Positions 1-64,000 of a stretch of DNA of 64,000 nucleotides are shown here, piece by piece; position 1 is the stretch's first letter, and every line of letters starts with the position of its first letter. The notes beneath the pieces were generated by a model. That model was not told the DNA's origin. It did no database searches and worked only from the letters and a program-made list of their open reading frames with translations. The stretch lies in assembly GCF_002854065.1 (NCBI RefSeq), contig NZ_CP024151.1. The stretch is one strand, 5' to 3'. The stretch is from Escherichia coli. Its GTDB lineage: Bacteria; Pseudomonadota; Gammaproteobacteria; Enterobacterales; Enterobacteriaceae. The translations under genes and the position numbers were made by a program.

Positions 1-549
1 CTTACCGATTGCTGCAGTGTAATAACCATGATTCTGAAGTAATTCAGACAGGAATGTTTCTTCCAGAGGGATACCATCCTGTGCATCAGAATTTGAATAT
101 ACACCGAAGCGAGCAGGAGCTCGCGCCGTCAGGATTGCGGCACGTGAAGGGCCAGAGACACCGTGTGCAACATAGCCGTTAGTGAATTTTACACCTTCGT
201 CCATCAGGGCCGCTAATGTTGGAGTGGATTTTTTTGCAGCTTCAATTGCTTTATCAATACCTATTTTGTATGTATCAACAACATTTCGGTTATCCATCGT
301 TTTAGGGTCAAATGAACTATCATCAAAAGGCAATTGTCCATACCCTAAATCATCCATTGTTAAAACAATGATATTTGGCTTACCTTTAGTGCTGTATTCC
401 GTCGGCGTGAAGTCCGCAAAGGCAACATTGGTTTTTGTTGCTTTGAGCTTAACATCATCTGCTGCATTTGCAGTACTCATCATCAGACCAGATGCTAATA
501 TAAGTGATATTGATGAGTTAAGCAGTTTTTTATTTAACTGATGTTCCAT
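1..549 (-). CDS. Sulfatase-family protein, N-terminal part (gene runs off the left window edge)
   Basis: Reverse-strand translation from ATG at 549: MEHQLNKKLLNSSISLILASGLMMSTANA (signal peptide) ... VAHGVSGPSRAAILTARAP, i.e. the S-x-P-S-R-x-x-x-L-T-x-R sulfatase signature (Ser-type). Not in the ORF track because it is truncated. Confidence 0.6.
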   Translation of the reverse strand, partial: MEHQLNKKLLNSSISLILASGLMMSTANAADDVKLKATKTNVAFADFTPTEYSTKGKPNIIVLTMDDLGYGQLPFDDSSFDPKTMDNRNVVDTYKIGIDKAIEAAKKSTPTLAALMDEGVKFTNGYVAHGVSGPSRAAILTARAPARFGVYSNSDAQDGIPLEETFLSELLQNHGYYTAAIGK

Positions 550-644
550 ATGGTATTCCTTCTGAGTTGCATCACGAACATTTATTAATAATAAAAGCCT
601 CTGATATAAATAAAAACTATGTAAATCGTTTAAATGGATACCTG

Positions 645-1781
645 TTAAAACTGATACATCATACCAACAGCAAGTATATTATCGGTTGCAACTCCAGCCT
701 TTTTGGTAAATTCGCTTTCATCAATAAGGTTAATTTTGTAATCAATAAGAAGTGACATGTTTTTGTTCAGAAAGTAGTTTGCGCCAACATCAATATACTC
801 AACAAGAGACTGATCGCCATAGTTTACTATTCCACCTTTAACATCCATCCCTTTGGACTGAACGTAAGCCAGTGAAGGACGCAGGCCGAAATCAAACATA
901 TACTGAGCCACAACTTCAATATTCCGTGCTTTATCTGCGATGCCTGCGCTACCAAATGGAGTCATATTTCGGGTTTCAGAGTAGTCAGCTGCCAGATACA
1001 GGTCATTATCATTATACTTGACCCCAACACCTGCAAACTCCGCATGTTTTCCCCCGGCAATCCAGCGAGGCGTAATAACTTCTTTTCCTTCTGAATCTTT
1101 CGATGTCATGAAACGTTTACGGCCTTCTTTTTCCTGCAGACTGGTTCTGTCGGCATTAGTGTAAGCGGCAACGATTCCAAAACCTTCATAGTCATAGCTT
1201 ACGGAGAAACCATATCCATCACCATTAGCTTCAAGTAAATTATCACGGTCATTTTTACCCTGATATTGAGCAGAAAAAGTAAGTCCATCAACAAGCCCGA
1301 AGAAATCTGTATTGCGCCAGGTCAGAACTCCGGTTGTTCTGCCGGTCATATAGTTATCAGAGTAAGTCCAGCTGTCACCACCAAAGTCCGGAAGTACGTC
1401 AGTCAGAGCCCCCACATCATAGGCAACACCATAGTTTCGCCCATAATCAAGTGAACCGAGTATATTGTGGCGAATACCTGCAAATGCCAGACGATTTTTA
1501 TCGTTGCGTACTTCACTTTCTGTCTTAAACCCCAGGAACTGGTATTCCCACTGACCAAAGCCAGTCAGGCTCTCATTAATTTGTGTTTCGCCTTTGAAAC
1601 CAAGACGTGCAAATGTTCTGTCGCCATCCATAGAACCATCAGAGATGTAATGACGGGCTTTAACGCGACCATAAAAATCCAGTTTATTACCGTCTTTATT
1701 ATAGATTTCTGCTGCCTGTGTTGCCTCACACAGCATTAATGCAGAAACGACAGAGCACACAACCACACTTAATTTTCGCAT
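645..1781 (-). CDS. General bacterial porin (OmpC/OmpF/PhoE family)
   Basis: Track ORF 645..1802, start taken at MRKLSVVVCSVVSALMLCEATQA signal peptide; 16-strand porin-like sequence with C-terminal ...AVGMMYQF, the typical terminal aromatic motif of enterobacterial porins. Confidence 0.85.
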   Translation of the reverse strand: MRKLSVVVCSVVSALMLCEATQAAEIYNKDGNKLDFYGRVKARHYISDGSMDGDRTFARLGFKGETQINESLTGFGQWEYQFLGFKTESEVRNDKNRLAFAGIRHNILGSLDYGRNYGVAYDVGALTDVLPDFGGDSWTYSDNYMTGRTTGVLTWRNTDFFGLVDGLTFSAQYQGKNDRDNLLEANGDGYGFSVSYDYEGFGIVAAYTNADRTSLQEKEGRKRFMTSKDSEGKEVITPRWIAGGKHAEFAGVGVKYNDNDLYLAADYSETRNMTPFGSAGIADKARNIEVVAQYMFDFGLRPSLAYVQSKGMDVKGGIVNYGDQSLVEYIDVGANYFLNKNMSLLIDYKINLIDESEFTKKAGVATDNILAVGMMYQF

Positions 1782-2334
1782 AAAAAAATCCCCTGTGCAC
1801 ATTTTTAGTATGGTTTTAAAAATTAAACTATGGCGAAAAAATTATCACCATGCAAATATGTAACAAAATATTTCTCGGTGATCTATGTTGTTGTTTTTAT
1901 TTGAGGTTGTATATTTTCTAGTGTATTTGACTTTTCTTTCTTAAGTGTTATTTCTCGACCTTTATCACAGAACCATCTCCCTGGATATCCCCATAACATT
2001 GCATGAAAAGCAAGTTTTACCAATCTTGATTTTCAGTGTTAAATAAGATTAATAACTGTAATTCTGCAAAAAAAAGAACACCATATGTAGTATGACTACG
2101 TATTCCACTCTGTTCGTTCACGGACTGGCATCGAAGTCTGAGGTGTACTGGCAATAGCGGATACAGTCATTTGTTCTTTTTTTAAGCATTCATCCGATGA
2201 TACTTTTCCTGAATGCTACCGGAGTGGTATTCCCCTGCCGTGATAGACTGGCCCCCTGAATCTCCAGACAACCAATATCACTTAAATAAGTGATAGTCTT
2301 AATACTAGTTTTTAGACTAGTCATTGGAGAGCAG

Positions 2335-2700
2335 ATGATTGATGTCTTAGGACCGGAGAAACGCAGACGGCGTACTACACAGGAAAAGATCGCTATTGTT
2401 CAGCAGAGTTTTGAACCGGGAATGACGGTCTCCCTTGTAGCCCGGCAACACGGTGTGGCAGCCAGCCAGCTATTTCTCTGGCGCAAGCAATACCAGGAGG
2501 GAAGTCTTACTGCTGTGGCCGCAGGAGAACAGGTCGTTCCTGCCTCTGAACTTGCTGCTGCCATGAAGCAGATTAAAGAACTCCAGCGCCTGCTCGGCAA
2601 AAAAACGATGGAAAATGAACTCCTTAAAGAAGCCGTTGAATATGGGCGTGCAAAAAAGTGGATAGCGCACGCGCCCTTATTGCCCGGGGATGGGGAGTAA
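2335..2700 (+). CDS. insC: IS2 transposase OrfA (InsC)
   Basis: Translation [56 protein letters not shown]... matches InsC of IS2; HTH N-terminal domain. Confidence 0.85.
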
Positions 2701-3563
2701 GCTTAGTCAGCCGTTGTCTCCGGGTGTCGCGTGCGCAGTTGCACGTCATTCTCAGACGAACCGATGACTGGAAAGATGGTCGCCGCAGCCGTCACTCAGA
2801 TGATATGGATGTACTTCTCCGTATACACCATGTTATCGGAGAGCTGCCCACGTATGGTTATCGTCGGGTATGGGCGCTGCTTCGCAGACAGGCCGAACTT
2901 GATGGTATGCCTGCGATCAATGCCAAACGTGTTTACCGGATCATGTGCCAGAATGCGCTGTTGCTTGAGCGAAAAACCGCTGTACCGCCATCGAAGCGGG
3001 CACATACTGGCAAAGTGGCCGTGAAAGAAAGCAATCAACGATGGTGCTCTGACGGGTTCGAGTTCCGCTGTGATAACGGAGAAAAACTGCGAGTCACGTT
3101 CGCGCTGGACTGCTGTGACCGTGAGGCACTGTACTGGGCGGTCACTACGGGCGGCTTCGACAGTGAAACAGTACAGGACGTCATGCTGGGAGCGGTTGAA
3201 CGCCGCTTCGGCAACGAGCTTCCGGCGTCTCCAGTAGAGTGGCTGACGGATAATGGTTCATGCTACCGGGCTAATGAAACACGGCAGTTTGCCCGGATGT
3301 TGGGGCTTGAACCGAAGAACACGGCGGTGCGGAGTCCGGAGAGTAACGGCATAGCAGAGAGCTTCGTGAAAACGATAAAGCGTGACTACATCAGTGTCAT
3401 GCCTAAACCAGACGGGTTAACGGCAGCAAAGAACCTTGCAGAGGCGTTCGAGCATTATAACGAATGGCATCCGCATAGTGCACTGGGTTATCGCTCGCCA
3501 CGGGAATATCTACGGCAGCAGGCCAGTAATGGGTTAAGTGATAACAGGTGTCTGGAAATATAG
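2658..3563 (+). CDS. insD: IS2 transposase OrfB (InsD, DDE domain; expressed by -1 frameshift fusion with OrfA)
   Basis: 301-aa ORF overlapping the insC 3' end in the -1 frame; DDE integrase-like sequence (..WCSDGFEF.., ..[11 protein letters not shown].., ..[12 protein letters not shown]..). Confidence 0.85.
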
Positions 3564-3974
3564 GGGCAAATCCAGTATCCGGATGTGCTGCCAGCCTTCT
3601 CAGTTAACCGATGTTTTCCGGGCTTTTTGCCATACTGAGGACTGATAACGTATTCCTGGTCGTAAAACCCGTCAATATGCGCCGGGGCATCGACAAAACT
3701 GACACAGTACGTCCGGAAAGAACTTAACGCTGCATGGCACGACAATGCTGCCTTTGTCTTTACCAACAAGGCTCGTTCCCGCATAAAAGTTCTACGCCGG
3801 GATAAACATGGCGTATGGCTGCGTCAGGCCTTCACTACTTCACACCGGAAGTCTTCCAGCCTGACACGAATATACCGTCCGGGCTCTTTCGCAGGTGCAA
3901 ACAGTTTTTCACATTCGGCGAATGTCATTTCTGAATCCTGGTAACGCAACCACTGAACCGGCATATTACCGGGT

Positions 3975-4580
3975 TTGATTATTGTCGCAGTTATTTTATA
4001 TCGTTTCCCCATATCGCCTCTCATCCTGACAACAAAATTACCGGCTGAGCCAGGGGGCCCTCACCCCCCTATAAGGGGTCCGCTTGGAAACATATCGAAG
4101 AAAACGGCCGGCGGGAGGAATACGGCGCGCTACCTGGGTCGTTATCTGAAGAAGCCGCCGATAGCAGCCTCCCGGCTGGCACATTACAACGGAGGGGCGA
4201 GCCTGAGCCTCCGTTACCTGGACCACAAAATGGGAGAAACGGCGACGGAAACGCTGACACAGCGAGAGCTGGTCGCGAGGCTGAAACAGCACATCCCGGA
4301 GAAGTTTTTTAAGATGGTGAGGTACTTCGGGTTCCTTGCCAACCGGGTGTGTGGAGAGAAGCTGCCGCAGGTGTACCGTGCTCTGGGGATGGATAAACCG
4401 GAAGCAGTGGCGAAAGTGTGCTATGCACAAATGATGAAACAGTTCCTGAGTCGTGATCCGTTCGAATGCGTGCTGTGTGGCAACCGGATGGTATACCGCC
4501 GGTCCCTTGCGGGGCTGAATGTATCAGGGCTGAAGAAAAACGCGCGGGATATCAGTCTGCTGAGGTATATGCTGGCCTGA
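3975..4580 (+). pseudogene. C-terminal fragment of an IS91-family (HUH Y2) transposase
   Basis: ORF translation ...RYLGRYLKKPPIAASRLAHYNGG...MVRYFGFLANR...CVLCGNRM resembles the C-terminal zinc-binding region of IS91/IS801-type transposases; no N-terminal catalytic half upstream. Family assignment is from memory. Confidence 0.4.
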
Positions 4581-4846
4581 CGCAGGCTAAGTGTGCCCGG
4601 GAATTGGTGCAGGAATAAAAAACAGCCTGTTGCGGTATAAGAATCGACCATGCAGAGAGATAAAACACCGGAGTGGTGGGAAAAGCAGAAGAGCTCACGT
4701 GGCATAAGGCGTGGACAGCGGTATCGTCTGGTTTTTCAATTTCCTATACGTCAAGGATATTTAATGGAATATCAAACATTTGGCCTGATAACAATGCTCA
4801 AGGATTAATACCTGCAGGCTATGTTAAAGTTGTCCCCACACACAAT

Positions 4847-5122
4847 CTACCTGTTTTCTCGTGTGTGCCACAGGCGCAATACATAAATAGTCTGGCCAGT
4901 AAGTTCGTAACGGATTTCGTACTCGCCAGCATAAATCCGTCTGACCTCCCTGGGTTCAAACTGAAACAACTGTTCTCCCATACGTGGATGAGTTAACAGA
5001 ATGACCGGTGCCTGTGTCAGGGACTGCACCGTTCTGGCTGCAGCTGGTTTACTGGCCAGCGCCAGAAAATCATATAACCGCGCCAAATCAGAAAGCGCCT
5101 TACTGGTCCACTTCAGTTCCAT
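4847..5122 (-). CDS. RelE/ParE-superfamily type II toxin
   Basis: 91 aa; ...REVRRIYAGEYEIRYELTGQTIYVLRLWHTRE is the characteristic RelE/ParE C-terminal pattern; start overlaps the stop of the upstream antitoxin. Confidence 0.8.
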   Translation of the reverse strand: MELKWTSKALSDLARLYDFLALASKPAAARTVQSLTQAPVILLTHPRMGEQLFQFEPREVRRIYAGEYEIRYELTGQTIYVLRLWHTRENR

Positions 5123-5406
5123 CAGCGAGGCACCGGTAACGGATTGTCAGTACCGAGGCTGTCCGCCCAGGCCTGTACAGCCTGATGGTCGATAACCTGT
5201 CCGGATGTCACATCGTCCAGGGCTTCCAGCGTCAGGCGATTACGCTCCTCCTCCTGGGCAAGCCATGCAGAAAGCGCCTGTTTGATAATCCAGCCCCGGG
5301 ACCGTTCCAGTCTGGCGGCCATCTGGTCGACTTTATCAGCCATAGGTAATGGCACATGCGCAGTAATTACTTTTGTTACTTGTGCGGTATTGTTTTTCAT
5401 TTGCAT
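5122..5406 (-). CDS. Ribbon-helix-helix (CopG/ParD-like) antitoxin
   Basis: 94 aa, directly upstream of and overlapping the toxin; RHH-like N-terminal region (..RLERSRGWIIKQALSAWL..). Start codon uncertain (several in-frame Met). Confidence 0.7.
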   Translation of the reverse strand: MQMKNNTAQVTKVITAHVPLPMADKVDQMAARLERSRGWIIKQALSAWLAQEEERNRLTLEALDDVTSGQVIDHQAVQAWADSLGTDNPLPVPR

Positions 5407-5949
5407 ATCCGATTAGTTGTTAATCATATTTAATCATAGTGATTACTTTCAGACGGAACAAGACAAATAATGCGCGTCAGCGCATGTAAGGCGGCATACG
5501 GTGGTTACATGTAGCACAGGAGTAAAACCGCCGAAGCCCGGCGTAAGCCGGTACGGACTGATAGATTTCACCTTACCCATCCCCAGCCCTGCCAGACCAT
5601 ACCCGCTTTCAGCCATGAGAGAGCTTCTGTGCGCGGTCGGAGTGGTCCCGACGAGGGTTTACCCGAAGTCGGGGCGTATCTCCGCGTTAGCGGGCCGTCA
5701 GGGCCGCTTACGAGCGTGTACTGAGAACTTCCAGCCAGAAGACTGACAGCAATGATAATGTAGTTACAACATTCATAATTAAAAGCGACTCTGTTCCGGC
5801 CCGAAGGGCCGGGGCGGGGCCGCTTTTCAGTTATGAGGGAGGGGCTTTGTGGTTTCAGTTCTGCGCGGGACCGGGGTTTTCCTGGTGGTTGTATTTGAGT
5901 GTTGTAACTAAAATGGCTCCGGTCGGGGCCCGCCGCTTGCGGTGGGAGG

Positions 5950-6316
5950 TGCATATCTGTCTGTCCACAGGACAGGCAGTGAATAGGTTTTCTTTTTAAA
6001 TGAATGTAGTTAAGTAGTTTAAAGGAGATATAAACAGGTGTTTAAAAGATACATTGCACCCTGTAAGGCTGGCGGATGGCGCTTTATGACATGAACGGTT
6101 GTAACCTTATGGGGAAGTCCCTTGCAGTTAAATGTGGATAAGCAAAATTCCTCGTCTGTGAGGCGTGTTTTGTATCAAAAACAGGAGGGACCGGATGCAC
6201 CTGAAGGTGGATGATGAGGTTGTTTTTTGTATGCGGTGCTGTTTTTTTGTTCGCCGACAGGCTTCAGGCGTGCAGATGCCTCCGGTGCGGGCCGGATTAT
6301 TCAGAGGAGGTCACTT
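5950..6316. other. RepFIIA vegetative origin region (oriR) downstream of repA1
   Basis: Non-coding stretch immediately 3' of repA1 with AT-rich tract (about 5990-6050) and a consensus DnaA box TGTGGATAA at 6134..6142; position matches IncFII oriR. Boundaries approximate. Confidence 0.5.
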
Positions 6317-7174
6317 TCAGGGGGAAGCTGTGGCCAGCCGGCTGTAATTACGGTTACGTGACAGAATCATGCGCTCTTTCACACGACGCTCCACTTCGCG
6401 TTTTACCGCCTCACGATTGGCAGTGAAGCGCCCTTCCGAGATTTCACGCGTCAGCTGCCGTTTCACCAGGGTGACGATATCCTGACGTTCCCTGTTCGCA
6501 TCACGACGCGCACGGGCACGCTTTATTCCACGGGACTTAAGCTCTGTCTGGTAACTGCGGAAACGCTCACGCACAAAACGCCAGGCTTTCGCTATCAGTT
6601 CATCCATACCCAGGGTATCCAGTCCCTGCTTTTTGCGCTGTCTGTTTTCCCATTCAACACGACTGCGGCGCGCAGCAACTACTGCATCCTCAGACACATC
6701 AAGGGCGGCAAATAGCGCCGGTGTGAACGTGATATCGGTCGGAATGTAGCACCCGATAAGCGGATCATATTCCGTCTGGTAGGTAATCAGTCCCAGCTCT
6801 GCAAGGAACGTCAAGGCTCGGGTGGCCCGGGTGATGGAGAGTTTTCCGGCAGCAGACTCCGTCGCCAGTCCGCACTCAATGGCCAGCGTAGTGATGGAGC
6901 ACTGGACGCGGTTGGCCAGCGGGTCATAGTGAAAACACAGCCCCTGCAGCAGCGCATCAATAGCCCGGCGACGCAGTACCGGTGGCATGCGCCGACGCAG
7001 TCCCTTCGAACGGGCATGTGCCACATGAATGGCGAAATCAAAACGGGAGGTGAAGCCCACCGCCTTTTCCATCAGTTTTTCGCAGAACTTCAGCGTTCCG
7101 GCACCTTCACGGGGTGTGAACACCGGATTCGGGTTTTTAACCTGTGAATAGTATTTTTGAAGGAGATCAGCCAT
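6317..7174 (-). CDS. repA1: Replication initiator RepA1 (IncFII / RepFIIA)
   Basis: 285 aa from [77 protein letters not shown]..., near-identical in pattern to R100/R1 RepA1; SD GGAGGGGG before ATG at 7174. Confidence 0.92.
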
Positions 7175-7250
7175 GTCCCCCTCCAACACTATTCCCCCTC
7201 CTACGGGCGGCAACTAGCTCGTCTGGGCCGACACGTAAAGTTTCGAACAT
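7167..7250 (-). CDS. Candidate repA leader peptide (tap/repA6-like), translationally coupled to repA1
   Basis: In-frame Met 27 codons before a stop (GGACATGGCTGA) that overlaps the repA1 start; position matches the IncFII tap-repA coupling. Start codon uncertain; it is the 3' end of a longer 164-codon ORF. Confidence 0.3.
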
Positions 7251-7779
7251 ATCTGGTCTGAACCAGATGGTTCCTCCATCAAAAGCGATGAGATGAAGAT
7301 CATTATCAAGAGTTTTGAGGGCTCTCCAAACACGAGTGTATGAACCTCCACTACAAACTGAAAGCTCTTTAACAGATAAGTTAACTTTGTTCGTATCAGG
7401 GATGTAGTGTGCGCACATTACTTGTACGAGGGAAACATAAAAACTAACCATCGACGCGCTGATTTTATTTTTACGTTTGCCATGCGCTATTGCAAGAAAA
7501 CCTCTGATGAAGATCAGATGCTTGAAGGAGTCAAAATGAGCCCTTTTCTGGAGAAGGCAGCAAAACGGGTGAGGATACTTGCTGGAATCAATGTGAAGAT
7601 CTGATTCAATCCCACCCGCTATTACTGAATGTGTTTCATGATTAGCCACACCATCCTGCACTTACAATGCACAGAAGGAGTGAGCACAGAAAGAAGTCTT
7701 GAACTTTTCCGGGCATATAACTATACTCCCCGCATAGCTGAATTGTTGGCTATGCGGTTTTATGGGGCCCCGGTAATCT

Positions 7780-7890
7780 TTCTAGTCGCCAAACTTGAAG
7801 AAGATTATCGGGGTTTTCGCTTTTCTGGCTCCTGTAAATCCACATCAGAACCAGTTCCCTGCCACCTTACGGCGTGGCCAGCCACAAAAT
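7780..7890 (+). ncRNA. copA: Putative CopA/CopT antisense copy-number control region
   Basis: Located in the repA leader just downstream of copB, opposite strand to repA; contains CGCCAA and GC-rich hairpin-capable sequence I associate with R1/R100 CopA/CopT. Exact ends and strand not verifiable without alignment. Confidence 0.35.
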
Positions 7891-7947
7891 TCCTTAAACG
7901 ATCAGCAATCTACCACTCACTCCTGAGATAAGCAAGAATGTGAATAT

Positions 7948-8205
7948 TTACGAAGTCGCTCTGCGTTTCAACTCTGATTCAATCAGTTTTTCAAGCATCT
8001 GCGCCTGAGTAATACCTTCCTCATCCGCAAGTTCACTCAGCCTGTCTTTTAACCGGGCCTGAATAACCGCATGAAAAGCCTTATGAGTGTTGCTTCTGCG
8101 AGCCAGAGAAGCTCTTTGCCTCTCTCTGGCCGGAACAGGGTTACCTTTCCGGTATGTACGCTTGGTGCCTGATGAGGAAGTCACTGCATTTTCTGTCTGC
8201 GACAT
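7948..8205 (-). CDS. copB: Replication copy-number repressor CopB (RepA2)
   Basis: 85 aa, [23 protein letters not shown]...; small basic protein immediately upstream of the repA leader, as in IncFII replicons. Confidence 0.8.
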
Positions 8206-8467
8206 CTCGCCTCCTCAATTCTCAAACAGGGATCGTTTCGCAGAGAATACTACAGTTTTTTGAAATCAGCGACTTGAAAGTTGTGACGATGATCTGTGTT
8301 GGCGCACAAATCATGTCTGATTACGACCGTTTAATGTGATTTTGATAATGAAATGACTGAAAAGCTGGAAATGCCTTAGCCAGGGTGCCGGCCCCGGGCG
8401 GGACCGGCTGTTTCTGGTATATAGGATGTCTGCCCCTGAAATACCTCACACTTCCGGAAAGCGGGGA

Positions 8468-8671
8468 CTTCCGTGCTTCGTAGGCCAGAGTTACCTGCAC
8501 CACTGTATTTCCTCTGTGAATATTCAGCTCACATAACCGTTCCCTGAATATCAGTGAAAAACACAACACCATGGCGCACACGGCGAGCAACCCGATAAGG
8601 GCATATTTCGTCATAAACTTTGACCTCTCTGCAAAGAAGAGGCTACAATCAGTAGTGTTAAGGTACTTCAT
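8468..8671 (-). CDS. srnB: Hok/Gef-family type I toxin homologue (SrnB-like)
   Basis: Translation MKYLNTTDCSLFFAERSKFMTKYALIGLLAVCAMVLCFSLIFRERLCELNIHRGNTVVQVTLAYEARK matches the SrnB sequence as I remember it; single TM helix plus conserved C-E-L motif. In this sequence the frame reads on to 8321 with no stop after ...EARK. Confidence 0.7.
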
Positions 8672-9619
8672 GCAGACCTCACGAGTTAATGGATTAACGA
8701 GTGGGGTCTTCGCATTTCTGGTACCTGCGTCTTGCCTGAACCAGAAAGGCTCAGACACCCGCCGCGATAATACCACATTCCCTGTTGCTGGCTATTACCC
8801 CCATTTGCCTGTTTTTGTTACAAAAACGCCGGGAGCGGGGGAAAACTTACTTTTTCCCGTTTCCGGGGGGGACAACTGAGCATTGCGAACGCGTCAGCTA
8901 CGATGTTCCGGTGATTGCTGATCAGCCCCTGTTGTATTCATAAACTAATTAACATTCATTCCGTCTGGTGCATAAATCTGCCCGTGAACATCTGCAGACA
9001 ATACCGACCATAAAAAAATAAATAATCCCAGTAGAATATATTTCCTCATATTATTATCCATAACAAATAAATGGCACCTGTACACCTGTATTTCAGGCAA
9101 TCCTGAATATTGCAGCGCACATTGAATAAGACGTTATTTCGTGACATTAATCACAAAATATAAAATCGCGACTTAATACGGAAAAAACTCTGTGCTACTC
9201 AGAACTGACTGGTCATACTGCCCGACCGGATATTAAAAAAGCAAATCTCATAAACTCCTTTCAGCCTTCTGACTCCTGGAGTAATGAAGGCTGCTTTTTC
9301 GTTACACCCTTCCCCGGCAGCGCCGGTAGCAGTGTTCAGCCCTTTTTCGGGCAAACTGCTGCCAGTCTGTCCGGGGCGCAACACAGGCAGCCCGTCGCCA
9401 TCCTTCTGCCGCTTCCATCCAGCGTCCACTGACCTCCAGAATAACGGCCCGGCTTCCGGCACGCTGCCAGCGCCAGACCTGACCGTTCCGTGAACTGTTT
9501 CTGAATCCATTCATCTTTATCACTCCTCTTTAACCCGTCAGTATTATGGTGTTAAATAATCTACTGAATTGGCTTCCTTTCGGGTACGGAAGTTTATTTC
9601 CTTTTAAGCCTTATTTCCC

Positions 9620-9650
9620 TGCCTCCTCTCTCTGATGGAGGCTTTTTTTA
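9620..9650 (+). terminator. Hairpin plus T-run (possible bidirectional terminator at the finO 3' end)
   Basis: GCCTCCTCTCTCTGATGGAGGC stem-loop followed by TTTTTTT on the plus strand, directly abutting the finO stop. Confidence 0.35.
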
Positions 9651-10208
9651 CTTCTCATCAAGCACGGCCTGAAGTTCTGCCTTTATCCGGTTCTGGCGGC
9701 GGATTTTATCCAGACGCTCTGCCGCATACGCTTCCTCCTCCTGAGAAATATGCTCCGTCACATACCCTTCCGTGTCATACCGGCAGGCACCGGCTTTCAT
9801 GGCACACAGATAGCTTTCTGAACGGGTGATGGCCTTCAGCGCCCTGCGCAGTTTTTTATGCGAGAGCGGGATATTCCGCTGCGCCACGTCTTCCAGTAAC
9901 ACGTCCCGGATACCGCAGGCCAGAAGCCGGGGGGTGTCACCGTCAAATAATCCCGGCCACCAGGGCTTCAGGGTGTTCACGGCTTCATCCAGTGTGGGCA
10001 GGTTCAGATAAATGGACAGCGCCTGTCTGGCCTGCGCTTTTTTTGCCGCCAGCTCTGCCTCCCGAGCCGCTTTCTCCACCAGCTTCTGCTTTTTCACCTT
10101 CCATTTTGGTGGCGTGGTGACATTGATGATGGTTTTCCGGTTGCGGACAGGCGCTGTTCCCTCTGTCTTCCGCTTCAGTGTCAGTACCGGTCGCTTCTGC
10201 TCTGTCAT
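9648..10208 (-). CDS. finO: Fertility inhibition protein FinO (RNA chaperone for FinP)
   Basis: 186 aa, uninterrupted; basic N-terminal region and ...[26 protein letters not shown]...; last gene distal to traX as in R100-type plasmids. Confidence 0.9.
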
Positions 10209-10262
10209 GCTGTGTTCTGCCTCTGACGAATCATCCTCTTGCGGCCAAAGATACCATACCCG

Positions 10263-11009
10263 TCACAGCGCCAGAACGTCCAGCACAGCCAGATGACAGG
10301 CATAGAACGTCGGGAAAAAATCCCCGGGCCAGAAACGGGGTAATGATTTTCCTGCACACGACACCAGACCAACGGTCAGCACCGTCATCACAAGGCCGGC
10401 CACCGCCGCTGCATCACTGGTGGCAAGGTTAAGCGCCGGAATAACAGCCAGCAGGCAGGCGACCAGCGCCAGACGTTCCATTCTGTCTTCCGCCCGGTAC
10501 AGCCTGTGGCTGACTGCCAGCATCAGCAGCCCGGCAATGCCGTAACTGGTGCCGGAGAAAGGCAACCACATTGCCAGAAGCAACATGGTCTCTGCGGAAC
10601 GCCACCAGGTGCGCGTTTCACACCATGTCAGCACCTGTGCCGTAACTGCAAAGGCAAACAGGATATTCCCCTCATACCAGGGAAAGCCGGCCAGATAATA
10701 TGCGAACTGGGCAATCACCGCCCATCCCCACAGCCGGTTAATGGCCTCCTGCCGGATATGCGTATGACGGGACAGATTCAGCCCCCACACCAGGGCAAAC
10801 AGCGGAAAGGCCCCACGCCCGACCAGAAACATCCACGACTGGTCCAGATGCAGAATGCGGTTTGCATGGTCCAGAACCATCAGCACCAGTGCCACCGTTT
10901 TGATGATATCCCGCTGTCCGGGTGACCAGACCAGCAACGACTGCAACCAGGTATCGGTCCGGGCAGCCAGTGAATCATTACGTGTTGTGTTCGTGTTATC
11001 CGTTGTCAT
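10263..11009 (-). CDS. traX: TraX, F-pilin N-acetylase (polytopic membrane protein)
   Basis: 248 aa hydrophobic protein immediately downstream of traI; matches the TraX family. Confidence 0.88.
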   Translation of the reverse strand: MTTDNTNTTRNDSLAARTDTWLQSLLVWSPGQRDIIKTVALVLMVLDHANRILHLDQSWMFLVGRGAFPLFALVWGLNLSRHTHIRQEAINRLWGWAVIAQFAYYLAGFPWYEGNILFAFAVTAQVLTWCETRTWWRSAETMLLLAMWLPFSGTSYGIAGLLMLAVSHRLYRAEDRMERLALVACLLAVIPALNLATSDAAAVAGLVMTVLTVGLVSCAGKSLPRFWPGDFFPTFYACHLAVLDVLAL

Positions 11010-11028
11010 CAGCGTTTATCTTCCTGTA

Positions 11029-14000
11029 TCAGTCTCCGCCCAGGGTTTTCTCTTTCTGCAGGGCACGAACCATATCCCGCTCCATCTGCTGCAGTCGCTC
11101 CTGCAGCAGATTTTCCCGGGCAACATCCCGGACCGCTTCCCGCACCCGTTGTGATTCACGCAGCACACTCTCCGGCAGCGCGGCTTCCCGTTCAGATATG
11201 GCAGACCGGTCACGCTCCTGCCCGGCAATCTCCCTGACAGCCTGCTCTGTTTTGCCATCCGGCAGGTCAGGTTTGTTCTCTGCCATTTTACGGACAATTT
11301 CATCCGCACGGCGTTCCGTTTCACGGCGGATGGCCTCTTCAGCTTGCCGCTGTGCCAGTACCTCTGCCGTGACCGGTTCGCCATTTCCGGCTCCCGGCTG
11401 AACGCTGTTGTCCGGGATATCCCCCCACACGCGACCACCGGTGATGGTACCGGGATTCCACGGACGACCTTCACCGGCGATTCTTACCACCACACCGCTG
11501 TCAGGATTATCACGGGCAATCCGGACACCATCCTGCATATTATCAGCCAGCAGGCTCTCTCCGTTACGGCTGCCCTGCAGGGCCACGAACTGCGCATCCC
11601 CGCTGCCTTTCACCCGGCCTTCACCACTGAAGCCCCGCAGCCCGTTTCCGTCATCCGTGGTCAGCGGATTCAGCCAGATACCGGCGGACTTGCCGTTACG
11701 GTCAAAAGCCGGCAGTGCCACATACGGCTGCGGATATTTGCGCCCGGGTGCAATAAACCGTGCAGGATTGTCTCCCCCGGCAAGTCCCGCCTGACGGAGA
11801 ACGGCACGGCCGGCCGCCACGTCCCGCAGCTCCCGCGCCGTACTGAACAGCCGCTCTGCATTCATGACCTCCCGGTCCGATTTCGGCTCAAGCACATCGT
11901 GGGCAGTTCCTTTCTGTACGGCATTGTTAATGGCATCCGTCCAGCCCTGACGGTTATCGGTATACACCTGCACATGCTGCTTCATACGCGACAGGGCCAC
12001 GTAGGCTGACTCAAAGCCGGCCATCTGTTTCCGGCTGCCTTCCGTACCTTCAAGCGCGATGGCAAAGGTTTCACTTGCCCCCTGCGCACCGTGGGCGGTG
12101 ATGGCATAGGCCAGGTCAATATGTTGCTCTGCCCGCTCCTGACCGGGGCGAATCACCCGGGTCTGCTGTCCGTCCGACAGCGTGACACTGTCACCGGAAA
12201 CCGCTGTCACCGTCCAGACGCTGTTGGCCACATAACCGCGCTCCCGGTCACTCTTCGTGAAGCGCATCCGGTCACCGGTTCCCACCCGGATGGTGTCCGG
12301 GGTGTACAGTGTGACGCCTTCAGCCACCGCCTCCCGGGGCGAAATCAGCCGCGTGTTACCTTCAGCATCCTGCAGGGTTATCAGCCCGTCATCCCTGCTG
12401 ATACCGGCAATCCGGTGATACACATTATCCACCAGGGCAAGTGCGTCCCGATGTGTCTCCCAGGTGGAGAGACGACGCAGCTCCCCGTCGCGTATATTCG
12501 CTGTGTTCAGGACAGGCACCATGACCTGCTCTTTTCCCAGCTCACCGGCCTTTTCCCGTGCATCATGAATCATGCTGTTCAGCACGCGCCGGTCCTCATT
12601 CAGGTGCGTGACAATCAGCGTCTGCTCCCGTGCTTCCGGTGTTCTGCCGGTATAGTCGCGGACAATGGCTTCATACAGTGTCATGGGGACATCCGGGAAA
12701 GCCTCGCCTTTCAGCATCGCCTTCTGCTGCGCTTCTGCCAGTTTCGCTTCCTGGCTGTGACTGAACTCCATCACGGAGTGCTCCGGTGCCCATGCGCCCT
12801 CCAGACGTGGCACCTGAGACGGTTTCACACTCTCAAGCCCGGATAGTGCCCTTTCCACATCCCGGTTAATCAGGTTGTATACCGCCTCCCGCAGTTCCGG
12901 CGTCTGACGCACAATCTCCTTCATGATGGCCACATCGGCAGCACTGCGCGTCTGCTGGAGACGGAAAGGCTGACCGGGCGCGATGGCCTGCAGCTGGTCC
13001 GTGTCACCACTGGCCACGGCACGACCGCCACCGGCCGCAATCAGGGCGTATGCCCGTGCCATGTCGGTATTGCCCACCATTGAGCTCTCATCGAGCAGGA
13101 ACAGCGTGTTGCTGAAATCCGGCGTTTCTCCGCTGCGCTGCTGCAGCTGCGTGTCATGCAGAAAAGACGCCAATGTCTGCGCATCCACGCCGGCGCTGCG
13201 CATCTCCCCGACCGCACGGTGTGTGGGACCCAGCCCAACGACACGGGGACGCTCACTCTCCGGCAGCATGTTCACGGCTGACATCACCGCCCGGAACTGT
13301 GTGGTCTTACCCACACCGGCATAGCCCTGCACCACCGTGAAGCGGTCGGACGTTTCCAGTATCATGCGGGTGGCGGCGCGCTGTCCTGATGTCAGTTTCT
13401 CCATGAGTTCGCCAGGTACTCTCTCCATCAGCGGCGTGACCGCCTCCTTACCTTCGAGAATATGGCGAAGAATGCTCTTTTCTGCCTCATACGACGCACG
13501 GGAAACCAGCAGGCCTGTGCCATAGTCTTTTGCCACATCCACATACAGTAAATCACCCCGTTTTATCTGCGCATCGATTTCCCCTCCCAGTTCAGTAAAA
13601 CTGGTTCCTTCTGCAGCAAACGACTTCGCCTCTGTCAGCAGGTCCACCATGCTGAAGGCCAGGTTTTTACTTTCCAGCACAGGAAGGGCCAGATGAATGG
13701 CCTGCTGTGCCGGCGTGTGAAGCCCGGCTTTCTGCAGACTGATAGCGGTTTCCAGCAATGTCTCACCGGCACGCGCCTTTATCTGCTCAGAAACCACCGT
13801 AAAGGAGGGATGGCGGGCAAGTTTTTCCGCAGTACGGGTTTCATCCAGTGAGGAATACAGCCGGACATCACGACCGCTGCGGGCCAGACCGTTCAGGGTG
13901 GCGTTGTCCATTGCCATCTGTGTGACGGAGGCAAAAACCTTCGCACTGTCGCTGACGGAATGCCCGGGCGTTTCCACCCAGCCGCTCTCCAGCTTCAGTG

Positions 14001-16299
14001 CCGTGAACGGTGAATCAGCCACAGGCAGGGAGGCCGGTTCAGCCCGTCCCGGCACAACAACCGTCATCGCGTCCTCGCTGACGGATGCCACCTGCAGGAG
14101 GTCACCGCCGGAGACGCGGAGTCCGGGAATTTTCCCGGTCACCCTCAGACGCTCGCCGTCTGCCACCGGCATTTTTTCCGGCCGGAACAGCGACCAGCTG
14201 CTGTCCAGGGAGGAAATACGCACCACCTGCGTTTCACCCTGCGCATCCCGCAGGGTCAGGCTGTGACTCTGCGCCGTCACCCGGTCGATAACATAGCGGT
14301 CATGACTGCGTGTCTCCGGGTTCCACTGCTCCATCACCATCCCCGGACGGTACATATCCCGCAGATAACGGCTCCGGCTGTCCAGCCAGACCGGTGACAG
14401 TGCCGTCATGGTTACCTCCGGGTGTCCGAGCACGCCCTGTGTTTTCAGCTCACTGCGAATGGCCTGTGTCAGTATGGCCTGTTCCCGTACCCCGCTGACC
14501 TGTGCCACGCTCTCTTCTCCGGCTTTCACGCTGGCCGCAAAATCTCCTGCCAGCCGGGCATAGCGGACATTACGGTCCGGTTCACTGATGATGGTGGCCG
14601 GCCGCTGTTCTCCCCCCTGCCAGCGATATGTGTTCACCCCGGCATCTTTCATGGCCATCAGTGCACTGCCTGTACCGGTTCGCTGCCCGCTGTCGGTTAT
14701 CAGGACCTGTACGTTATGACGTGCAGCACCGTCCAGCAGGGTTAACGTCTCTTTCAGGGAGAGTTTTTCGCCCTGGTCAACGATAACAGTATTGCCCGGC
14801 GTGAAGGCCATGCCCTCCTGCAGCTGACGACGTCCGGTTATCAGCTCACCGGACAGCCGTTCATCCTGCTTCAGGTTCATCTGCGAGCGACGGTCAGCGG
14901 CGATAATCTGCACCTCCCGCCCCTGCTCCCGGGCCATCATGACCAGCTCCGCCACCCGCTCACGCTGCCCGGCTGCACCGCCCTGCCCGGACACAATAGC
15001 CAGCGACGGGCGATCCTGTGCCAGAACACTGACCGCATCGCTGTAACCGGCCGTCCGGGGGACACTTTTCTCCGGATGTACGGTCACCCGGTTCTGTTTC
15101 ATGATGTCACGACTGAGTGCCCGGACTGACAGCTCATCGAGCACATGAATCCCGGACGTGAACAGCCCCTTCTCACGATCGAGGGGGATAAGCTGCTCAC
15201 GGCTGATGGCCTCATCGATACCGGCGCGTGCCCGTTCAATCACACCATTTTCCGGCGGCAGTATGCCGACCGTTCTGGCCAGCACGTCCGTGTACGTAAA
15301 CTGCACTTTGCGTTCACTTAATCCGGCAATCGCCTGTGTCACCGCCTGCTGCACATCCGGCCCGTCCGGTGAAGCAGGCCCGGGCGCCTGCGTGCGGGTC
15401 TCCGCCCGTTGATCCGCCGCGTCACGATACGCCCGGATGTCGAACCCGGTTTCCCTCAGCGTCTGCATCCATTCAGCCATTCTGACTTCAGGATCGACGT
15501 GCTGTTTGGATTTTCGCGTATCCAGTGCCGCCACATCCCGGGATTTCAGCGAGGCATCTTCCCCGACGGCCTCCCGGATAGTCTGTGAGCGTCCGGAAAA
15601 GGCCTCCACCGGTACGCCCGGCATCTCCCACATACCGTGCTTACCCACCACTTCGGTTTCATAGCCCAGCGCCTCAACCTGCTCTTTCAGTTTTTCCCGG
15701 TAGAGCCTGCCAAAGGCAATCTGATTAGCGTACACATTCTCAATGAACCCCGTTTTCCCCACTTTGTCACTGCTCAGTGTCTTCCACTCACCGTTATGCT
15801 GCGTAACATTAGCCACCACCGCATGCGTGTGTAACTGTGGTTCCTGATCGCGACTGGTGTCGTGGTTAAACAGTGCCATCACCAGATTACCGGTCAGTAC
15901 CGTTTCTGACTGTCCGTCCGTCATCACCCGTGTGGAGGCCAGCGCCTCCACCTGACGAACAGCAAAGTCCACGGCCTGGTTATGTGCATCAATCAGGCGC
16001 TTATCGCCACCTAACATGGCCATCATGGAGACACTTTTGGGGGCGGAGAAGGTCAGGTCGTAGCCGGGACGATGCTTATTACTGCCATCCTGCATGCGGC
16101 TTAGATCCGCTCCGTCCGGCAGCCTTCCCTCCAGAAGACGGGTAAAAACATCCTTATCGACACTGCCCTGCAGTCCCAGCTGTTCAGCCCCCCTGCCGGC
16201 CCAGCGTTCTCCCATGCTGCCCAGTACATAGTAATTATCCTTGTCGGTATAATAGTTACCGGCACTTCCGGCCGATCTGACCTGCGCGATACTCATCAT
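11029..16299 (-). CDS. traI: TraI relaxase/helicase (MOBF)
   Basis: 1756 aa; N-terminal relaxase region ([24 protein letters not shown]...) and Walker A GYAGVGKT in the helicase domain; size and position classic for F-like TraI. Confidence 0.95.
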   Translation of the reverse strand: MMSIAQVRSAGSAGNYYTDKDNYYVLGSMGERWAGRGAEQLGLQGSVDKDVFTRLLEGRLPDGADLSRMQDGSNKHRPGYDLTFSAPKSVSMMAMLGGDKRLIDAHNQAVDFAVRQVEALASTRVMTDGQSETVLTGNLVMALFNHDTSRDQEPQLHTHAVVANVTQHNGEWKTLSSDKVGKTGFIENVYANQIAFGRLYREKLKEQVEALGYETEVVGKHGMWEMPGVPVEAFSGRSQTIREAVGEDASLKSRDVAALDTRKSKQHVDPEVRMAEWMQTLRETGFDIRAYRDAADQRAETRTQAPGPASPDGPDVQQAVTQAIAGLSERKVQFTYTDVLARTVGILPPENGVIERARAGIDEAISREQLIPLDREKGLFTSGIHVLDELSVRALSRDIMKQNRVTVHPEKSVPRTAGYSDAVSVLAQDRPSLAIVSGQGGAAGQRERVAELVMMAREQGREVQIIAADRRSQMNLKQDERLSGELITGRRQLQEGMAFTPGNTVIVDQGEKLSLKETLTLLDGAARHNVQVLITDSGQRTGTGSALMAMKDAGVNTYRWQGGEQRPATIISEPDRNVRYARLAGDFAASVKAGEESVAQVSGVREQAILTQAIRSELKTQGVLGHPEVTMTALSPVWLDSRSRYLRDMYRPGMVMEQWNPETRSHDRYVIDRVTAQSHSLTLRDAQGETQVVRISSLDSSWSLFRPEKMPVADGERLRVTGKIPGLRVSGGDLLQVASVSEDAMTVVVPGRAEPASLPVADSPFTALKLESGWVETPGHSVSDSAKVFASVTQMAMDNATLNGLARSGRDVRLYSSLDETRTAEKLARHPSFTVVSEQIKARAGETLLETAISLQKAGLHTPAQQAIHLALPVLESKNLAFSMVDLLTEAKSFAAEGTSFTELGGEIDAQIKRGDLLYVDVAKDYGTGLLVSRASYEAEKSILRHILEGKEAVTPLMERVPGELMEKLTSGQRAATRMILETSDRFTVVQGYAGVGKTTQFRAVMSAVNMLPESERPRVVGLGPTHRAVGEMRSAGVDAQTLASFLHDTQLQQRSGETPDFSNTLFLLDESSMVGNTDMARAYALIAAGGGRAVASGDTDQLQAIAPGQPFRLQQTRSAADVAIMKEIVRQTPELREAVYNLINRDVERALSGLESVKPSQVPRLEGAWAPEHSVMEFSHSQEAKLAEAQQKAMLKGEAFPDVPMTLYEAIVRDYTGRTPEAREQTLIVTHLNEDRRVLNSMIHDAREKAGELGKEQVMVPVLNTANIRDGELRRLSTWETHRDALALVDNVYHRIAGISRDDGLITLQDAEGNTRLISPREAVAEGVTLYTPDTIRVGTGDRMRFTKSDRERGYVANSVWTVTAVSGDSVTLSDGQQTRVIRPGQERAEQHIDLAYAITAHGAQGASETFAIALEGTEGSRKQMAGFESAYVALSRMKQHVQVYTDNRQGWTDAINNAVQKGTAHDVLEPKSDREVMNAERLFSTARELRDVAAGRAVLRQAGLAGGDNPARFIAPGRKYPQPYVALPAFDRNGKSAGIWLNPLTTDDGNGLRGFSGEGRVKGSGDAQFVALQGSRNGESLLADNMQDGVRIARDNPDSGVVVRIAGEGRPWNPGTITGGRVWGDIPDNSVQPGAGNGEPVTAEVLAQRQAEEAIRRETERRADEIVRKMAENKPDLPDGKTEQAVREIAGQERDRSAISEREAALPESVLRESQRVREAVRDVARENLLQERLQQMERDMVRALQKEKTLGGD

Positions 16300-18461
16300 C
16301 AGAAATCATCTCCCGGCTCAACATCCTCCCCACGCTCCCGGTGCACATTAATGTTCACCTCTTCACGACGCTGCATCTGCTGCTGGATGTCCGGATGATT
16401 TTCCTGTTGCCATGCCTCATAAGCGGCCATATCCACCACTTCACCGGATTCACTGATCCCGGGTGGCAGTTGCTGTTCCATCTCTTCTTCCGGTTTCATT
16501 TTCAGCTCCTGCTCGATCCCCCCTGCCGGAACATTCACACCTGAATCTGACTTCTTATCGTTTATGGCAGGAGACACCGGCTGTTGCGGCTGTTGCGGCT
16601 GTTCAGCCTGAGTCACGTCTTCTCCGGAAACAACTTCCGGCACATCCGGTTCGAAGAGGCTGGCCATCTGACGACCTTCTGCTTCCCTTGCGGCAAGTAC
16701 GGCACTCAGACGGTTCTCCATTTCCGGGTTGATGTCACGCGGAATAAACTCAGGGGCAACCTTCGGACGTGCCTGATATTTCAGTGAGAGTTTTACTGCC
16801 GGATACGGTCCGGGCAGGGTGACATAACAAGTCAGATCCGGCAGAGACTGAATGTCGGAATAACTGACCAGCGTCTGGCGCTCCATATCCTTACCGGTCG
16901 ATACCCCGTCACGTACCGGATCAGCACCGTAGGAATACTGCTCGCTGGCTTTCAGGTGCTCTTTCTCACCAATCTCACCGGCAGCGAACTCTGCAATCTT
17001 ATGGCTGGGAGAACGGAAAAAGGCACGAGTGTTCATGACGTCAAACAGCGTGGCAGCCGCTTTCTCACCGTAGATATCTTCCAGCTGGGCATAGGACTGG
17101 ATACCAAACACATAACAGCCACCGAACTTACGGGCTTCCGGCAGGATCTCCACCAGGTCCGGCAGTTTGTGTAACGTGGGTAGCTCATCACAGAAAAACC
17201 ACACACGACGGTTACGGTTTTCTCCCATTGCCAGCAGACCACGAATGGCAATGGACAGCCACATGGAGATCACCGGCTTCAGGGAGGCATGGGTGTCGGC
17301 ATTCGACGAGATAAACAGCCAGCCGTTTTTCTGATCTTCCCGGACACCCCGCATCCAGTCACGGATGGTAAAAGACTCACCGTTATGCTCAATCCCCTGC
17401 AGGTAACGGATGGCTTTCACGTAGTTGGTCAGCACAGCACGGATGGAAATCGCCGTTTTCTCAATTTTCTCTTCCACCAGGTTGGCCGCCGGTGAATTAC
17501 GCAGGAAGGTACGCAGTTTTTCGATTTTGATGGAAAGCAGTGTGTCCACCAGTTTGCTGTAGCTGCGGTTGGGGTCATTACGCATCAGGTACGCCGCTTC
17601 CGCAAAAATGGTACGTCCTGAACCCTGCCAGAACGGGTCCTCTTTTGTGCCCATCGGGATCAGAGTATTTGCGGTATTATCAAAATCCGGCTGTGTCAGG
17701 CACTCCTTCCACAAATCCCAGGCGGCACAACGGGCATCCAGCGGATTCAGGATTTTATCGATGGAGGGATCATAGTAACTTTTAACAAATTCCCCTGAAC
17801 GGTCATAAATCACCACCATATCTCCACGCTGACGGGCGTAGTTGGCCAGACGACGGATAACTTCCGACTTACCGGCCCCGACCGTGCCGTGCAGACAGAA
17901 GTTCTGGATTTCGGAATCCCGGATAATCGGCAGGTCGCCAATCCGTATATCGGAGTCCTTGCCGTCTTTTTTCAGCATCCGGGCAACGTCTTTCGGGTTC
18001 TCCGTCAGCTGACGACCACCTGTGACTTCATTTTCGCTCTGTTGTTTACCCTGACGCCCCAGAATCCAGGAGACAACAAAGAAGGTAATCAGGCAAATAA
18101 CCAGTGCCACAACTGTAGCCAGAACGAATGCGGACCATAGCTGCTCTCCGCACCAGATCATATATTTATCATGCAGTACCTGAGCAGCGTTCATCCGGAA
18201 GGTTTTGCCGTAATACTGGATCTCATAGACCGGCTGGGACTTGATTAAATCCCGCATGCCTTCCAGCGTGGTACACCACCAGTAAATACAGCCGTTCACA
18301 AACGTCTGCCAGCTTATTTTTACCCATAAAACCAGACCAACGAGTATCCAGAAAAAAATAAACAGGCAGTAAAGCATGATATTGGCGATCTGGCTGAACA
18401 TGCGGATACGCATGGACGCAATCTGACCGCCCTGGGTCATATCCTTTGCGTTAAAACTCAT
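16299..18461 (-). CDS. traD: TraD type IV coupling protein
   Basis: 720 aa; N-terminal TM segments, Walker [12 protein letters not shown]; C-terminal Q/P-rich repeat (QPQQPQQP) and acidic tail typical of F-like TraD. Confidence 0.95.
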
Positions 18462-18712
18462 GATGATATTCCGAAGAAAAAAGTCAGTCGGACTGATTAT
18501 TAATGATGAAAAGATTAATAACCGTTAAATTCCGGCTTCGCCGGCAACACTTCACGGTCGCACAAAGAATTTGCACAACCGCTCAGTGTTTTCATATTTA
18601 TTTCGGAAACGCCGGGGAGAAATAAAATTTATTTTATTTCTTTCCGGGGTTGGACAACGAGCAAAGCGAGGCGTCAGTCAGGAGGCCGGTCAGACCAGCC
18701 TCCGGAAGATAA

Positions 18713-19444
18713 TCAGAGAATATTTGCGATTGATTTGGCCAGCTGGTCTTCGAGAACAGGCTTCGCCTCTTCAAATTTCAGGTTAACCTTGTTCGCATTT
18801 GAGACCACACGGGTCTGGTATTTATGCTGGTTACCTGTTTCAGTACTGGTCTGAATTTTCGCACCTGATGTGCCCTGACGCAGGGCGGCAACATTATCCG
18901 TTGTCACCGTTGCCTTAGTACGCTCTGCAATCTGCACATCCGTGATCATGGTATAGTTCACATCTTCCACCATCGCATCTGCAGCCATACCCACCAGACC
19001 GGCAGCAAGGCCCACACCGAGTGTGGCACCGGCAGAACTGGAATTATATCCGGTGATACCGGCACCTAACGCTGCACCAACTGCTGCGCCCTCATAACCA
19101 CGGTTCAGCCATCCCTGAGACTCCCGCAGATCCATCTTATCGGCCTTCAGCACATTCGCCTGAATCCAGTAGTAGGCTTTATCCGGAGAAGTCACCACCT
19201 GATATCCTTTTGCTTTCACAGCATCAGCAATTTTGCCCTGCAGCCCACTCATGTCTTTATCAGACGTGTTTTTGATCTGCAGAAATACCGTGCGTTCGCT
19301 GGCGGGTTCAAGCCAGATGGTCTCACTCATCTGAGTCTTCACCTCAAGGTTACGCTTCTTGATTGCTGTGCTCATCGCACCACACCCTGAAAGGGCCAGA
19401 GTGGAACTGACCAGTGCAACCATCATCAATTTTTTTGTTTTCAT
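18713..19444 (-). CDS. traT: TraT surface-exclusion outer-membrane lipoprotein
   Basis: 243 aa; lipobox LALSGC; sequence closely matches F/R100 TraT. Confidence 0.93.
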
Positions 19445-19457
19445 CCAAAATATCCTT

Positions 19458-19967
19458 TTAACTAACAGACTCTTTTTTGAACAGTCCTATTACTGAGGCT
19501 ATAGCTGAGAGATTATAACGATTTATATCTATGGTATACACCAAGAAAAATAATATGAATGTAATCATTAGTGCAAAAACATATAAGATAGAATGCATAA
19601 ACGAAACCATAGAAAAAACAATCAAAAACAACAAAATATATGTCTTACTCTTAGAATACATAAAATTTATTATTTTTGAATCCTTTCTGAAACTATCAGG
19701 AATCGCAAGGTATAACATCATTCCATTTGTAATAGCCACAAAAAGCAGGAACCCCATCATTCCACTAGCACATATATCAAAGCCAACATCCCTGACATCA
19801 CTTTTAACCGATACTAAACGCAGAAAAGTTGGCCATAATAAAACCCATAAAAACACATAAGTTCCCGGCTTTATGACTTGTAATAATGATGGGATATTAA
19901 CACCCTCTACAGAGAGTACCTCCTTTAGTTTTTGCATCTCCATTCTTATATCATAGTGAGTGATCAT
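19458..19967 (-). CDS. traS: TraS entry-exclusion inner-membrane protein
   Basis: 169 aa, very hydrophobic, AT-rich gene located between traG and traT (conserved position of the variable traS). Confidence 0.75.
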
Positions 19968-22789
19968 AATGGCCCCTTCAATCGTTCTTTCTTATCATCC
20001 ACCATCTGTTTTAACGCATCTTCAGACGGTGTTGGCATTAATTTCTGTCGTTTATTTTCTTCATTATATCTGTTGTTTTGTTGAATTTCTTCCTGTTTGT
20101 GATTATTTTTTAACTCTGAATATTGTCTGTCTACAATATTTTCTTCGCCATGAATACTATTCTGAGTATCTCCGATATTCCCTTTATATTCTGTGACCAT
20201 ATTATCAACCTGATGTTTTACATCATTACGGATATTACTGTCCTGCGTTCTTTGATCAATAATGGCCTGATGCCCCTGATGGTCAGCAATAATATCCTGG
20301 CTGCCACCACCCGAAGGTACGCTCTCCATTCCTTTACCAATATCCCCACGGGATTCACGCCAGGCATTATCAACACCAGGCTGCACCTGTTCCTGAACAA
20401 AAGACCATGCCATCGCCCGACGGCGTTCTGCAATCTCCGGTGAACTGGTGTTTGTCAGAATAGCTTCGGCATCCTGCGGTGCGTGTTTCATCACATACTG
20501 TGCAAACTGTTGCGACAAATCTTCGCTCATCTGCCCACTCATGCTTTCAGTACGGGATGCCATTTCAGCATATTCATGGCTGCGGGTCATATTCGTCGTG
20601 TACTGGTCGTAACTCTGTTTCGCTGAGTTCAGGGCTGCAGACAACTGGTCCACGCGGGAATCGGCATTATTGTCAGTATGGCTGCCGGATTCACTGACTT
20701 TGCGACTGGTAAAGTAATCGCTGGCCTCTTTAAAGTCCTTACTGGCTTTAGCATCGATATCATGGCGAGCATCATGGGTAGCCCTGCTGCCACTACTTGC
20801 TGAATGTGAGTCATCATCCGTTGCATCCAGGCTCCCCTTAAATCCACCTCTGATGCCTACCCCACCACCAACACCAAGAATTTTAGGTTTAACCCCCCAT
20901 TCAGCATGAGCATCAGCATACATTCCACCAGATAGCCTGGTACTTGTTGATGCCAGTTCCTGAGTCGCCTGCTCATTACTGATATTATGCGCCTTCGCAT
21001 AGCTTTCCACTGCACTGCGCATACGGCTGGCCATCATGGAGTCCTGAGCACTCATCGTGCTGTCAGCACCACCGGTGACAGAATCACTGCTCCCCCGGTT
21101 AGAACCAAACTGACTGAGCGTGTTCCAGGCACTGGCAATACTGCTGCTGAACCCATGCAGGGCACTTTCTGCTCTGTTCGATGCTTCCCGGGCCATTTCC
21201 TGTTGTGCCGCCGCAATCTGACGCGTTGCATTGATGCCGACCGGTAACCGGGACATCGCTCCGCTTGCATCCATCACCATATTACCGTCACGGGTCTGTG
21301 TGGCGGTTGCGCCACTGCCGGTCTGGTACATCATCTGACCAAACGACGTGGTGCTGTTGGTGCTCCAGCTGAAGCCGTTAACATTCTCCGTCTGCATGTT
21401 GCCGTAGGAGTAATTACCGTCAACCACACTGCCTGCTGCACTGGCGGTCGGGCTGATAGCAGAGGAAGCGAAATGGCTGTACACACTGGAAAATCCTGCC
21501 CCGAGCCCCCTGACCATCATCCAGGATAATGGCGGGATCATCATGGAAAGATACCCGGCAGTGGAAGCCAGATCGGAGTATTTCAGCTGTATCTGTGAAA
21601 TTTCCGAGAGCACCACCGGTGCACCATTCTGCTTTGCATAAAATGTCATGGCGCTGTTCAGAATGGCGTACAACATTGGCCATGACTGCAACCACATCAG
21701 GGCAAACACATAGCCTTTCAGGACGGACAGCGTCAGTTTGTTGAAGACAGCCGCCAGTACCAGGAGCGGGAAAATACCGATGGCGATCCCCGTCAGGATG
21801 GTCTGCGTCATGGGCAGTGTCCGCATCGCCACATGACCGATGGAGACATGTGCCAGACGTTGCTTCTCCATCGATGATGTGGTGGCCAGATTCACCAGGC
21901 TGGCCGAATCACCATTACGTGCGGCATAACTGGTGATCCCCTCCTTCAGCGCATTGATGGTGACATTCTGGCGGATGATCTGGCTGGCTGATTTACTTGA
22001 GCCATAGAAGTAACTGTAACTGTCGCCAATCAGCGTACTGAACAACAGGTTCGGATCAGGGCGTCCACCAAATAGCTGCTGGGCATAATAATGCCATGTT
22101 TTTCCGCCACTCTGTGTGTCCAGATTCAGCTTGTCTTTCAGCGAAACCGACGCGTCCTTACAGGTCACGAAATTATTATTGCTGTCATAAACGCCCCGCA
22201 GCGGACTGGGGCGGGAAAAAATCAGCGTGTAAGGATCAGCGGAGGCCATCAGTTCCTCCAGCGTGTATTTGTGGTTCAGGTAAATATCCCCCATCACGCA
22301 GTTCTGCACATAATCCTGGAAAAGATTGGCGATTTCCGGATTACGGGACAAAAAGTCGGTGCTTTTTGATACCAGTTCTGCGCCAAACAGCATCCCCGTT
22401 TTGCTGTAGGTGACACTGTCCGGTTGCGTGAAGATCATCTCGTAACTGGCCACCATTGCATGCCCGATACGGGTCGTCAGTGAAAGTGGCATCGCCAGTC
22501 CGACCGGCACATTATCCACCCGGTGAACTTTGACCAGGTCACTGTTATCAATAATCTGCACCGATGTGCGGACATTAACCAGCAGGCTGATAAGCACAAA
22601 CACGGCCACCCAGCCCAGCAAATCCATCACGTTGTGCCGCTGTACCCACATTACGGCCACCGCGAGAACAGACAATGTGAGCGCAATTTTTTCAATGGAA
22701 TCCCACGTCCGGGTCCCCATAAAGGCGGCAATGGCATTCAGGTTATTCCGCAACCACTCACCACCGGCAATCACATAAACTTCATTCAC
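19964..22789 (-). CDS. traG: TraG (mating-pair stabilisation / entry-exclusion partner; VirB6-like N-terminal domain)
   Basis: 941 aa; multi-TM N-terminus and large periplasmic C-terminal domain; position after traH. Confidence 0.92.
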   Translation of the reverse strand: MNEVYVIAGGEWLRNNLNAIAAFMGTRTWDSIEKIALTLSVLAVAVMWVQRHNVMDLLGWVAVFVLISLLVNVRTSVQIIDNSDLVKVHRVDNVPVGLAMPLSLTTRIGHAMVASYEMIFTQPDSVTYSKTGMLFGAELVSKSTDFLSRNPEIANLFQDYVQNCVMGDIYLNHKYTLEELMASADPYTLIFSRPSPLRGVYDSNNNFVTCKDASVSLKDKLNLDTQSGGKTWHYYAQQLFGGRPDPNLLFSTLIGDSYSYFYGSSKSASQIIRQNVTINALKEGITSYAARNGDSASLVNLATTSSMEKQRLAHVSIGHVAMRTLPMTQTILTGIAIGIFPLLVLAAVFNKLTLSVLKGYVFALMWLQSWPMLYAILNSAMTFYAKQNGAPVVLSEISQIQLKYSDLASTAGYLSMMIPPLSWMMVRGLGAGFSSVYSHFASSAISPTASAAGSVVDGNYSYGNMQTENVNGFSWSTNSTTSFGQMMYQTGSGATATQTRDGNMVMDASGAMSRLPVGINATRQIAAAQQEMAREASNRAESALHGFSSSIASAWNTLSQFGSNRGSSDSVTGGADSTMSAQDSMMASRMRSAVESYAKAHNISNEQATQELASTSTRLSGGMYADAHAEWGVKPKILGVGGGVGIRGGFKGSLDATDDDSHSASSGSRATHDARHDIDAKASKDFKEASDYFTSRKVSESGSHTDNNADSRVDQLSAALNSAKQSYDQYTTNMTRSHEYAEMASRTESMSGQMSEDLSQQFAQYVMKHAPQDAEAILTNTSSPEIAERRRAMAWSFVQEQVQPGVDNAWRESRGDIGKGMESVPSGGGSQDIIADHQGHQAIIDQRTQDSNIRNDVKHQVDNMVTEYKGNIGDTQNSIHGEENIVDRQYSELKNNHKQEEIQQNNRYNEENKRQKLMPTPSEDALKQMVDDKKERLKGPL

Positions 22790-24162
22790 AGCGTGCTCCC
22801 TCCGAAGTGATAGTTGTTCTGGTAACGACTGAGCATGCGGGCGGAAAGCTGCTGACGCATGTAGCTCATCTGACGATCGACAACCAGCAGCGCATCCTGC
22901 TGTACCTGCACCTGTGACTGAAACGCCGCAATCTGCCGGGTGGCATCATTCATGTTGTCGTTAATATGTTCGATAACTGCTTCGTCATAATTTCCTGTGG
23001 CCACCATCGCCCGGGCCTGCTGTATCAGCTCCTGAATGTACTGCAGCAGGATGTCGTAACCGATATAGTCCGTCAGCTGGTAAATCATACTGTTGGAAAC
23101 ACCGAGCATTTGCGGGTCAACCAGGTATTTGAAGACGGGGATGGTGGTACTGGAAATAAAGCCTTTTTCCTTGTCATCCAGAGGCGTGTCACTGACCGCC
23201 TTGTTCTGAATGCTGGCCAGAAGTTTAGTAATCTGAGACTTCAGTGCATTATCCCGGCTGATGGTCACCGGTGTGTCTGCCACCACTTTCAGGCATTTAT
23301 CAGAATCGTTGCAGTGATAAATTTTTGCTGTGCCGCCTTCCATCATGGCCCGGATAATTGAGCGGTCAGTGGTTCTGGCTGATAGCGGTGTGATTTCGCC
23401 GTTGGGACCAAACACCAGTGAGCCGGTCAGCGTCATCACAAATTCTTTCAGCTCTTTGTTGCCATCAAACATTCTGTTTTTGGAAAGCGCATTCCACATG
23501 ATGTTGATGTTTTTGGTCACCCGCTCCTTATCCTTGTCGCTGGCTTTATCCCTGACGCTGTCAGATTTCCCGCCAACGGTACATCCCTGCCGGGAAGCCG
23601 CCCAGTCAGCAAAAATATTGCTCTCACCGGCAATGTCCTGACAGACTTTCTGCTGGGACACCTGCGTCCGGGGGAAAAGCCCGCCGATAATCCCCTGTGC
23701 AGCCTGGCAGGAACTGAGGTTCATACTGTTAATGTCGCTTGCCATTTTCTGCAGGAAGTCTTTTGCGGTTTTGATTTCCGGCACCGTTGTCTGCAGGGCA
23801 AGGTCAAAAAAGTAACCGGCAGCATTGCTCATAATCTGCTTAACAAAACGCTGCAGCTGCTCGCCATTAATAAAACTGAACGAACCGAGGTAGGCGTCGA
23901 TGCCGCCACATCCGGCATTGATATCCGGCAGCGTCATGGAAATCAGCTGAACATTTTTGACCTGAGTACGGGCATACAGGGAGCCACCGTAAGCATAACC
24001 GGCGGCCTGCCCCTGCCAGACGCCCGGCTGTGTGGTATTGGAGGCGAAGCCCAGCTTGTTAAAGAACTGATTCATGTCGCTGTTCACATCCGCTGACGCT
24101 GCGGGTGTGACCGTCAGTAAAGCAGCACAAAGAACCAGAAGAGGTTTAATGCGTGGCATCAT
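22786..24162 (-). CDS. traH: TraH pilus assembly protein
   Basis: 458 aa with signal peptide MMPRIKPLLVLCAALLTVTPAASA; F-like TraH family by sequence and synteny. Confidence 0.92.
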   Translation of the reverse strand: MMPRIKPLLVLCAALLTVTPAASADVNSDMNQFFNKLGFASNTTQPGVWQGQAAGYAYGGSLYARTQVKNVQLISMTLPDINAGCGGIDAYLGSFSFINGEQLQRFVKQIMSNAAGYFFDLALQTTVPEIKTAKDFLQKMASDINSMNLSSCQAAQGIIGGLFPRTQVSQQKVCQDIAGESNIFADWAASRQGCTVGGKSDSVRDKASDKDKERVTKNINIMWNALSKNRMFDGNKELKEFVMTLTGSLVFGPNGEITPLSARTTDRSIIRAMMEGGTAKIYHCNDSDKCLKVVADTPVTISRDNALKSQITKLLASIQNKAVSDTPLDDKEKGFISSTTIPVFKYLVDPQMLGVSNSMIYQLTDYIGYDILLQYIQELIQQARAMVATGNYDEAVIEHINDNMNDATRQIAAFQSQVQVQQDALLVVDRQMSYMRQQLSARMLSRYQNNYHFGGSTL

Positions 24163-24461
24163 TCTTGCCCTCCCTTAATTTGTTCTCCCGGCGCATACGA
24201 CATTTCAGCAGGAATATCCTGATATTTCCGTCCAGTCCTGCGGCTGTAATATATTTCAGACACCGAAATCCATCCCACAATTGCCCCCACAAAAAACACA
24301 ACAGAAACAGAAAAGGTAAGGCACAGCGAAACGACAATTTCTACAGGGCTGGCGGGATAAAAAAGCCCCTGACGGATAAAGGGGATATTCAGGCTGACGA
24401 TTATTCCCGTCGCGATGCCGGATATTCCGGCAATGAGTAACACCACCTGCTTATTTCGCAC
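24159..24461 (-). CDS. trbF: TrbF (small membrane protein)
   Basis: Hydrophobic ...NKQVVLLIAGISGIATGIIVSLNIPFIRQ...; proposed GTG start at 24461 preceded by GGAGGA; position between trbB and traH. Start uncertain. Confidence 0.5.
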   Translation of the reverse strand: MRNKQVVLLIAGISGIATGIIVSLNIPFIRQGLFYPASPVEIVVSLCLTFSVSVVFFVGAIVGWISVSEIYYSRRTGRKYQDIPAEMSYAPGEQIKGGQE

Positions 24462-24996
24462 CTTTTTTTCCTCCGTACATCTGCAGAACGGTATCCATCC
24501 GCGCCATAAAACCGGCGGCATCCGTTGCCCCCTGTAAAAGCGGTAATGCCTCAAGCGTGTTGACGTTGACCAGGAAGGTGGTCGGTGTGGCCACCGGGAT
24601 ATTCGGGAAGAAGGTCTGCATCACGTCCGGTGGCACCGGTAATGCTTCCGGAAAGGCGGTATCCCCCTGACCATCCAGGGTGTAGGGAAAAACGGAAAAG
24701 CCGTACTGCTGTGCCAACTGCTTCAGTACCGGGTCAAACTGGTGACAGTAAGGGCAATGCCCCTGCATAAACAGCACCACCTTCCAGTCGGCCAGGTTAA
24801 CCTGCCTGCCGTTGCTGAGGCGGAACCAGCGGGGAGCCGGCTTTTCTGTCCTGGCTGATGTGTCTGCTGCCGGTTGTGCAGGCTGCGCGGCCATGCCCTG
24901 CGGATTCCAGAGTCGTTCAATTTCATCCCGGGTGGAGGCCTGCACGGCAGCGGCTGCCAGCAACAGGGTGAACAACAGTGATTTAATGAGAGACAT
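24451..24996 (-). CDS. trbB: TrbB periplasmic thiol:disulfide isomerase (thioredoxin fold)
   Basis: 181 aa; signal peptide and CPYC active-site motif (..FMQGHCPYCHQFDP..). Confidence 0.9.
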   Translation of the reverse strand: MSLIKSLLFTLLLAAAAVQASTRDEIERLWNPQGMAAQPAQPAADTSARTEKPAPRWFRLSNGRQVNLADWKVVLFMQGHCPYCHQFDPVLKQLAQQYGFSVFPYTLDGQGDTAFPEALPVPPDVMQTFFPNIPVATPTTFLVNVNTLEALPLLQGATDAAGFMARMDTVLQMYGGKKGAK

Positions 24997-25267
24997 GTCT
25001 GCCCTCCTGCTGCCCTTCCATCATGGCCTGTTGTCTTGCTTCCAGCGCCTCACGCTCTTCCCGGCTGACACGGGCAATCCATGCATCCAGCACCTGGTAT
25101 GCGCCGAACAGCACGAGAATGGCCGCAATCAACTCCGCCAGAAAAAAAGCCATCCAGGGTTTGCTGTAAACAAGACGGGCGACGATATGAAACCAGACAC
25201 CCAGGGAAAATACCCACATTCCCGTAATATCAAGCCGGGGTAAAGAGAATCTGCGTTTACTTATCAT
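24983..25267 (-). CDS. traQ: TraQ pilin chaperone
   Basis: 94 aa inner-membrane protein, MISKRRFSLPRLDITGMWVFSLGVWFHIVA...; position and size match F TraQ. Confidence 0.85.
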   Translation of the reverse strand: MISKRRFSLPRLDITGMWVFSLGVWFHIVARLVYSKPWMAFFLAELIAAILVLFGAYQVLDAWIARVSREEREALEARQQAMMEGQQEGRHVSH

Positions 25268-25385
25268 GTTAAACTCCGGTTATTATTTACATGAGAGTAT
25301 TTATGTCTGTAATATTCGCGTTTGTGTGATATTAATCAGATCAACCTCATTATTTTGTATGGTTTTTATTACCGTTTTATATGAC

Positions 25386-25733
25386 TTAGCCTGTCATAAG
25401 CCCCCTTATAAAAAACCACATCACTCCGGACCATACTGATGACAACATAATACAGATAAATATTCTTCTGAACCCGTCGAAGCTCGTAACATTCGGTAAT
25501 GAGCCAATAACCATTGGAACAACCATTGCTGCGCCCTGATTCATAATTGCACCACACAGAAACCAGAGACTGGCAGTCAGCACATATAAACACGCGATAT
25601 TAATAACAAGGAAAACCAGTGAGCTCAGGAGAAACATTTTCCTGTCATTACGCTCAGAAAAAAAATAACCGGCAATAATGACAAATATTAACAGAACAAC
25701 ACCTGTAAACAGTTTCAAATAATCTTCACTCAT
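25386..25733 (-). CDS. trbA: TrbA (membrane protein)
   Basis: 115 aa, multi-TM; position between traF and traQ. Confidence 0.75.
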   Translation of the reverse strand: MSEDYLKLFTGVVLLIFVIIAGYFFSERNDRKMFLLSSLVFLVINIACLYVLTASLWFLCGAIMNQGAAMVVPMVIGSLPNVTSFDGFRRIFICIMLSSVWSGVMWFFIRGLMTG

Positions 25734-25748
25734 AAATCAAATCCGCGA

Positions 25749-26492
25749 TTAAAAATTGGGTTTAAAATCTTCAGAAACGTTTAGGAATTGTTTTGCCAGG
25801 TCGTCCTGCGAAATAAAGCCGTATGATAACGGGCGAACACTGCCCTGTTTCGGGTCAACCAGCATCATGGCCGGGAAATATTTCACGCCGAGGCGCTGCG
25901 CCTGCCCCTGGTCAGTCCGGGAATCCGGCAACAGCGGATTAATCACACCATCCACGGAAACGGGAATAACACTCAGACCATAGGTATCCCTGAAGCCATT
26001 AATGACCTGCGCCAGCTGCCCGTCGATGGGGTCCTGCCCCCGGTAAAAGAACATGATGCCGTAGTGTTCAGCCAGTTTCGCAATGGCCTGTCGCTGCTGC
26101 ACCTGGTCTGCCGCCAGCTGGTTCCGGACCGTGCCGTTGTAATGGCTGTACTGCAGGTTATAGTCCAGTTCGGGATGCGCCAGCATGGATTTTTTGGCGC
26201 TCATGGTGAAAAGCCCGGCCTGCTGAGTCCAGTAATTCTGCAGCCGGAAATATTTCACAAAATTATCCACGCCGGGATACAGAATAGCTTCGTACAGCGC
26301 CCGCTTTGTTGCCGTCTGCAGTGCGGCCAGTTTCTGCATAATGTCCGGCTCCTGACGGGGGGCTGCAGGTACTGGTTTATTTTCTTTTTCCTTCGGATTT
26401 ATTTTCTCGTTATACCACTGCCAGCCTGCATCTTTTCCTGACGCCGGAAAAATAAAGCAGCAGAGTAACAGTGGCAGTAATGCTTTATTCAT
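25749..26492 (-). CDS. traF: TraF pilus assembly protein (thioredoxin-like, lacks CxxC)
   Basis: 247 aa from MNKALLPLLLCCFIFPASG (signal peptide); F-like TraF family. Track ORF extends 10 codons upstream. Confidence 0.9.
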   Translation of the reverse strand: MNKALLPLLLCCFIFPASGKDAGWQWYNEKINPKEKENKPVPAAPRQEPDIMQKLAALQTATKRALYEAILYPGVDNFVKYFRLQNYWTQQAGLFTMSAKKSMLAHPELDYNLQYSHYNGTVRNQLAADQVQQRQAIAKLAEHYGIMFFYRGQDPIDGQLAQVINGFRDTYGLSVIPVSVDGVINPLLPDSRTDQGQAQRLGVKYFPAMMLVDPKQGSVRPLSYGFISQDDLAKQFLNVSEDFKPNF

Positions 26493-26745
26493 CTTCATTC
26501 CTTTCATCACTTTTTCTTTCATCAGGTTTCTGCAGGTCAGTCAGGGCAGAAAAACAAAAATACAGAATAAACAGGAGCACACCGGAGTAAAAAATAACGA
26601 AAGCAGCAGCAAGTATCTCACCTGCAGTGGTTTCTTTTACCGTATCCCACGACCAGATAATTACCGGGGAAATGACAATCGCTGTAATCAAAAGCCGGAT
26701 AAGAAAATCAATAAAACGGTTCGACGTGAATATGACTTTCATCAT
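26485..26745 (-). CDS. trbE: TrbE (small membrane protein)
   Basis: 86 aa hydrophobic protein between traN and traF. Confidence 0.7.
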   Translation of the reverse strand: MMKVIFTSNRFIDFLIRLLITAIVISPVIIWSWDTVKETTAGEILAAAFVIFYSGVLLFILYFCFSALTDLQKPDERKSDERNEDE

Positions 26746-26768
26746 TTTCCCCGGTTATTTTCCCTACC

Positions 26769-28577
26769 TTACTGTCCTGCCTGTTTCAGCTGGTCAGCAA
26801 TCTGCTCTTTCACTTTCTGCGTCAGAACACCACTGTCCGGGATTTTCTGGTTATTCATCAGGTCTTCGTAGAAGTTAGTGAAATCCAGTCTGTCGAACTG
26901 AATTTTCTGCAGCTCATCAACCGTAATCCCCCGACAGTCAGGATGCTTCGCACTGCCAAAACTGATACGCAGCTGTCCGTTGCGCCCCTGCTGCTGGACT
27001 ATCTGCGCCAGCTTCGAATCAAACTGACAGTAACTGCGTTTTTTCTCCAGGCAGACACCCAGCACTTTCTTCGAACAGAACTCTCCGACACTGACGGTCA
27101 GTTTGTTTGATTTTGCTTTAGCCAGGGCTTTTTCATCACTGCTGCATTTGGCCAGCCCGATATCCTGTCCCCAGCCGCTGTCCTTACAGCAGTTGCTGTA
27201 TCCGGCTGCAGCCTTCTTACAAAATTTCGCCTGACCGGTGAAAGCACGGACATCCACCCCGTTCAGCGCCGCAACATCCTTACCTGCTGCGGCCAGTGCC
27301 GCCAGCTGAGAAACGGCTTCGGCAAAATCATTACTCTTCCCGCTCTGAGCCTTATCGCATTCGCCATCGAGACAGAAGACGTCTCCCCCACAGACCATCA
27401 TTTTCCCGGATGTTTTTGACTCACAGGAGTACGTGGCATATTCATGCAGACAGGCACCTTCTTCGGAGTAAAAGGCGCACTGGTGTGACACCAGGGTACA
27501 GGCAGGATTGTCGGTGTAGGTCTGACAGGTTCCCTTGTCTGCTGACTGTGTGACATACGTGTCCCGGTATGCCCAGCAGCTCTGGTACATGCTGTATGAC
27601 TGACCGTCTTTCACCAGCGTCCTGTTCCCGCCAGCCTCCGTACATTCTGTTTTTGTCAGTTTCCCCAGCTCCTTGCTGAACGGGCAGCTTTCAGACCAGA
27701 CAACATACGGGGTGTACGAGGCTTTTTTTACCCTGACAACCAGACGCAGCTTCATTGCCGTATGACGTCTGAATTTTGTATTCCCGACCCGGACGGGGTG
27801 AGATGACGTAAAAGCCACACCGGCAGTCAGTGTTTTCTGTACTGGTGTAAATGAGGCATCTGCTGAGTATTTGGCATTCCAGCTCAGTGGGGTTCCCAGT
27901 ACTGTAATTGTCATAGGTACACTCTTCTGCAGGTAAGTACGACTCCAGCTGTAATGCGCATCGACAATTTCACCGGTAACGGGAGAGGTAATGGAGACAA
28001 CATACTGACCATTCACTTCACGTGCAGGTAGCTGACTCATTTCATACTCCAGCGTCCGGGTTTCCCATGTGGTACTCCCCTGCAGCTCCATACGGGCAGT
28101 TCGTGTGCAGTACTGCTCCACCTGTAAATCCCGCTCACAGGAGTAATTCGTGTATTCACTCCGGCTAATCTCCTGCGCACTGCACTGCTGCCCGGTGTTT
28201 CCCACAATGCTGTCAGCCCGGTTCACCACATCCCTGCCGGTCTGGATAAACGGTGCATCCGGTGAAAGAATGTCTTTCGGCTTGTTCATGAATGACTCTG
28301 TGATGGTTTTTCCGGTTTCACCGGTCGCCCATTCCGTGGTGCCGTCATTTTTCAGGCCGCCATCCCCGCCGGCAGTCACGCCACCGTAGTATTTTGTCTC
28401 GTCCGGATTCGCGTTATAGCCGGGGATACTCTCCTGTGGCTTAAAGCCCTGAATACTGCTGCTTCCCTGTCCTTTGATCTGGTGAGCAAAATCAGAGCCG
28501 GCCCGGTAATCACTGTTGCTGTCAGCCTGTGCCATGCCGGCAACCAGAGCCAGTATCAGAGGTAAAATACGTTTCAT
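26769..28577 (-). CDS. traN: TraN mating-pair stabilisation outer-membrane adhesin
   Basis: 602 aa, signal peptide, cysteine-rich C-terminal region (numerous C-x-C spacings) typical of TraN. Confidence 0.93.
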   Translation of the reverse strand: MKRILPLILALVAGMAQADSNSDYRAGSDFAHQIKGQGSSSIQGFKPQESIPGYNANPDETKYYGGVTAGGDGGLKNDGTTEWATGETGKTITESFMNKPKDILSPDAPFIQTGRDVVNRADSIVGNTGQQCSAQEISRSEYTNYSCERDLQVEQYCTRTARMELQGSTTWETRTLEYEMSQLPAREVNGQYVVSITSPVTGEIVDAHYSWSRTYLQKSVPMTITVLGTPLSWNAKYSADASFTPVQKTLTAGVAFTSSHPVRVGNTKFRRHTAMKLRLVVRVKKASYTPYVVWSESCPFSKELGKLTKTECTEAGGNRTLVKDGQSYSMYQSCWAYRDTYVTQSADKGTCQTYTDNPACTLVSHQCAFYSEEGACLHEYATYSCESKTSGKMMVCGGDVFCLDGECDKAQSGKSNDFAEAVSQLAALAAAGKDVAALNGVDVRAFTGQAKFCKKAAAGYSNCCKDSGWGQDIGLAKCSSDEKALAKAKSNKLTVSVGEFCSKKVLGVCLEKKRSYCQFDSKLAQIVQQQGRNGQLRISFGSAKHPDCRGITVDELQKIQFDRLDFTNFYEDLMNNQKIPDSGVLTQKVKEQIADQLKQAGQ

Positions 28578-29215
28578 TTCCCGGAATCTCCTTTCCCTGC
28601 CAGTAAATCATGAGCCACCTGCCGGCAGTCACCCGTGGCGGCCACTTTCTCCAGCGCCTGGCCGACCCGCAGGTTTCCCCGGATGATGTCGTATCCCTGA
28701 CTGCAGAACACCACCAGTGCCGGTACACTGCGAATGCCGTACTGTGAAAACAGCGTCGGGTCGATCTGAACACCATCAGTCGCGCCGTCTTTCACCAGGG
28801 ACAGTACGGCTTCAGCGGTGGTCTTCAGGTCATTGTTCACCATGCCCCGCAGTGTGGCGGGTATACCGTAGTGCCGGGTTTCGCCCAGCATTCGTTTCAG
28901 CCCCTCTTCGGGAATGGAAAACGACACAAAATACAGGGCACCCTGCCGGGGTTTCCCGTCCTGCGAAGCCTGCTGTTTACGAACCAGCTCATCCAGGAAA
29001 TGGTTATCTGAACGCTGAAGGGGGTTTTCCAGCACCTGCTTCTCCGCCCAGGCTTTCAGCTGATGGTCAGGTTTTTCACGCAGTTGTCTGCTTAAATTTT
29101 CCTGCTGCTTCAGGAACTGGCGGTTTTCAGGAGTGTTCACGTTTTCTGACGCCATAACCGCCCCGTTCAGCATCATCAGCAGTGCTGCCAGAGATTTCAT
29201 ACTCAGCTTCATCAT
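28574..29215 (-). CDS. trbC: TrbC pilus assembly periplasmic protein
   Basis: 213 aa with signal peptide; position between traU and traN. Confidence 0.88.
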   Translation of the reverse strand: MMKLSMKSLAALLMMLNGAVMASENVNTPENRQFLKQQENLSRQLREKPDHQLKAWAEKQVLENPLQRSDNHFLDELVRKQQASQDGKPRQGALYFVSFSIPEEGLKRMLGETRHYGIPATLRGMVNNDLKTTAEAVLSLVKDGATDGVQIDPTLFSQYGIRSVPALVVFCSQGYDIIRGNLRVGQALEKVAATGDCRQVAHDLLAGKGDSGK

Positions 29216-29220
29216 TCACC

Positions 29221-30213
29221 TCACAGGAAGACACAGTTACGTTTACGCCACATCAGGTAGCCGAAGTTTTTCTTTGTATTGGGCGGATTTTTCCCGGTTT
29301 CCCAGCGGGTCACACTGCGCCCGAACGGGTGGCACTGTCCGCTGTCCGGGTACATATTCACCATCTGATAACGCCAGCGTTCTTTGGGCAGGATTGGGGA
29401 CGGATATTCATTACAGACGGCGTTATTTTTCCCGATGGTTTCCATAATCATGCCCTGACGGTGCAGCTTGAACGCCATGCGTTCACTGACCAGCAGGGAG
29501 GACTGCAACGGACTGGACTCATTACTCACCCAGCCATTGAACGGGTACATACTGCCCTGCGAACCGGCACACCAGAACAGAACATCGAGAGGCATATTAA
29601 AGGCGCTGGCAATGGCATCTGCTGCACAGGCCCCCTGTGCTATCGGATTGGCAAAGATGACAGCTTCCGGATTGAGAATGGTGGTCAGGCTGCTGTCCGT
29701 CCAGGTGGGGTCAATTTCAGAAAGATAAGCGATATCCAGGTCACCACCTTCCAGACAGCCCAGCGATGTGATGATGTTAAGCCAGTACGTCAGCGGGTAT
29801 TTGTACCAGTGAACGTGATAGAACGCCCCGTTCACCTGCTTCTCATCTTTTTTCGCCGTTCCCTGTGCCGTTTTACCAAAAGCCGGCAGGCTGAAGCCCA
29901 GGTTAACCATGCATCCCGGTGACCGGGTGACGTCCGTCAGCGCCATCGGCTCCCAGTAACCAATGGCCAGCCCGATACGCCTGAACAGCGGCGGCGGTGC
30001 CGGACAAATCTGAATGGGCATCGACGGGTTCGCCGTGTCGGGGACCTTACCCTGACTGACTTTGATACTGCCCAGCGAGAGCGGGAAAATACAGCTCCAG
30101 CAGATATCCGTGATCGGGTTTACAAAACGCCCCTCACAGGCAGAATCCGCAGACGCTGCAGGGACATGACCGGCGAGAAGGAATAACATCAGCAGCCACA
30201 GGCTTCGCTTCAT
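29221..30213 (-). CDS. traU: TraU pilus assembly/DNA transfer protein
   Basis: 330 aa, signal peptide MKRSLWLLMLFLLAGHVPAASA; conserved TraU family sequence. Confidence 0.92.
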   Translation of the reverse strand: MKRSLWLLMLFLLAGHVPAASADSACEGRFVNPITDICWSCIFPLSLGSIKVSQGKVPDTANPSMPIQICPAPPPLFRRIGLAIGYWEPMALTDVTRSPGCMVNLGFSLPAFGKTAQGTAKKDEKQVNGAFYHVHWYKYPLTYWLNIITSLGCLEGGDLDIAYLSEIDPTWTDSSLTTILNPEAVIFANPIAQGACAADAIASAFNMPLDVLFWCAGSQGSMYPFNGWVSNESSPLQSSLLVSERMAFKLHRQGMIMETIGKNNAVCNEYPSPILPKERWRYQMVNMYPDSGQCHPFGRSVTRWETGKNPPNTKKNFGYLMWRKRNCVFL

Positions 30214-30842
30214 TTTCTGCCCTCCTCTGCCGGAATAAATTCCACCTTCAGGAAGCGATCGCCGGGAACGGCGCTCACCCGTGCCGGGACCTGATCAATG
30301 CCGAGGCGCTGGCAGAGCACACCGTTCTGGTCAAAGTAAACACGGCTGTCCAGAGACTTCTGCATCTCCGGGATACTGCCCTGCACGAGGATAATTTTGC
30401 TCTCCAGTGTGGGCGGCGTCTGGCGTTTCATCCAGGCCACCTGCGCCGGATCATCGCCATTGATGAAATACAGCGTCTGGTTAAAAGGAACATACTGCAG
30501 CGGATTCATCACTTCACCCTGACGGGCAAACACCCGCCCTTCGTTATCCCGGATATCCGCAGCCAGTCTGACGGACGGGTCAAACAACCGGCTACCGTAT
30601 TTCTCCGTGCGTCCGATACCGGGCACGGCAGGGGGCCGCAGACTGTTGCGGATCACCCGCTCCTTAAAGGCATCCATTTTCCGGCCCATCTCACCGGACT
30701 GCTCCAGTGCCGTCAGGCGCTGCATGATCACCGTCAGCATGTCCGGCTCCTTTACCGGCCACAGATCGCCCCAGGTACCAAGATCGGCGGCGGCCACACT
30801 CTGCCCCCATATCAGCAGGGCAATCAGCCCCCGGCATCTCAT
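30210..30842 (-). CDS. traW: TraW pilus assembly protein
   Basis: About 210 aa from MRCRGLIALLIWGQSVAA (signal peptide); start overlaps trbI stop (ATGA). Confidence 0.88.
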   Translation of the reverse strand: MRCRGLIALLIWGQSVAAADLGTWGDLWPVKEPDMLTVIMQRLTALEQSGEMGRKMDAFKERVIRNSLRPPAVPGIGRTEKYGSRLFDPSVRLAADIRDNEGRVFARQGEVMNPLQYVPFNQTLYFINGDDPAQVAWMKRQTPPTLESKIILVQGSIPEMQKSLDSRVYFDQNGVLCQRLGIDQVPARVSAVPGDRFLKVEFIPAEEGRK

Positions 30843-31225
30843 GGTTCCGCCCTCATTCGCCGGGCAATATCCTGCTGGATTTCCCGGGTGATATCCGGAG
30901 CCCCCTGTACCACGGCAGGCGACACCAGAATGACCGCGTGGTGTTTCTGCTGCCACGCCTGCAGGCTGGCTTCCAGTGCCGTGTTAAAACGCGCTGAAAG
31001 GGCTTTTGACTGTGCTTCTGACAGTTGTTTCTGACTGGCGCTGTCAAAAAACGCATCCACGGTCTGTTTCATGTTGAAGGCGGCAGTCACCGGTGCGTTC
31101 AGTCTGACAATGCCGTAACTGATGGCTGCGTTCAGTAACACCATTGCCAGGTATCCCGGCACCGTCCACCACCAGTGGCTGCGTCGAGGGGCTGTAACGT
31201 CAGTCGTTTTTTGCGTTGTGGTCAT
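30839..31225 (-). CDS. trbI: TrbI
   Basis: 128 aa, single TM; located between traC and traW. Confidence 0.85.
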   Translation of the reverse strand: MTTTQKTTDVTAPRRSHWWWTVPGYLAMVLLNAAISYGIVRLNAPVTAAFNMKQTVDAFFDSASQKQLSEAQSKALSARFNTALEASLQAWQQKHHAVILVSPAVVQGAPDITREIQQDIARRMRAEP

Positions 31226-33849
31226 GCAACACTCCTGTATTTCTCATGCTCTTCAAGCCAGGCTTCCAGCGAAGCCATCTCCGGCCCTGATTTCTTCCAC
31301 GCCAGCTGCCACACCGCCTCATGAATACTCAGCCCCTCTTTACGCTTCTGCTGTACAAACTCAAAGTCCGGGCCGTCAGAGCTGTACATGGCACGGCTTA
31401 ACGGGTCCACAAACAGACGGTGCCAGGAGGAATGGTTTTCCACCTGCAGCAGGAAGGAACTGAACCACTGGTCTTTGGCCGCACCAAACTTGCCAATCAT
31501 GTCGCGCTGCAGTGGCAGGAACTGGTCCGGATACAGCTGGTTGTATTTCGCGAACTCCTTCGCACTCTGTTTGAGGATAATTTTGTAGGAGGAGTTACCC
31601 CATGCCGCACGGGCAGCACTGGATGCCTTGTCAGAGTCAAAGTCGACGATGTTCTGTGTGATGGTGATATAGGCACCGGTATGACGGCGGGCGGTACGGT
31701 AACCTTTCTCAATAAACTCACCGACCTTGTGATTTTTGAAGTCCAGCAGACGCCAGCCTTCATCAATAACGTTCAGTTTTTTGAGATTACGCGGCGTGCG
31801 GTACATCCTGTTCTCGATGTAGATAATCAGGGAGAACATCACCGCAACCAGCAGTGACGGACGGTCTTCCAGTCCGCCCAGCTCCAGCACCACCATTTTT
31901 GCGTCATCCCGCAGGGACGGCTCATCAGAGTTAAAATACTGGCCGTAAGTGCCGTTGGCAGTGTACTGGTCAAGCAGCACAATCATTTCGTCCAGACGGC
32001 TGCGGATAGTCGGTGACTCGGCATACTGCTCGCTGTCACTGGCGTTTTTCAGGAAATCCACCACGTCATCAATACGTGCCCTGTTCTCTTTGGTCCGCCA
32101 TGATGCCCTGACGGCCTGCAGCAGCAGACCTTCATGCACTTCATCCAGGTTACCGTTGGGGCTGGCCATCACCGACAGCTGGTCGCGGACACGCTCCGCT
32201 GACTGGTCAATATCGGTGATGTTCGCAAACGGGTTAAAGCGCAGGGTTTCACCGTCCAGATATACGCCCCCCATGTTCTCACACAGGGACTTGTAGCCAT
32301 CCCCCATGTCGAACACCACGGCAAAGCCCCCGGAGTCCAGCACGCTGCGGATAAGTGGCTGTATCAGCCCGGTTTTACCGGCCCCGGAGGTGCCACAGAC
32401 CGCCATGTTGTAGTTGGTGTTATTCATCCCCCGGAAGAAAATATCGATAAACGCCAGCTGGTTACGGTAGGTGGGTGCCAGCAGACCTGCCGGTGTCAGG
32501 GGGTTATCCGCCACTAACGGCATCAGGTTGGCCACATTAAAGCTCTCTGCGCGCTGTACCACTCCGGCCTCTTTCAGCTGTTTAAACAACCCTTTCCCGG
32601 CCATAAAGGGCAGACAGGTCAGGAAATTGCGCATGTGGTTAAAGCGCGGTGAAATCAGCTCAAAACCGTTTTTACGGAAGCTGTTCAGGATGTCCTGCTC
32701 CACTTCCAGCGCCGTTTCATTATTGTCCTTGCAGAAGGCTGTGATGTTGAGGAAGTAGGACACCACGGAGGACTGACCGGAGCCCAGCCGCTGACGCAGT
32801 TCCCCCCACTCCTTCGCCTCTTTCTCCACGGACGGAAACCATTTGGCATAGGAGGTCTTCGACTTTTTCTCCAGGTCCATGTACTTCAGGTTGGCTTCGC
32901 TGTGGGTTTTCACCTGGTCTTCCACCACCAGAGTCAGCGTCAGGATGAACGGACAGGAGATGGACAGTTCCGGGTTCAGCAGGTTGCTGTAGTTGTCAGC
33001 CATGTTCCACAGGAAGGCGATTTCCGGGTTACGGGCCAGATGGAAATTCAGGATGCGGGCCGTGCTGTTCCTGCCGTTCTCACGCAGGCCCAGCGTCAGG
33101 TAATCAGCCCGGACTTTCAGATCAAAACTGTCCTCCACACACTGATAATTCAGATCAGAATACGGGTCCAGCTGACGTCTTTTCGGGTACAGGGAGTCCG
33201 GGTTATGGTTAATCATCTCCCCGACAATATCGATAAAGGCCTGTGCATCCACCGTCTGTGTGGTGATACTGGCCCCCTGTAACGACGCCCGGATGATTTT
33301 CACCAGGTTTTCCATTTCCAGAATGTCGGCCCGGCTTTTTTTCTTCGAAGGAGAACAGTACGAGATAAACACCCGGTAATGGCGCAGGGTCAGGGGCAGA
33401 TTCATCCCCTCCGGCAGCGGAAACTGTGTCGCTGCCGCTTTCATATAATAGGCCCGGGTAATGGCGTTAAACCGTTCAGCCTGTTCACCTGACCAGGAGA
33501 ACTCACGCAGCCCGTATTCAATCCTGTCACCAACCAGCTGACTGGACATCAGATGGATACACAACGGAATACCGCGCGGCAGTTTGGTGCGCAGCATGTG
33601 ATCGAGGGCCTCCACAATGGACTCATTCGCCCCATTGATGGGGATGGCTTCCAGCATAAAGCCCATCGTGGTGTCATTCATGAACAGACCGGATTCCTGG
33701 TTGTAATCACGGTACGGCAGCAGACGGCTGAACTGCGGGAAGCTCATTTCGCCCAGAACTTCATTGGCCTTTGCGGATTCGTCAGGCAGTTTCAGTGCTG
33801 TGACGAGGGAGTTAACCGCCTGAGTGACGGCCTCAAGTGGGTTATTCAC
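31222..33849 (-). CDS. traC: TraC (VirB4-family ATPase)
   Basis: 875 aa; Walker A GTSGAGKT; F-like TraC. Confidence 0.95.
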   Translation of the reverse strand: MNNPLEAVTQAVNSLVTALKLPDESAKANEVLGEMSFPQFSRLLPYRDYNQESGLFMNDTTMGFMLEAIPINGANESIVEALDHMLRTKLPRGIPLCIHLMSSQLVGDRIEYGLREFSWSGEQAERFNAITRAYYMKAAATQFPLPEGMNLPLTLRHYRVFISYCSPSKKKSRADILEMENLVKIIRASLQGASITTQTVDAQAFIDIVGEMINHNPDSLYPKRRQLDPYSDLNYQCVEDSFDLKVRADYLTLGLRENGRNSTARILNFHLARNPEIAFLWNMADNYSNLLNPELSISCPFILTLTLVVEDQVKTHSEANLKYMDLEKKSKTSYAKWFPSVEKEAKEWGELRQRLGSGQSSVVSYFLNITAFCKDNNETALEVEQDILNSFRKNGFELISPRFNHMRNFLTCLPFMAGKGLFKQLKEAGVVQRAESFNVANLMPLVADNPLTPAGLLAPTYRNQLAFIDIFFRGMNNTNYNMAVCGTSGAGKTGLIQPLIRSVLDSGGFAVVFDMGDGYKSLCENMGGVYLDGETLRFNPFANITDIDQSAERVRDQLSVMASPNGNLDEVHEGLLLQAVRASWRTKENRARIDDVVDFLKNASDSEQYAESPTIRSRLDEMIVLLDQYTANGTYGQYFNSDEPSLRDDAKMVVLELGGLEDRPSLLVAVMFSLIIYIENRMYRTPRNLKKLNVIDEGWRLLDFKNHKVGEFIEKGYRTARRHTGAYITITQNIVDFDSDKASSAARAAWGNSSYKIILKQSAKEFAKYNQLYPDQFLPLQRDMIGKFGAAKDQWFSSFLLQVENHSSWHRLFVDPLSRAMYSSDGPDFEFVQQKRKEGLSIHEAVWQLAWKKSGPEMASLEAWLEEHEKYRSVA

Positions 33850-34007
33850 ATGAATTCCTTAGTTGAAAATAAAGCGAGAAATGCGGTAGCCATGAAGGGA
33901 ATACCTGTAATTAACGCGCCATTTCCCGGCGCATATACAAAGATTTCTGTTTTCTGAATATCCACTCATGTTCATCCGGAATTAAATCACTATGTTCTGC
34001 GACTGAC

Positions 34008-34229
34008 TTATGCATAATGTTTTCTCTGTCTTTCCTGATACGCCTGACATTCAACGCACAACGTCACACCGGGAAATATTTTCCGCCGGGCTTCCGGAAT
34101 AGGATTTCCGCATGCTTCACAGAGATAAACAGGAATACCATGAGCATTTATTTTCTGGCGTATCCGGTTTATTCCTGTCATGGTCAGTTGTTCTGTCACT
34201 GAATATGCTTCATCGGCTTCATCACTCAC
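34008..34229 (-). CDS. traR: TraR (DksA/TraR-family zinc-finger protein)
   Basis: 73 aa with C-x2-C-x17-C-x2-C (CEACGNPIPEARRKIFPGVTLCVECQ). Confidence 0.88.
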   Translation of the reverse strand: MSDEADEAYSVTEQLTMTGINRIRQKINAHGIPVYLCEACGNPIPEARRKIFPGVTLCVECQAYQERQRKHYA

Positions 34230-34363
34230 GGAATATTCCTCCCGACATGTTCTGACACGCTACCGCCCATCCCTTTTCACGCACAGGGCACTCGTTTTAC
34301 AGGCAGATTTTGAATACAGAAAGCCCGCCGGCATTGCCGGCTGATATACAACTTCAGGGCCAG

Positions 34364-34879
34364 TTAATTAATACGTGGTTTTCCCCACGCAGACGGTTTA
34401 ATAACAAAAAACACGCTGGATGGCTGATGATAAACATCCTGGTTATCAATATAAGGCGCTATCCATAATGCTGCCGTCTGCTCACCCGTTCTTAGCGGAC
34501 GAGGAGGTGTTACCGGCGTAACTGAACTGACCGGAACAACCGTTTTCACTTCCCGGGCAGCGGTAAACAGCGGGCGAGGTGCCAGCAGTTTCTGCTCCGG
34601 ATGTGCTGTCACCGCAGGTCTGCTGCCGGACGGAGTGGTCGCGGTGACGGTCTGCACCGGCATTGTCCGGAAGTTCCCTTCAGCCAGGCGCGGCAGTGAT
34701 GCCGCAACCGGCTTTGCTTCTGAGGACTGCTCCAGTTTTTTGGCCTTCTCATTGGCCTGCTCCATCGTCATACAGGTATCTGATGTGGTGGCGTTACACT
34801 CAAATTCCGTATTAGTTCCGGCACAGCCAGAAAGTAATAACGTCCCCAGCAGAGGAATAAATAAAGAAATCTTTTTCAT
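34364..34879 (-). CDS. traV: TraV outer-membrane lipoprotein (secretin-like core component)
   Basis: 171 aa; lipobox LLLSGC; Pro/Thr-rich middle region. Confidence 0.9.
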   Translation of the reverse strand: MKKISLFIPLLGTLLLSGCAGTNTEFECNATTSDTCMTMEQANEKAKKLEQSSEAKPVAASLPRLAEGNFRTMPVQTVTATTPSGSRPAVTAHPEQKLLAPRPLFTAAREVKTVVPVSSVTPVTPPRPLRTGEQTAALWIAPYIDNQDVYHQPSSVFFVIKPSAWGKPRIN

Positions 34880-35196
34880 TACCCTTCTCCTTTTTTATTA
34901 TTCTCCACAACAGCAGAAATTAACTCTGCTGTCAGATTTGTTTTCCCTGCACAGGGTTGTCCGAAGACTACTGTATTTCCCGGAGAAGAAAATAAGCTCA
35001 TCGACATACCCTTCTTCATCACACCGACAGCTGCCATATTAAAATTGTGCGGCAATGATTCAGAACCGAATTCCTTCAGTGCAGGAAGTACGATTCTTGT
35101 GGTGCAGTTACTGAGAACAGCATTCATAAAATCATCTGATACGCTTTTATCCGGTACAGAGCGTGCAGTAATAATATTAATATTACGCATGTTCAT
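34879..35196 (-). CDS. trbG: TrbG-like small protein (trbD/trbG region)
   Basis: ORF between traP and traV; product MNMRNINIITARSVPDK...; boundaries and identity uncertain (by synteny only). Confidence 0.4.
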   Translation of the reverse strand: MNMRNINIITARSVPDKSVSDDFMNAVLSNCTTRIVLPALKEFGSESLPHNFNMAAVGVMKKGMSMSLFSSPGNTVVFGQPCAGKTNLTAELISAVVENNKKGEG

Positions 35197-35770
35197 TTTT
35201 ATCTCCGTTGCTTCTGTTTGTTCGGTCATCAGGGAAATAAACATGGCATTTCCTGATTTTTTCCGGCAGGGAAGCATCTTCCGTAAGAACTTCCTTCAGA
35301 TGTTCATCTGCAGTTGCGACCCGGACACATTTCATTTTTCCGGGTCGCATCGGATATTTTCCGGAGATCACCGCCAGCGAGACATACATCAGTGCCAGCG
35401 TTGCCCATAATGCGGTGAACAGTTGCATCAGAAACTGGTCAGTCTCCCTGGCATATTCTGCAGCATCCCCCCGGCGAAAACCGCACGTTACAGACGGAGG
35501 CATCGCTAAATCGGAACCAAAACTGTTCGAGCAGTATCGGACTGGATACAGCCCGGCTGGCGTTCTGCCCCTTACAAACTCGATCTCCTGAACCAGCAAT
35601 TTCCCCGGTGTGGTGTTGTCCTTCCATAAAACCAGTAACGCCAGCAGAGCCATTGTGGCCAGCGGCAGAATGACGGCGTATTTCAGACACCAGAACAACC
35701 AACACAGGCCCTGGGCAACAACATACCGGGTGGCATGGCATATCTGACGGAGTGACATATTATTTGCCAT
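35183..35770 (-). CDS. traP: TraP
   Basis: 195 aa membrane protein downstream of traB; F-like TraP by synteny and sequence. Confidence 0.8.
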   Translation of the reverse strand: MANNMSLRQICHATRYVVAQGLCWLFWCLKYAVILPLATMALLALLVLWKDNTTPGKLLVQEIEFVRGRTPAGLYPVRYCSNSFGSDLAMPPSVTCGFRRGDAAEYARETDQFLMQLFTALWATLALMYVSLAVISGKYPMRPGKMKCVRVATADEHLKEVLTEDASLPEKIRKCHVYFPDDRTNRSNGDKNEHA

Positions 35771-37187
35771 CGTTGCCCCCTCCCTGGCTGCCGGACATAA
35801 ACTGCTGCGGATTCAGGTTGCCCAGCTGCTTCAGCATCTGGTCAGTATTAAAGCCGTTAAGATGACTTTCAGCCGATGGCGGAACAGAAACCGGACTTTC
35901 CGGATTGTCTTCTTCCGCTCTGCTCTGCGTGCGTTCCAGCGCCATCTCTTCCACGGTTTTCAGCTGGAAGCCGTCCTGGAACACCACGGTCACTTCGTTG
36001 CCCGCACCAATCGGTATCACCGGGTGATACTGTTCGGCACGTTTGATGTAGTAGTCACTGAGCGTCTGTGCGGCTTTCGATGCGCCGCCACCGATACCCA
36101 TTTTAAGGACATCGCCGGCCCCGTAAGCAGCGGTGGCACCCAGCCCGACAGCCGGCTGGGAGGCGCGCTCCATTCCCTGACCGATACCGTCAACAAATCC
36201 CGCGCCCCATGCCCAGCCGAGGATTTTGCCGTTACGCATCACCACTTCGCCCTTGATACCGTTTTTACCCCGGAAGCTGACATGCCCCTTAATCGGCATA
36301 TCAATGGTTTTGCCGTCCTTCAGGCAGCTGATATTGCGGGTGCGTACAATGGCACGCTCACTGGAGACATCCCCCCAGGCTTCCAGCCCCACAAAACATC
36401 CCGTTGCGTCATACGTTTTGCTGTTCGGCATTTCCACCAGGCCGGTGATACGCAGCTGCATCGGCACCGTGGATTCATTACCGGTGACCGACGCATTGGC
36501 ATCCGCCCCTTCAATCAGCATGGCTTTCGCAAAACTTCCTGACGGAATGTACGGCAGTGATGGTCCCTGTTTTCCCTCATTACGGGTAAACACCTTACGC
36601 TGTATCCGGTTAGGCACCGGCACAGACTGGTACGTCACCTGTGGTGGTGGCGTGACACCATTCCCGGGATAAAACGCCGTCGGCGGTGGAACAGCAACGC
36701 TGCCCTGCGGCGGGAAGGATACGGGGGTGTTTCCTGGCTGTGGTTCGCCTTCCGGGCCGGGCGGTGAGGCAGGCATCTGCGGTACAGGCTCACCGGTCGC
36801 CGTGACGGGATTAGCACCCAGGGCTTTCACCTGCTCTGCCAGGGCGGCATTATCCTGTCCCAGCTTTTCAATACGACGCTGGTCATCACCGCGCTGTTTG
36901 TTCAGGACATCCAGCTCGCGACGGATTTCCTCATACTGCTTCTGCATCTGCGCTGCCGTCACCTGCATCTCTGTGGTGGCATGCTGACGCACCTTGTCAT
37001 CAAAGGTCGTATCCACCACACCGGTCATATCCGGCACGGGTTCCTGTTCAGCCACGGCCTCACCGTTACCGGACATGTCCACATCAGACAGATACAGTGC
37101 ACCACCAATCGCGGAGGCTGCACCGACAACCACAATCCCCAGCCACAGGTACTGCTTGCGTTTCACAATGGTATTGATACTGGCCAT
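35760..37187 (-). CDS. traB: TraB (VirB10-like)
   Basis: 475 aa; N-terminal TM, Pro-rich linker (PQMPASPPGPEGEPQPG), conserved C-terminal beta-barrel region. Confidence 0.93.
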   Translation of the reverse strand: MASINTIVKRKQYLWLGIVVVGAASAIGGALYLSDVDMSGNGEAVAEQEPVPDMTGVVDTTFDDKVRQHATTEMQVTAAQMQKQYEEIRRELDVLNKQRGDDQRRIEKLGQDNAALAEQVKALGANPVTATGEPVPQMPASPPGPEGEPQPGNTPVSFPPQGSVAVPPPTAFYPGNGVTPPPQVTYQSVPVPNRIQRKVFTRNEGKQGPSLPYIPSGSFAKAMLIEGADANASVTGNESTVPMQLRITGLVEMPNSKTYDATGCFVGLEAWGDVSSERAIVRTRNISCLKDGKTIDMPIKGHVSFRGKNGIKGEVVMRNGKILGWAWGAGFVDGIGQGMERASQPAVGLGATAAYGAGDVLKMGIGGGASKAAQTLSDYYIKRAEQYHPVIPIGAGNEVTVVFQDGFQLKTVEEMALERTQSRAEEDNPESPVSVPPSAESHLNGFNTDQMLKQLGNLNPQQFMSGSQGGGNDGK

Positions 37188-37915
37188 CAGTTGCCCTCCC
37201 CGTCACGGATGACATACACATCCATGCGCGCACCTGCCAGTAACTGGCTGGCAGGCTGGCTGAACATCACGGCACGGGTTCCCGGCTGCCAGAAATCACT
37301 TTCCCGGATATTCAGGGCAGACAGCGTTTTATTTTCCACGGCAAAGCGGACCATCTTCAGGTGATTCCCCGTCCATACGGCATCTGCCACTGAAGACAGC
37401 CCCGCCGGGGCCTGCAGGGTTTCCTTTGTCACCGGGACCTGATACCAGCCTGCGGGTAATTTTCCGCCACGGACGGCCTGGCTGATGGTCACAAGCAGGG
37501 ATTCGTAAGGCGTGGACGTTTCCCACGCACCGGCTTCTTCTCCGGTTCCGCGCAGGTCACTGACCAGCTGAATGGTACGCCCCGCGCCTTCACGGGGAAC
37601 GGCCTGAATGGAAAGATTCAGACCACGTTCTGTTTCCAGAATGAACGTAAAGGGCTTTTTGTTGACGGTGGCCACCACCACACCGCCGGAGGCGGTCTGC
37701 TCATTATTGGTCAGGGCACCATCCAGACTGTTCACGGCGATAATCCGGTCACCGGGAACGGTAAACAGATTCGGGCTGGTATTGCTGATGGCAATACTGG
37801 CCTGACCACCGTTCACCATTGGCACCACGGTGGGGGCCAGCGTACCGTTTGCGGCCATCACGCTGCAGGAAAAAAACAGGCTGCCGAATATTATTGCCGT
37901 ATTATTTTTTCTCAT
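37187..37915 (-). CDS. traK: TraK (VirB9-like)
   Basis: 242 aa with signal peptide; position between traE and traB. Confidence 0.9.
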
Positions 37916-38468
37916 CGTCTGTTTCCCCGAAATTATCCAGCCAGGTCACCCCGTTTTCCCGCTTCAGAATAAGGATGTAATGTTTGATATCAGTGAAAGG
38001 TTTTGAATCACCAATCCAGGTTTTAAGCACACCACGAATTTCCACACGGCCATACTGAGGCCAGACACGAACACTGGTCTGGAAAAAGGCTGAGTTCACG
38101 TTATCGTTTTTAATACGCTTCGCTTCTTCAGCCAGAATAACTTTCATCTGGTTCTGTGCGCCCGGGCGGATATATTGCAGAAGCGCCTGATGTGAGGCAT
38201 CGACGGTTTCTGATGAAACATTCAGACGGAGGGCAATAAATGACAGCGCCATCTGCTGTAAATAAGAGGCGTCGGCACTGTTCTGTGACACGGCAAAGGG
38301 AGCATTAAATGCCATTGGCGTCACGGCAGTGCGTTGCTCATTCTGAAGACGGTAGTTATTCACTCCCTGAATGACGTTAACAGAGAGGCTGAGAACAATA
38401 AGCACTGACATAAATATAAAGGCGATGGCCATTACACGACTGGTACTTAAACGGGCACCGTGTTCCAT
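37902..38468 (-). CDS. traE: TraE (VirB5/VirB8-like pilus assembly protein)
   Basis: 188 aa, N-terminal TM anchor; F-like TraE. Confidence 0.9.
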
Positions 38469-38489
38469 ATAACAATCCTGGTATCAGTT

Positions 38490-38801
38490 CTATTTAATCC
38501 ACTGCCGGAAACACGAATCGGGAACATTATGAAAAATACCGCGCAGCAGGGCTGTTGGCATATACCAGTAAATCAGGTCTCGTAACCAGGAACTGCCCCG
38601 CCCTTTTTTCAGTTTTTTAATCCCGAAATAAACCAGAACCGCTGCACCAATACCGAACAGATATTTCGATGTTGTGATACCCCAGCCAATACAGATTGCT
38701 GCGGGGATCAGTTCATCCAGTGGCAGGCCAAACCAGCGGCTCTGGTTGGTCAGTGTTTCCGGGAAACGATATTTCTTAAGTTTATTCTCGTCTCCCGACA
38801 T
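38490..38801 (-). CDS. traL: TraL (VirB3-like)
   Basis: 103-aa [33 protein letters not shown]...; matches F TraL family. Confidence 0.85.
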
Positions 38802-38815
38802 CGTTTTATTTCCTG

Positions 38816-39181
38816 TCAGAGGCCAACGACGGCCATACCCACAGCAATAAATACAGAGATGATGGCGAAACCGGCCAGGAACTTGACGTTTTTGGTCATC
38901 ATGTACATGACCGCACCGACCAGAACTTCAGCCAGAACAACCCATTTAACAATACTGGAGTCCTTACCGAAGGTCGCCTTAACCGTGTTGTTACCACTTG
39001 CCATCAGGTCCTGACCACTGCTGCTAGCGGCCATCGCCAGTTGCGGGAAGAACATCATCAGAACAGCAGCCGGGATCACAGCGCGAGCCAGGCGAAGCAT
39101 ATTCAGACGAGTGAATTTGGAAAAAAACGACTTCTTTTTGACGGGCGCAGAAGCACCCTGAACACTTAAAACGGCGTCCAT
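38816..39181 (-). CDS. traA: TraA propilin (F-pilin precursor)
   Basis: 121 aa; ...[94 protein letters not shown], near-identical to F/R100 pilin with leader peptide. Confidence 0.95.
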
Positions 39182-39214
39182 ATGATTCCTCTGTTTAATA
39201 TTGATAGATAAAAA

Positions 39215-39442
39215 CTAAAGTTCTTTAAATGTTGACTCGCTCTCTTCGGTCACCTCCCTGAATATTTCTTCGTTATAGAAATCAGGAAATCGTTTCAGAT
39301 GATCTCTGAGACGGATCTGGACTTCTATCGTTTTACTTCTTCCACTACGATCTTTGGCCTTAATAAGTCGGTTATTTGTATCTTCATCGAGATACACCGA
39401 GACTGTTCTGCTTATACCGCCTCTCGCGTTACGCCTCCTCAC
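39215..39442 (-). CDS. traY: TraY (RHH oriT-binding relaxosome accessory protein)
   Basis: 75 aa basic protein between traA and traJ; R100-type short TraY. Confidence 0.85.
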   Translation of the reverse strand: MRRRNARGGISRTVSVYLDEDTNNRLIKAKDRSGRSKTIEVQIRLRDHLKRFPDFYNEEIFREVTEESESTFKEL

Positions 39443-39536
39443 TCAATTCACCTCTGTTTCCCGACTAATAAAATTATGATTGCACAGAAACCGACGAAAA
39501 AAAAACACGCCAAAATTGGCGTGCCTTATTTAACAT

Positions 39537-40223
39537 TTACTTAACGCTATAAAATTCACGAATTATATTTAATAGCAAATCTATTTTCCCTTTATAGATA
39601 CATGACACTCTGAATAAATCAAAGTGTTCAAAAAATTCTTTTATTTTCCGTTTAACTGGTTTAATTCGATCCTCAGATGCTCTGTCTGTAATACCCAATT
39701 CTCTGGCAATTGTTGCATGACCAACACCCAGCATATAAAAAGAGAAAACAAGCAATGTCCCGGGGGAAAGATCATTCCATATCGTTAATTTATCAGAAGT
39801 ATTTGTATTACTTCCACTCTGACTTAACGCAAAAAATGGATAATCAGGAAACGGATTAATTTGCCATAAAACAACAGATTCGTCATTATAAAAAGAAACA
39901 TTCTCCATCCTTATCTGATAGATTTCGCCATGAAAATTAAAACGACGACAAAATGCAGAGCCATGTCCAAGAGCCTGGCATTCCAATTCAAGTGATGAAA
40001 GAAAAATTTCAACCTGCAGACGTATATAACTCTCTCCGGATAAGGGTTTATCTTCTCTGGAAAAGAGTTCAATAAAAGCCCCATTGGCATAAAGGATTTT
40101 CCGGTTTTTGTTACGGACACAAACCGGAACGGGAGAATTTCTGTAGATATTCTGAACGTTAAGGATGTACTTATTTACAGATTGACTGTTAAGTGGCCTT
40201 TCTCTACGATCCAGCGCACACAT
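39537..40223 (-). CDS. traJ: TraJ transfer operon activator
   Basis: 228 aa from [14 protein letters not shown]...; C-terminal HTH; start at 40223 preceded by GGAGG and embedded in the FinP-complementary leader. Confidence 0.85.
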
Positions 40224-40296
40224 AGGAACCTCCGTTAAGGATTCTATGGACAGTCGATGCAGGGAGTTCAGACCTCCCTGCATCGGCGATTTTCAG
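40217..40296 (+). ncRNA. finP: FinP antisense RNA (complementary to traJ 5' UTR/start)
   Basis: Two stem-loops on the plus strand opposite the traJ RBS/start: CATAGGAACCTCCGTTAAGGATTCTATG and GATGCAGGGAGTTCAGACCTCCCTGCATC followed by GGCGATTTT (intrinsic terminator). Ends approximate. Confidence 0.6.
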
Positions 40297-40413
40297 TTTC
40301 AATTTTTAACGTGGCATTAACCACGTAATTAATATACTAATTATCTGACGTATTGTCATCTTTTTGAATCATAAAAATTCTTATATTTGAACCAACTCAA
40401 ACTTCATTTTCAT

Positions 40414-40797
40414 TTATTCATCATCATTTTTTGGAAAAAACCGGTCCATCTCAACAGACACTTTCTCTCTGATATCGTCAACCATACTGGCATATTCAAA
40501 CTTCGGGTTTCCGGAGACATGAGGACTGAGAGACTCAATACCTAAAATCTTTGCCACCGTTGACTGTGTTTTTACAACACATTCAAGAAGAAGTTTATTA
40601 AACTCTGTCTGGTTAAACGCAGACTCTTTACGCTCCATCTGTGCATCATATACGCGAAGCCCCAATTCAAGAAGCATTGAAGCAGTTCCTGAAAGGCTTA
40701 TATCTTTATCTCTTGCTCCCTCCTGACGACGCTTTTCAACAATCATGTTAATTTTTTCATGAACCTCATTACTGATATACAGATTTACTCTGGCCAT
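40414..40797 (-). CDS. traM: TraM relaxosome accessory protein
   Basis: 127 aa, MARVNLYISNEVHEKINMIVEKRRQEGARDKDISLSGTASMLLELGLRVY...; first gene distal to oriT. Confidence 0.92.
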   Translation of the reverse strand: MARVNLYISNEVHEKINMIVEKRRQEGARDKDISLSGTASMLLELGLRVYDAQMERKESAFNQTEFNKLLLECVVKTQSTVAKILGIESLSPHVSGNPKFEYASMVDDIREKVSVEMDRFFPKNDDE

Positions 40798-40829
40798 AAG
40801 ACAGTACCTTTTATATTCTGAAACAAGTG

Positions 40830-41200
40830 TTTTATTTCATTTACTAATAGTTTGGTCTGAAAAAAGAAGAGCACCCCTAGCAGCGCCCCTAGGGGCATAC
40901 TATAAAAAAACGCACGGCGCTGCTAGGGGCGGCCCTAATATATCCAAATGTTTTTCATAAAATTTGTCAGTACTGACCCTAACAAGGGTCGCCATAGGGT
41001 CGCCATAGGGTCGTCAACGCCCCTATTTAATAATGTAAAATAAATTAAAATACATTATTTAAAACATAAGCTAATGATTCAAAAAGCAAATCAGCAAAAA
41101 CTTGTTTTTGCGTGGGGTGTGGTGCTTTTGGTGGTGAGAACCACCAACCTGTTGAGCCTTTTTGTGGAGTGGGTTAAATTATTTACGGATAAAGTCACCA
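40830..41200 (+). other. oriT: oriT (origin of transfer); nic predicted between 41120 and 41121 on the plus strand
   Basis: F-type nick-region sequence TTTGCGTGGGGTGT|GGTGCTTTTGGTGGTGAGAACCACCAAC on the plus strand; upstream direct repeats GGGTCGCCATAGGGTCGCCATAGGGTCG and inverted repeats GCACCCCTAGCAGCGCCCCTAGGGGC (TraM/TraY-site-like). Confidence 0.8.
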
Positions 41201-41211
41201 GAGGTGGGAAA

Positions 41212-41721
41212 ATGAAAAAATGGATGTTAGCCATCTGCCTGATGTTTATAAATGAGATCTGTCTGGCCACTGATTGCTTTGATCTTGCAGGCAGGGATTA
41301 CAAAATAGATCCTGATTTACTGAGAGCAATATCATGGAAAGAATCCCGTTACCGGGTTAATGCCATCGGTATTAATCCGGTAACGGGATATGGCAGCGGA
41401 CTGATGCAGGTAGATTCCCAGCATTTTAACGAACTGGCCCGCTATGGAATTAAGCCGGAACATCTGACAACAGATCCCTGCATGAACATTTATACCGGTG
41501 CTTATTATCTGGCAATAGCCTTTAAAAAATGGGGCGTCTCCTGGGAGGCCGTTGGTGCATACAATGCCGGATTCAGGAAAACCGAACGCCAGAACCAGAG
41601 ACGTCTTGCCTACGCATCAGATGTTTACCGGATTTATACCGGGATAAAAAGCAGTAAAGGTATCCGGCTTCCGGCCACGAAGAAATCACTTCCGGAAATT
41701 AACAGCGAGCAGAACAATTAA
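41212..41721 (+). CDS. Lytic transglycosylase (orf169/geneX/P19 type), first gene of the leading region
   Basis: 169 aa from [12 protein letters not shown] (signal peptide) with SLT-like core ...[14 protein letters not shown]...GLMQV...AYNAG; SD GAGGTGGG before ATG 41212. Confidence 0.85.
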
Positions 41722-41974
41722 TCTTACAGACATTGTCAGATACCGGTTATGCCGCAAAAGCGGCATGGAAGGCCACACACAAAAATATCATATGAGTGAC
41801 AATACTGACTGGCCGAAGCCCCGCGAAGCGGGAACCCATCTTATATATACCCGGTAACTGCGCAGCCTCCTGCCAGACCATTTTTCGCGGGCACAATATT
41901 TACAGACAACCGGAAAGCCGGTTGATGAAATCGAGGTATATCAGACGACACAGCAATGCCGAAAAATGATAATA

Positions 41975-42003
41975 TAAGTAAAGCCCCGAAAATTTTTTCG
42001 GGG
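41975..42003. terminator. Bidirectional hairpin terminator
   Basis: AAAGCCCCGAAAATTTTTTCGGGGCTTT perfect inverted repeat flanked by A/T runs, between convergent orf169 and the DUF932-like gene. Confidence 0.55.
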
Positions 42004-42017
42004 CTTTACTTATATTA

Positions 42018-42839
42018 TCATGACTTCCACTTTCTGAACTGTTCGGCAATCACCCATAACGCCTTGTTGATTCTTATATCACCATCAATACCTGTAATGG
42101 CTCTTGTCATGGTATTTTTCCCGGAGGCACTTCGCCCCGATAATCCACCTTTTATCATATTCTCCTGAACCCGCTGCCAGGTCGTCCAGAGATCGTTCTG
42201 TTTATCCTCCCGACGACGGGGAGTAATTATCTGTTCAGGCGTCACTGGCGTTTTATTTTCATCTTCATACCTGACCATCAGTGCAGCTCTGCCAAATAAA
42301 TGTTGCTCGTCACTGTTAAGATGAATTTCTTTCATCGCCTCCATATTATCAGTGACCTTATCAAAGACACCGAGTACTTCATACGCTCCCTCGATAACCT
42401 GCCCGACAATATCACCTTTATGTGGAACGCGGATTTCGCCAAAATTATTTCCGCACACCAGGCCATTTGTGCAGACAAAACGAAAAATTCCGGGGATCAT
42501 CTGATAACTGGATGAACCATCATGTGAATTAAGCAGGATAATTTCAGGAACTTCCTGCCCGTTAATATGCCCTTCCCTGCGAAGACGTAACATATGTTTA
42601 CTGTATTCGCGACGTCCCAAATCACGAACCCGACTCTGACAGGCAAAGAATGGCTGGAAACCTTCATCACGTAACTTATTGATGATATTGATTGTTGGAA
42701 TATACGTATAACGTTCACTCCGGGACTTATGTTTATCACCGGAAAATACCGAAGGCACGAACTGCATTAATTCATCATCCGTTAAAGGACGTTCACGGCG
42801 GATGGAATTATACCGACCAAAACGGGAAGTTAATCGCAT
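42018..42839 (-). CDS. Leading-region protein, DUF932-like (function unknown)
   Basis: 273 aa from MRLTSRFGRYNSIRRERPLTDDEL...; SD AAGGAG before ATG at 42839. Family name from memory. Confidence 0.7.
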   Translation of the reverse strand: MRLTSRFGRYNSIRRERPLTDDELMQFVPSVFSGDKHKSRSERYTYIPTINIINKLRDEGFQPFFACQSRVRDLGRREYSKHMLRLRREGHINGQEVPEIILLNSHDGSSSYQMIPGIFRFVCTNGLVCGNNFGEIRVPHKGDIVGQVIEGAYEVLGVFDKVTDNMEAMKEIHLNSDEQHLFGRAALMVRYEDENKTPVTPEQIITPRRREDKQNDLWTTWQRVQENMIKGGLSGRSASGKNTMTRAITGIDGDIRINKALWVIAEQFRKWKS

Positions 42840-42957
42840 AACAGCTACTCCTTTATGAAAGAATAAATTTAATAAAAAATTTTTCCGCTTAATATAATCC
42901 CCCCCGATCTCCATTAACAAGATTGCAACAATCAGGAGGGGTATTCATCACATCCGG

Positions 42958-43245
42958 TCAGCAGATCGCCCGGATATCGAGGCCGGCACGCTTAATCTGA
43001 CGCAGGAACTGTTTGAAGTGATCGGCTTCCGCAATGTTGATATGGCGGAACTGCTTATCCACACCCTGACTGAGCGCGTAGCTATAACTGAAGGCCATCT
43101 TTTCCGGGTGGCTTTTGCGATATTTTTTCAGCTCAGTCAGGCTGCTGAATTCCAGGACGTCCCACTCTTCCCCGGTGTTTTTTTTCTTCCCGGCAACAAG
43201 AAGCGTGTACGACGCGGTGTTAACGTGGATATTTCGGGTACTCAT
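42958..43245 (-). CDS. Small leading-region protein (DUF905-like), unknown function
   Basis: 95-aa ORF directly downstream (in transcription sense) of Frpo-like repeat copy 1. Confidence 0.6.
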   Translation of the reverse strand: MSTRNIHVNTASYTLLVAGKKKNTGEEWDVLEFSSLTELKKYRKSHPEKMAFSYSYALSQGVDKQFRHINIAEADHFKQFLRQIKRAGLDIRAIC

Positions 43246-43261
43246 CCTGCTTTCTCCTCTC

Positions 43262-43885
43262 TCTGGTTTTCAGCCCCCATCATCTGTTGAGTTTCGGGAG
43301 CCGCGGTTTTGACGTTTTGCGGGGACCTGCCTTTTGTTCCCTCCGGTATTCACCATCACCTTTTTGAGAACCTTCGCCGCAAGGGGCATCACTGCCACGG
43401 CCGGAAACGACTGTCCGGGGGCAGACCGCAAAAGTTTTTGCCTGCTTTTGAGCAAAAAGTTTTGCGGGATGTGCATTTCACCCCTGGACTGGCGGAGACG
43501 GTTGTGGCTGTCTATGCCCCCGGCGACAGGGGCTTAAACAGGTGAATGGCACCGGACACAACAACGGGCAGGGACCCGCCGCAACGACGTGAAGCGCGGT
43601 TTGCGAAACGGCGTTGCCCCTTACATCCCGGCGGCCTTTTGCCGGGATGCCGGGAGCGCAGGCCACGGCGCGACAGAGGCGGCGCGACCGGAACGGTCGC
43701 TGCAAGCCCGGGGTTTTCACGCATCGGACCGTAGCGACAGCCCGAAACCGCGCCAGCGGGTTCGGCGGAGACTGGCAGGTGCGCCAGCAGCTGCCTGTCG
43801 GAGTCGGGTCTGACGACCGGATGCCGCCAGGCAGCCGGGAGCCGAAGGTGCGCCCGGCAGACAGGACAACACTGCAGTAGTCAGA
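43262..43885 (+). repeat. Dispersed leading-region repeat, copy 1 (Frpo/ssi-like candidate single-strand promoter)
   Basis: About 620 bp, roughly 98% identical to 48604..49220 by eye; GC-rich with many inverted repeats; non-coding despite multiple track ORFs on both strands. Confidence 0.6.
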
Positions 43886-44166
43886 ATCAGAGCAGGAAGA
43901 AAAAGAGAATAATCACAGGGAAGGTGATGTGATTTCTGACAGGCCATAACCAGAGAAGGCGGGGGAAAAGAACGGGCGCCGCAGGCGCGCGTTCATCCCC
44001 GTTCCTGAAGGGAAACGACCTTCCTGAAGTCAGGTTGTTCATGCCCGTACAACATCAGCAAGGAGAAAGGGGCTACCGGCGAACCAGCAGCCCCTTTATA
44101 AAGGCGCTTCAGTAGTCAGACCAGCATCAGTCCTGAAAAGGCGGGCCTGCGCCCGCCTCCAGGTTG

Positions 44167-44325
44167 CTACTTACCGGATTCGTAAGCCATGAAAGCCGCC
44201 ACCTCCCTGTGTCCGTCTCTGTAACGAATCTCGCACAGCGATTTTCGTGTCAGATAAGTGAATATCAACAGTGTGAGACACACGATCAACACACACCAGA
44301 CAAGGGAACTTCGTGGTAGTTTCAT
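44167..44325 (-). CDS. hok: Hok-family type I toxin (flmA/hok-like)
   Basis: Reverse translation [52 protein letters not shown], a 52-aa Hok; below the 60-aa track cut-off, found by reading the overlapping mok frame. Confidence 0.9.
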
Positions 44326-44383
44326 GGCCTTCTTCTCCTTGCGCAAAGCGCGGTAAGAGGCTATCCTGATGTGGACTAGACAT
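44171..44383 (-). CDS. mok: Mok (modulator of killing), overlapping reading frame of the hok locus
   Basis: 70-aa track ORF overlapping hok in an alternative frame and starting upstream, as in hok/mok/sok loci. Confidence 0.7.
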
Positions 44384-44400
44384 AGGGATGCCTCGTGGTG
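44325..44400 (+). ncRNA. sok: Predicted Sok-type antisense RNA
   Basis: Inferred from locus architecture (antisense to the mok translation-initiation region); no sequence-level confirmation, coordinates approximate. Confidence 0.35.
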
Positions 44401-44604
44401 GTTAATGAAAATTAACTTACTACGGGGCTATCTTCTTTCTGTCACACAACACGGCAACAAACCACCTTCACGTCATGAGGCAGAAAGCCTCAAGCGCCGG
44501 GCACATCATAGCCCATATACCTGCACGCTGACCACACTCACTTTCCCTGAAAATAATCCGCTCATTCAGACCGTTCACGGGAAATCCGTGTGATTGTTGC
44601 CGCA

Positions 44605-45324
44605 TCACGCCGCCTCCCGGAGTTTGTTCGGCACCATCCATCGCTCCATCTCACGGACGGCATGACCGGCCTCCCTTGCCGCCATACCAGCCTCTGCGAT
44701 GACCTGCCAGAATGGCATATCCTGCCACTGCCAGCGTTCCATTCCGGCCAGTGACGGAAAACGCTCGCCCCACTGCCAGAACAGGGTTTCCAGGTCATGC
44801 TCTGCCACCCGGTCACTCCAGCGTGCATGCCAGCTTCCGACTGTTTCCGGTGAATGAAATGCCAGTTCGATTTCAGCCTGAGCGACCAGCGCCTGGTACG
44901 CACGGGCTTTCTGCTCTGTCTCCCTCGCCTGCTGGCGGCTGTACTTCTGCATGACCAGCGCGGATTTATGGCGACTGCGTTCCCTGACACGAAACCGCAC
45001 CGACGGGAACAAGCGCTCTGCTGCATCACCGGGAAGGGGAAGGAGGCAGACCTCGCCCTGTGTTTCAATCAGCACATCGATGGCATACAGCCACTGAAGA
45101 CGGTTGCCGTGCAGTTCTTCTGCGGTCAGGGACGGCATGAAAAATCGCAGGTCAGACAGCGATATCCTGCGGCTTCCGTTCAGACAGCGGAAAAACGCCC
45201 CCGCATACGGATATTCAGCCAGCGTGTTACCCTGATGGCGGCGTTTTTCGGTCTCCGCCACCGCCCGCCATGCGGCCTGTTGCTCTGTGCTGAGAGGAAC
45301 CAGTGCCTGTGAACGTGCGCTCAT
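44605..45324 (-). CDS. psiA: PsiA (plasmid SOS inhibition protein A)
   Basis: 239 aa; sequence pattern and position directly downstream of psiB, as in F/R100. Confidence 0.88.
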
Positions 45325-45755
45325 GCCTGACCTCCTTCCGCCATCAGGATATGGATGATGTCGTTAACGCTGTATCCCTGCGTATCCAGTGACGCCGCCA
45401 GTGCCAGTGAATGGCTGACGGCTTCCGGTGCAAACCGCCGCTGTACCTGAACCACCGCAAACGGCTCACCACCGGCATTCACCAGAACCAGCACCCAGAC
45501 CTGGGAGACATCGCCCGGTGAACATAACGCCAGGTGAAAACGTTCGTGGGCAGGCGTGAAACGGACCTGGACGGGGAAAAAGCCGCCAAACTCGCTGCCG
45601 TACTCGCCGTTCATCGTCCAGTTGTCCGGCGCATCCAGCTCCCGCATCACGGCGTGTGTCAGCTCACGGCGTGCATCACTTCCGGCAGCCCGGATATCTT
45701 CATATTCCTGTGCGTTCATGGTATGTAATACATTCAGAGTCAGTTCAGTTTTCAT
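45321..45755 (-). CDS. psiB: PsiB (anti-SOS, RecA inhibitor)
   Basis: 144 aa from [73 protein letters not shown]...; near-identical to F PsiB. Confidence 0.93.
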
Positions 45756-45809
45756 CACGGTATCTCCCTTGCTGCCGCCCCGTCTCCGGCGGGGCGGTGT
45801 GGTTGTTCA

Positions 45810-47768
45810 TCAGGCGGCATCAGCCAGGTTATCGGTGCGTTCAGTGGCATCCGTCTGTGGGCGTGGTGCACACATCCAGCCAGGCACCCAGCGGTTGTCT
45901 TTCATATGGTGCTCTGCATGTTCAGCCGCATCGCCTTTCTTCATCTTCTCCGCGTCCCGTGCGGCACCGGATAGTCCTGCCTCATTCAGGGCTGCGATAA
46001 TCTGCGGCTTTTTCAGGTGTCCGAAAAAGTTTGCTTTCGTCGGCTGCCACCAGTCGCGCATGTGAAAGCCGATGGCGCTCTCCAGCGTGTCCAGCGGACT
46101 GCGTGACGTGTGACCATACTCACGGGTCTGGACACCGTGGATACTGCACGCGGTGCAGAAACTGAGCAGTGATAACAGCACCTCCTGACTGAGTGACAGG
46201 AACGTCGTCATATCCCGTGCCCATCCATCCGGCAGCAGGGCGGCAAGACGGGCTTTTTCTGCCATCATCGTCATGAATGCGGCACCTTCCTTCCCTGACG
46301 GCGCATCGCTGGTCAGCGAATAATGCTCACATTCCAGGCGGATTCTGGCGGGATTGCTGTAAGCTCCGCTGCCAAATACATTCAGACAGAGTGTCCATGC
46401 CAGAAGTGCCAGGGATTTGTCCGGCTGCTGCATCAGTGCTGCCTGGACTGCCAGCGTGCGCTCTGAGGACATTTTCGTCAGCAGTGGCAGACTGATTTCC
46501 TCCACGGAGGCTTTCTCCTGCACCTGTTCCGTGTGGTCAGCGTCGTCAGCCACATCATCCTCACTGCGTAACTGCACACCACGCTGGACACATACGTTTC
46601 CATAACGCCAGGACACCACCACGCCACTTCCGGCACGCATCTCCGGCGTCCACGCCCTGACCTTCGCCATGCAGTCAATCAGCTTCATTTCTGCTTCCAG
46701 CAGGTCGGATTCCTCACACTGGTTTTCCAGCGCATCGTAACGTGCCATCAGTTTGTTCAGGCGTTCTTCTTCTGCCTCCGTCAGCACCGCTTCCGGCTCC
46801 GGCAGACTGCGGTATGTTCCGGCATCCTCACGGCACTCACCAACGGCCTCCATGCGTCCGGCACACCATCCCCAGCCCTCGGCTTCCCGAAGGTGTTCAG
46901 CAACAGCCTGGAGTTTTTCCAGCAGGGCAGCATCGAGCGCAACACAGTCCACATAGCCACCCTCGTCGTCGCTGAACAAATCGGTGCGCAGTTCATCTGG
47001 CGAGAAGGCATCAGCCCCCACAAAGCGGAATTTAGTGTTCCCCGCCACCGCCACTTCACTTTCGGTCACCAGACGACGAATGGTCTGTACTTCCGGTTTT
47101 CCGCCCCATCCCGACTGACAGGCAGCTTCAAACACCTGCACCTGACGCGCGGTGTCGTTCTCCAGCGCCAGCGCCTGACAGTGCTCTGTGGTGATGCGGT
47201 CTTCTGCCAGCGCATCGAGGATGACAGGCGCAAGGTCTGCCAGTTTCAGCATTCGCTGAACGTGGCGGGGTGAATAGCCCAGCAAATCACCGATTTGTGC
47301 AGGCGTTTTGCCTTCCTGCGCCATTGCACGGAATCCGGCAATCTGTTCGGCAGGGTGCATATCCCGACGATGACCGTTTTCAGTCATTGATGCGGCAGTC
47401 GCCAGTTCCTGCGGAATAACCTTCACGCGGACAGGCCAGTCAGCCGGAAGGATGTTGCGCTCTGCCAGCATGTTGAGTGCTGCCAGTCGGCGACCGCCTG
47501 CGGCGACACCGTAACGGTCACCTGGCAGGGCATGAACAACCAGATTCTGCAGCAGGCCGACGCCCTTAATGGACTCTGCCAGTTCGCTGACAGACTCCGC
47601 AGAATACGGCACCGTGCGCACATTCAGCGGTGACTTAATCAGCGAGGCCAGCGGCACGCTCACTTCAGCCGTCTCCGCCAGCAGGGCCGACAGGACTGTT
47701 TCCTGCGTTTTTGCAGGTTTACGGCTGGATTTACGCTCCGTTTTTACCTTAGACTCTGTAACTGACAT
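45810..47768 (-). CDS. Large ParB/Srx-like nuclease-domain protein of the leading region
   Basis: About 652 aa from MSVTESKVKTERKSSRK...; N-terminal ParB-like region (..GLLQNLVVHALPGDRYGVAAGGRRLAAL..); SD AAGGAG before ATG at 47768. Confidence 0.8.
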   Translation of the reverse strand: MSVTESKVKTERKSSRKPAKTQETVLSALLAETAEVSVPLASLIKSPLNVRTVPYSAESVSELAESIKGVGLLQNLVVHALPGDRYGVAAGGRRLAALNMLAERNILPADWPVRVKVIPQELATAASMTENGHRRDMHPAEQIAGFRAMAQEGKTPAQIGDLLGYSPRHVQRMLKLADLAPVILDALAEDRITTEHCQALALENDTARQVQVFEAACQSGWGGKPEVQTIRRLVTESEVAVAGNTKFRFVGADAFSPDELRTDLFSDDEGGYVDCVALDAALLEKLQAVAEHLREAEGWGWCAGRMEAVGECREDAGTYRSLPEPEAVLTEAEEERLNKLMARYDALENQCEESDLLEAEMKLIDCMAKVRAWTPEMRAGSGVVVSWRYGNVCVQRGVQLRSEDDVADDADHTEQVQEKASVEEISLPLLTKMSSERTLAVQAALMQQPDKSLALLAWTLCLNVFGSGAYSNPARIRLECEHYSLTSDAPSGKEGAAFMTMMAEKARLAALLPDGWARDMTTFLSLSQEVLLSLLSFCTACSIHGVQTREYGHTSRSPLDTLESAIGFHMRDWWQPTKANFFGHLKKPQIIAALNEAGLSGAARDAEKMKKGDAAEHAEHHMKDNRWVPGWMCAPRPQTDATERTDNLADAA

Positions 47769-47832
47769 ATATTTCTCCTTTGACCGGGGTGGTTGTATGT
47801 CTGCCGGACGTGATCCCCGTCCGGCACCTCTC

Positions 47833-48580
<748 letters not shown>

Positions 48581-48603
48581 GATGTGCCTCCTTCTGTTGA
48601 TGT

Positions 48604-49220
48604 TTTCAGCCCCCATCATCTTTTGAGTTTCGGGAGCCGCGGTTTTGACGTTTTGCGGGGACCTGCCTTTTGTTCCCTCCGGTATTCACCATCACCTTTT
48701 TGAGAACCTTCGCCGCAAGGGGCATCACTGCCACGGACGGAAACGACTGTCCGGGGGCAGACCGCAAAAGTTTTTGCCTGCTTTTGGGCAAAAAGTTTTG
48801 CGGGATGTACATTTCACCCCTGGACTGGCGGAGACGGTTGTGGCTGTCTTTGCCCCCGGCGACAGGGGCTTAAACAGGTGAATGGCACCGGACAGAACAA
48901 CGGGCAGGGACCCGCCGCAACGACGTGAAGCGCGGTTTGCGAAACGGCGTTGCCCCTTACATCCCGGCGGTCTTTTGCCGGGATGCCAGGAGCGCAGGCC
49001 ACGGCGCGACAGAGGCGGCGCGACCGGAACGGTCGCTGCAAGCCAGGGGTTTTCACGCATCGGACCGTAGCGACAGCCCGAAACCGCGCCAGCGGGTTCG
49101 GCGGAGACTGGCAGGTGCGCCAGCAGCTGCCTGTCGGAGTCGGGCCTGACGACCGGATGCCGCCAGGCAGCCGGGAGCCGAAGGTGCGCCCGGCAGACAG
49201 GACAACACTGCAGTAGTCAG
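48604..49220 (+). repeat. Dispersed leading-region repeat, copy 2 (Frpo/ssi-like), upstream of ssb
   Basis: Near-identical to copy 1; immediately 5' (in minus-sense) of ssb, the classical position of the F Frpo element. Confidence 0.6.
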
Positions 49221-49246
49221 AATCAGAGCAGCAGGAAAAAGAAGAA

Positions 49247-49294
49247 CAGTAGCAGTAGCAGTAGCAGTAGCAGTAGCAGTAGCAGTAGCAGTAG
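49247..49294. repeat. Hexanucleotide microsatellite (CAGTAG)x8
   Basis: Perfect tandem array adjacent to repeat copy 2; the homologous positions after copies 1 and 3 lack the array. Confidence 0.9.
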
Positions 49295-49472
49295 CAGGAA
49301 CAACAACATCAGTAACAGACAAATGACAGGCATGAAGAAACAGAAGCCCCCATCAGAACGTCCGCGTAATGAAAGGGGCGGCGCGTGAGCGCGGCCCCTT
49401 TCAGCACCACCGGCGCGCGTTTTTTCCCGGCGCGGGCAGACAGGCATTTATCCTCCCGCCGGCCCTGTGTCA

Positions 49473-50036
49473 TCAGGCACGCAGACGAATAATCATCGTC
49501 GGGACATCGGTATAAGCAAACGTGCCGCGCGGCAGCTCCTCGCGGACGTCAGAAAACGGTAACAGCTTCTCCTGCTGGCGTGGTCCGTTGAGACAGACGG
49601 CGACCAGCACGCCACCCGGACGCAACAGGGAAAAGGCCCGCAGGATATGCCGGATATCCTGCCCGTGGCTGAACGGCGGATTCATGATAACCCGGCTGTA
49701 ATACTGCACCGGCTGCCATTCCATGAAGTCGCCACACTGAACCCTGACACCGTTAAAATTTTCCCGCAGATACCGGACCAGCCCGCTGTTGATTTCCACC
49801 GCATCACACATGGCCCCCGGCGCGGTATCCCGAATCGCCCGCAGTATGGCCCCGGTGCCGGCAGAGGGTTCCAGAATGTGATCACGGTTGCTGATCTCCG
49901 CCAGCATCACCAGGCGATCACAGACCGGGGCAGGAGTCACAAAAAGCTGAGATTCAGCCCGGATTTCAGCAACCGGCGCGGCGTTATCCAGCCTTGCGCG
50001 CATCAGCCGGATACGTTCTCTTAACTGACTGTGCAT
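49473..50036 (-). CDS. Small class I SAM-dependent methyltransferase (N6-adenine/N4-cytosine-type motifs)
   Basis: 187 aa; motif I ILEPSAGTGAI and motif IV VIMNPPF; substrate (DNA, RNA or protein) cannot be decided from sequence. Confidence 0.7.
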   Translation of the reverse strand: MHSQLRERIRLMRARLDNAAPVAEIRAESQLFVTPAPVCDRLVMLAEISNRDHILEPSAGTGAILRAIRDTAPGAMCDAVEINSGLVRYLRENFNGVRVQCGDFMEWQPVQYYSRVIMNPPFSHGQDIRHILRAFSLLRPGGVLVAVCLNGPRQQEKLLPFSDVREELPRGTFAYTDVPTMIIRLRA

Positions 50037-50083
50037 ATCATTATCTCCGTCATCCCCCGGGGATTTTCCCGGGGGGATATACC

Positions 50084-51445
50084 TTATTTCTGTGGGATTT
50101 CCGTGATTTTCATGTCGGAGATATACACATTCACCAGGCGGAAATTATTGTCCATTGTGCGGCGGTACCGGTATGCCCCGTGGTCTTCTGCTTCTGCCAC
50201 ACTGCGCACGGCCTTACAGTCCCGGGGCAGGGCGGCCCACTGTGCCTTTGTCATTTCCCGGAAACCTTCCCCCGGATAGTTGACTACCGGCGGACGCTTC
50301 GCGGCCTGACTGGCGACGGCAGCCTCTTCTGCCGATGGTGCTTTGTAGTCCGTGATGCGATCGGGCGTCACTTTCATCGTGCCGCTGTACCCGAGAAAAC
50401 TGTAATTTGGCGTTGTGACTGAACTCACCGCCCCGTTGCTTTTGTTCACACGGATGATGGTCAGCCACTCGCCCCGGCTGAAAACCTGTCCGCCCGGCTC
50501 AAAATCCTGTGTCCGGGTAACCACGCCGCCGCTTTCGTCCAGCATGGCACGCTCATAGATCAGGCGGTTCTGATAGTGGTTAACCCAGCGTTGTTGATGC
50601 TGAATCTGCCGTTCATGACAGCGGATCGCAATTTCGCGGGCCTGCTCCGTGGTGATGATGTCATCATCCAGGGCCGACCATAACGATCGACTTCCTTCAT
50701 ACTGGCTTTTTTCTGCCGGGCGCGGATACGTATCCAGCGGGAAACAGGCGCTGATATGGTCATGACTGCTGATGAGTTTTGCCATATTCAGATCCAGCGA
50801 TTCAGCCCGCCACATCGTCAGATATTTCTGCGACTGCGCGATGGTCTTTTCAGCCTTGCGCAAATCAGCTTCGATTTTTTTGATACGACGCCAGCGAACG
50901 TCCGGACGTTCTTTATACTTCGCGTGAAGCAGTGCCGACCGCGCCCGCTCTTCCCAGTATTCCGCACGTTCAAAGAGCATCACGGCTCGTTTCATGCCGT
51001 TTTCAATACGCTGCGCATCACGACGGGCGCGGCGTTCGCTGTGATGCCCCACAAGAATGGGCTGACCGGGCGGGATCATCGCGGCCAGTCTTTCCACTTC
51101 ATCAAGTGCCTGTGCGGATTCACTGGCCCGCTTTCCGCTGTATCCGGTAAACCGCTCCGCCCGTGCTTCCTGACGTTCAGCGAGCGTGCTGTCTTCATCC
51201 TCAATCTCTCCGGCAAGTGAGAGGAGCACGTCTTCCCGGCCCGGTGTCCAGGCTGGCGCGACAAACAGCGCCTGTTTGGGTGCCCAGCGAAAACCGGCAT
51301 CATGCACTTTTTTATACGTCTCCGGGTCGAGGCGTGACGCGGCATACAGGCGCAGTTTGTTGTCATCCGGTGAGTAGGTCGCGCGGTACATCTGCACAGG
51401 GCTGGCGGCTTCCGGGGCGGTCATGGTGATTGCTGCTAATGTCAT
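50084..51445 (-). CDS. Hypothetical protein, 453 aa (leading region)
   Basis: Long ORF with coiled-coil-like basic/acidic middle region; no motif recognised by inspection; co-directional and tightly spaced with flanking genes. Confidence 0.65.
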   Translation of the reverse strand: MTLAAITMTAPEAASPVQMYRATYSPDDNKLRLYAASRLDPETYKKVHDAGFRWAPKQALFVAPAWTPGREDVLLSLAGEIEDEDSTLAERQEARAERFTGYSGKRASESAQALDEVERLAAMIPPGQPILVGHHSERRARRDAQRIENGMKRAVMLFERAEYWEERARSALLHAKYKERPDVRWRRIKKIEADLRKAEKTIAQSQKYLTMWRAESLDLNMAKLISSHDHISACFPLDTYPRPAEKSQYEGSRSLWSALDDDIITTEQAREIAIRCHERQIQHQQRWVNHYQNRLIYERAMLDESGGVVTRTQDFEPGGQVFSRGEWLTIIRVNKSNGAVSSVTTPNYSFLGYSGTMKVTPDRITDYKAPSAEEAAVASQAAKRPPVVNYPGEGFREMTKAQWAALPRDCKAVRSVAEAEDHGAYRYRRTMDNNFRLVNVYISDMKITEIPQK

Positions 51446-51496
51446 AAAATGTTCTCCTTCCGTCTGTTGCCGCCCCTCGCGGGGCGGCTCACCTCA

Positions 51497-51727
51497 TCAG
51501 TTAAAAGCGCGTTTCAGTTCGAGTGTGCGGAGCACCTGCCCGAAGGCCGTGTTTTTCATGGCGGGGATGTGTACACCACGCCCCCGGTGAAAACTCCGGG
51601 CAATGTGTCGCCCGAAGGCTTTCAGCACGGGGTCAATTTCCGGCGCGGGGATGTCTTCGCGTCTGAAACGGGGATGACGGCGGGGCTTTACAGCCGCTGC
51701 GGAAGGTGAAACAATACTTACTGTCAT
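51497..51727 (-). CDS. Hypothetical small basic protein, 76 aa
   Basis: First ORF downstream (minus-sense) of repeat copy 3; Arg/Lys-rich. Confidence 0.45.
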   Translation of the reverse strand: MTVSIVSPSAAAVKPRRHPRFRREDIPAPEIDPVLKAFGRHIARSFHRGRGVHIPAMKNTAFGQVLRTLELKRAFN

Positions 51728-51964
51728 AAATGAAACTCCTTATGACAAATTGGTTAACAATGCCGTCAAAATTGGTTGTGCAATTCTTACGGCGTGGATT
51801 AAGCAGGTCCCTGACCTGCTTTTTTCATATCTGCGTCTGACGTTCTACGGTGTTTTCCTCCTTCTGTTCCTGCGTTCTCATTACCTGCCAGCCGGATGAC
51901 TGACAGAACAAATAAATGCATATTGCCGGAGCCTGAAATAAATCCTGATTTTTAAAGAACATCA

Positions 51965-52575
51965 CCCGTTGAGTTTCGGGAGCCGCGGTTTTGACGTTTC
52001 GCGGGAACCTGCTGCTGTATTCCCTGTGGTATGAACTTCACCCGTTTGAGAACCTTCGCCGCAAGGGGCATCACTGCCACGGCCTGACGCACCTGTCCTG
52101 GGCAGAACGCAAAATTTTTTACCGGGTTTTGGGTAAAAAATTTTGTGGGCTGTTCATTTACCCTGGACAGTCAGTGCGGCAGGTTGTGGCTGTATCAGCC
52201 CCCGGCGACAGGGACTCATACGGGTGTGTGGCACCGGCAGGCAATGAGCAGGGACCCGCCGCAACGACGGAGAGCGCGTGCGCGAAACGGCGTTGCCCCT
52301 TACATCCCGGCGGCCTTTTGCCGGGATGCCGGGAGCGCAGGCCACGGCGCGACAAGGGTGGCGCGACCGGAACGGTCGCTGCAAGCCCGGGGTTTTCACG
52401 CATCGGACCGTAGCGACAGCCCGAAACCGCGCCAGCGGGTTCGGCGGAGACTGGCGGGTGCGCCAGCAGCTGCCTGTCGGAGTCGGGCCTGACGACCGGA
52501 TGCCGCCAGGCAGCCGGGAGCCGAAGGTGCGCCCGGCAGACAGAACAACACTGCAGTAGTCAGAATCAGAGCAGC
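51965..52575 (+). repeat. Dispersed leading-region repeat, copy 3 (Frpo/ssi-like), 5' half diverged
   Basis: 3' about 330 bp near-identical to copies 1 and 2 (CCCGCCGCAACGAC...GCAGTAGTCAGAATCAGAGCAG); 5' half recognisably related but diverged. Confidence 0.6.
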
Positions 52576-52764
52576 AGATAAAGGAACAACAACATCAGGA
52601 ACAGTTCCATAACATAAGAAAGAAACACTCCTGAGTCAGACACATCACAGACGGGAAGGGTAACGGGCGACGCGCCAGCGTGGCCCGCTTCCCTTCCGGC
52701 AGGCGTCAGCCTGCCAGGGGTTTTCGCGCGGACTGACAGGCGGCCTCCACCGCCTGCCCCTGTA

Positions 52765-52956
52765 TCACCTGTTTCTGCTACCCTGTAAGATGTAGTGACC
52801 GCCCAGGAAAACCGCCTGCTGATTCGCCACAAAATCGCAGATTTCATCAACAATCTGCGCGGTGGTGAGCGGTTTCTGCCCCATTTCACGACGCCGCGCA
52901 TTAATCACGGCCCTGTAATTACGCAGAATTTCGCGGGTTTCTGTGCTGATATTCAT
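52765..52956 (-). CDS. Hypothetical small protein, 63 aa
   Basis: Start overlaps the stop of the upstream 144-aa gene by 4 nt (translational coupling). Confidence 0.4.
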   Translation of the reverse strand: MNISTETREILRNYRAVINARRREMGQKPLTTAQIVDEICDFVANQQAVFLGGHYILQGSRNR

Positions 52957-53387
52957 GACATCGTCTCCCCGTCCAGCGCCTGTAACACAACGTCCATTGC
53001 TTCGCGTTCCTCCCTGACGAATGCGTCACCGTCGCCCCCGTTCTCACTCCCGACGGCATACAGGCGCTTCATTTCACTGCCTGCCAGCGCCATCACTTTT
53101 TCCAGCATCACCGCCGGGACTGTCACCTGACGGCTGGCGCGCTTTTCTTCCATCAGTTCATGAACAACGCCGTGAACAACGCCGTGAACAACGCTGACAT
53201 CCGCACCATATTCAAAGGCATCGTCCAGCCGCTGCATGACGGTTTCCAGCTCATCGTCTGTCAGACTCCAGTCCTGGGCTATGTGACGCACATCCCCACG
53301 GGTCAGCACCACGGCAAAAACGCATTCACTGTCCGGCACGTCTGTATCCAGCACTTCGCGGATAATTTCTTTAACAGTACAGTACAT
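52953..53387 (-). CDS. Hypothetical acidic protein, 144 aa (paralogue A)
   Basis: Shares ends and central motif (RQVTVPA) with the 55103..55537 product; SD AAGGAG before ATG 53387; contains an in-frame 12-bp x3 tandem repeat. Confidence 0.65.
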   Translation of the reverse strand: MYCTVKEIIREVLDTDVPDSECVFAVVLTRGDVRHIAQDWSLTDDELETVMQRLDDAFEYGADVSVVHGVVHGVVHELMEEKRASRQVTVPAVMLEKVMALAGSEMKRLYAVGSENGGDGDAFVREEREAMDVVLQALDGETMS

Positions 53388-53433
53388 GTTCTCGTCTCCT
53401 TTACAGGGGCGGCATTGCCGCCCCGTCCGTTAA

Positions 53434-53859
53434 TCAGTCCAGAGCCGCGTAAATCGCGTTGCATTCGGGGTGAAATTCGATGTGACGCCACAACTGCGCA
53501 TCGCGCATCCGGTAAAGCTGGGTCAGTCCTGCATCCCCGCTGTCGTGGTACAGCCACAACTGGCGGTTAATCACAAGGGAGGTCAGGATGATGCCTGCGG
53601 CATCAGCACTCACGGTACGGTCAAACCAGTTTGCACCGTTCACCATGTGGAAACGGTCGCCATCCGGCATCATGTAACCGCCACCGTCCGGCAGGCGGAT
53701 GAAGTGCCAGAAGCCTCCCTGATATTCCGGCATCATTTTTTGCGCCAGCGCGTACACATACGCCTCGGCATACAGAAAATCGTTGCCAAACAGATACGGC
53801 AGAAAGGAGAGACGGTCGCACTCTTCAACATTCAGAGTGACAGGTTTCGCATATTGCAT
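53434..53859 (-). CDS. klcA: KlcA/ArdB-family antirestriction protein
   Basis: 141 aa; ...[21 protein letters not shown]...[18 protein letters not shown]...[27 protein letters not shown]...[12 protein letters not shown], the conserved KlcA/ArdB pattern as I remember it. Confidence 0.85.
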
Positions 53860-54275
53860 GATGTTTTCCTCCGTTGTTCACATATTCCGCGACACCGGGC
53901 GGTGCCGTGCCTCCATAAAAGCCGGGCGAACAGGCGGGGATGCAGGGGCGCAAGGGAAGCCGCAGCCTGACGCACACGGCTGACGGGAGTTGCAGGGTGA
54001 GACCGCGAAATCTGAGCGGGTGAACGACCGGAAAATCACGGCAGACGGGAAGGAGGGACCGGGTGACCGCAGCGGCGAAGCGTACCCTTGCATCAACGCC
54101 AGCCCGGCTAAGATGGAGGCACGGCACAGCCCGCACACGACGCTGAGGCCACATAACTGAAAAACCACAAGGCCATGCCCTGCATGGCCGGGTAAAGCGG
54201 AGCCGGCGGCGACTTCCTTTGTGCTCTGTCCGGGGACCGGCAGGAAAAAGGCGGGGATTTACCCCGCCAGTGTCA

Positions 54276-55103
54276 TCATTTCCGGATTTTTGCCAGGGCA
54301 TCCGCCATGCTGCGGATTTCGGTCCGGGCTTCCCGGACCACCTCCCGCAGAACACCACGGTCAAACCAGCGGCGGGGCGGTTCATCCGGTATACGCAGCA
54401 CATCGCAGGCCAGCCCACTGGACAGGATATGCTCAATACACTCACTGACCAGATACATTTCCACCGACGAAAAACGTGCTCCCCGGTTCACGATGGCATC
54501 GAGCACCACGGGCAGGTTTTCGTCATCTTCATCGAGCCAGCAGGGGTGATCGCTTTCCTTCACGACCAGGCGAAAGCGGCGCGTCTGGCGGGTCAGCAAC
54601 GTCTGACCGGTGGTGGTCAGCGCCGCACGGATACGCCGCGCATCTTCTGCCACCTGGTAACAGATGCTTCGTACCGCATCGTGCACCGCATCAAGAACAG
54701 CCTTGATTTCGTCTTCGGTCAGCCATTCTCCGGCATACGGGAAAGACACCTGCGTTCCGTCTGCCGGAAGTACCGGCAGCGACTGCCACTGACTGCCGGA
54801 CAGTACCAGTTCCGCCCCGGTTCCGGTCAGTCTCTGAATGGCGGAGGCCAGGAGCGGCGGCAGTACGCCGCCGTGACGGTTGATAAGTAACGTCGCCAGC
54901 CGGGGCGCATCCAGCCGCACGTAAATGCTGATCCAGCCCGGATAGTTCGGATTTCGCTGGTCAACATCCGTCTCTTCCGGCCAGTCCTGCGCCAGCAGCA
55001 GGTTACGGGCGTGACGACAAATCAGTGCGTTCAGCGTGCTGTTTTCGTTCATGATTAAGCGTTCTCCCTGTATCGCCGCCCGCAGGGCAGGCGGCGATAA
55101 CAT
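54276..55103 (-). CDS. Hypothetical protein, about 258-275 aa (leading region)
   Basis: Track ORF; alternative start at 55052 ([10 protein letters not shown]...). Stop/start abuts the upstream paralogue-B gene. Confidence 0.6.
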
Positions 55104-55537
55104 CAGTTGTTTTCGTGTGTGTTGTTTTTCAGCAGGGTGCGGGCCTGATTAACCACCGCCTGACGGCGGGTAACGCATTCCGGGACGGCGAGGCCGTTAT
55201 CACGGGCGGCCCACTCACGTTTCCACAGTGCCTGTTCAGCGGTCTGAATCAGGGACGCCAGCAGTTCAGCAGGGACGGTCACCTGGCGGTTTTCGCTCAC
55301 GTTGCTGATAATCTCCATCACCGCGGCGGAAGAAATACCGGATTCAGTCCGCTGGTCTTCCGGGATGTCCTCCATGCGCGCCAGGACGGTCCTGATTTCA
55401 TGATCGGTCAGAGAAATTTCCATACCGTCAGCCAGTGCCTGAATCTCTTCCGGGGACCAGATAACCAGCATCAGCGGCGCGTCTCCCGGATACTTTGCTG
55501 CCAGCTCCCGGCATAGCGTTTCGCATGTTCCGTACAT
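55103..55537 (-). CDS. Hypothetical acidic protein, 144 aa (paralogue B)
   Basis: Paralogous to 52953..53387 (same length, MY.T..E..RE N-terminus, ...LTD.E..TV..R..D..., RQVTVPA core); near-identical RBS context (AAGGAGACGAGAA-ATG). Confidence 0.65.
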
Positions 55538-55550
55538 TCTCGTCTCCTTC

Positions 55551-55772
55551 TCAATCTTTGAAGCAGGAATCCAGTTCCAGAATTTCGGTATACGCCTCCA
55601 TAAACAGGCGATTGGCGCGATACAGCGTCTGGCGTGTCAGGCGTTCAACAAGCACATCGGAATCAAAGCGACAGCGATGCTCCATATCGTTCAGCCTAGC
55701 CCGAAGGTCACACATGGTGTTGGCCACCTCCGCCACGTCGGCGCGAAGTTTTTCGTGTCCGGCATAGTTCAT
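55551..55772 (-). CDS. Hypothetical small protein, 73 aa
   Basis: ORF immediately downstream of the methyltransferase gene (adjacent stop/start). Confidence 0.45.
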   Translation of the reverse strand: MNYAGHEKLRADVAEVANTMCDLRARLNDMEHRCRFDSDVLVERLTRQTLYRANRLFMEAYTEILELDSCFKD

Positions 55773-56456
55773 TTACGCAGCCTCCGGTTCAAACCAGTTA
55801 TCATTCGCGGCCCCCTGCTGCATGGCCCGTTGCACGGCGGCCAGTCGTTGCTGTCCGGCACGGTGATACTGTTCAAGCAGCTCGATACCGATATACCGGC
55901 GTCCGGACTGGAGGGCGGCCACGCAGGTTGAGCCGCTGCCTGCAAACGGGTCCAGCACAATCGCGTTCGGATGTGTGAAGCTCTCAATCAGTGGTTGCAG
56001 GCTGGTAACGGGCTTTTCCGTCGGGTGATGGCGGTTGCCCGAATATTTCCAGCCCAGCACGTCGGGTAATGGCTTCGGAGGCAGCGCCGGACGGCCTTTT
56101 GCCAGGATATAGGCGCATTCGTGACGGTACGCGACATACGCAGATTTGGATGTGTAGCTTTTGGTGAACACAAGGTGCCCTACAACGCTGAATCCGGCGC
56201 GTTTCCAGGCTGCCATAAAGCGGTCAATACGGTTCCAGCCATAGAAACTCACCATCAGCGCATCTTTTTTTAGTACGCGGTACATCTCATTACTGGCAGG
56301 TTGCAGCCAGTCATCGTTAACGTCACCGGCAATGGTGCGCCCGGAACGGTCACGAAAACCAACGAGATATGGTGGGTCGGTTAAGATGAAATCAATGGCG
56401 TTATCAGGAATCGTGGCCATAACACGCACGCAGTCACCCAGGATAAAACGGGACAT
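55773..56456 (-). CDS. Orphan DNA methyltransferase, beta class (N6-adenine or N4-cytosine; YhdJ-like)
   Basis: 227 aa; motif IV DPPY near the N-terminus (..DFILTDPPYLVGF..), HPTEKP, and motif I DPFAGSGST near the C-terminus, the circularly permuted beta-class order; no adjacent restriction endonuclease candidate. Confidence 0.85.
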   Translation of the reverse strand: MSRFILGDCVRVMATIPDNAIDFILTDPPYLVGFRDRSGRTIAGDVNDDWLQPASNEMYRVLKKDALMVSFYGWNRIDRFMAAWKRAGFSVVGHLVFTKSYTSKSAYVAYRHECAYILAKGRPALPPKPLPDVLGWKYSGNRHHPTEKPVTSLQPLIESFTHPNAIVLDPFAGSGSTCVAALQSGRRYIGIELLEQYHRAGQQRLAAVQRAMQQGAANDNWFEPEAA

Positions 56457-56841
56457 AACAGCACTCCTCCTCTTACAGAGGGCACCGGGAGGGCGCCCCT
56501 GTGGCGCCCGTTCTCCGCTGCCTGTGGGCTGTTCACCGCGTCCGGTAACGGGTCAGGCCGACCGTGGAATACCGCAGCCGTCGTCTTTCTGACGGCGAGG
56601 ATATGCCGCGAAAGCGGCTTGAAGGGCATTCATCAGAAAAGGGCGACAGGCTGGCGTACACTGTCACCGACGCCAGCCAGGAGCGGTAAAAGCGCCCGTC
56701 CCGTGCCCGGCCGGACACGGGACACTGACCACAGGCAGCGTTCCTGCCGCGCCGCGTCAGCCGGCGCAGTAAAAAGAGGAGCACGGCGACATCCTTTGTC
56801 GGAAAAGAAACGGGCGGTTGCCCGCCCGTCTCCGTCATACT

Positions 56842-57768
56842 TCATCCGCCATAATGCGCCACCTTGTCGACTATCCACGCAGGTCCGGTGACTTCCGGCA
56901 GCTCATCGTCATCTGTCGGGGAAGACCATTCAAGTTCCCCCCACAGCACATCAACGAGCTCTCCACGCTCATACAACTGCCAGCCACAGAAATTGCAGCC
57001 TTGTTCGGCGTACCAGTGCTCCAGCGTGCAGCTGAAACGGCGGCTTAATTCTGCAACAACGTCGCTTTCCGGCTGACACCACGGCGTGTCGAAATCCACC
57101 TGAATGAAGTTTTCTCCCTGACTGCTGATATTCAGGTCATACCCACAAGGCCACTTCACGCCATACCGTTCGGTATACCAGTGATATGCAGAAGGAACAC
57201 CGTTCAGAACACCACCGTTAAAGCCATTCACTTCAACATCCAGGCGGGTCGGCAGAACCGTCAGCAGGTCAAACGGCATGGTTTTTTCCGGCAGCACGTT
57301 GTCACACAGACGGTTCCACCACACCGATACATCCTCGTTACCCCAGATGTCACACCAGTCACCTCTTTTTGCGGTGAAATGCACAGTGATGATTTCCCTG
57401 ACATCATCCGGTAATCCTTCCCAGCGACGCTGTCCAGTACCGCTCTGCAGCCAGAGTTTATGCAGCATCAGGCAGTTTTGCTCATCCAGCAGTACACCGT
57501 CCTGCAGGTATGTCAGCCAGCGGGTGAACGCGATATTCTCCGGCGATACAACGCCACGCCCGGCAGCCGTCAGTCCGGGGCATGGTTCAAACCGCACATC
57601 TTCAGTGGTCTGCAGAAGTCCGGCACTTCCGGCCAGAAACAGCTGAATACCTTCATTTGTGGCGCGGCGATAAAGCGGTGTGACTGCACCGCTGGCCAGT
57701 CGTTTAATCTCAGCAATCTGTGCCGGTTCACCAGAAAAATGCATACGATTTGAGCACCAGTTTGGCAT
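56842..57768 (-). CDS. Conserved leading-region protein (DUF1281-like), unknown function
   Basis: 309 aa from MPNWCSNRMHFSGEPAQIAEIKRL...; SD AGGAGA before ATG 57768; Trp/Cys-rich. Family name from memory. Confidence 0.7.
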   Translation of the reverse strand: MPNWCSNRMHFSGEPAQIAEIKRLASGAVTPLYRRATNEGIQLFLAGSAGLLQTTEDVRFEPCPGLTAAGRGVVSPENIAFTRWLTYLQDGVLLDEQNCLMLHKLWLQSGTGQRRWEGLPDDVREIITVHFTAKRGDWCDIWGNEDVSVWWNRLCDNVLPEKTMPFDLLTVLPTRLDVEVNGFNGGVLNGVPSAYHWYTERYGVKWPCGYDLNISSQGENFIQVDFDTPWCQPESDVVAELSRRFSCTLEHWYAEQGCNFCGWQLYERGELVDVLWGELEWSSPTDDDELPEVTGPAWIVDKVAHYGG

Positions 57769-58122
57769 GGGAATTCTCCTCTCACATGCGGCCTCTATCA
57801 GGCCGTGCCGCACCTGTAACCGGGCGACCGCATACGAATGCAGGTGCGGCCCCGAAGCCGCAGCGCGTGGAGGAGGAACGACGAAACGTGACCGGGTGAG
57901 GAGGCCGGCGACAGCGACACACTTGCATCGGATGCAGCCCGGTTAACGTGCCGGCACGGCCTGGGTAACCAGGTATTTTATTCACAGAACCGTGCGCAAA
58001 ATGCTGTGGATAAGCTGGACACAGCAGTCCACAGCAGGCATACAGCCACACCCTCAGAGAATTGAGCGTTTTTTAGTCACAATAATGACATTTGACTGTG
58101 TGTGGATTCAGTTATTAGAATG

Positions 58123-58138
58123 CTGTATATACATACAG
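58123..58138 (+). promoter_or_regulatory. LexA (SOS) box overlapping the promoter of the dinI/umuDC-like operon
   Basis: CTGTATATACATACAG (CTGT-N8-ACAG) immediately downstream of TTGACT (58092..58097) and TAGAAT (58116..58121) with 18-bp spacing. Confidence 0.8.
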
Positions 58139-58161
58139 CAATAGAAAAGGGAGATGAGAAC

Positions 58162-58410
58162 ATGATCCGCATTGAAATTCTTTTCGACCGCCAGAGCACA
58201 AAAAACCTCAAATCAGGCACACTTCAGGCGCTACAGAATGAAATCGAACAACGTCTGAAACCACACTCCCCGGAAATCTGGCTGCGTATAGACCAGGGCA
58301 GCGCCCCGTCTGTATCTGTCACAGGAGCCCGCAACGACAAGGATAAAGAACGTATCATGTCTCTGCTGGAAGAAATCTGGCAGGACGACAGCTGGCTGCC
58401 TGCAGCATGA
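58162..58410 (+). CDS. DinI-family protein (ImpC-like)
   Basis: 82 aa from MIRIEILFDRQ...; resembles DinI; SD AAGGGAG before ATG 58162; first gene of the SOS-box operon. Confidence 0.75.
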   Translation: MIRIEILFDRQSTKNLKSGTLQALQNEIEQRLKPHSPEIWLRIDQGSAPSVSVTGARNDKDKERIMSLLEEIWQDDSWLPAA

Positions 58411-58844
58411 GTACCGTTTATCACCGTCCGGCTGACCCTTCAGGCGATGACAGTTACGTGCGACCGTTGTTTGCCGATCGTTGCCAGGCCGGTTTTCCTT
58501 CGCCTGCCACTGATTATGCTGAGCAGGAACTGGATCTGAACAGCTATTGCATCAGCAGACCTGCAGCCACCTTCTTTCTGCGCGCCAGCGGTGAATCGAT
58601 GAACCAGGCTGGCGTGCAGAATGGTGATCTGCTGGTAGTGGACAGGGCCGAGAAACCACAACACGGGGACATCGTTATCGCTGAGATCGACGGTGAGTTC
58701 ACCGTCAAACGACTGCTGTTGCGCCCACGCCCGGCACTGGAGCCGGTTTCAGACAGCCCGGAATTTCGCACACTGTATCCGGAAAACATCTGTATTTTTG
58801 GTGTTGTCACTCACGTGATACACAGGACGCGGGAGTTACGCTGA
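58407..58844 (+). CDS. UmuD/ImpA/MucA-family protein (LexA-like S24 peptidase, Pol V accessory subunit)
   Basis: 145 aa; C-terminal peptidase-S24 region with ...RASGESMNQAGVQNGDLLVVDRAEKPQHGDIVIAEIDGEFTVKRL...; overlaps dinI-like stop. Confidence 0.88.
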   Translation: MSTVYHRPADPSGDDSYVRPLFADRCQAGFPSPATDYAEQELDLNSYCISRPAATFFLRASGESMNQAGVQNGDLLVVDRAEKPQHGDIVIAEIDGEFTVKRLLLRPRPALEPVSDSPEFRTLYPENICIFGVVTHVIHRTRELR

Positions 58845-60114
58845 TGTTTGCACTGGCTGATATCAACAGTTTCTACGCCTCATGTGAAAAAGTTTTCCGC
58901 CCGGACCTTCGCAACGAACCGGTCATCGTACTCAGCAATAACGATGGCTGTGTGATCGCGCGCAGCCGGAGGCAAAAGCCCTTGGCATCAGAATGGGGCA
59001 GCCCTGGTTTCAGGTGAGACAGATGCGCCTGGAGAAGAAAATACATGTATTTTCCAGCAATTATGCGCTGTACCACAGCATGAGCCAACGGGTCATGGCT
59101 GTTCTGGAGTCGCTTTCTCCCGCAGTTGAGCCCTACTCAATTGATGAAATGTTCATTGATTTGCGGGGGATAAATCATTGCATCTCTCCGGAGGTTTTTG
59201 GTCATCAGCTCAGGGAACAGGTAAAGAGCTGGACAGGACTCACCATGGGGGTGGGCATTGCGCCTACAAAAACGCTGGCTAAAAGTGCACAGTGGGCAAC
59301 AAAGCAATGGCCACAGTTTTCCGGTGTGGTCGCGCTGGAGGCAGAAAACCGTAATCGGATCTTGAAGCTACTGGGGCTGCAGCCAGTTGGTGAGGTCTGG
59401 GGAGTAGGACGCAGACTGACGGAAAAGCTGAATGCGCTGGGTATTAACACAGCACTGCAGCTGGCGCAGGCTAACACGGCATTCATCCGGAAAAACTTCA
59501 GCGTCATTCTTGAGCGTACGGTACGCGAACTCAACGGCGAGTCCTGCATATCCCTGGAAGAAGCACCACCGGCAAAACAGCAGATTGTCTGTAGTCGCAG
59601 TTTTGGTGAACGAATCACAGACAAAGATGCCATGCACCAGGCTGTTGTTCAGTATGCAGAGCGGGCCGCAGAGAAACTACGTGGGGAGCGTCAGTATTGC
59701 CGGCAGGTGACGACATTTGTACGGACATCCCCCTTTGCAGTAAAAGAACCCTGTTACAGCAATGCCGCTGTGGAAAAGCTTCCATTACCCACACAGGACA
59801 GCCGGGACATTATTGCCGCAGCATGCAGAGCGTTAAACCATGTCTGGCGTGAAGGGTACCGCTATATGAAGGCAGGAGTCATGCTGGCTGATTTCACACC
59901 ATCGGGTATAGCGCAGCCGGGATTATTTGATGAGATCCAGCCCCGTAAAAACAGCGAAAAGTTAATGAAAACACTCGATGAACTGAACCAGTCTGGAAAA
60001 GGGAAAGTGTGGTTTGCGGGGCGAGGAACCGCCCCTGAATGGCAAATGAAACGGGAAATGCTCTCGCCTTCGTATACAACACAATGGACTGAGATCCCCA
60101 TTGCTTCATTCTGA
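58844..60114 (+). pseudogene. UmuC/ImpB/MucB-family Y-family DNA polymerase gene interrupted by a -1 frameshift near 58960
   Basis: N-terminus MFALADINSFYASCEKVFRPDLRNEPVIVLSNNDGCVIAR is in one frame (58844 onward, stops at 59017); the rest (AQPEAKALGIRMGQPWFQ... to ...TQWTEIPIASF) continues in another frame from about 58960 (track ORF 58993..60114). Confidence 0.7.
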
Positions 60115-60118
60115 TATA

Positions 60119-60547
60119 TCAGAATAATTTTTGCATTTTAAGGCGCACATCATTCATTGCCTCCTGCACCGAATCAGTAGCAGAAGGAGGCATTTTTTCA
60201 GCAGATTGCAAAGCACCGAGTTCAGTCAACACAGCTCTGATATCGGCCTGAGAAGGCTTCCATCCTGTCGTCTGACTGAGTAAGGTTACAACCTGATCTG
60301 CTGAAAACTCCTCGCTCAAAATGGCAGTCAGCAATACAGGCAGGCGAGGATCAAGTTGGTGTAACGCCATTCCAGAAATAAATGCATTCCGGAACAGCTC
60401 ACCACGCTCAGAACGCGGAACGGACTCTATCGCTTCCAAAGCTTGAAAGTCTGCAGCTTTTTCCGGATGCAGATAAAGTGTGAATTTTTTCCTTTTCCGT
60501 TCATCGTCCACAATATTACTCCTCTTTGAAAGCCGCGATAGCTTCAA
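60119..60547 (-). CDS. parR: ParR-like centromere-binding protein (StbB; type II partition)
   Basis: 142-aa ORF downstream of the actin-like ATPase; central region NAFISGMALHQLDPRLPVLLTAILSEEFSADQVVTLL aligns with R1 ParR as recalled. Confidence 0.7.
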   Translation of the reverse strand: MKLSRLSKRSNIVDDERKRKKFTLYLHPEKAADFQALEAIESVPRSERGELFRNAFISGMALHQLDPRLPVLLTAILSEEFSADQVVTLLSQTTGWKPSQADIRAVLTELGALQSAEKMPPSATDSVQEAMNDVRLKMQKLF

Positions 60548-61487
60548 CCAGTGCTGTCTGTGGCGACTCCATCATCACTACTTTTTGCCCAAGATGGTGC
60601 CATGCCGTTTTTATCGAATCATAGATCAACGGGGCCCCACCACCGACAACATAAACACGATTCACATGATGAAAATCACCGAGCTCATTGACTACTTGCT
60701 CCCCCAGACTGGCAATAGCCCCCTCAATGGTATTAAGGACCAGATCAGTTTTTGTTTCGTCATTTATAACCTGCCGAACAAAGTCCGGGTCATTACGACG
60801 TTTAATCAATTCATCTGCAACGAGGAAACTGGTATCACTGGATGCCATGCGCAATGCACTCATTGCAGCTTTCGTAACTGAAGACACACCAATGCCAGAA
60901 TTACCATGAATGGCACTTACAGAGTCAAATTGACCAACGATAACACCAACATCAAGCGTAGTGCCGCCAATATCAACTACCAGCGATTTTTCGAACTGAC
61001 CAACTTTATCCATGACCAGACGAGAAAACACAGCTGGCAATGATTCAGGCATCACATCAACGTGTTCAATGGTGAAAACATCGCCTTTATTAAGACGAAT
61101 CGGCCTCATTAAATTCTCAATTTTACGCTGAATGTTGAGTTCATTTTTTTGACACTCTTTCGTGTAGAACTCACTGATAGGCAAAGTCACAGTCAATGAT
61201 ACAGGCTGAGGCGCTAATCCACTATTCAGTAAAGCGTGATGCACAGCTAACAGGTTAACATCCGTATATTGATACTCAATATGAGTCGTAAGAATAGATT
61301 GGTTGCTAACTTCATCATACGTGTATTTTTTACCATCCAGTTCATAGTTAAATGTCTGGCGAATCCCTAACCCGTCAACCTTCCATCCATGACGAAATGA
61401 GTTTTGCGACAACGACTTACAGATTTTCCCATTGTCATTCCATGCCAACTTGATTGTTGTTGAACCATCATCGCAGTATACGTTCAT
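60516..61487 (-). CDS. parM: ParM-like actin-type partition ATPase (StbA)
   Basis: 323 aa; MNVYCDDGSTTIKLAW... N-terminal phosphate-1 motif, ...VDIGGTTLDV... and ...VYVVGGGA... actin-fold motifs. Confidence 0.88.
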   Translation of the reverse strand: MNVYCDDGSTTIKLAWNDNGKICKSLSQNSFRHGWKVDGLGIRQTFNYELDGKKYTYDEVSNQSILTTHIEYQYTDVNLLAVHHALLNSGLAPQPVSLTVTLPISEFYTKECQKNELNIQRKIENLMRPIRLNKGDVFTIEHVDVMPESLPAVFSRLVMDKVGQFEKSLVVDIGGTTLDVGVIVGQFDSVSAIHGNSGIGVSSVTKAAMSALRMASSDTSFLVADELIKRRNDPDFVRQVINDETKTDLVLNTIEGAIASLGEQVVNELGDFHHVNRVYVVGGGAPLIYDSIKTAWHHLGQKVVMMESPQTALVEAIAAFKEE

Positions 61488-61715
61488 CTATAGCCCCTTA
61501 AATACTCAATCTGAGTAAATCACTGTTTCTGGTTGCAAGGTAATACTCAATTTGAGCACTATCATAGTTATGAAATCACAAAACACAAGTAATATTTATT
61601 ACATCATATGACATACTTCATATTTCATACTTCATAAATATGAATGCATGTTGACACATCAGGTTACCGTGTCAAAATATCATCATACTTCACACATCAC
61701 ATTTATGAGGTTGCA
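61488..61715. promoter_or_regulatory. Divergent promoter/centromere region between the parMR-like and parAB-like operons
   Basis: AT-rich intergenic region with short direct repeats (CATACTTCATATTTCATACTTCATAAATATGAA; TGAAATCACA motifs) between divergently transcribed partition operons. Confidence 0.55.
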
Positions 61716-62360
61716 ATGATTACTGTAGTTGGTGGGAACAAAGGTGGTTCAGGGAAAACTACCATTGCATCAAACCTGGCTATTGCTCTCGCAAATAAAG
61801 GAAGGGAAGTCTGCCTGTTAAACGGAGATCTACAACGAACAGCCGCAAAACATCATGCGGAACGAGAAGCTGCAGGACTGTTACCAGCAATAACCCTTGT
61901 TGAGAAATTTGATAACCTGACACAAACACTACAGGCTCTGAATGAAAAGTTCGATGATGTAATAGTGGATGTCGCAGGAAGAAACTCAAAGGAATTCATA
62001 ACGAGTGGAGTTGTCGCACATCAAATAATTGCGCCACTACAGTGTTCTCAACCAGATCTGGATACTCTTACAGAACTAGAACAACAGATAGACGCAATGC
62101 GTAACCTTAACCCGGAACTTAAGGTTTATTGTTTACAAAGTATGGCAACAACCAATCCGGTTTTGAGGGGAAATGAGAGAAAAGAATTCCTTGAATATCT
62201 TGAAGAATTCCCAACAATTCAAGTCCTGGATTCAGTTATTTGTTTCAGAAAAGTCTATCGCGATTGCATGAGCAACGGCACCGGTGTAGTAGAAACGAAC
62301 AATACAGCAGCCAGAGCAGAAATTGAACATTTAATGAATGAGGTATTTGGCCCATGGTGA
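61716..62360 (+). CDS. parA: ParA-family partition ATPase (small type Ib)
   Basis: 214 aa from MITVVGGNKGGSGKTTIASNLA (deviant Walker A); SD GAGG before ATG 61716. Confidence 0.88.
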   Translation: MITVVGGNKGGSGKTTIASNLAIALANKGREVCLLNGDLQRTAAKHHAEREAAGLLPAITLVEKFDNLTQTLQALNEKFDDVIVDVAGRNSKEFITSGVVAHQIIAPLQCSQPDLDTLTELEQQIDAMRNLNPELKVYCLQSMATTNPVLRGNERKEFLEYLEEFPTIQVLDSVICFRKVYRDCMSNGTGVVETNNTAARAEIEHLMNEVFGPW

Positions 62361-62629
62361 AGAAACCCAGCCAGCAAGCATTAAACAGAGCTGCAGTTAC
62401 GGTAGAACAAGCAGAGGCTCTGGCTCAGCGCCTTGCGGATAAACCATACGGCGCGCCGGAAAAACTCGAACCAGAAAAACAATGTCGGACGACAATCTCT
62501 CTTGGTGAAAGCATGCTTGTCACAATAGAAGATCTGGCATTGAGGAATAAACGCAATGGTAAAGATCCAAAAAATGTAAGTGCCATCGTCAGAGTAGCCC
62601 TTGAGCAATACTTAAAAACACTAACGTAA
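62354..62629 (+). CDS. parB: Small partition adaptor / centromere-binding protein (ParG/ParB-like, predicted RHH C-terminus)
   Basis: 91 aa immediately downstream of and overlapping parA; C-terminal ...VSAIVRVALEQYLK RHH-like. Confidence 0.65.
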   Translation: MVKKPSQQALNRAAVTVEQAEALAQRLADKPYGAPEKLEPEKQCRTTISLGESMLVTIEDLALRNKRNGKDPKNVSAIVRVALEQYLKTLT

Positions 62630-62639
62630 TAATCAAGAA

Positions 62640-62700
62640 GTTATTACTTATGAAATCACACTTATGAAATCACACTTGTGAATTCACACTGTTTAAGCAC
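62640..62700. repeat. Direct repeats downstream of the parAB-like operon (candidate second centromere site)
   Basis: CTTATGAAATCACACTTATGAAATCACACTTGTGAATTCACACT: three copies of a roughly 12-bp unit; the same TGAAATCACA motif occurs in the 61488..61715 region. Confidence 0.5.
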
Positions 62701-62780
62701 CCTTGCATACAAGAGATCACATATTGCAGTGGTCTCTTCTTTTATAGAATAAATCACAATTCATAATTATGATTTGTGAC

Positions 62781-63572
62781 TTATGCGTGTCTGTTTTTCA
62801 GCATTGTGACAGCATCGGACTCAGGCATCGAAAACTGCACCCGGTGCCGTGCAGCCACATCCAGCGCAAACACCTTCGTGTACACCTCTGTCGAACTAAT
62901 CGACTTGTGCCCCATCAGGCTCTGCAGCACCTTCAGCGGAATACCAGCATACAGCATATGCATCGCGTAGGAATGGCGGAAAGTATGTGGGGTAACCGGA
63001 ACAGAGAACGTCACGCCGTCGGCCGCAGCGGCCTCTACAGCTTCATTCAGCCAGGTGCGAACTGTGCGGTCGGTGATTCCCCAGATGCGCGCCTTCTCCA
63101 TTCTTCCGGTTCGTTTGTTTCTGCGCTCCAGTGGGATTTTCAGCGTGGCCACCATCATCTGCAGTTGGCTGACGTATTGTGTATCGGACAGGGGAACCAG
63201 GCGATGCACCTGACTGCCAGCAGGGACACGGCCTGCCGTTCTGGTCGCTTTTTCAGTCCGTTGTTTGAGCGTGGCCAGCTGTACGAACGGATATGGCGGC
63301 GCCAGAGAAAAATCTCCCCGCGTCAGCGCCAGCACTTCGTTTATACGTGCGCCCGTGTTCCACAGGGTGGCCAGCAACATTTTGCGGTGCAGATCCGGTA
63401 CATAGTGGAGCAGGGCGCTGATCTCCGGCGCCAACAGATATTTTGGTAATTCGTCCTGCACAAGTGCCATCTGACGTAGTGCCAGCGCAGCCGGGTAATC
63501 AATGGCAACAGGTAATGTTGCCGGAGGCGTTAAAAAAGAACCTGGCAGGGAAAGCAATTGTGGGCCACTCAT
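62781..63572 (-). CDS. resD: Tyrosine site-specific recombinase (ResD-like multimer resolvase)
   Basis: 263 aa; C-terminal catalytic signature ...HTFRHSYAMHMLYAGIPLKVLQSLMGHKSISSTEVYTKV (R..H-x-x-R..Y). Confidence 0.85.
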   Translation of the reverse strand: MSGPQLLSLPGSFLTPPATLPVAIDYPAALALRQMALVQDELPKYLLAPEISALLHYVPDLHRKMLLATLWNTGARINEVLALTRGDFSLAPPYPFVQLATLKQRTEKATRTAGRVPAGSQVHRLVPLSDTQYVSQLQMMVATLKIPLERRNKRTGRMEKARIWGITDRTVRTWLNEAVEAAAADGVTFSVPVTPHTFRHSYAMHMLYAGIPLKVLQSLMGHKSISSTEVYTKVFALDVAARHRVQFSMPESDAVTMLKNRHA

Positions 63573-64000
63573 GATGTCCCCTTTATGAAATCCTCAATCT
63601 CTTGCTCGGTCTTTTTAGACTTCTTTACCATTTCGTACTCCTTTTGGAGTGTTTTACCTCTGGCTTTCAACAATACCAACCTCGTTGGCGATAGTGTATC
63701 GGAAAGGCCGTGCAGAGGGAGGCCACATAACATTCTCAGTTCTCGTGATAACCGCAGTGCTTTTACTCCCAACATAGCTGCGTTTTTATGCAAACTATAT
63801 TCACCCGCTCCACCATAAGGAGTATCTTCAACAAACACATTATCTACACACACGACAGCTTCGTAGCTGAGAACAGAGAGTTCGCTGAGCCTATACATCA
63901 GGCCAGAAGGAAGGGAGCGCCAGTTACCAGATACCGGGGAATAATCGATTTCCGGTAATAAGAACTCAGCTTCTCCTCTGCCATCCTGATCGTGCTCCAC
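63569..64000 (-). CDS. Hypothetical protein, C-terminal part (gene starts beyond the right window edge)
   Basis: Open frame running to the window end, stop overlapping the resD-like start; no recognisable motif. Confidence 0.4.
   Translation of the reverse strand: MEHDQDGRGEAEFLLPEIDYSPVSGNWRSLPSGLMYRLSELSVLSYEAVVCVDNVFVEDTPYGGAGEYSLHKNAAMLGVKALRLSRELRMLCGLPLHGLSDTLSPTRLVLLKARGKTLQKEYEMVKKSKKTEQEIEDFIKGTS

Follow-up and report, generated by a model that had tools for sequence, protein, structure and literature searches.

The coupling protein TraD of F-like plasmids contains a run of Q-Q-P units, which lies between the nucleotide-binding domain and the TraM interaction domain and differs in copy number among relatives. 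Lang et al. (2011, Mol Microbiol 82:1071, Fig. 8; PMC3245843) described this QQP motif as QPQQP in F and as a stretch of 23 residues in R1. The same 9-bp unit has been encountered in comparisons of IncF plasmids, in which near-identical tra regions differed mainly in repeat number. In one study 61 versus 11 CAACAGCCA repeats were found (PMC6402710), and in another the number of CAACAGCCG repeats in traD was variable (PMC8065532). Both treat the repeat as a descriptive difference, without functional analysis.

TrwB of plasmid R388 and other VirD4-type coupling proteins have a transmembrane/ATPase body that is homologous to TraD (aa 161-573 against PDB 1e9r), but they lack the C-terminal extension of about 150 aa, and hence both the QQP tract and the TraM-binding tail. 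A repeat located in a linker region is also known from E. coli tolA. This repeat is likewise an in-frame intragenic tandem repeat with a copy number that varies between strains, whereas protein and unit are different and a stress-tolerance phenotype of the tolA repeat variants was tested experimentally (PMC3477136).

The present analysis concerns the tract encoded in a stretch of 64,000 nucleotides of Escherichia coli DNA, hereafter the window. It agrees with the QQP region of Lang et al. in protein, position, QQP unit and length heterogeneity, and nothing essential differs. The window encodes QPQQPQQP, which is QP(QQP)n with n = 2 and one unit longer than F, and uses the CCG form of the 9-bp unit. 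The variable QQP repeat in TraD is real, already known and biologically ordinary, and the functional consequence of its copy number is probably small. We regard it as very likely that the tract is an in-frame 9-bp microsatellite in traD which is driven by slippage and codes for a near-neutral flexible spacer in a disordered linker, and that it is not a specificity determinant. The features on which this rests are the following, by position in the window:

16299..18461, minus strand: traD, F-type type IV coupling protein, 720 aa (ORF; NCBIfam and Pfam matches; annotation in NZ_CP080082.1)
16779..17948, minus strand: nucleotide-binding / all-alpha domain of TraD, aa 172-561 (Pfam TrwB_AAD_bind, E = 4e-117; homology to the TrwB structure)
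16302..16742, minus strand: C-terminal extension of TraD, aa 574-720, absent in TrwB-type coupling proteins (TrwB match ends at aa 573, Pfam domain at aa 561)
16473..16649, minus strand: hypervariable low-complexity linker, aa 605-663, holding the QQP tract (AlphaFold2 pLDDT; alignment of 22 TraD C-termini)
16578..16603, minus strand: 9-bp tandem repeat encoding QP(QQP)2 (Tandem Repeats Finder, sequence, unit parsing, Markov chance test)
16302..16415, minus strand: distal conserved module and acidic tail, last 38 aa, the published TraM-binding region (invariant in 13 TraDs and conserved across the family; role in TraM binding from the literature)
16302-16325, minus strand: last 8 aa of TraD
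11029..16299, minus strand: traI, relaxase/helicase, directly downstream of traD (ORF and annotation)
40414..40797, minus strand: traM, 127 aa, relaxosome protein, binds the TraD tail by its tetramerization domain (ORF; aligns with the annotated TraM of three plasmids)

Judged by its sequence, the ORF at 16299-18461 is an F-type TraD. The translation matches the NCBIfam model PRK13700 with 1653.5 bits (cut-off 1221) over residues 1-720, and TIGR02759 with 834 bits (cut-off 521). The Pfam domains TraD_N (aa 32-128), TrwB_AAD_bind (aa 172-561) and TraG-D_C were found. A Walker A motif, GTVGAGKS, is present, and 33 homologues show no change at its residues G192, G197, K198 and S199. The protein thus combines an N-terminal membrane domain with a TrwB-like nucleotide-binding domain, and its C-terminal extension closes with an acidic tail having a Gly and a terminal aromatic residue, the tail features listed as defining in PMC7555446. 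The gene order is traT - traD - traI in a complete F-like tra operon, as seen from the ORFs and from the annotation of the identical region in NZ_CP080082.1, and the start codon of traI overlaps the stop codon of traD. Furthermore, the 12 kb around traD are 100% identical to NZ_CP080082.1, CP101797.1 and NZ_CP116170.1, in which traD is annotated at the same coordinates. An annotated traM occupies the equivalent place in NZ_CP080082.1. An earlier, sequence-only reading of the window had named the gene traD, and the matches to curated models and the Pfam domains confirm this.

Two plus-strand ORFs across the tract (16463-16732, 89 aa; 16584-16787, 67 aa) were rejected as mechanical antisense ORFs within a strongly supported gene. 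A scan of the whole window against Rfam at gathering thresholds gave no match at 16560-16620, the nearest being AS-traI at 13374-13450.

Tandem Repeats Finder reported one array at the locus, a perfect 9-bp tandem repeat at 16578-16603 (period 9, 2.9 copies, 100% matches, consensus CGGCTGTTG). On the coding (minus) strand the array reads CAGCCG followed by two copies of CAACAGCCG. It is translated as QPQQPQQP, or QP(QQP)2, corresponding to TraD aa 621-628 with codons at 16578-16601. Both the peptide and its placement in the C-terminal extension of TraD had been read correctly from the letters, and the DNA quoted in that reading, GGCTGTTGCGGCTGTTGCGGCTGTTC, is found at 16579-16604. The array is the sole perfect period-9 stretch of at least 20 bp in the whole 64-kb window. 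In 200 first-order Markov simulations of the window the longest perfect period-9 stretch was 21 bp (mean 16.8), as compared to the 26 bp observed. The array is beyond chance.

A search of PLSDB with 602 bp from the 3' end of traD matched 4,100 plasmids. From these, 56 full-length matches were taken at even steps along the ranking, and 12 sequences were read, giving 13 tracts together with the window. In 55 of the 56 sampled matches the span departs from 602 bp by a whole number of 9-bp units (-2 to +20). The 12 sequences read have n = 1, 1, 3, 4, 4, 5, 5, 9, 11, 12, 17 and 23. The remaining length difference among the 13 tracts is a single 3-aa indel upstream, which separates two flank haplotypes and leaves n uncertain by one unit where only the span is known. 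Units within each array are identical in DNA. CAACAGCCG (CCG) is the sole unit of one haplotype and CAACAGCCA (CCA) that of the other, and this holds up to n = 23. The claim that repeat number varies among F-like plasmids therefore stands, on these 13 TraDs (n = 1-23), on the 9-bp steps in the larger sample and on the three published descriptions cited above. The comparison of TraD C-termini that had been proposed as a check shows that repeat number is not fixed among relatives.

The number of units also differs between plasmids that are otherwise the same. This is exemplified by pMyNCGM160 and pMyNCGM433_1, which align over 35.6 kb with 0 mismatches and one gap, of 9 bp and located in the tract, so that n = 14 and 13, respectively. 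Plasmids 99.8-100% identical to the window across 12 kb have n = 2, 3, 5 and 8, of which n = 5 was read and the others were inferred from the span. Another 27 plasmids with near-identical scores span about 7-14 units, as estimated from the span and anchored on two read sequences. Unit turnover, as judged from these alignments, is fast relative to point substitution.

Since some repeat counts in public assemblies are possibly assembly errors, it could be argued that the variation is largely an artefact and that the tract of the window is a collapsed copy. Many TraD entries marked as partial stop exactly at ...GEDVTQA, directly before the QQP tract, and one cluster of such entries has 4,849 members. 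This indicates that short-read contigs often break there, and repeat counts from draft assemblies are accordingly to be distrusted. However, exact multiples of 9 bp were obtained from complete, mostly circularised plasmid records from many laboratories. Sequencing reads are all far longer than the 26-bp array of the window, whose n = 2 allele is shared by five independent plasmid records. In addition, the tracts of F (QPQQP) and R1 (23 residues) were determined by Sanger sequencing (PMC3245843). We find an artefact hardly credible as the main source of the variation.

The extension in which the tract lies has a layered organisation. An alignment of 22 TraD C-termini is conserved to about aa 605, continues as an unalignable low-complexity stretch that includes the QQP tract and varies in length and composition, and ends in a conserved distal module with the consensus GG.EQEL...LPPGI.E.GEVVDM.AYEAW...EPGDDF (part omitted). 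The distal module begins at about aa 647 and the nucleotide-binding domain stops at about aa 573, with the QQP tract between the two. In Klebsiella-type TraDs (about 70% identity) the tract region is replaced by a longer P/A/S/T-rich stretch. A PDB search returned TrwB (1e9r) as the sole structural homologue, matching TraD aa 161-573, and no solved structure for the C-terminal extension was found among matches of at least 20 residues. PDB entry 3D8A holds an 8-residue TraD peptide. Residues 605-663 have pLDDT below 50 (about 30) and no secondary structure in an AlphaFold2 model based on 33 homologues, in which short helices appear at aa 678-699; the model is mediocre overall (mean pLDDT 61.5) and low pLDDT is an indirect sign of disorder. 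The prediction suggests that the linker is probably disordered, and the C-terminal extension of TraD has been described as unstructured (PMC3245843; PMC10939261).

The sequence-only reading had placed the tract in the tail that contacts TraM, and had proposed that repeat number could tune the specificity of the coupling between relaxosome and coupling protein. The first of these claims does not hold. In F, it is the last 8 residues of TraD that bind the tetramerization domain of TraM, and swapping them switches specificity between F and pED208 (Wong 2011, PMC3159463). In R1, TraM binding requires the last 38 residues of TraD, which also suffice for it, according to the passage of PMC7555446 that cites Beranek 2004. 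A more recent study attributed a 10^4-5-fold stimulation to the last 15 aa of TraD, but only a 10^1-1.5-fold stimulation to the remainder of the C-terminal domain, in which the QQP tract is located (Kishida 2024, PMC10939261). The tract ends at aa 628 of 720, so that 92 residues separate it from the C-terminus and 54 from the 38-aa module, which lies downstream. It shares the extension with the TraM contact but is not the contact.

The second claim, that repeat number tunes the specificity or efficiency of TraM-TraD recognition and that lineages hold different optimal lengths, can be argued from the position of the tract, which has the ATPase body on one side and the TraM-binding module on the other. 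The length of the tract could govern the reach or the avidity of the tails, following the avidity model of Wong 2011 (PMC3159463), and sequences of the C-terminal domain other than the last 15 aa have a measurable share in the recruitment of both cognate and non-cognate substrates (PMC10939261). Against this, specificity maps to the last 8-15 aa, and the C-terminal tail is identical in 13 of 13 TraDs with n from 1 to 23. The near-identical plasmids described above differ in n, including the pair that is one unit apart, and QQP occurs together with several types of tail. Pure arrays and stepwise lengths furthermore resemble mutational drift. Each of four plasmids, with n = 1, 2, 5 and 23, has a TraM allele of its own, which would be in line with tuning, although four are far too few for an association and the alleles differ mostly in the N-terminal DNA-binding domain (58-84% identity) and not in the TraD-binding domain (86-99%). 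Tuning of recognition is in our view improbable; the proposal is unsupported rather than refuted by these comparisons, and repeat number may have a modest influence on efficiency or reach. A literature search for tests of repeat-number variants returned descriptive mentions only. Lang et al. (2011) stated that the question of repeat number was 'under investigation' (PMC3245843), and a follow-up from the same group is silent on it (PMC3338209).

High unit turnover is also what would be expected of a contingency-type hypermutable locus under diversifying selection, for instance by F-pilus RNA phages that require TraD, such as R17. Variants would then alter phage entry or transfer proficiency. 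In support of this speculation, Lang et al. proposed a phage-driven diversification of F-like coupling proteins, with the QQP region as a major difference between F and R1 (PMC3245843). One sampled plasmid, pAVS0543-A (NZ_CP124411.1), has a 4-bp insertion (ACAG) in the third QQP unit, at about 560-680 of the retrieved locus, which frameshifts traD and removes the distal TraM-binding module; its PLSDB record has no traD CDS. This frameshift is either a real pseudogene born within the repeat or a sequencing error. In any case it is a lone event and not a change of unit number. In phase-variable repeats a unit change shifts the reading frame or the promoter spacing, whereas slippage of a 9-bp unit cannot switch the gene on or off, and 55 of the 56 sampled alleles are in-frame multiples. 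A contingency locus is thus very unlikely.

The reading that we favour, a slippage-driven microsatellite encoding a near-neutral spacer, would work as follows. The in-frame array (CAACAGCCG)n encodes QP(QQP)n in a low-complexity and probably disordered linker, which would connect the ATPase body (to about aa 573) with the distal module and the acidic tail that docks onto TraM. Whole units would be gained and lost by replication slippage or unequal recombination, and slippage of whole units is suggested because the arrays are perfectly homogeneous. As the unit comprises three codons, such changes stay in frame and leave the protein intact. With the frame always kept, the protein would tolerate these changes, and copy number would drift quickly among otherwise identical plasmids. 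The tract region is not conserved across the family and is P/A/S/T-rich in Klebsiella-type TraDs, and we therefore read it as a flexible proline-rich spacer. Most likely, this proline-stiffened but flexible spacer gives the six tails of the TraD hexamer enough reach for TraM tetramers at oriT. Changes in its length would probably be neutral or weakly modulatory, in keeping with the small effect of the C-terminal domain outside the last 15 aa (PMC10939261), and specificity would not be set by length.

Two observations speak against strict neutrality. A QQP tract is found at the same position in TraDs that are merely 75-87% identical and have different tails (EPGGYI, EPGDNI, EPEPGDDF), which hints at some selection for a Q/P-rich segment. 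Furthermore, F and R1 have been noted to differ in phage R17 dependence, and variation in TraD has been suggested as a cause (Lang 2011, PMC3245843).

A more far-reaching speculation sees in the QQP spacer a rapidly evolving 'rheostat' whose length would set the reach of the six TraD tails. Efficient self-transfer would thereby be traded against promiscuous mobilisation of other plasmids, or against being susceptible to RNA phages that depend on TraD, such as R17. We consider this a long shot. If true, F-like plasmids could move along this trade-off by slippage within epidemiological time scales. These plasmids are among the main vehicles of antibiotic resistance, with TraD as the gatekeeper of what is transferred, and a repeat whose length altered the rates of transfer or mobilisation would be a fast-evolving modifier of the spread of resistance. 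On the practical side, the tract can be used as a hypervariable marker to separate near-identical IncF plasmids, and it is a known trouble spot, which is broken or miscounted in short-read assemblies.

Comparison with related plasmids gave some further information on the window. NZ_CP080082.1 is 100% identical to it over the 12 kb compared (11000-23000), and between about 9648 and 33849 the ORFs have the same coordinates in both. The two are nevertheless different plasmids, as the ORFs upstream of about 9300 differ (repA, TEM-1 and Tn3 in NZ_CP080082.1), and a 7-bp shift in coordinates occurs between traC and traV (33849-34364). NZ_CP062813.1 has a mosaic tra operon (62185-63938, compared with 39200-40800 of the window). 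It is 99.8% identical to the window across traI-traD-traG but differs in traM (86.7% aa identity), in traJ and in a long F-type traY (402 bp versus 228 bp in the window), and the regulatory/relaxosome module has hence been replaced independently of traD.

Several known RNA families were identified in the window with Rfam. The antisense RNAs AS-traI, AS-traG, AS-pc02 and AS-pc01, first described on pHK01, match at 13374-13450, 21985-22070, 9222-9405 and 51722-51824, respectively. FinP with the traJ 5' UTR is located at 40217-40326, CopA at 7734-7822 and two sok antitoxin RNAs at 8602-8760 and 44323-44499.

Other tandem repeats are present outside traD. The strongest in the window (TRF score 102) is a perfect hexamer microsatellite of 51 bp, (CAGTAG)8.5 at 49247-49297, which is located in the leading region between the minus-strand ORFs 48128-48619 and 49473-50036; small mechanical ORFs on the minus strand would read it as poly-Leu or (Thr-Ala)n. 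At 40985-41013 there is a perfect tandem repeat of 11 bp, (AGGGTCGCCAT)2.6, in the intergenic region upstream of traM and before a divergent transglycosylase gene, and the oriT region is expected near this position. A perfect repeat of (TGAACAACGCCG)2.8 is found at 53161-53194. Finally, a 14-bp unit is repeated 2.6 times at 61600-61636, and (ACTTATGAAATCAC)3.2 with 93% matches is located at 62646-62690; these two arrays, near ORFs 60516-61487 and 61644-62360, could be iteron-like.

What the first reader, a model, noticed from the sequence alone, without database searches (positions are those of the whole stretch)
18713..19967. Entry/surface exclusion pair with a markedly AT-rich traS
traS (19458..19967) is strikingly AT-rich and hydrophobic compared with the flanking traG and traT, consistent with the known hypervariability of TraS and the TraG region that define exclusion specificity groups. 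The allele here will determine which F-like plasmids can enter a host carrying this plasmid.
Basis: partly seen in the sequence, partly recalled or inferred. Interest (0 to 1): 0.3.

Follow-up and report, generated by a model that had tools for sequence, protein, structure and literature searches.

The report
Common F-plasmid entry-exclusion gene pair
This is the ordinary traS–traT exclusion gene pair of an F-like E. coli conjugative plasmid, which stops a cell from receiving a plasmid it already carries; this traS version is annotated in hundreds of sequenced plasmids, so the finding is correct but routine.

Summary
On the minus strand, traT is 18713-19444 and traS is 19458-19967, between traG (19964-22789) and traD. 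traS has 32.0% GC against about 50% for traT and traG, the lowest 510-bp stretch in the window (z = -2.95). It encodes a hydrophobic protein (GRAVY +0.84) with four likely membrane segments.

The AT-richness is not special to this allele:
- It continues through the last ~340 nt of traG.
- F, R100 and pSLT traS and their traG tails are also AT-rich.

This TraS belongs to the F TraS family (NCBIfam NF010304, 254 bits, cutoff 173). It is only 28% identical to F TraS and unrelated to R100/pSLT TraS, so it is a third type. Homology with F and R100 breaks exactly at 19445/19446 and 20054/20055, which defines a 609-bp allelic cassette made of the traG tail plus traS.

The TraG region known to set specificity (aa 610-673, window 20771-20962) is also a private allele. 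It travels with this traS in about 670 of 678 plasmids.

- The DNA is at least 99% identical in 664 plasmid records.
- The traS family occurs in 886 of 5,426 complete E. coli genomes.

Which classical exclusion group it matches is unresolved. The TraT motif SSAGA hints at ColB-K98.

The parts
18713..19444 (-). traT, the surface-exclusion / complement-resistance outer-membrane lipoprotein (243 aa). It has the lipobox LSGC with Cys21, differs from F TraT by one residue (N136S), and so carries the motif SSAGA.
   Evidence: ORF. PF05818 at 279 bits and NF010291 at 545 bits (cutoff 445). 242 of 243 residues match F. Variable columns, motif. Literature on NSAGA versus SSAGA.
19458..19967 (-). traS, the entry-exclusion inner-membrane protein (169 aa). 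GC is 32%. Hydropathy suggests four membrane segments at about residues 36-53, 65-88, 109-128 and 130-152.
   Evidence: ORF. NF010304 at 254 bits (cutoff 173). BLASTP against F TraS gives 28% identity over 169 aa, E = 3e-21. Hydropathy. dN/dS about 0.25 against sister alleles.
19964..22789 (-). traG, the mating-pair stabilisation and pilus-assembly protein (941 aa, GTG start). It is the donor-side partner of TraS.
   Evidence: ORF. NF010295 at 1300 bits and PF07916. 88-89% identical to F and R100 TraG.
20771..20962 (-). Codons 610-673 of traG, the region shown for F and R100 to decide which TraS is recognised. Here it is a third allele. Its first half resembles R100 and its second half is private.
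   Evidence: Alignment (identity to F 0.57/0.72 and to R100 0.90/0.55 in the two 40-aa bins). Role from the literature. Linked with this traS in 670 records and in 7 of 7 sampled plasmids.
19446..20054 (-). A 609-bp allelic cassette: the last 30 codons of traG, traS, and the 13-nt spacer before traT. DNA homology with F and R100 stops at both edges.
   Evidence: BLASTN breakpoints at 19445 and 20055 against both F and R100. About 2,900 PLSDB records match traG only up to 20055. No flanking repeats.
19400..20330 (.). The AT-rich block (GC 28-38% in 300-bp windows). It covers traS and the 3' end of traG.
   Evidence: Composition profile. Segment list. GC and GC3.
18608..18703 (-). Two stem-loops just after the traT stop (18681-18703 and 18608-18651). 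They are probably the terminator or RNA-stabilising structures of the exclusion transcript.
   Evidence: RNA fold of -41.4 kcal/mol, z = -4.6 against shuffles. Inverted repeat I1. The function is inferred.

Best explanation
The region is the exclusion module of an F-like (MOBF/MPF-F, IncF) E. coli conjugative plasmid.

TraS sits in the inner membrane of a cell that already holds the plasmid. When a donor with the matching TraG (periplasmic region aa 610-673) forms a mating pair, TraS blocks DNA entry. TraT, an outer-membrane lipoprotein, reduces mating-pair formation at an earlier step.

The window carries a common third TraS/TraG specificity pair. It belongs to the F TraS protein family, is far from F itself, and is unrelated to the R100/pSLT type. 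The pair is inherited as a unit. A 609-bp cassette (traG tail plus traS) and the traG 610-673 allele lie about 800 bp apart across conserved DNA, yet they stay together.

The low GC is a shared, old property of this slot in all F-like plasmids. About 40% of the deficit comes from the hydrophobic amino-acid content. The rest comes from AT-biased synonymous sites.

Shown here: gene identity, allele type, cassette edges, linkage and prevalence. Inferred from F and R100 experiments: the exclusion function and the specificity of this allele.
For: - Family scores are above curated cutoffs for TraS, TraT and TraG.
- Gene order is traH-traG-traS-traT-traD-traI, as in F and R100.
- TraS is 28% identical to F TraS (E = 3e-21) and has no match to R100 or pSLT TraS. 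F TraS hits the same model, NF010304.
- Cassette breakpoints are 19445/19446 and 20054/20055.
- TraG 610-673 is a third allele.
- Linkage: 670 records carry both parts, against 678 with traS at 95% or better. The association among TraS subtype, TraG allele and TraT motif is perfect in 13 plasmids.
- traS dN/dS is about 0.25 with dS about 0.6 against sister alleles, which indicates a functional and old gene.
- GC is 32.0% observed against 44.5% expected from amino-acid content. The same pattern holds in F and R100 traS and in the traG tails.
- The mechanism is taken from the literature.
Against: - No experiment on this allele was found in the searchable literature. Its exclusion index and cross-specificity are unknown.
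- A direct TraS-TraG complex has never been detected, even for F (PMC7555446).
- The linkage could partly reflect clonal descent rather than selection for matched pairs.
- Promoter-like sites in the AT-rich block are no more frequent than in shuffled sequence: 5 found, 5.1 expected.
Confidence: 0.9

Rival explanations
1. The AT-rich stretch is a recent foreign insertion, a gene captured from a low-GC organism, and not a native tra gene. It only happens to sit between traG and traT.
For: GC is 32% against 52% for the window, and GC3 is 32%. Synonymous sites are therefore AT-biased beyond what the protein composition explains. DNA homology with F and R100 ends sharply at both edges.
Against: - The protein is a full-length homologue of F TraS and reaches the curated TraS model.
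- The same slot is AT-rich in F, R100 and pSLT.
- There are no flanking repeats or mobile-element genes.
- dS of about 0.6 among sister alleles shows old lineages.
- The AT-rich block extends into traG sequence that is conserved with F and R100.
Confidence: 0.04
2. Exclusion specificity of this module is set mainly by TraT. Its SSAGA motif lies in the classical five-residue 'specificity region'. TraS would play only a minor part.
For: The only difference from F TraT is N136S, inside the motif reported by Harrison 1992. SSAGA occurs with this traS type in 7 of 7 sampled plasmids and in none of 6 sister-type plasmids.
Against: A 2025 preprint tested NSAGA, NSAGG and SSAGA in F TraT and found the same exclusion index. 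It also reports that F and R100 TraT are identical in sequence (10.1101/2025.05.27.656304; confirmed for the mature proteins here). TraS contributes far more to exclusion than TraT in F: the exclusion index is 3 without traS and 28 without traT, against 474 for wild type (PMC12445648).
Confidence: 0.05
3. The AT-rich block is kept because it works as a regulatory region. It would provide internal promoters or H-NS binding sites that let traS and traT be expressed apart from the main tra promoter. The coding content would be secondary to this.
For: - AT bias at synonymous sites is shared by unrelated traS families and by the traG tail.
- Promoter and terminator activities around F traS-traT are reported in the literature (Jalajakumari 1987, cited).
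- Promoter-like hexamers lie at 20133-20102 and 19577-19550 on the minus strand.
Against: The number of promoter-like sites equals the shuffle expectation. No RNA family lies in the region. This reading complements the main explanation rather than replacing it.
Confidence: 0.25

Closest known systems
F plasmid TraS/TraG entry exclusion (classical group SfxI; NC_002483)
   Same: Same protein family (NF010304). Same gene order, and similar size (169 aa against 173 aa). Shared N-terminus MIT..., shared IPSLxQxxKPG and DIxRY motifs, a hydrophobic four-segment profile, and an AT-rich gene.
   Different: Only 25-29% amino-acid identity. TraG aa 610-673 differs (0.57-0.72 identity per 40-aa bin), and so does the TraG tail. 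The traS start overlaps the traG stop here, whereas F has a 32-nt gap.
R100 / pSLT TraS (classical group SfxIV; NC_002134, NC_003277)
   Same: Same position between traG and traT, similar size, hydrophobic and AT-rich (37-39% GC). It pairs with a private TraG 610-673 allele.
   Different: No detectable sequence similarity to the window TraS. No NCBIfam model exists, and the gene is annotated 'hypothetical protein' in RefSeq R100.
Identical or near-identical alleles in sequenced plasmids (pPM4-5-103k NZ_CP096835, pEC_B24 NC_014382, pO111_3 NC_013366, Salmonella p12-4374_62)
   Same: traS DNA is 99.8-100% identical. The TraG 606-680 sequence is the same, and so is TraT (WP_000850424.1, SSAGA). 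All are annotated as TraS by PGAP.
   Different: None of substance. The window is essentially the same plasmid backbone as pPM4-5-103k.
Sister alleles of the 169-aa TraS subfamily (pAR-0424-1 type, 74.6%; pRHB14-C14_2 type, 78%)
   Same: Same length, same ATGA overlap with traG, and the same TraG tail ending in RLKGPL.
   Different: 22-25% of TraS residues differ, mostly in residues 89-152. Each has its own TraG 606-680 allele, and TraT carries NSAGA.
ColB-K98 (classical group SfxII)
   Same: The TraT motif SSAGA is reported for ColB-K98 and pED208, whereas F, R100, R6-5 and R1 carry NSAGA. The window has SSAGA.

Membership tests
TraS entry-exclusion protein, F type (NCBIfam NF010304 / PRK13741) | Sequence reaches the curated equivalog score | tested here: met
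   254.2 bits against a cutoff of 173, covering residues 1-168 of 169. F TraS scores 221 on the same model.
TraS entry-exclusion protein, F type (NCBIfam NF010304 / PRK13741) | Encoded between traG and traT in an F-type tra operon | tested here: met
   Gene order is traH-traG-traS-traT-traD-traI on the minus strand. The order is the same in F.
TraS entry-exclusion protein, F type (NCBIfam NF010304 / PRK13741) | Small, very hydrophobic inner-membrane protein with 3-4 membrane segments and one hydrophilic N-terminal stretch | tested here: met
   GRAVY is +0.84. Hydrophobic runs lie at about 36-53, 65-88, 109-128 and 130-152, and the N-terminal 35 residues are polar. This rests on hydropathy only, with no topology experiment.
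TraS entry-exclusion protein, F type (NCBIfam NF010304 / PRK13741) | Expression in a recipient lowers entry of the cognate plasmid, specifically through the donor TraG | not testable with these tools
   This needs mating assays. It is known only for F and R100.
TraT surface-exclusion lipoprotein (PF05818 / NF010291) | Family score above cutoff and a lipoprotein signal peptide with a lipobox cysteine | tested here: met
   279 bits on PF05818 and 545 bits on NF010291 (cutoff 445). The N-terminus [21 protein letters not shown] carries the lipobox LSGC.
F exclusion specificity group (SfxI) | TraS and TraG 610-673 match those of F | tested here: not met
   TraS is 25-29% identical to F. TraG identity is 0.57-0.72 in the variable bins.
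R100 exclusion specificity group (SfxIV) | TraS and TraG 610-673 match those of R100 | tested here: not met
   No significant TraS similarity (best BLASTP E = 0.92). The second half of the TraG variable region is 0.55 identical.
R1 (SfxIII) and ColB-K98 (SfxII) exclusion groups | TraS and TraG 610-673 match those of the type plasmid | not tested
   R1 (KY749247) and pED208 (AF411480) are absent from the collections, and no ColB-K98 traS was found. The only indirect clue is the TraT motif: SSAGA as reported for ColB-K98, not the NSAGA of R1.

The most novel reading that the evidence does not exclude
This TraS/TraG pair and its two sister pairs may be entry-exclusion specificity groups that were never typed experimentally. 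Together with the F and R100 types that makes at least five sequence types in E. coli, against four classical Sfx groups. The natural near-chimeras could pinpoint the TraS residues that read TraG. For example, the pAR-0424-1 and pRHB14-C14_2 TraS proteins are 89% identical but pair with very different TraG 606-680 alleles. Twelve of their 18 differences fall in residues 109-145.
Probability: 0.4. Interest if true: 0.3.

Novelty: already known. Interest (0 to 1): 0.1.

Why it matters
It matters little as a discovery, because the gene pair, its role and its variability are textbook. This exact allele is already annotated in hundreds of plasmids.

There is modest practical value. The allele marks one of the most common exclusion types among E. 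coli IncF plasmids (about 12% of the 5,426 complete E. coli genomes searched). Knowing the TraS/TraG type helps predict which resistance or virulence F-like plasmids can enter a strain that already carries one.

The tight three-way association of TraS subtype, TraG 606-680 allele and TraT motif gives a ready set of natural variants. These could be used to map how TraS recognises TraG, which is still unknown.

Tried and rejected
- Reference sequences: the F accession AP001918, R1 (KY749247) and pED208 (AF411480) are not in the collections. F was retrieved instead as NC_002483. I could not compare the allele with R1 or pED208.
- Literature: the Cox & Schildbach R1 paper is not held. Searches for a TraS typing scheme or a ColB-K98 traS sequence found none. 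The last of these was mostly off-target 'trastuzumab' hits.
- Cluster look-ups for plasmid names on the TraS and TraT proteins returned only generic PGAP names.
- Pfam has no TraS model, so there were 0 hits. Only NCBIfam recognises it.
- The promoter scan of 18300-20500 was no better than shuffles. Rfam found nothing inside 18713-19967.
- The repeat search found no cassette-flanking repeats. I therefore rejected insertion by a mobile element in favour of allelic replacement by homologous recombination.
- Gene-wide dN/dS gave no sign of positive selection (about 0.25). I therefore do not claim diversifying selection.
- I did not run structure prediction or the large protein-database searches, because they could not change the verdict.

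Full report
**Observation**

The minus strand of the window carries the distal part of an F-type transfer operon:
- traH, 22786-24162
- traG, 19964-22789 (941 aa)
- traS, 19458-19967 (169 aa)
- traT, 18713-19444 (243 aa)
- traD, 16299-18461
- traI, 11029-16299

GC is 32.0% for traS, 50.4% for traT, 50.6% for traG and 52.4% for the window. Among all 510-bp windows, traS lies in the lowest-GC stretch (minimum 31.4%, starting at 19421). For traS itself z = -2.95, and 0.13% of windows are as low. TraS is strongly hydrophobic: GRAVY is +0.84, against -0.16 for TraT and -0.33 for TraG.

One detail needs correcting. The AT-rich block does not stop at the traS boundary. It runs from about 19400 to about 20330 and includes the last ~340 nt of traG (GC 36%, GC3 24%).

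**Identity**

- TraS has no Pfam model. It reaches the curated NCBIfam equivalog NF010304, 'conjugal transfer entry exclusion protein TraS', at 254 bits (cutoff 173) over its whole length.
- TraT reaches PF05818 and NF010291 (545 bits, cutoff 445).
- TraG reaches NF010295 and PF07916.
- The TraT N-terminus ends in the lipobox LSGC.
- Hydropathy suggests four membrane segments in TraS, at about 36-53, 65-88, 109-128 and 130-152. The loop at 89-108 is lysine/arginine-rich and is probably cytoplasmic. That assignment is my inference from the positive-inside rule.

**Which allele**

I took F (NC_002483), R100 (NC_002134) and pSLT (NC_003277) from the plasmid collection. The window TraS is 25-29% identical to F TraS. 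BLASTP gives 28% over 169 aa, E = 3e-21. It shows no significant similarity to R100 or pSLT TraS, which are 65% identical to each other. F TraS hits the same NCBIfam model (221 bits). R100 TraS hits nothing and is annotated 'hypothetical protein' in RefSeq.

Two unrelated protein families therefore occupy the traS slot. The window carries a distant member of the F family.

TraT, by contrast, is almost invariant: 242 of 243 residues match F and 241 of 243 match R100.

**Cassette anatomy**

BLASTN of the region against F and R100 loses homology at the same two points in both comparisons, window 19445/19446 and 20054/20055. The first point is one base upstream of the traT ATG. The second is 30 codons before the traG stop.

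The replaceable unit is therefore 609 bp: the TraG C-terminal tail, traS, and the 13-nt spacer. About 2,900 further plasmid records match the traG part only as far as 20055. There are no flanking repeats or mobile-element genes. Alleles are probably exchanged by homologous recombination in the conserved flanks.

In this allele family the traS ATG overlaps the traG stop (ATGA). F and R100 have gaps of 32 and 15 nt.

**The donor-side partner**

For F and R100, TraG residues 610-673 decide which TraS excludes the donor (Audette 2007, as summarised in PMC9797247 and PMC7555446). In the window this stretch (20771-20962) is a third allele. It is R100-like in its first half and private in its second. 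The rest of TraG is 93-100% identical per 40-residue bin across positions 441-880.

I tested linkage with a chimeric query, TraG aa 606-680 joined to traS. It found 670 plasmid records carrying both parts, 675 of them at 99% identity or better. That compares with 678 records carrying traS at 95% or better. No class with only one part at high identity appeared in an evenly spaced sample of the ranking.

In 13 plasmids examined directly, the three TraS subtypes of the 169-aa family each pair with one private TraG 606-680 sequence: 7 of 7, 3 of 3 and 3 of 3. This fits matched receptor-ligand pairs, although clonal descent contributes an unknown share.

**Why AT-rich**

I re-encoded each protein with the codon usage of the surrounding tra genes. 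This predicts 44.5% GC for the window traS, against 32.0% observed. About 40% of the deficit therefore comes from the Leu/Ile/Val/Phe/Met-rich composition. The rest comes from AT-biased synonymous sites.

The same gap between observed and expected GC appears elsewhere:

| Sequence | Observed GC | Expected GC |
|---|---|---|
| F traS | 34.7% | 47.3% |
| R100 traS | 37.0% | 48.9% |
| Window traG tail | 36.0% | 47.1% |
| F traG tail | 38.6% | 49.1% |
| R100 traG tail | 40.1% | 49.2% |

pSLT traS has 38.6% GC. Low GC is thus a property of the locus in all F-like plasmids, not a signature of this allele.

Between the window allele and its sister alleles, traS has dS of about 0.6 and dN/dS of about 0.25. 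traT has dS of 0.02-0.05. These are old allelic lineages under purifying selection, set in recombining flanks. A regulatory role for the AT-rich DNA (internal promoters, H-NS) is plausible from older F literature. It is not supported by the consensus scan, which found 5 sites against 5.1 expected.

**How common**

- The traS DNA is 100% identical in four PLSDB plasmids and at least 99% identical in 664.
- The exact protein occurs on at least 1,000 contigs.
- The traS family is present in 886 of 5,426 complete E. coli genomes, and 675 records are at 95% identity or better.
- For comparison, F-type traS matches 556 plasmid records and R100-type matches 2,161, of which 1,045 are full-length.
- The window itself is essentially plasmid pPM4-5-103k (NZ_CP096835, IncFIB/FIC), where the gene is already annotated traS.

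**TraT detail**

The single difference from F TraT is N136S (N137S in the numbering of the cited preprint). It turns the classical 'specificity' motif NSAGA into SSAGA. A 2025 preprint reports NSAGA in F, R100, R6-5 and R1, and SSAGA in ColB-K98 and pED208. It also shows that these variants gave the same exclusion index in F TraT (10.1101/2025.05.27.656304).

SSAGA accompanied the window traS type in 7 of 7 plasmids and none of 6 sister-type plasmids. This is a lead that the module may be the ColB-K98 (SfxII) type. It rests on one residue. I could not obtain R1, ColB-K98 or pED208 sequences to test it.

**Mechanism**

The mechanism is inferred from F and R100. A resident plasmid expresses TraS in the inner membrane and TraT in the outer membrane. 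TraT lowers mating-pair formation. If a pair still forms, TraS recognises the periplasmic 610-673 loop of the donor's TraG and blocks DNA entry.

In F, loss of traS drops the exclusion index from 474 to 3, and loss of traT drops it to 28 (PMC12445648). By analogy, this plasmid should exclude donors with the same TraG allele and admit F-type and R100-type donors.

Differences between the sister TraS alleles concentrate in residues 89-152, the loop 2 and TM3-TM4 region. The two termini are conserved. That is where I would look for the specificity determinants.

**Verdict**

The object is a well-known and very common allele. Novelty is 'already known' and interest is low.

Noticed in passing
L005:712-4043 and L006:712-4043 (compared with window 19458-20974): The pAR-0424-1 and pRHB14-C14_2 TraS proteins are 89% identical, yet their TraG 606-680 regions are very different (dN 0.31, dS 1.1). 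Twelve of the 18 TraS differences lie in residues 109-145. This is natural material for mapping TraS-TraG recognition.
   Followed up: partly
L002:23995-24480 (R100) and L008:32680-33174 (pSLT): The R100/pSLT type of TraS is unrelated in sequence to the F/window type. It has no NCBIfam or Pfam model and is annotated 'hypothetical protein' in RefSeq R100, although it is the most frequent traS type in the plasmid collection (2,161 records).
   Followed up: partly
window 19531-19860 (+ strand): A 109-aa ORF (stop-free run of 113 codons) lies antisense to traS despite the AT-rich sequence. A run of 104 codons persists in the sister alleles. It is probably a by-product of the sense codon pattern.
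   Followed up: partly
window 18608-18703: Two stable stem-loops lie directly after the traT stop codon (RNA fold z = -4.6 against shuffles). They are likely terminator or stabiliser structures. The simple terminator scan did not call them because they lack a T-run.
   Followed up: partly
window 18462-18712: The traT-traD spacer is 251 bp, with no gene, as in F. R100 and the pAR-0424-1-type plasmids carry an extra 245-aa ORF of unknown function there.
   Followed up: no
window 7734-7822, 8602-8760, 9222-9405, 13374-13450, 21985-22070, 40217-40326, 44323-44499, 51722-51824: Rfam gathering-level matches elsewhere on the plasmid: CopA, two sok antitoxin RNAs, AS-pc02, AS-traI, AS-traG (antisense inside traG), FinP with the traJ 5' UTR, and AS-pc01.
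   Followed up: no
window 131-2390, 25201-25840, 39101-41250, 61091-62000: These are other stretches where 510-bp windows fall below 38% GC. The 39-41 kb stretch covers the traJ / FinP region.
   Followed up: no
E. coli genome search with window 19458-19967: Some complete E. coli genomes hold up to three places matching this traS family, and three places are chromosomal. Co-resident plasmids with the same exclusion type would be unexpected if exclusion were tight.
   Followed up: no

Follow-up and report, generated by a model that had tools for sequence, protein, structure and literature searches.

Hydrophobic micro-ORFs beside the Frpo promoter modules of an IncF leading region as probable translation artefacts of a purine-rich spacer

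Class-1 single-stranded-DNA promoters of the Frpo/ssi type (ssp1) have been described in plasmid F and in ColIb-P9 (Masai & Arai 1997; Bates 1999; Couturier 2023; Samuel 2024; Wen 2025), where they drive the early "zygotic" expression of ssb, psiB and neighbouring genes. In the literature, transcription from single-stranded DNA only has been shown for F Frpo1 and Frpo2, F Frpo1 being an experimentally characterised promoter. The F ssiD and ColIb-P9 ssi sequences form the reference Frpo/ssi set listed by Samuel et al. (2024), and a published Frpo-acrIIA4 construct used a 290-nt Frpo fragment adjoining the gene. Here we compare with these systems a stretch of 64,000 nt of Escherichia coli DNA (NZ_CP024151.1; hereafter the window), in which an earlier note had pointed to short, extremely hydrophobic minus-strand ORFs ending inside the conserved tail of a long repeat. 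Two readings had been offered, namely that these micro-ORFs are by-products of purine-rich plus-strand sequence, or that they encode small membrane peptides, either type I toxin-like or leader peptides coupling upstream translation to the hairpin. We conclude that they are very probably translation artefacts of a non-coding, purine-rich, slippage-prone spacer and not genes.

Promoter modules of the leading region

Between 40 and 58 kb the window covers the leading region of a conjugative IncF plasmid. When 901 nt around the micro-ORFs were used as a query, more than 5,000 plasmid records matched, several of them at 100% identity; for the most part these are conjugative MOBF/MPF_F plasmids from Escherichia, Klebsiella, Salmonella and Shigella. 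In pECO-824 the annotated neighbours share the minus strand and comprise psiB, a ParB-like gene, a DUF905 gene, ssb, a class I SAM methyltransferase gene, a DUF3560 gene, antirestriction genes and hok. Rfam identifies FinP and the traJ leader at 40217-40326 and, at the gathering threshold over 40-58 kb, sok at 44323-44499. Taken together with the annotation of the neighbours, FinP and the traJ leader therefore place oriT near 41 kb, with the leading genes read toward it, as in F. Short tandem repeats (AGCACCCCTAGC, AGGGTCGCCAT and TAAAATAAAT) are found at 40870-41057, between the traJ/FinP region and an SLT transglycosylase gene, which is the expected oriT region. By the transfer geometry of F given in the literature, the plus strand of the window corresponds to the transferred T-strand and is the template for the leading genes. 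The repeats and their parts are as follows.

43266-43902, plus strand: Frpo module copy 1, a direct repeat of about 640 nt.
48602-49238, plus strand: Frpo module copy 2, a direct repeat of about 640 nt.
51948-52581, plus strand: Frpo module copy 3, a direct repeat of about 640 nt, its promoter half 67% identical to the other copies and its D1 half 97%.
48627-48950, plus strand: putative Frpo/ssi class-1 promoter hairpin of module 2, about 320 nt (-100.7 kcal/mol, z = -8.6), directly upstream of ssb (ATG at 48580).
48956-49205, plus strand: second structured domain, "D1", of module 2 (copies 1 and 3 at 43620-43869 and 52299-52548), 97-98% identical among the three copies.
49215..49345, plus strand: purine-rich linker at the distal edge of module 2, about 70-80% A+G, unpaired in the MFE fold.

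By their sequence, predicted hairpin and location, we assign all three repeats to the Frpo/ssi class-1 single-stranded-DNA promoter modules. The gene-proximal half of the repeat corresponds to F ssiD, whose counterpart in the window lies at approximately 48610-48960, and to ColIb-P9 ssi1-3. A search with a shared sequence pattern finds the window copies as well as F and further plasmids of enterobacteria, and the flanks of ColIb-P9 ssi2 and ssi3 align with the repeat modules. A simple consensus scan of 48400-49600 for sigma-70 hexamers gave no promoter-like site.

D1 is strongly structured as single-stranded DNA in the predicted fold, is found also at ColIb-P9 ssi2 and ssi3, and is better conserved across the copies than the promoter hairpin (67% in copy 3). 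The micro-ORFs stop at its outer edge. Another sequence type of D1 is present in F and in five of the sampled IncF plasmids (L010, L011 and L014-L016). No description of a function for D1 was found in the Frpo and leading-region literature searched. It seems that Frpo modules are larger than the published 290-350 nt, and that beyond the promoter hairpin they include D1, conserved and structured, and then a purine-rich tail without structure.

In pEntH10407 (L009, 4256-5923) a group II intron (ltrA) lies inside D1 of the ssb-proximal module, leaving beside the methyltransferase operon just the final ~35 nt of D1 plus the purine-rich tail. Plasmid F is without the DUF3560-methyltransferase operon (7839-8643 of F against 48581-52764 of the window), and its Frpo2 is the upstream flank of window copy 3 joined to the ssb-proximal promoter; this hybrid flank is the expected outcome of a deletion via recombination between two Frpo copies. 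Downstream of copy 3, a match to Rfam RF02875 (AS-pc01, antisense to pHK01_035) above the gathering score occupies 51722-51824 on the plus strand, opposite the 5′ end of a small gene. Lastly, enterobacterial Frpo-type sequence near-identical to the window occurs on two contigs of the Streptomyces morookaense DSM 40503 assembly (L017 and L018), where it is most likely contamination.

Micro-ORFs and the spacer they are read from

The micro-ORFs and the elements around them are listed below.

49223..49333, minus strand: 36-codon hydrophobic micro-ORF of copy 2, MPVICLLLMLLFL(L)16FFFFLLL*, judged a non-coding by-product.
49223..49447, minus strand: 74-aa ATG ORF that holds the copy-2 micro-ORF as its C-terminal half, a lineage-specific fusion via a 1-nt frameshift.
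52566..52610, minus strand: 14-codon micro-ORF of copy 3, MELFLMLLFLYLLL*, the tail of a 111-aa ATG ORF, within the module-3 purine-rich linker (~52558-52640).
43887..44042, minus strand: 51-aa ATG ORF, the copy-1 counterpart, with the hydrophobic tail ..VIILFFFLL*, at the module-1 purine-rich linker (~43879-43960).
49247..49297, no strand assigned: (CAGTAG)8.5, a perfect hexanucleotide microsatellite (VNTR) called by TRF; its minus strand reads CTA-CTG and gives poly-Leu.
49372..49401, minus strand: G+C-rich terminator-like hairpin of 14 bp downstream of the methyltransferase gene, from sequence and fold.

All three frames end at the conserved CTGCTCTGA, as the earlier note had observed for copies 2 and 3. 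The two ATG-started micro-ORFs that it described at copies 2 and 3 do exist, but had been placed one base (49224-49334) and ten bases (52576..52620) away from their true positions, and each forms the end of a longer ATG ORF, of 74 aa and 111 aa respectively. At copy 1 it had recorded the hydrophobic tail with no ATG in the frame; the tail is present and there is no ATG nearby, but an ATG 51 codons upstream opens the frame. An internal ATG (..CTG ATG TTG TTG TTC..) is kept in copies 2 and 3. No Shine-Dalgarno (SD) sequence precedes either the copy-2 ATG at 49333 or this conserved internal ATG.

As ORFs, the micro-ORFs are no more than is expected by chance. In the 892-nt non-coding interval from the ssb start to the methyltransferase stop (48581-49472), 5 ORFs of 36 codons or more start with ATG, compared with 4.1 ± 1.8 in shuffles, and at the composition of the tract the probability of 36 stop-free codons is 0.43. 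Moreover, the repeat is free of stops in five of its six frames, namely the three of the minus strand (poly-Leu, Tyr-Cys and Thr-Ala) and two of the plus strand. A Pfam search of four ORFs returned no match. The 74-aa ORF is annotated by PGAP as a hypothetical protein in near-identical plasmids; over the repeat, PGAP places two overlapping "hypothetical proteins" on the same strand in different frames, and the calls in other plasmids differ, some being on the opposite strand. Similar calls are made within the promoter hairpin itself, where a short ORF (L002, 5478-5693; L015, 5371-5577; ~48606-48812 in the window) is labelled 'single-stranded DNA-binding protein' in some GenBank records, and a single promoter module may carry as many as four overlapping hypothetical ORFs in the annotation. 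The ORF annotations inside the Frpo hairpin are probably annotation artefacts.

The hydrophobicity of the copy-2 micro-ORF exceeds what composition alone would give, with L, F, I, M and V making up 94% of its residues against 43% ± 7% in mononucleotide shuffles. It is so extreme because the triplet-based (CTACTG)n reads as Leu-Leu in one of three phases, with T at the second codon position. Perfect tandem units and copy-number polymorphism between close relatives show the hexamer array to be an ordinary VNTR. Among 17 sampled sequences it ranges from 1.5 to 10.5 units, the Leu run following it from ~5 to 21 residues, and the remaining indels in the tract among the sampled IncF relatives are slippage of AAC or ATC triplets. 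Repeat number looks neutral. The frame from the repeat to the TGA is retained in all sampled IncF relatives; this retention is uninformative on coding, because all indels there are slippage of 3- or 6-nt units. We also considered whether the triplet periodicity, all indels being multiples of 3, is itself a sign of coding, and rejected it: the repeats derive from trinucleotides ((YAG)n, (GAA)n, (AAC)n and (ATC)n), so that slippage keeps phase, and start codons and upstream frame are lost.

The spacer stands out by its composition and its predicted lack of structure. In local folding predictions of the T-strand over 41-58 kb, the 49215-49345 linker region is the least structured 100-nt window, the copy-3 tract the second least (52540-52639) and the copy-1 tract the eighth. 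At least 80% purine over 40 nt is reached in four places in the 64 kb, two of which are the copy-1 and copy-2 edges, and the copy-3 tract reaches 75% in windows of the same size. At the equivalent place, the F Frpo2 edge carries another and longer repeat, of (GAGGAAGAA) type, purine makes up 73-75% of the ColIb-P9 tails, and in Raoultella, K. michiganensis, K. pneumoniae and others the sequence at equal offset is purine-rich but unrelated. As far as these comparisons go, it is the composition of the tract that is conserved, not its sequence.

A contribution of the tract to folding of the promoter hairpin was tried and rejected, since the pair probability is 0.89 whether the tract is native, random, reversed or deleted. 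For D1, predicted integrity with the native tract is 0.77, 0.58 and 0.76 in the three copies, against means of 0.64, 0.49 and 0.62 with random tracts. The native tract beats 36 of 40 random ones in each of the three copies, 4/40 per copy matching it. These are folding predictions with modest effect sizes, ~10% of random sequences equalling the native one, and are suggestive, not strong, of the tract protecting the adjacent D1 fold.

We propose that this spacer, at the promoter-distal edge of each Frpo/ssi class-1 module, would be the source of the micro-ORFs, which read its complement. An A/G-rich spacer on the transferred (plus) strand leaves the mRNA-sense strand C/T-rich, and therefore stops are rare and middle-T codons (Leu, Phe) common. 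In copy 2 the trinucleotide-based (CAGTAG)n would have been expanded by replication slippage, one of its three phases giving poly-Leu, and the shared CTGCTCTGA would merely be the first in-frame stop, met where the conserved structured part of the repeat starts. The spacer is probably kept for its composition: a homopurine-rich stretch may be unable to pair with itself, or to pair easily with its neighbours. It would thus stay single-stranded on the incoming T-strand, letting the adjacent promoter module fold independently, and may separate the folded promoter module from the hairpins that end the upstream operon.

Relatives and alternative readings

Relatives were sampled as 16 IncF plasmids spanning the identity range (L001-L016), plasmid F (L028, NC_002483.1) and ColIb-P9 (L029), together with 11 loci of other genomes in which the promoter core recurs (L017-L027). 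Only the window-type allele, carried by the window and L001-L004, has the ATG of the 36-codon ORF. In the other IncF samples (L005-L016), 12 of 12, AGA (Arg) replaces the ATG at 49333. The segment 49296-49372 is matched in 4,031 plasmids, with 881 at 99% identity or more and 288 at 95-99%; the other 71% fall in the identity classes of the samples that lack the ATG, so that the window-type lineage accounts for about 22-29% of the plasmids. The copy-1 frame has no ATG in L008, and in L010 and F Frpo1 it is 18 codons long, again without an ATG. In ColIb-P9 ssi2 the homologous ...AATCAGAACAACAG edge (..TTCTGA end) is retained, with an ORF of only 6 codons, and the Raoultella, Klebsiella, Pantoea and Edwardsiella homologues have no ORF, start or stop in common. 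Among the replacements seen in relatives are Leu to Pro (twice), Leu to Trp, Phe to Leu and, at the start codon, Met to Arg. The earlier note had suggested comparing conservation of the reading frame with that of the nucleotide sequence in homologues. By this comparison, neither the start codon nor the upstream frame is conserved.

The most extended of the other readings holds that the purine-rich unstructured tail is a selected, undescribed third part of class-1 single-stranded-DNA promoter modules, insulating the folded promoter and its companion domain from adjoining sequence on the incoming strand or loading Rho onto read-through RNA, and that in the window lineage the 1-nt deletion that fuses an upstream SD-ATG has produced a newborn poly-Leu microprotein with a length set by the VNTR. 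We give it as a tentative reading and a rather improbable one. Two of its parts can also be considered separately. The pyrimidine-rich RNA of the tract could be a Rho-loading (rut-like) site, or the purine-pyrimidine tract could impede transcription, so that read-through stops before the promoter module. The tract is untranslated, predicted to be unstructured and just past the weak terminator of the upstream operon, and in F its RNA would be almost G-free and UC/CC-rich, which fits rut far better. In the window, however, the excess of C over G in the RNA sense is modest (27% vs 18%) and the CUACUG repeat has no YC dinucleotides, and we consider such a role quite unlikely. It is compatible with the spacer explanation, not opposed to it.

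The other part concerns the SD-ATG of the 74-aa ORF (GGGAGGATAA-ATG), in which GGGAGG stands 4 nt before the ATG at 49447; the element (GGGAGGATAAATG; 49400-49447, minus strand) is 26 nt past the methyltransferase stop. In 12 of the 16 relatives (L005-L016) this SD-ATG opens a 15-codon ORF, MPVCPRREKTARRWR, that stops shortly before the G+C hairpin. The ORF reaches 71-78 codons in the window-type lineage alone (the window and L001-L004), where a 1-nt deletion has fused it to the poly-Leu frame. The 15-codon peptide shows several non-synonymous changes among relatives and so may also be non-coding. One reading is that in this lineage alone the deletion joined a conserved SD-ATG to the poly-Leu frame and that a newborn protein of 71-78 aa with a variable hydrophobic C-terminus is actually made, the well-placed SD and an allele carried by ~22-29% of plasmids speaking for it. 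However, the 74-aa ORF runs straight through the 14-bp hairpin at 49372-49401, and translation must cross this structure, which probably ends the transcript; a strict terminator scan of 48400-49600 did not call the hairpin, its U-tract being weak. The Arg/Gly/Pro-rich N-terminal half resembles translated GC-rich spacer, the sister lineages are without the fusion and Pfam holds no matching family. That such a protein is made is decidedly unlikely.

A membrane peptide of type I toxin kind, its hydrophobic tail ending in the conserved repeat, has some attraction, given that the predicted peptides are extremely hydrophobic and of transmembrane-like length, that a genuine type I toxin locus (hok/sok) lies nearby, and that the F Frpo2 junction also has an ATG-started hydrophobic ORF. 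Neither the conserved peptide and length nor the conserved start and ribosome-binding site of a type I toxin was found, however. Length follows a VNTR of 1.5-10.5 units (~5-21 Leu), Leu changes to Pro or Trp, and ColIb-P9 and the distant homologues have no common ORF. There is AGA in place of the start in L005-L016 and no SD, and the frame is startless or closed at L008, L010, F Frpo1 and ColIb-P9. A scan of 40-58 kb for described Rfam antisense RNA families gave none at the junctions, with sok only at 44323-44499, and no Pfam family matched. Moreover, whichever mRNA-sense frame of such tracts is translated, in the distant homologues too, the product is hydrophobic or rich in Ser and Pro. We therefore regard this reading as very unlikely, and the same grade applies to the micro-ORFs as peptide genes of any kind.

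The last reading, that the micro-ORFs are leader peptides coupling upstream translation to folding of the promoter-hairpin RNA or DNA, has in its favour that they stop exactly at the start of conserved structured sequence, and is scarcely credible given where they lie and how they vary. F ssiD and the published Frpo fragment, from which the promoter boundary was taken, are directly upstream of the gene, and transcription proceeds toward lower coordinates. The micro-ORFs are 350-700 nt upstream of this gene-proximal 290-350-nt promoter element and outside it; therefore they are not on the promoter's transcript, and would be transcribed only by read-through from the upstream operon, past the terminator-like hairpin. 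Thus they are not in the 5′ leader of a regulated transcript, nor do the sampled relatives and F share an in-frame ORF with a conserved start. In addition, the promoter acts, according to the literature, as single-stranded DNA, which leaves coupling to translation without an obvious role.

The spacer artefact is thus the reading we retain. The first of the two original suggestions, by-products of purine-rich plus-strand sequence, is borne out by ORF counts that match shuffles, by five open frames out of six and by the loss of start and frame in relatives. The second, small membrane peptides of toxin or leader type, fails on a start and upstream frame that are not conserved and on ORFs outside the promoter fragment.

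Significance and comparison with described systems

Were the peptides real, the establishment region of the main resistance-plasmid family in E. coli would have gained small membrane peptides. On the evidence above, the proposed peptides are instead artefacts of composition; as a genetic element the micro-ORFs are not a real feature, and the finding is an ordinary one. Several "hypothetical proteins" that annotation pipelines place over Frpo modules, these included, are very probably spurious calls, to be left out of any count of leading-region genes. Mildly new is only the extent of the modules, which continue past the published promoter with a conserved second domain and a purine-rich tail that lacks structure, and of this no mention was found in the literature searched; neither purine-rich tracts nor small ORFs tied to Frpo or the leading region are reported there, a codon-usage preprint being silent on both. 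This larger extent may matter for deleting or transplanting Frpo promoters.

Four kinds of described system can be set beside the locus. The G+C-rich non-coding DNA in which spurious ORFs of the AntiFam type are called offers a likeness to the ORFs themselves, with overlapping 'hypothetical protein' calls in several frames, on both strands and varying by plasmid; the likeness rests on this annotation pattern. Type I toxins (Hok, Ldr, TisB, Ibs, ShoB) share with the predicted peptides shortness and strong hydrophobicity, and hok/sok is 5 kb away, whereas the window ORFs are without a conserved start or SD, a conserved peptide or an Rfam antisense RNA, and take their length from a variable repeat. 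The hexamer array behaves as bacterial simple-sequence repeats or VNTRs do, being perfect, head-to-tail and variable in copy number between otherwise near-identical plasmids, as from replication slippage. It differs from contingency loci in that it lies in non-coding DNA and gives no sign of switching a gene on or off. Lastly, the repeats themselves match F ssiD and the ColIb-P9 ssi elements, and like the Frpo/ssi class-1 promoters of these plasmids each is predicted to fold on the transferred strand into a ~320-nt hairpin and stands ahead of an operon of the leading region (ssb-psiB and others). They differ in that the published elements are ~290-350 nt beside the gene, and the window modules add to this a 250-nt structured domain and a purine-rich tail.

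Follow-up and report, generated by a model that had tools for sequence, protein, structure and literature searches.

Frpo, one of the class-1 ssDNA promoters that Masai and Arai reportedly described in 1997, is said to be 328 nt long. Leading genes are transcribed in the recipient from the incoming single strand, and in the F plasmid Frpo2 drives ssb in vivo, with its deletion abolishing early ssb expression (PMC9849209). The class-1 promoters of the IncI1 plasmid ColIb-P9 are known from 5' RACE mapping in a relative (PMC12672017). Plasmids of this kind also supply typing markers. VNTR-37, or O157-37, is a plasmid-borne locus of the standard E. coli O157:H7 MLVA scheme, according to Keys 2005 and Hyytia-Trees 2006 as these are cited in PMC3321953 and PMC3768571. 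Among 202 isolates the pO157 locus had 3-17 repeats and 11 alleles, with a diversity index of 0.82 (PMC3321953), and two slippage events (4.3e-5) were recorded during parallel serial passage (PMC3777172). STTR10pl, a Salmonella Typhimurium MLVA locus, is intergenic between PSLT064 and ssbB on pSLT (PMC6459517). The subject of the present analysis was a CAGTAG array in a 64-kb stretch of plasmid DNA (the window, to which positions refer unless another record is named). The reading that best explained the data, at a probability of roughly 0.75, was that this array is a slippage-prone and probably neutral VNTR, the same as VNTR-37/O157-37, in the non-coding spacer between two operons of an IncF leading region.

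The window contains the leading region of a conjugative IncFIA/FIB/FIC plasmid. Gene names were taken from the annotation of plasmid pDETEC81, which was 100% identical over the region; the order was traM, oriT and an SLT transglycosylase gene, followed on the minus strand by DUF932, hok, psiB, parB-like, DUF905, ssb, methyltransferase, DUF3560, antirestriction and DNA methylase genes. Tandem Repeats Finder (TRF) reported (CAGTAG)8.5 at 49247-49297, with a period of 6, 100% matches, no indels and a score of 102, the highest of any tandem repeat in the window. The assignment was supported by the sequence itself and by comparison with pO157, and on the minus strand the array reads (CTACTG)n. Eight whole units occupy 49247-49294 and a partial CAG comes next, which bore out the 48-bp perfect (CAGTAG)x8 array of the original prediction. 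Within the window the 18-mer (CAGTAG)3 was confined to this array, and it had matches in none of 100 dinucleotide-preserving shuffles. The coordinates and the pDETEC81 annotation also agreed with the predicted location between a 187-aa methyltransferase gene and the second copy of a repeat. This gene, for a class I SAM-dependent methyltransferase (49473-50036, minus strand; pDETEC81 annotation and coding signature), is the last of the upstream operon and its stop codon is 176 nt from the array. The ssb gene (48128-48580, minus strand; pDETEC81 annotation) is the first gene downstream of a Frpo2-type element.

That element is part of a direct repeat of approximately 640 bp, three copies of which were found (43266-43902, 48602-49238 and 51948-52581), every one closed by CAGTAGTCAGAATCAGAGC (at 43875, 49211 and 52554). 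A long hairpin was located at about 48627-48955 in the ssDNA fold of the plus strand from 48580 to 49480 (z = -10 compared to shuffles), and copy 2 was 90-97% identical to F Frpo2/Frpo1 over about 450-490 nt. On the basis of this fold, a size matching that of the 328-nt Frpo, and the sequence identity, copy 2 (plus strand) was assigned to the class-1 ssDNA promoters as a Frpo2-type unit upstream of ssb, and Frpo1 is the counterpart of copy 1. BLAST analysis of the hairpin returned at least 5,000 records, on IncF plasmids. Copy 3 precedes an operon consisting of a 76-aa ORF, DUF3560 and the methyltransferase gene, and the array is at the end of this operon, about 10 nt from the copy-2 unit and on its upstream side with respect to transcription. 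Since the leading genes are on the minus strand and such genes are known to be transcribed from the incoming strand, we infer that the plus strand of the window is the transferred (T) strand.

At the junction after copy 1 (43875-43960) the same terminal motif and a purine-rich tract were present and the array was absent, and the junction after copy 3 (52554-52640) had the terminal motif and the homologous AAGGAACAACAACATCAG flank with zero CAGTAG units. The proposal that the array is found at only one of the three junctions was therefore correct for this plasmid, with TRF detecting none at the other two, but it did not hold as a rule, since metagenome contig L068 has two. On this contig (1-6257) the methyltransferase-DUF3560-Frpo-array module was present twice in tandem, 3,334 bp apart and with n = 6 in both; there are two arrays because the whole module is duplicated. 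Recombination between Frpo copies could have produced this duplication, unless it was introduced during assembly.

The left flank, CAGCAGGAAAAAGAAGAA (49229-49246), is a cryptically simple purine-rich seed that extends from the repeat end to the array. Adjoining the array at 49295-49306 is a second small variable tract, CAGGAA(CAA)m(CAT), in which m = 2 and CAT is absent in the window; m ranged from 0 to 4 in other plasmids. The variants of this tract in the metagenome junctions, among the matches listed, were CAGGAACAACAACAT (68), CAGGAACAACAA (30) and others. The conserved right flank CATCAGTAACAGACAAATGACAGG (49307-49330) served as the anchor for the metagenome scan.

Several other features of the window were recorded. 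The GC-rich half of the repeat, located upstream of the Frpo hairpin (48939-49238, with counterparts at 43603-43902 and 52282-52581), was 97-98% identical among the three copies; the hairpin half was less conserved, and in copy 3 was just 67% identical. The GC-rich segment was recognisable upstream of ssb in ColIb-P9 (record L129, 27745-27990), and its sole annotation consists of overlapping 'hypothetical proteins'. In Rfam, AS-pc01 (RF02875, 'antisense to pHK01_035') was matched at 51722-51824 (+) with 91 bits, which exceeds the gathering score; the match is antisense to the beginning of the 76-aa ORF that lies just downstream of repeat copy 3. Downstream of the methyltransferase stop codon, at 49372-49404, is an imperfect hairpin rich in GC, AAAGGGGCGGCGCGTGAGCGCGGCCCCTTT. 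It has no T-run, is conserved in pO157, and could be a transcript-stabilising element or a structural element of the T-strand. Other perfect or near-perfect short tandem repeats were located at 53161-53194 (12 nt, 2.8 copies), 62646-62690 (14 nt, 3.2 copies), 40985-41013, near oriT (11 nt, 2.6 copies), and 16578-16603 (9 nt, 2.9 copies); the last of these may be the traD 9-bp VNTR mentioned for pSLT (PMC6459517).

The position of STTR10pl upstream of ssb provided a clue to the identity of the array, and for this reason pO157, which has two plasmid MLVA loci, was examined at its ssb junction. In pO157 Sakai the genes pO157p46 (DUF3560) and pO157p47 (methyltransferase) are followed by ssb, which is the same module as in the window, and the methyltransferase-ssb interval contains (TGCTAC)7.3, equivalent to CAGTAG with a period of 6, at 46468-46511. 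The PulseNet VNTR-37 primers (PMC3321953) matched pO157 exactly at 46379-46405 (+) and 46526-46562 (-), flanking this array, and the alignment of the window to the pO157 junction ran through the array and the entire right flank. Judged by sequence, the array is therefore already known, as the orthologue on another IncF plasmid of the pO157 MLVA marker VNTR-37/O157-37. The two loci share the hexamer (CAGTAG in the window, TGCTAC on the record strand of pO157), the junction between the methyltransferase gene (the pO157p47 homologue) and the Frpo2-ssb unit of an F-type plasmid, the right flank including the forward-primer site, and a multi-allelic character with 6-bp steps. They differ in copy number (8.5 in the window, 7.3 in pO157 Sakai), in the host, which here is a conjugative IncFIA/FIB/FIC plasmid and not pO157, and in the left flank, which in pO157 is the '...GGAGAACAACAAAACAGACAGTAATCAGAGCAGC' variant of the repeat end that holds the reverse primer and that the window does not have.

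The homologous site of the forward VNTR-37 primer (49356-49382, minus strand) has 2 mismatches to the published primer, and no match to the reverse primer was found in the window at up to 3 mismatches, because the repeat end in the window is of the other common type; both types of left flank were about equally frequent in the metagenome sample. Although orthologous, the locus on this plasmid would probably not be amplified by the standard VNTR-37 PCR. A literature search for the motif CAGTAGCAGTAG returned unrelated eukaryotic or primer matches only.

By exact matching, the 24-nt right flank was found in at least 120 stretches of metagenome contigs. The 116 scorable metagenome junctions among the matches listed had unit counts of n = 1 (12 junctions), 2 (16), 3 (14), 4 (17), 5 (18), 6 (15), 7 (14), 8 (3), 9 (4), 10 (1) and 12 (2). 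In this set the alleles from n = 1 to n = 7 were of fairly similar frequency and no length was favoured, in assemblies that may under-represent long alleles. Three finished plasmids with flanks matching those of the window had n = 13, 12 and 1. Of 13 groups of sequences that shared identical 740-nt right flanks, 10 were heterogeneous in unit count, and the array therefore changes much faster than its flanks gain substitutions; this rate, far above that of point substitution, was in agreement with the serial passage data (PMC3777172). The junction was matched in 4,221 PLSDB plasmids, 88 of which reached 99% identity, with alignment spans that differed mainly by multiples of 6 or 3. It was also present, nearly always plasmid-borne, in 2,753 of 5,426 complete E. 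coli genomes (121 of 3,122 junction records reached 99% identity). Lengths in finished genomes were inferred from these alignment spans and the three plasmid sequences. The O157-37 locus is thus not specific to pO157; about half of complete E. coli genomes have it, on IncF plasmids.

These results supported the original prediction that the array changes length by slipped-strand mispairing, since n ranged from 1 to 13, most groups with identical flanks were heterogeneous, and the pO157 literature agreed. Invariance of array length among related plasmids, the outcome that the prediction had named as contrary to it, was not seen. An alternative source of the variation would be the assembly or sequencing of a low-complexity region, and 3 of about 120 metagenome junctions did have odd 1-2-nt irregularities inside the array that resembled assembly errors. 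Clean 6-bp steps were nevertheless observed in thousands of independent finished plasmids and genomes, and PCR sizing of the locus has been part of MLVA typing for two decades (PMC3321953, PMC3768571, PMC3777172). An artefact was therefore refuted by independent records and PCR typing, and its probability was regarded as negligible.

Annotated reading frames cross the array. A 74-aa 'hypothetical protein' (WP_016238251.1; 49223-49447, minus strand) reads it as poly-Leu and an 89-aa 'hypothetical protein' (WP_071977877.1; 49053-49322, minus strand) reads it in another frame as (Thr-Ala)n. Together with a poly-Ser reading, three mutually exclusive frames on two strands have been annotated over the array. 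It had been suggested that array length could act through the length of a poly-Leu micro-ORF on the minus strand. If this ORF specified a real micro-protein, its start would be coupled to the methyltransferase stop codon (TGATG) or would be an internal ATG, and translation would yield either a small peptide, tail-anchored or hydrophobic, or a leader peptide rich in Leu/Phe, with a hydrophobic segment that tracks the array in length. In most of the 120 homologues listed the frame ...PVICLLLM(M)LLF(L)nFFFFLLL, ending in a stop codon, was open, with 3 to 17 or more Leu residues. In many variants the start is an ATG overlapping the stop codon of the methyltransferase gene (the MTQGRRED... forms; TGATG), the common TGA stop is at the repeat edge, and junctions 1 and 3 and that of F are likewise Leu/Phe-rich in this sense.

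The pattern of substitution was not that of a coding sequence. In a MAFFT alignment of 93 sequences (74 distinct), the 28 ORF codons upstream of the array had 9, 8 and 6 variable sites at codon positions 1, 2 and 3, compared to 37, 34 and 72 in the methyltransferase gene, so that the third-position excess was lacking; within the hydrophobic tract, variable sites were too few for coding to be tested formally. Flank substitutions to the left of the array were mostly synonymous in the Leu/Phe frame (TTC/TTT, CTG/CTA), at sites that were too few to test. The internal ATG of the poly-Leu ORF was AGA in about half of the haplotypes. The N-terminal frame shifts by 1-nt indels, varying in the 120 homologues listed between MTQGRRED... 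and MPVCPRRE... forms, and is broken in the window. Some variants among these homologues had lost the stop codon, giving ...FFFLMLSLLSV... extensions. The mRNA tract is pyrimidine-rich, and therefore no Shine-Dalgarno sequence is possible. No match to Pfam or NCBIfam was obtained with the two minus-strand ORFs; the plus-strand ORF of pO157 gave a sub-threshold Pfam match to SR-25 only (E = 0.0088, 16 bits compared to a cut-off of 40) and none in NCBIfam. Neither a conserved start with an RBS nor purifying selection, as would mark a leader peptide or small membrane protein, was found.

The existence of a micro-protein was therefore judged very unlikely, and the poly-Leu ORF lost its support as a read-out of array length. 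Because of the codon counts, the unstable start, frame and stop, the conflicting annotations and the absence of family matches, the ORFs were considered to be annotation artefacts: the 74-aa ORF is probably not a gene and the 89-aa ORF is probably spurious. Annotators should note that the three 'hypothetical proteins' over the array are almost certainly spurious. Although the fact that 97% of alleles keep a multiple of 3 in length would also be expected of a coding tract, and so could be held against a non-coding reading, it is explained by hexamer and trimer slippage.

One further observation concerns how the annotation arose. The A-run at 49420-49426 (GGGAAAAAACG, in the minus-strand sense) is 1 nt shorter in the window than in many other plasmids, which breaks the longer ORF that starts at the TGATG overlap, and PGAP therefore calls the shorter 74-aa protein.

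The original prediction also proposed a contingency locus that would alter the spacing between the upstream operon terminus and the ssDNA promoter. The array is about 290 nt upstream of the base of the approximately 328-nt Frpo hairpin and was predicted to be unpaired in the T-strand fold. No -35/-10-like pair or intrinsic terminator was found near it, the whole interval from the methyltransferase stop codon to the repeat gave no intrinsic terminator, and no Rfam family was detected at the array. Since the array is outside the hairpin, is unpaired and has no promoter hexamers, tuning of a promoter spacer is unavailable to it, and an effect on promoter spacing was not supported. The promoter-spacing idea was rejected because the array falls outside the hairpin in the ssDNA fold and there are no sigma-70-like or terminator-like sites at the array. 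Phase variation by frameshift was also rejected, since with a unit of 6 bp a change in length never shifts the reading frame. Neither a shift of frame nor a change in -35/-10 spacing was thus associated with array length. The part of the contingency-locus proposal that stood was hypervariable length; the functional read-out was not supported, the unit being 6 bp and placed outside the hairpin, away from any promoter hexamers.

Comparison with other plasmids gave a consistent result. There is no CAGTAG array at F Frpo2, which has a GAAGAG-like purine tract instead, and ColIb-P9 retains the GC-rich segment with no tandem repeat at that place. Since F Frpo2 functions without the array and ColIb-P9 also does without it, the array is dispensable for the promoter, and, being outside the hairpin as well, it is not a defining part of the Frpo promoter.

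The tract that holds the array (49195-49345) is purine-rich and T-poor on the plus (transferred) strand, with A 68, G 40, C 27 and T 16 of 151 nt; its purine content reached z = 3.7 in a 100-nt window and it was predicted to be unstructured. All three Frpo junctions were purine-rich and T-poor on the T-strand (z = 4.0, 3.7 and 3.1) and ranked among the strongest 100-nt windows in the 64 kb. The windows concerned were 43876-43975, 49219-49318 and 52568-52667. Two further purine-rich windows, 53981-54080 and 57818-57917, are seemingly upstream of the antirestriction and DNA-methylase operons and may be the junctions of class-2 and class-3 ssDNA promoters.

Based on this composition, the array could be a tunable spacer or insulator, in which pyrimidine-rich RNA or the purine-rich T-strand acts between the operons as a rut-like site of Rho loading or as a structure-free spacer. 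Transcripts from the methyltransferase gene would then be ended or insulated before Frpo2, and array length would grade read-through into ssb/psiB or folding of the GC-rich domain. This would fit the purine-rich T-poor tracts at the three Frpo junctions, and possibly those upstream of two other leading operons, as well as the (GAAGAG)-like tract of F Frpo2, which would give a poly(UC)-like RNA, the lack of an intrinsic terminator from the methyltransferase stop codon to the repeat, and the unpaired state of the array in the fold. The primary binding site of Rho, however, prefers YC dinucleotides, and (CUACUG)n RNA has none. In addition, the even spread of n = 1-7 in the metagenome junctions among the matches listed indicated no favoured length, and a comparable array is absent in ColIb-P9. 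A tunable spacer was accordingly considered rather unlikely.

Different simple repeats were found at the same position: CAGTAG in the window and pO157, GAACAG in pSLT, and GAAGAG-like tracts in F and at junction 3 of pO157. The tract at the upstream junction of F Frpo2 is of the GAAGAG/GAAGAA type (record L122, about 9175-9010 on the locus, reverse strand), and the junction of the third repeat copy in pO157 has an imperfect (TTC/TTCCTC)n tract (record L124, 43216-43264). The purine tracts and the differing repeats at Frpo junctions could be mutational, arising in unconstrained and cryptically simple sequence; the same pattern could reflect the need for an unstructured spacer or a Rho-loading tract. 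Taken together, the functional readings of the junction tracts were considered unlikely. A broader proposal is that simple-sequence tracts at the upstream edge of Frpo-type promoters, O157-37 and STTR10pl included, are maintained as a purine-rich, structure-free stretch of the T-strand, with a length that would be reset, in each recipient, by polymerase stalling and slippage against the neighbouring structured domain as the complementary strand is made. Plasmid lineages would thereby gain heritable but quickly adjusted levels or durations of early ssb/psiB expression, or of read-through from the anti-restriction/methylase operon upstream. This was thought quite unlikely to be correct. If array length did affect early expression of the leading genes, it would be a cheap natural dial on plasmid establishment; there was no indication here that it does so.

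The preferred reading remains that of a slippage-prone VNTR in a non-coding spacer. The array follows the methyltransferase gene and, with respect to transcription of the leading genes, lies just upstream of the Frpo2-type unit that is proposed to drive ssb, and slipped-strand mispairing during DNA synthesis would generate its 6-bp length steps. The putative seed is a cryptically simple purine-rich tract of CAG, GAA and CAA triplets, CAGCAG-GAAAAAGAAGAA-(CAGTAG)n-CAGGAA-(CAA)m; copy 3 keeps the seed stretch with zero CAGTAG units. In the recipient, complementary-strand synthesis would copy the plus strand from high to low coordinates, and would therefore cross the array immediately before the GC-rich structured domain and the hairpin. 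More speculatively, the array would be met about 10-25 nt before the structured repeat (which ends at 49238), and stalling there would favour realignment and slippage. Hairpins of ssDNA promoters can stall complementary-strand synthesis, as has been shown for F ssp2, not for Frpo (Fraikin et al., bioRxiv 10.64898/2026.01.09.698686).

From these results we infer that array length is nearly neutral with respect to selection and does not act as a switch, and the even allele spread from 1 to 7 in the metagenome junctions among the matches listed is consistent with near-neutral length. The recurrence of purine tracts and of different hexamers at the same place could argue against neutrality, by pointing to a constraint on composition rather than to a mutational accident. 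As it stands, the array is a routine epidemiological marker and reveals no new mechanism.

In common with the contingency loci of Haemophilus, Neisseria and Campylobacter, this locus consists of short tandem repeats in which slippage is far faster than point substitution. The units of those loci are non-multiples of 3 inside ORFs, or are located between -35 and -10 hexamers, and it is because of this unit size or placement that a change in length switches expression there. Here, in contrast, the unit is 6 bp and the array is in a non-coding spacer, about 290 nt from the promoter hairpin, where no switchable target was found. With respect to the Frpo/class-1 ssDNA promoters of IncF and IncI1 leading regions (PMC9849209; PMC12672017), the array directly adjoins a Frpo2-type unit on its upstream side.

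The closest parallel in position is STTR10pl. In pSLT the PSLT064-ssb interval contains (CCTGTT)10.2, or GAACAG on the T-strand (record L123, 13706-13766), directly upstream of a Frpo-like element. Like the array in the window, it is carried by an IncF plasmid, is a VNTR with a 6-bp unit and is situated just upstream of a Frpo-like element in front of the plasmid ssb gene; it is likewise purine-rich on the transferred strand and reads as Leu/Phe in the gene sense. It differs in its unit, which is GAACAG (CCTGTT) and not CAGTAG, and in the upstream gene, which is PSLT064 and not the methyltransferase gene; furthermore, the pSLT flanks could not be aligned outside the Frpo-like unit. From these comparisons STTR10pl is a positional analogue and not the same array. 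In the literature searched, no paper was found that connected MLVA loci to ssb or to the leading region of plasmids. The new element in the present analysis is the placement of the array beside a Frpo2-type promoter, together with the positional equivalence of O157-37 and STTR10pl, two markers that were developed independently.

Follow-up and report, generated by a model that had tools for sequence, protein, structure and literature searches.

The window analyzed here, a stretch of 64,000 nucleotides from an Escherichia coli plasmid (contig NZ_CP024151.1), contains two genes, A and B, whose products are 144 residues each and belong to the DUF1380 family. They lie in two operons, one combining a KlcA/ArdB-type antirestriction gene with A and a small basic ORF, and the other an orphan DNA methylase with a YubE-family gene, B and a gene for a 258-residue protein (Table 1). 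An initial sequence-only reading of this DNA had singled out A and B as a pair of paralogous acidic proteins of equal length, and both ORFs are present as it described them.

Table 1. Genes and other features of the two DUF1380 operons (positions in the window).
Feature	Position	Strand	Description
63-residue basic ORF, probably YubK of F	52765..52956	-	Overlaps the stop codon of A as ATGA; F-like lineage only; dN/dS 0.13
Paralogue A	52953..53387	-	144-aa DUF1380 protein of the A-type; F-plasmid orthologue YubJ (YcjA, YcgC, YfeC)
In-frame 12-bp repeat in A	53161..53196	-	2.8 to 3 units; peptide VVHG-VVHG-VVHE, inside predicted helix 64-85
GC-rich stem-loop in the spacer from klcA to A	53406..53424	-	RNA fold -18.4 kcal/mol; without U-tract
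KlcA/ArdB-type antirestriction gene	53434..53859	-	RefSeq 'antirestriction protein'; phrog_10132 anti-restriction, 9e-20
Large imperfect hairpin, candidate ssDNA promoter of the klcA-A-63aa operon	53896..54133	-	32-nt arms, 88% complementary; ssDNA fold z -4.75
Intrinsic-terminator-like hairpin and T-run	54250..54268	-	Ends the methylase operon
258-residue protein (275-aa ORF with corrected start), probably YubG of F (YchA, YfdA)	54276..55052	-	phrog_8919; Shine-Dalgarno; RefSeq 777 nt
Paralogue B	55103..55537	-	144-aa DUF1380 protein of the B-type (canonical); F-plasmid orthologue YubF (YcgB, YceB, YfcB)
YubE-family protein (PF27407), 73 aa	55551..55772	-	phrog_4830; between methylase and B
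Orphan N6/N4 DNA methylase (DPPY motif)	55773..56456	-	RefSeq 'DNA methylase'; homologue of ssDNA-specific M.EcoGIX; PF01555 on equivalents
Large hairpin, candidate ssDNA promoter of the methylase-YubE-B-258aa operon	56516..56740	-	30-nt arms; ssDNA fold z -6.6

A BLASTP comparison aligns A and B over 119 residues with 29% identity (E 2e-11), and the shared N-terminal and central motifs noticed earlier (MY.T, LTD.E..TV..R and RQVTVPA) all fall within this alignment. The relationship is recovered with greater significance when profiles of the A-type and B-type subfamilies are compared using hhalign (probability 99.6%, E 6.4e-25), with the alignment extending over 134 columns, approximately the full length of the proteins. 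The Pfam DUF1380 model (PF07128) matches B along its entire length (model positions 1-137 of 137, 6.2e-53) and residues 1-103 of A (model positions 1-102, 2.4e-5), and both proteins match phrog_9024, B at 4e-72. A is additionally 100% identical to a RefSeq protein annotated as 'DUF1380 family protein' (WP_014106967.1). The full-length relatives range from 135 to 144 residues, and the named matches come mostly from Enterobacterales. A and B are thus true paralogues that represent two ancient subfamilies of DUF1380, a family of acidic, all-helical proteins of about 140 residues typical of Enterobacterales plasmids. As DUF1380 has no known function, this assignment places neither of them in a characterized non-defence family. 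The ribosome-binding contexts of the two genes are nearly identical, as had been pointed out (AAGGAGACGAGAACATGTAC vs AAGGAGACGAGA-ATGTAC); since distant DUF1380 homologues use other Shine-Dalgarno contexts, this resemblance characterizes the F-like lineage.

A segmental duplication of the whole operons was considered as the source of the two genes and rejected: at the DNA level the two large hairpins share just 28-29-nt patches, and the A and B genes patches of about 20-32 nt. With only such short stretches common to both operons, the duplication is ancient, and homology at the level of the operons cannot be shown. We also rejected the notion that B is a pseudogene in certain Klebsiella and Salmonella plasmids, where the CDS is unlisted, as tblastn recovers an intact 144-residue ORF from them; the gene table of PLSDB is incomplete.

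The sequence-only reading had further proposed that each paralogue is translationally coupled to a distinct downstream partner, of 63 residues for A and about 275 residues for B. The overlap between the stop codon of A and the start of the 63-residue ORF can be read directly from the sequence. Coupling of B to the gene below it is doubtful, as that gene probably starts further downstream. The first ATG of the 275-residue ORF overlaps the stop codon of B in the form TGATG, but lacks a Shine-Dalgarno sequence, and the ATG at position 55052 has GGGAGA 8 nt upstream of it. Likewise, the phrog_8919 alignment covers only residues 18-275 of the longer ORF, and RefSeq annotates a protein of 258 residues both in this plasmid and in F. 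Judging from these sequence features, the gene most likely starts 51 nt later than the longer ORF, 48 nt past the stop codon of B. YubF and the 258-residue protein also occur as a natural fusion of 375 residues. No matches were obtained for the 63-residue protein in Pfam, NCBIfam or the PDB, or for the 258-residue protein in Pfam or the PDB. Moreover, both genes are missing from divergent plasmids: the former is absent after the A-type genes in L003, and the latter is absent in L003, L005 and L008. That absence of the small gene also counted against interpreting A and the overlapping basic ORF as a toxin-antitoxin pair, a candidate that we rejected given that neither protein has such a match in NCBIfam, Pfam or PADLOC.

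The conserved neighbor of the DUF1380 genes is instead the gene upstream: KlcA/ArdB in the case of the A-type, and the orphan methylase together with YubE in the case of the B-type. A-type genes are preceded by KlcA in L003 and L004, where PF03230 is detected, and by a KlcA homologue in L007 and L019, and B-type genes are preceded by the methylase-YubE pair in L003-L006 and L008-L010. The equivalent gene carries a PF27407 (YubE) annotation in L003, L005, L008 and L015. For both types this upstream synteny is held down to about 34% identity. In the window the methylase and YubE genes meet at a TAAATG junction, and a spacer of 13 nt separates YubE from B. The neighborhood is an anti-restriction island with KlcA/ArdB and an orphan methylase.

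This island is part of the leading region of an IncF plasmid, the location suggested at the outset. FinP and the traJ 5' UTR are found at 40217-40326, a marker to which the distance is about 12.6 kb from A and about 14.8 kb from B; the gene order is that of F, and all genes of the locus are on the minus strand, as are ssb and psiB in an identical plasmid. The two large hairpins fold far better than shuffled sequence, and their positions correspond to those of the class 2 (that of the klcA operon) and class 3 (that of the methylase operon) promoters of PMC12672017. No sigma-70-like promoter was found in the region of the two operons. The stem-loop between klcA and A has equivalents in F, L003, L007 and L019 despite the proteins being only about 35% identical. 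Both the KlcA operon and the M.EcoGIX operon, in F as well as in the IncI1 plasmid pESBL, have mapped ssDNA promoters, from which they are transcribed within minutes of entering the recipient, and display zygotic induction (PMC12672017).

More than 5000 plasmids of Escherichia, Klebsiella, Salmonella and Shigella (PLSDB) carry the locus at an identity of at least 90%. The DUF1380 pair is already known, being annotated in RefSeq and catalogued by Samuel et al. 2024, in whose survey the two families rank 7th (3957 members) and 14th (3145 members) among those that are enriched in leading regions and whose orientation suits transcription from the T-strand, and are among the largest uncharacterized leading-region families. 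Judged by titles and abstracts, the papers found on DUF1380 contain nothing on the function of the family; nothing functional was encountered for ycgB, ycjA, yfeC, yubJ or yubF, and recent papers on leading regions are silent on the family. Our analysis reveals no new kind of system. It adds to the catalogue the upstream pairing of the A-type with KlcA and of the B-type with methylase-YubE, corrections to the gene starts and the series of repeat alleles in A.

Both proteins are acidic, as initially described, A with a pI of 4.39 and a net charge of -17, and B with a pI of 4.68 and a net charge of -9. Across the family the net charge ranges from -13 to -17 in the A-type and from -7 to -11 in the B-type; marked acidity is hence confined to the A-type, with that of the B-type being moderate. 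Hydrophobic residues and the R-x-V-T-V-P-A motif make up most of the conserved positions, and few acidic columns are conserved. AlphaFold models of both proteins are all-helical (AF2; pLDDT 78.6 for A; pLDDT 88 and pTM 0.63 for B), and among the matches listed they resemble no protein outside DUF1380, ArdA and Ocr included. Searches of NCBIfam and PADLOC, of Pfam with each family member, and of PDB sequence profiles yielded no function by homology past DUF1380 and phrog_9024, and domain and profile searches detected no enzymatic or DNA-binding domain. A tblastn search of 50,697 phage records with B gave zero matches. In pairwise comparisons of five plasmids, dN/dS comes to 0.20 in A and 0.31 in B, above the values for KlcA (0.07) and the methylase (0.09), and well below 1. 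This points to purifying selection, implying that both genes encode functional proteins, and speaks against the earlier description of the pair as diversifying.

A and B are the orthologues of YubJ and YubF, and taken as a whole these observations are best explained if they act as early factors with a likely anti-defence role, and if the repeat in A is a product of slippage; we favor this explanation tentatively, as one that could well be right. An anti-defence role is plausible given the genomic context, and most likely the DUF1380 proteins would be additional means of countering restriction or other defences, brought into play alongside KlcA and the methylase. As early establishment factors they would act by binding proteins rather than by catalysis, and the A-type and B-type may be specialized for different targets. 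In its more specific form, which we regard as possible if on the doubtful side, DUF1380 would be a new plasmid-specific anti-defence family, with each paralogue directed against a different barrier to the incoming ssDNA or the newly converted dsDNA, and with a helical-bundle interface unlike that of solved structures. For the A-type the target might, for example, be a component of a restriction system of Type I or Type IV, and for the B-type a system that senses methylation or targets plasmids.

Alternatively, the DUF1380 proteins could lack an independent effector function and assist or regulate their upstream neighbors as dedicated subunits, perhaps as chaperones, as adaptors that connect to ssDNA or to the replisome, or as brakes on toxic over-methylation. 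This appears rather doubtful to us. KlcA/ArdB proteins are active in antirestriction when cloned alone, and the klcA gene of IncP plasmids is not known to have a DUF1380 neighbor. The persistence of a separate upstream partner for each subfamily across the observed divergence and the tight packing of methylase, YubE and B would both fit a subunit role, as would the loss of M.EcoGIX activity on purification, which suggests that partners are needed (Fomenkov et al.); against this, M.EcoGIX expressed alone methylates ssDNA (Fomenkov et al.).

It is unlikely, though conceivable, that the family serves establishment functions unrelated to immunity, such as the handling of ssDNA, the timing of complementary-strand synthesis or an effect on host physiology, in the manner of the ParB-like HerB/YfjB. 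Early expression from ssDNA promoters is common to the non-defence genes ssb, psiB and yfjB/herB, and among the matches listed no known anti-defence protein resembles DUF1380. However, the conserved linkage of the family is to two restriction-evasion genes, with ssb, psiB and parB-like genes having no part in it, and the acidity of the proteins, along with the absence of a nucleic-acid-binding domain in the above searches, is also at odds with such a role.

The sequence-only reading was reminded of DNA-mimic families; quite improbable is the specific form of this idea, in which the two paralogues would imitate DNA as ArdA and Ocr do and thereby titrate defence enzymes that bind DNA. Small size, acidity, early expression and residence in an anti-restriction island would fit such mimics, and the A-type is consistently very negative. 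Neither the profiles nor, among the matches listed, the models link DUF1380 to the sequence or fold of ArdA, Ocr or solved DNA mimics, however, and the moderate acidity of the B-type and the largely hydrophobic nature of the conserved columns also count against mimicry.

The in-frame 12-bp tandem repeat reported in A is real: Tandem Repeats Finder delineates a 12-bp unit with 2.8 copies at 53161-53194, with a single mismatch in the third copy (TGAACAACGCTG). The suspicion that its copy number varies also proved justified, as homologues of A have one, two or three units, corresponding to proteins of 136, 140 or 144 residues. A 12-nt gap relative to A, equivalent to the two-unit form, is seen in 4048 of the 4796 plasmid matches (about 84%), and the three-unit form in fewer than about 81 of these 4796 records (under about 2%). 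The two-unit alleles are often imperfect (e.g. IVHDVVRE). In the AF2 model of A the repeat is located within a helix, which each unit would lengthen by about one turn. The repeat is an ordinary polymorphism generated by in-frame replication slippage and tolerated by the protein, and is no switch. That it might be a contingency locus, which tunes or switches the activity of A in the fashion of phase or antigenic variation, is hardly credible: natural alleles do differ in copy number among isolates, but a unit divisible by three precludes frame switching, the maximum seen is three units, one form dominates, and the imperfect alleles disfavor rapid slippage.

The two genes are among the commonest genes of unknown function in plasmids of the IncF and IncI types, by which antibiotic resistance is spread among Enterobacterales. 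If DUF1380 proteins inhibit host defences, or partner KlcA or the ssDNA methylase, they would fill a gap in the understanding of how F-like plasmids become established, and would present a target for blocking plasmid transfer.

Among known systems, ArdA and Ocr resemble the DUF1380 proteins in being small, acidic, early-expressed proteins of leading regions, and in some plasmids (e.g. L008) an ArdA gene is located just downstream of the B-type gene. The DUF1380 proteins differ from them in sequence and structure and in their lower charge density, above all in the B-type. For KlcA the fold has been solved and an in vivo activity against Type I systems demonstrated. KlcA/ArdB proteins (PF03230) share with the A-type their co-transcription, similar size and zygotic induction, the last known from the literature on F and pESBL, but form a family unrelated to DUF1380. 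In the M.EcoGIX-type operons of F, IncI1-like and other plasmids a B-type DUF1380 gene is the third gene, and its product, unlike M.EcoGIX, is devoid of methyltransferase motifs. The table of Samuel et al. gives UniProt names of the form 'adenine-specific methyltransferase' for DUF1380 proteins, which are probably a spill-over from the adjoining methylase gene. The closest counterpart is the F plasmid itself, which is collinear with the locus over 5.4 kb at 93.7% DNA identity. YubF and YubJ of F are the same genes, with B 92% and A 95% identical to the F proteins, and have the same neighbors in the same order (methylase-YubE-YubF-258aa and KlcA-YubJ-63aa); the F version of YubJ is distinguished from A by its two 12-bp units (140 residues) as against three (144 residues).

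The products of A and B, both acidic (see table), are ancient paralogues within DUF1380 (PF07128), A being the orthologue of YubJ and B that of YubF of the F plasmid. In a BLASTP comparison they are 29% identical over 119 aligned residues (E 2e-11), and the alignment contains the common motifs picked out by the sequence-only reading (MY.T, LTD.E..TV..R and RQVTVPA). B gives a strong match to the Pfam DUF1380 model along its whole length (6e-53), A gives a weaker one (2.4e-5, residues 1-103), and phrog_9024 is matched by both. When the A-like and B-like relatives were aligned separately and the profiles compared by hhalign, they matched with 99.6% probability (E 6.4e-25) over 134 columns, which bears out the proposed paralogy and extends it along the entire length. 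Among 1.84 billion representative proteins, a profile search picked up only 261 clusters, many of them fragmentary, and the named AFDB relatives are mainly from Enterobacterales. Full-length members fall into an A-type (C-terminal pattern GGGD...REE...AL), consistently the more acidic with net charges of -13 to -17, and a B-type (AEQALW..EW.ARD..VPE..TRR; -7 to -11). RefSeq starts B in NZ_CP096835 at an ATT, giving 172 aa and an overlap with the YubE gene (window 55537-55621), and the F equivalent is annotated as a 184-aa form. These longer forms are probably wrong, because a strong Shine-Dalgarno precedes the ATG at 55537, which yields the N-terminus MYGT found family-wide.

Features of the DUF1380 locus and its surroundings in the window
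Feature	Coordinates	Strand	Properties	dN/dS
76-aa ORF	51497-51727			
AS-pc01 match	51722-51824	+	Rfam RF02875, 91 bits	
Frpo-like element	51960-52394		92.7% identical to F 14175-14610, upstream of F ssb	
Frpo-like element	48602-49052		97% identical to F 19563-20012	
63-aa gene	52765-52956	-		0.13
Paralogue A, 144-aa ORF	52953-53387	-	pI 4.39, net charge -17	0.20
Tandem repeat in A	53161-53194		12-bp unit, 2.8 copies (Tandem Repeats Finder)	
Stem-loop	53406-53424	-	GC-rich, GGGGCGGC-AAT-GCCGCCCC, about -18 kcal/mol as RNA, without U-tract	
klcA	53434-53859	-		0.07
Imperfect hairpin preceding klcA	53896-54133		238 nt, 32-nt arms 88% complementary, ssDNA fold z -4.75	
Terminator-like hairpin with T-run, 3' of 258-aa gene	54250-54268			
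258-aa gene	54276-55052	-		0.23
Paralogue B, 144-aa ORF	55103-55537	-	pI 4.68, net charge -9	0.31
YubE gene	55551-55772	-	73 aa	0.18
Methylase (M.EcoGIX homologue)	55773-56456	-		0.09
Second large hairpin, preceding methylase	56516-56740		z -6.6	
RefSeq 'hypothetical protein'	56533-56838	-	101 aa, pI 11.5	
DinI-like/ImpC and umuD-like genes	58102-58844	+		

E. coli plasmid pPM4-5-103k (IncFIB/FIC) carries the 3.8-kb region at 100% identity, and more than 5000 Escherichia, Klebsiella, Salmonella and Shigella plasmids, mostly conjugative MOBF/MPF_F, carry it at 90% or higher. Collinearity with the classical F plasmid extends over window 52609-58051 (93.7% identity), with the common gene order DNA methylase, 73-aa protein, DUF1380, 258-aa, antirestriction protein, DUF1380, 63-aa. 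FinP and the traJ 5' UTR lie at 40.2 kb, about 12.6-14.8 kb from the locus, which places it in the leading region; it is transcribed in the direction of ssb and psiB. The name strings YubF/YcgB/YceB/YfcB for B and YubJ/YcjA/YcgC/YfeC for A trace to a table in the supplement to Samuel et al. (2024; PMC11541004), the annotation 'yubJ' also appearing under the repeat query. Both families are significantly enriched in leading regions in that study, where they rank 7th, with 3957 members at a median ORF position of 19 from oriT, and 14th, with 3145 members at position 15, and are labelled uncharacterised. The pair is thus already catalogued; our literature search found no paper giving DUF1380, YubF or YubJ a function, and its interest is modest, chiefly as a well-defined experimental target.

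Gene neighborhoods were compared on contigs carrying divergent members, about 34% identical to the window proteins. A KlcA/ArdB homologue lies upstream of each A-type gene examined (L003, L004, L007, L019), and a methylase-YubE pair upstream of each B-type gene examined (L003-L006, L008-L010). The 258-aa and 63-aa genes are absent at these loci, where hairpins, a klcA homologue or ardA instead follow the B-type and A-type genes. As the upstream genes are kept and the downstream ones are not, the informative partner is the upstream gene, rather than the distinct downstream partners initially singled out. On at least 8 contigs from separate samples, DUF1380-B is naturally fused in frame to the 258-aa protein (P0131, 375 aa; L015-L018; equivalent to window 54276-55537), the join lying at an AR.LL microhomology common to both proteins. 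By Rosetta-stone reasoning the fusion hints weakly that they cooperate, or the junction may simply be dispensable.

Ratios of dN/dS (Nei-Gojobori, pooled over ten pairs from the window, F, pO157 and two Klebsiella plasmids) show purifying selection on both A and B, contrary to the earlier description of them as diversifying; both are less constrained than klcA and the methylase, the two known restriction-evasion genes. AlphaFold2 models built with family alignments are all-helical for A (pLDDT 78.6, pTM 0.53) and B (pLDDT 88.0, pTM 0.63; helices 5-15, 29-38, 45-56, 70-82, 90-113 and 120-142), and their significant Foldseek matches in AFDB50 are DUF1380 proteins. A search of 50,697 phage records revealed no DUF1380 gene. 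In BFVD the N-terminal part of B gave one marginal match (E 5.7e-3, 88 columns, 22% identity) to A0A7L8ZN79, an uncharacterised 92-aa protein of Erwinia jumbo phage pEa_SNUABM_47, which is the sole hint of the fold beyond plasmids.

The suspected repeat-number variation in A is real. The coding strand reads VVHG-VVHG-VVHE, and homologues form an allele series of 136 aa (...DVSVVRELMEEK), 140 aa (...VVHGVVRE or IVHDVVRE, the form carried by F) and 144 aa (VVHGVVHGVVHE or VVHGVVHGVVRE). A 101-nt PLSDB probe across the repeat matched 4796 plasmids, 4048 of them in the 80-90% identity band, where sampled rows align over 89 record nt; the 12-nt gap implies two units. Among rows drawn at even spacing from the ranking, the top one alone matched three units perfectly, which puts this allele in fewer than about 81 records (<2%). 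The exact 144-aa protein is nevertheless present on 104 contigs, ruling out an assembly artefact. AlphaFold places the repeat within helix 64-85, to which four residues would add about one turn. Because changes in copy number always keep the frame and no more than three units were seen, a contingency locus was rejected; the repeat is an ordinary slippage polymorphism.

Several other elements surround the locus. The Frpo-like copy nearer to A precedes an extra operon (76-aa gene, DUF3560 453-aa gene, class I SAM methyltransferase) that F lacks at the equivalent position. The AS-pc01 match, an antisense RNA described for plasmid pHK01, adjoins the start of the 76-aa ORF. In two K. pneumoniae plasmids (L012, L014) a group II intron (ltrA reverse transcriptase/maturase) sits just downstream of the 63-aa gene, in a non-coding stretch matching window 51.7-52.7 kb that includes the same Frpo-like copy. 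On the opposite strand, the DinI-like/ImpC and umuD-like genes bound the island; umu-like operons are reported to flank anti-defence islands (PMC11541004), and the identical plasmid has no umuC partner annotated after umuD.

Both operons are preceded by a large hairpin. Past the first lie klcA and, after a spacer of 46 nt, A followed by the 63-aa ORF; past the second, the methylase, the YubE-family gene (PF27407 is assigned in related loci) and B are closely packed: the methylase-YubE junction reads TAAATG, and 13 nt separate YubE from B. Coupling of each paralogue to its downstream ORF had been proposed. The stop of A does overlap the 63-aa start, as ATGA. For B coupling is doubtful, because the ATG of the TGATG overlap, which opens an ORF of about 275 aa, has no Shine-Dalgarno, GGGAGA instead precedes the ATG at 55052, the alignment with PHROG 8919 spans residues 18-275, and RefSeq annotates the 258-aa form. 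No sigma-70-like promoter consensus was found in window 52600-56900 (4.3 kb, seven genes; 1.3 expected from shuffles), consistent with transcription dependent on the hairpins as candidate ssDNA promoters. The 101-aa 'hypothetical protein' falls almost wholly on the second hairpin and is probably an ssDNA-promoter element, not a gene. The small stem-loop between the klcA stop and the Shine-Dalgarno of A has equivalents in L003, L007, L019 and L002, nearly identical in three of the four, although the proteins there share only about 35% identity; it might set the KlcA:DUF1380 expression ratio by stabilising or attenuating the mRNA.

The original observation was thus largely correct; the interpretation put on it is plausible in general terms, but its specifics lack support. 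The literature describes zygotic induction of these operons, and an M.EcoGIX that is ssDNA-specific, protective and active without DUF1380. We tentatively favor DUF1380 proteins as additional anti-restriction or anti-defence components, early establishment factors that would act through protein binding. Of the main rivals, a dedicated role as accessory subunits, of KlcA and of the methylase, as their conserved pairing might suggest, seems less likely, the methylase being active alone; establishment functions unrelated to defence, to which early induction would equally apply, are slightly less likely still, set beside restriction-evasion genes as both proteins are. An ArdA/Ocr-like DNA mimic, suggested by acidity, is an improbable minority subset, the Foldseek matches and the lack of any sequence relative in the PDB giving it no support. 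In F and IncI1 pESBL, according to PMC12672017, hairpin ssDNA promoters (class 2, klcA and ardA; class 3, M.EcoGIX) drive induction of the KlcA and M.EcoGIX-type methylase operons in transconjugants, with start sites mapped via 5' RACE; the hairpin-operon layout described here matches that account.
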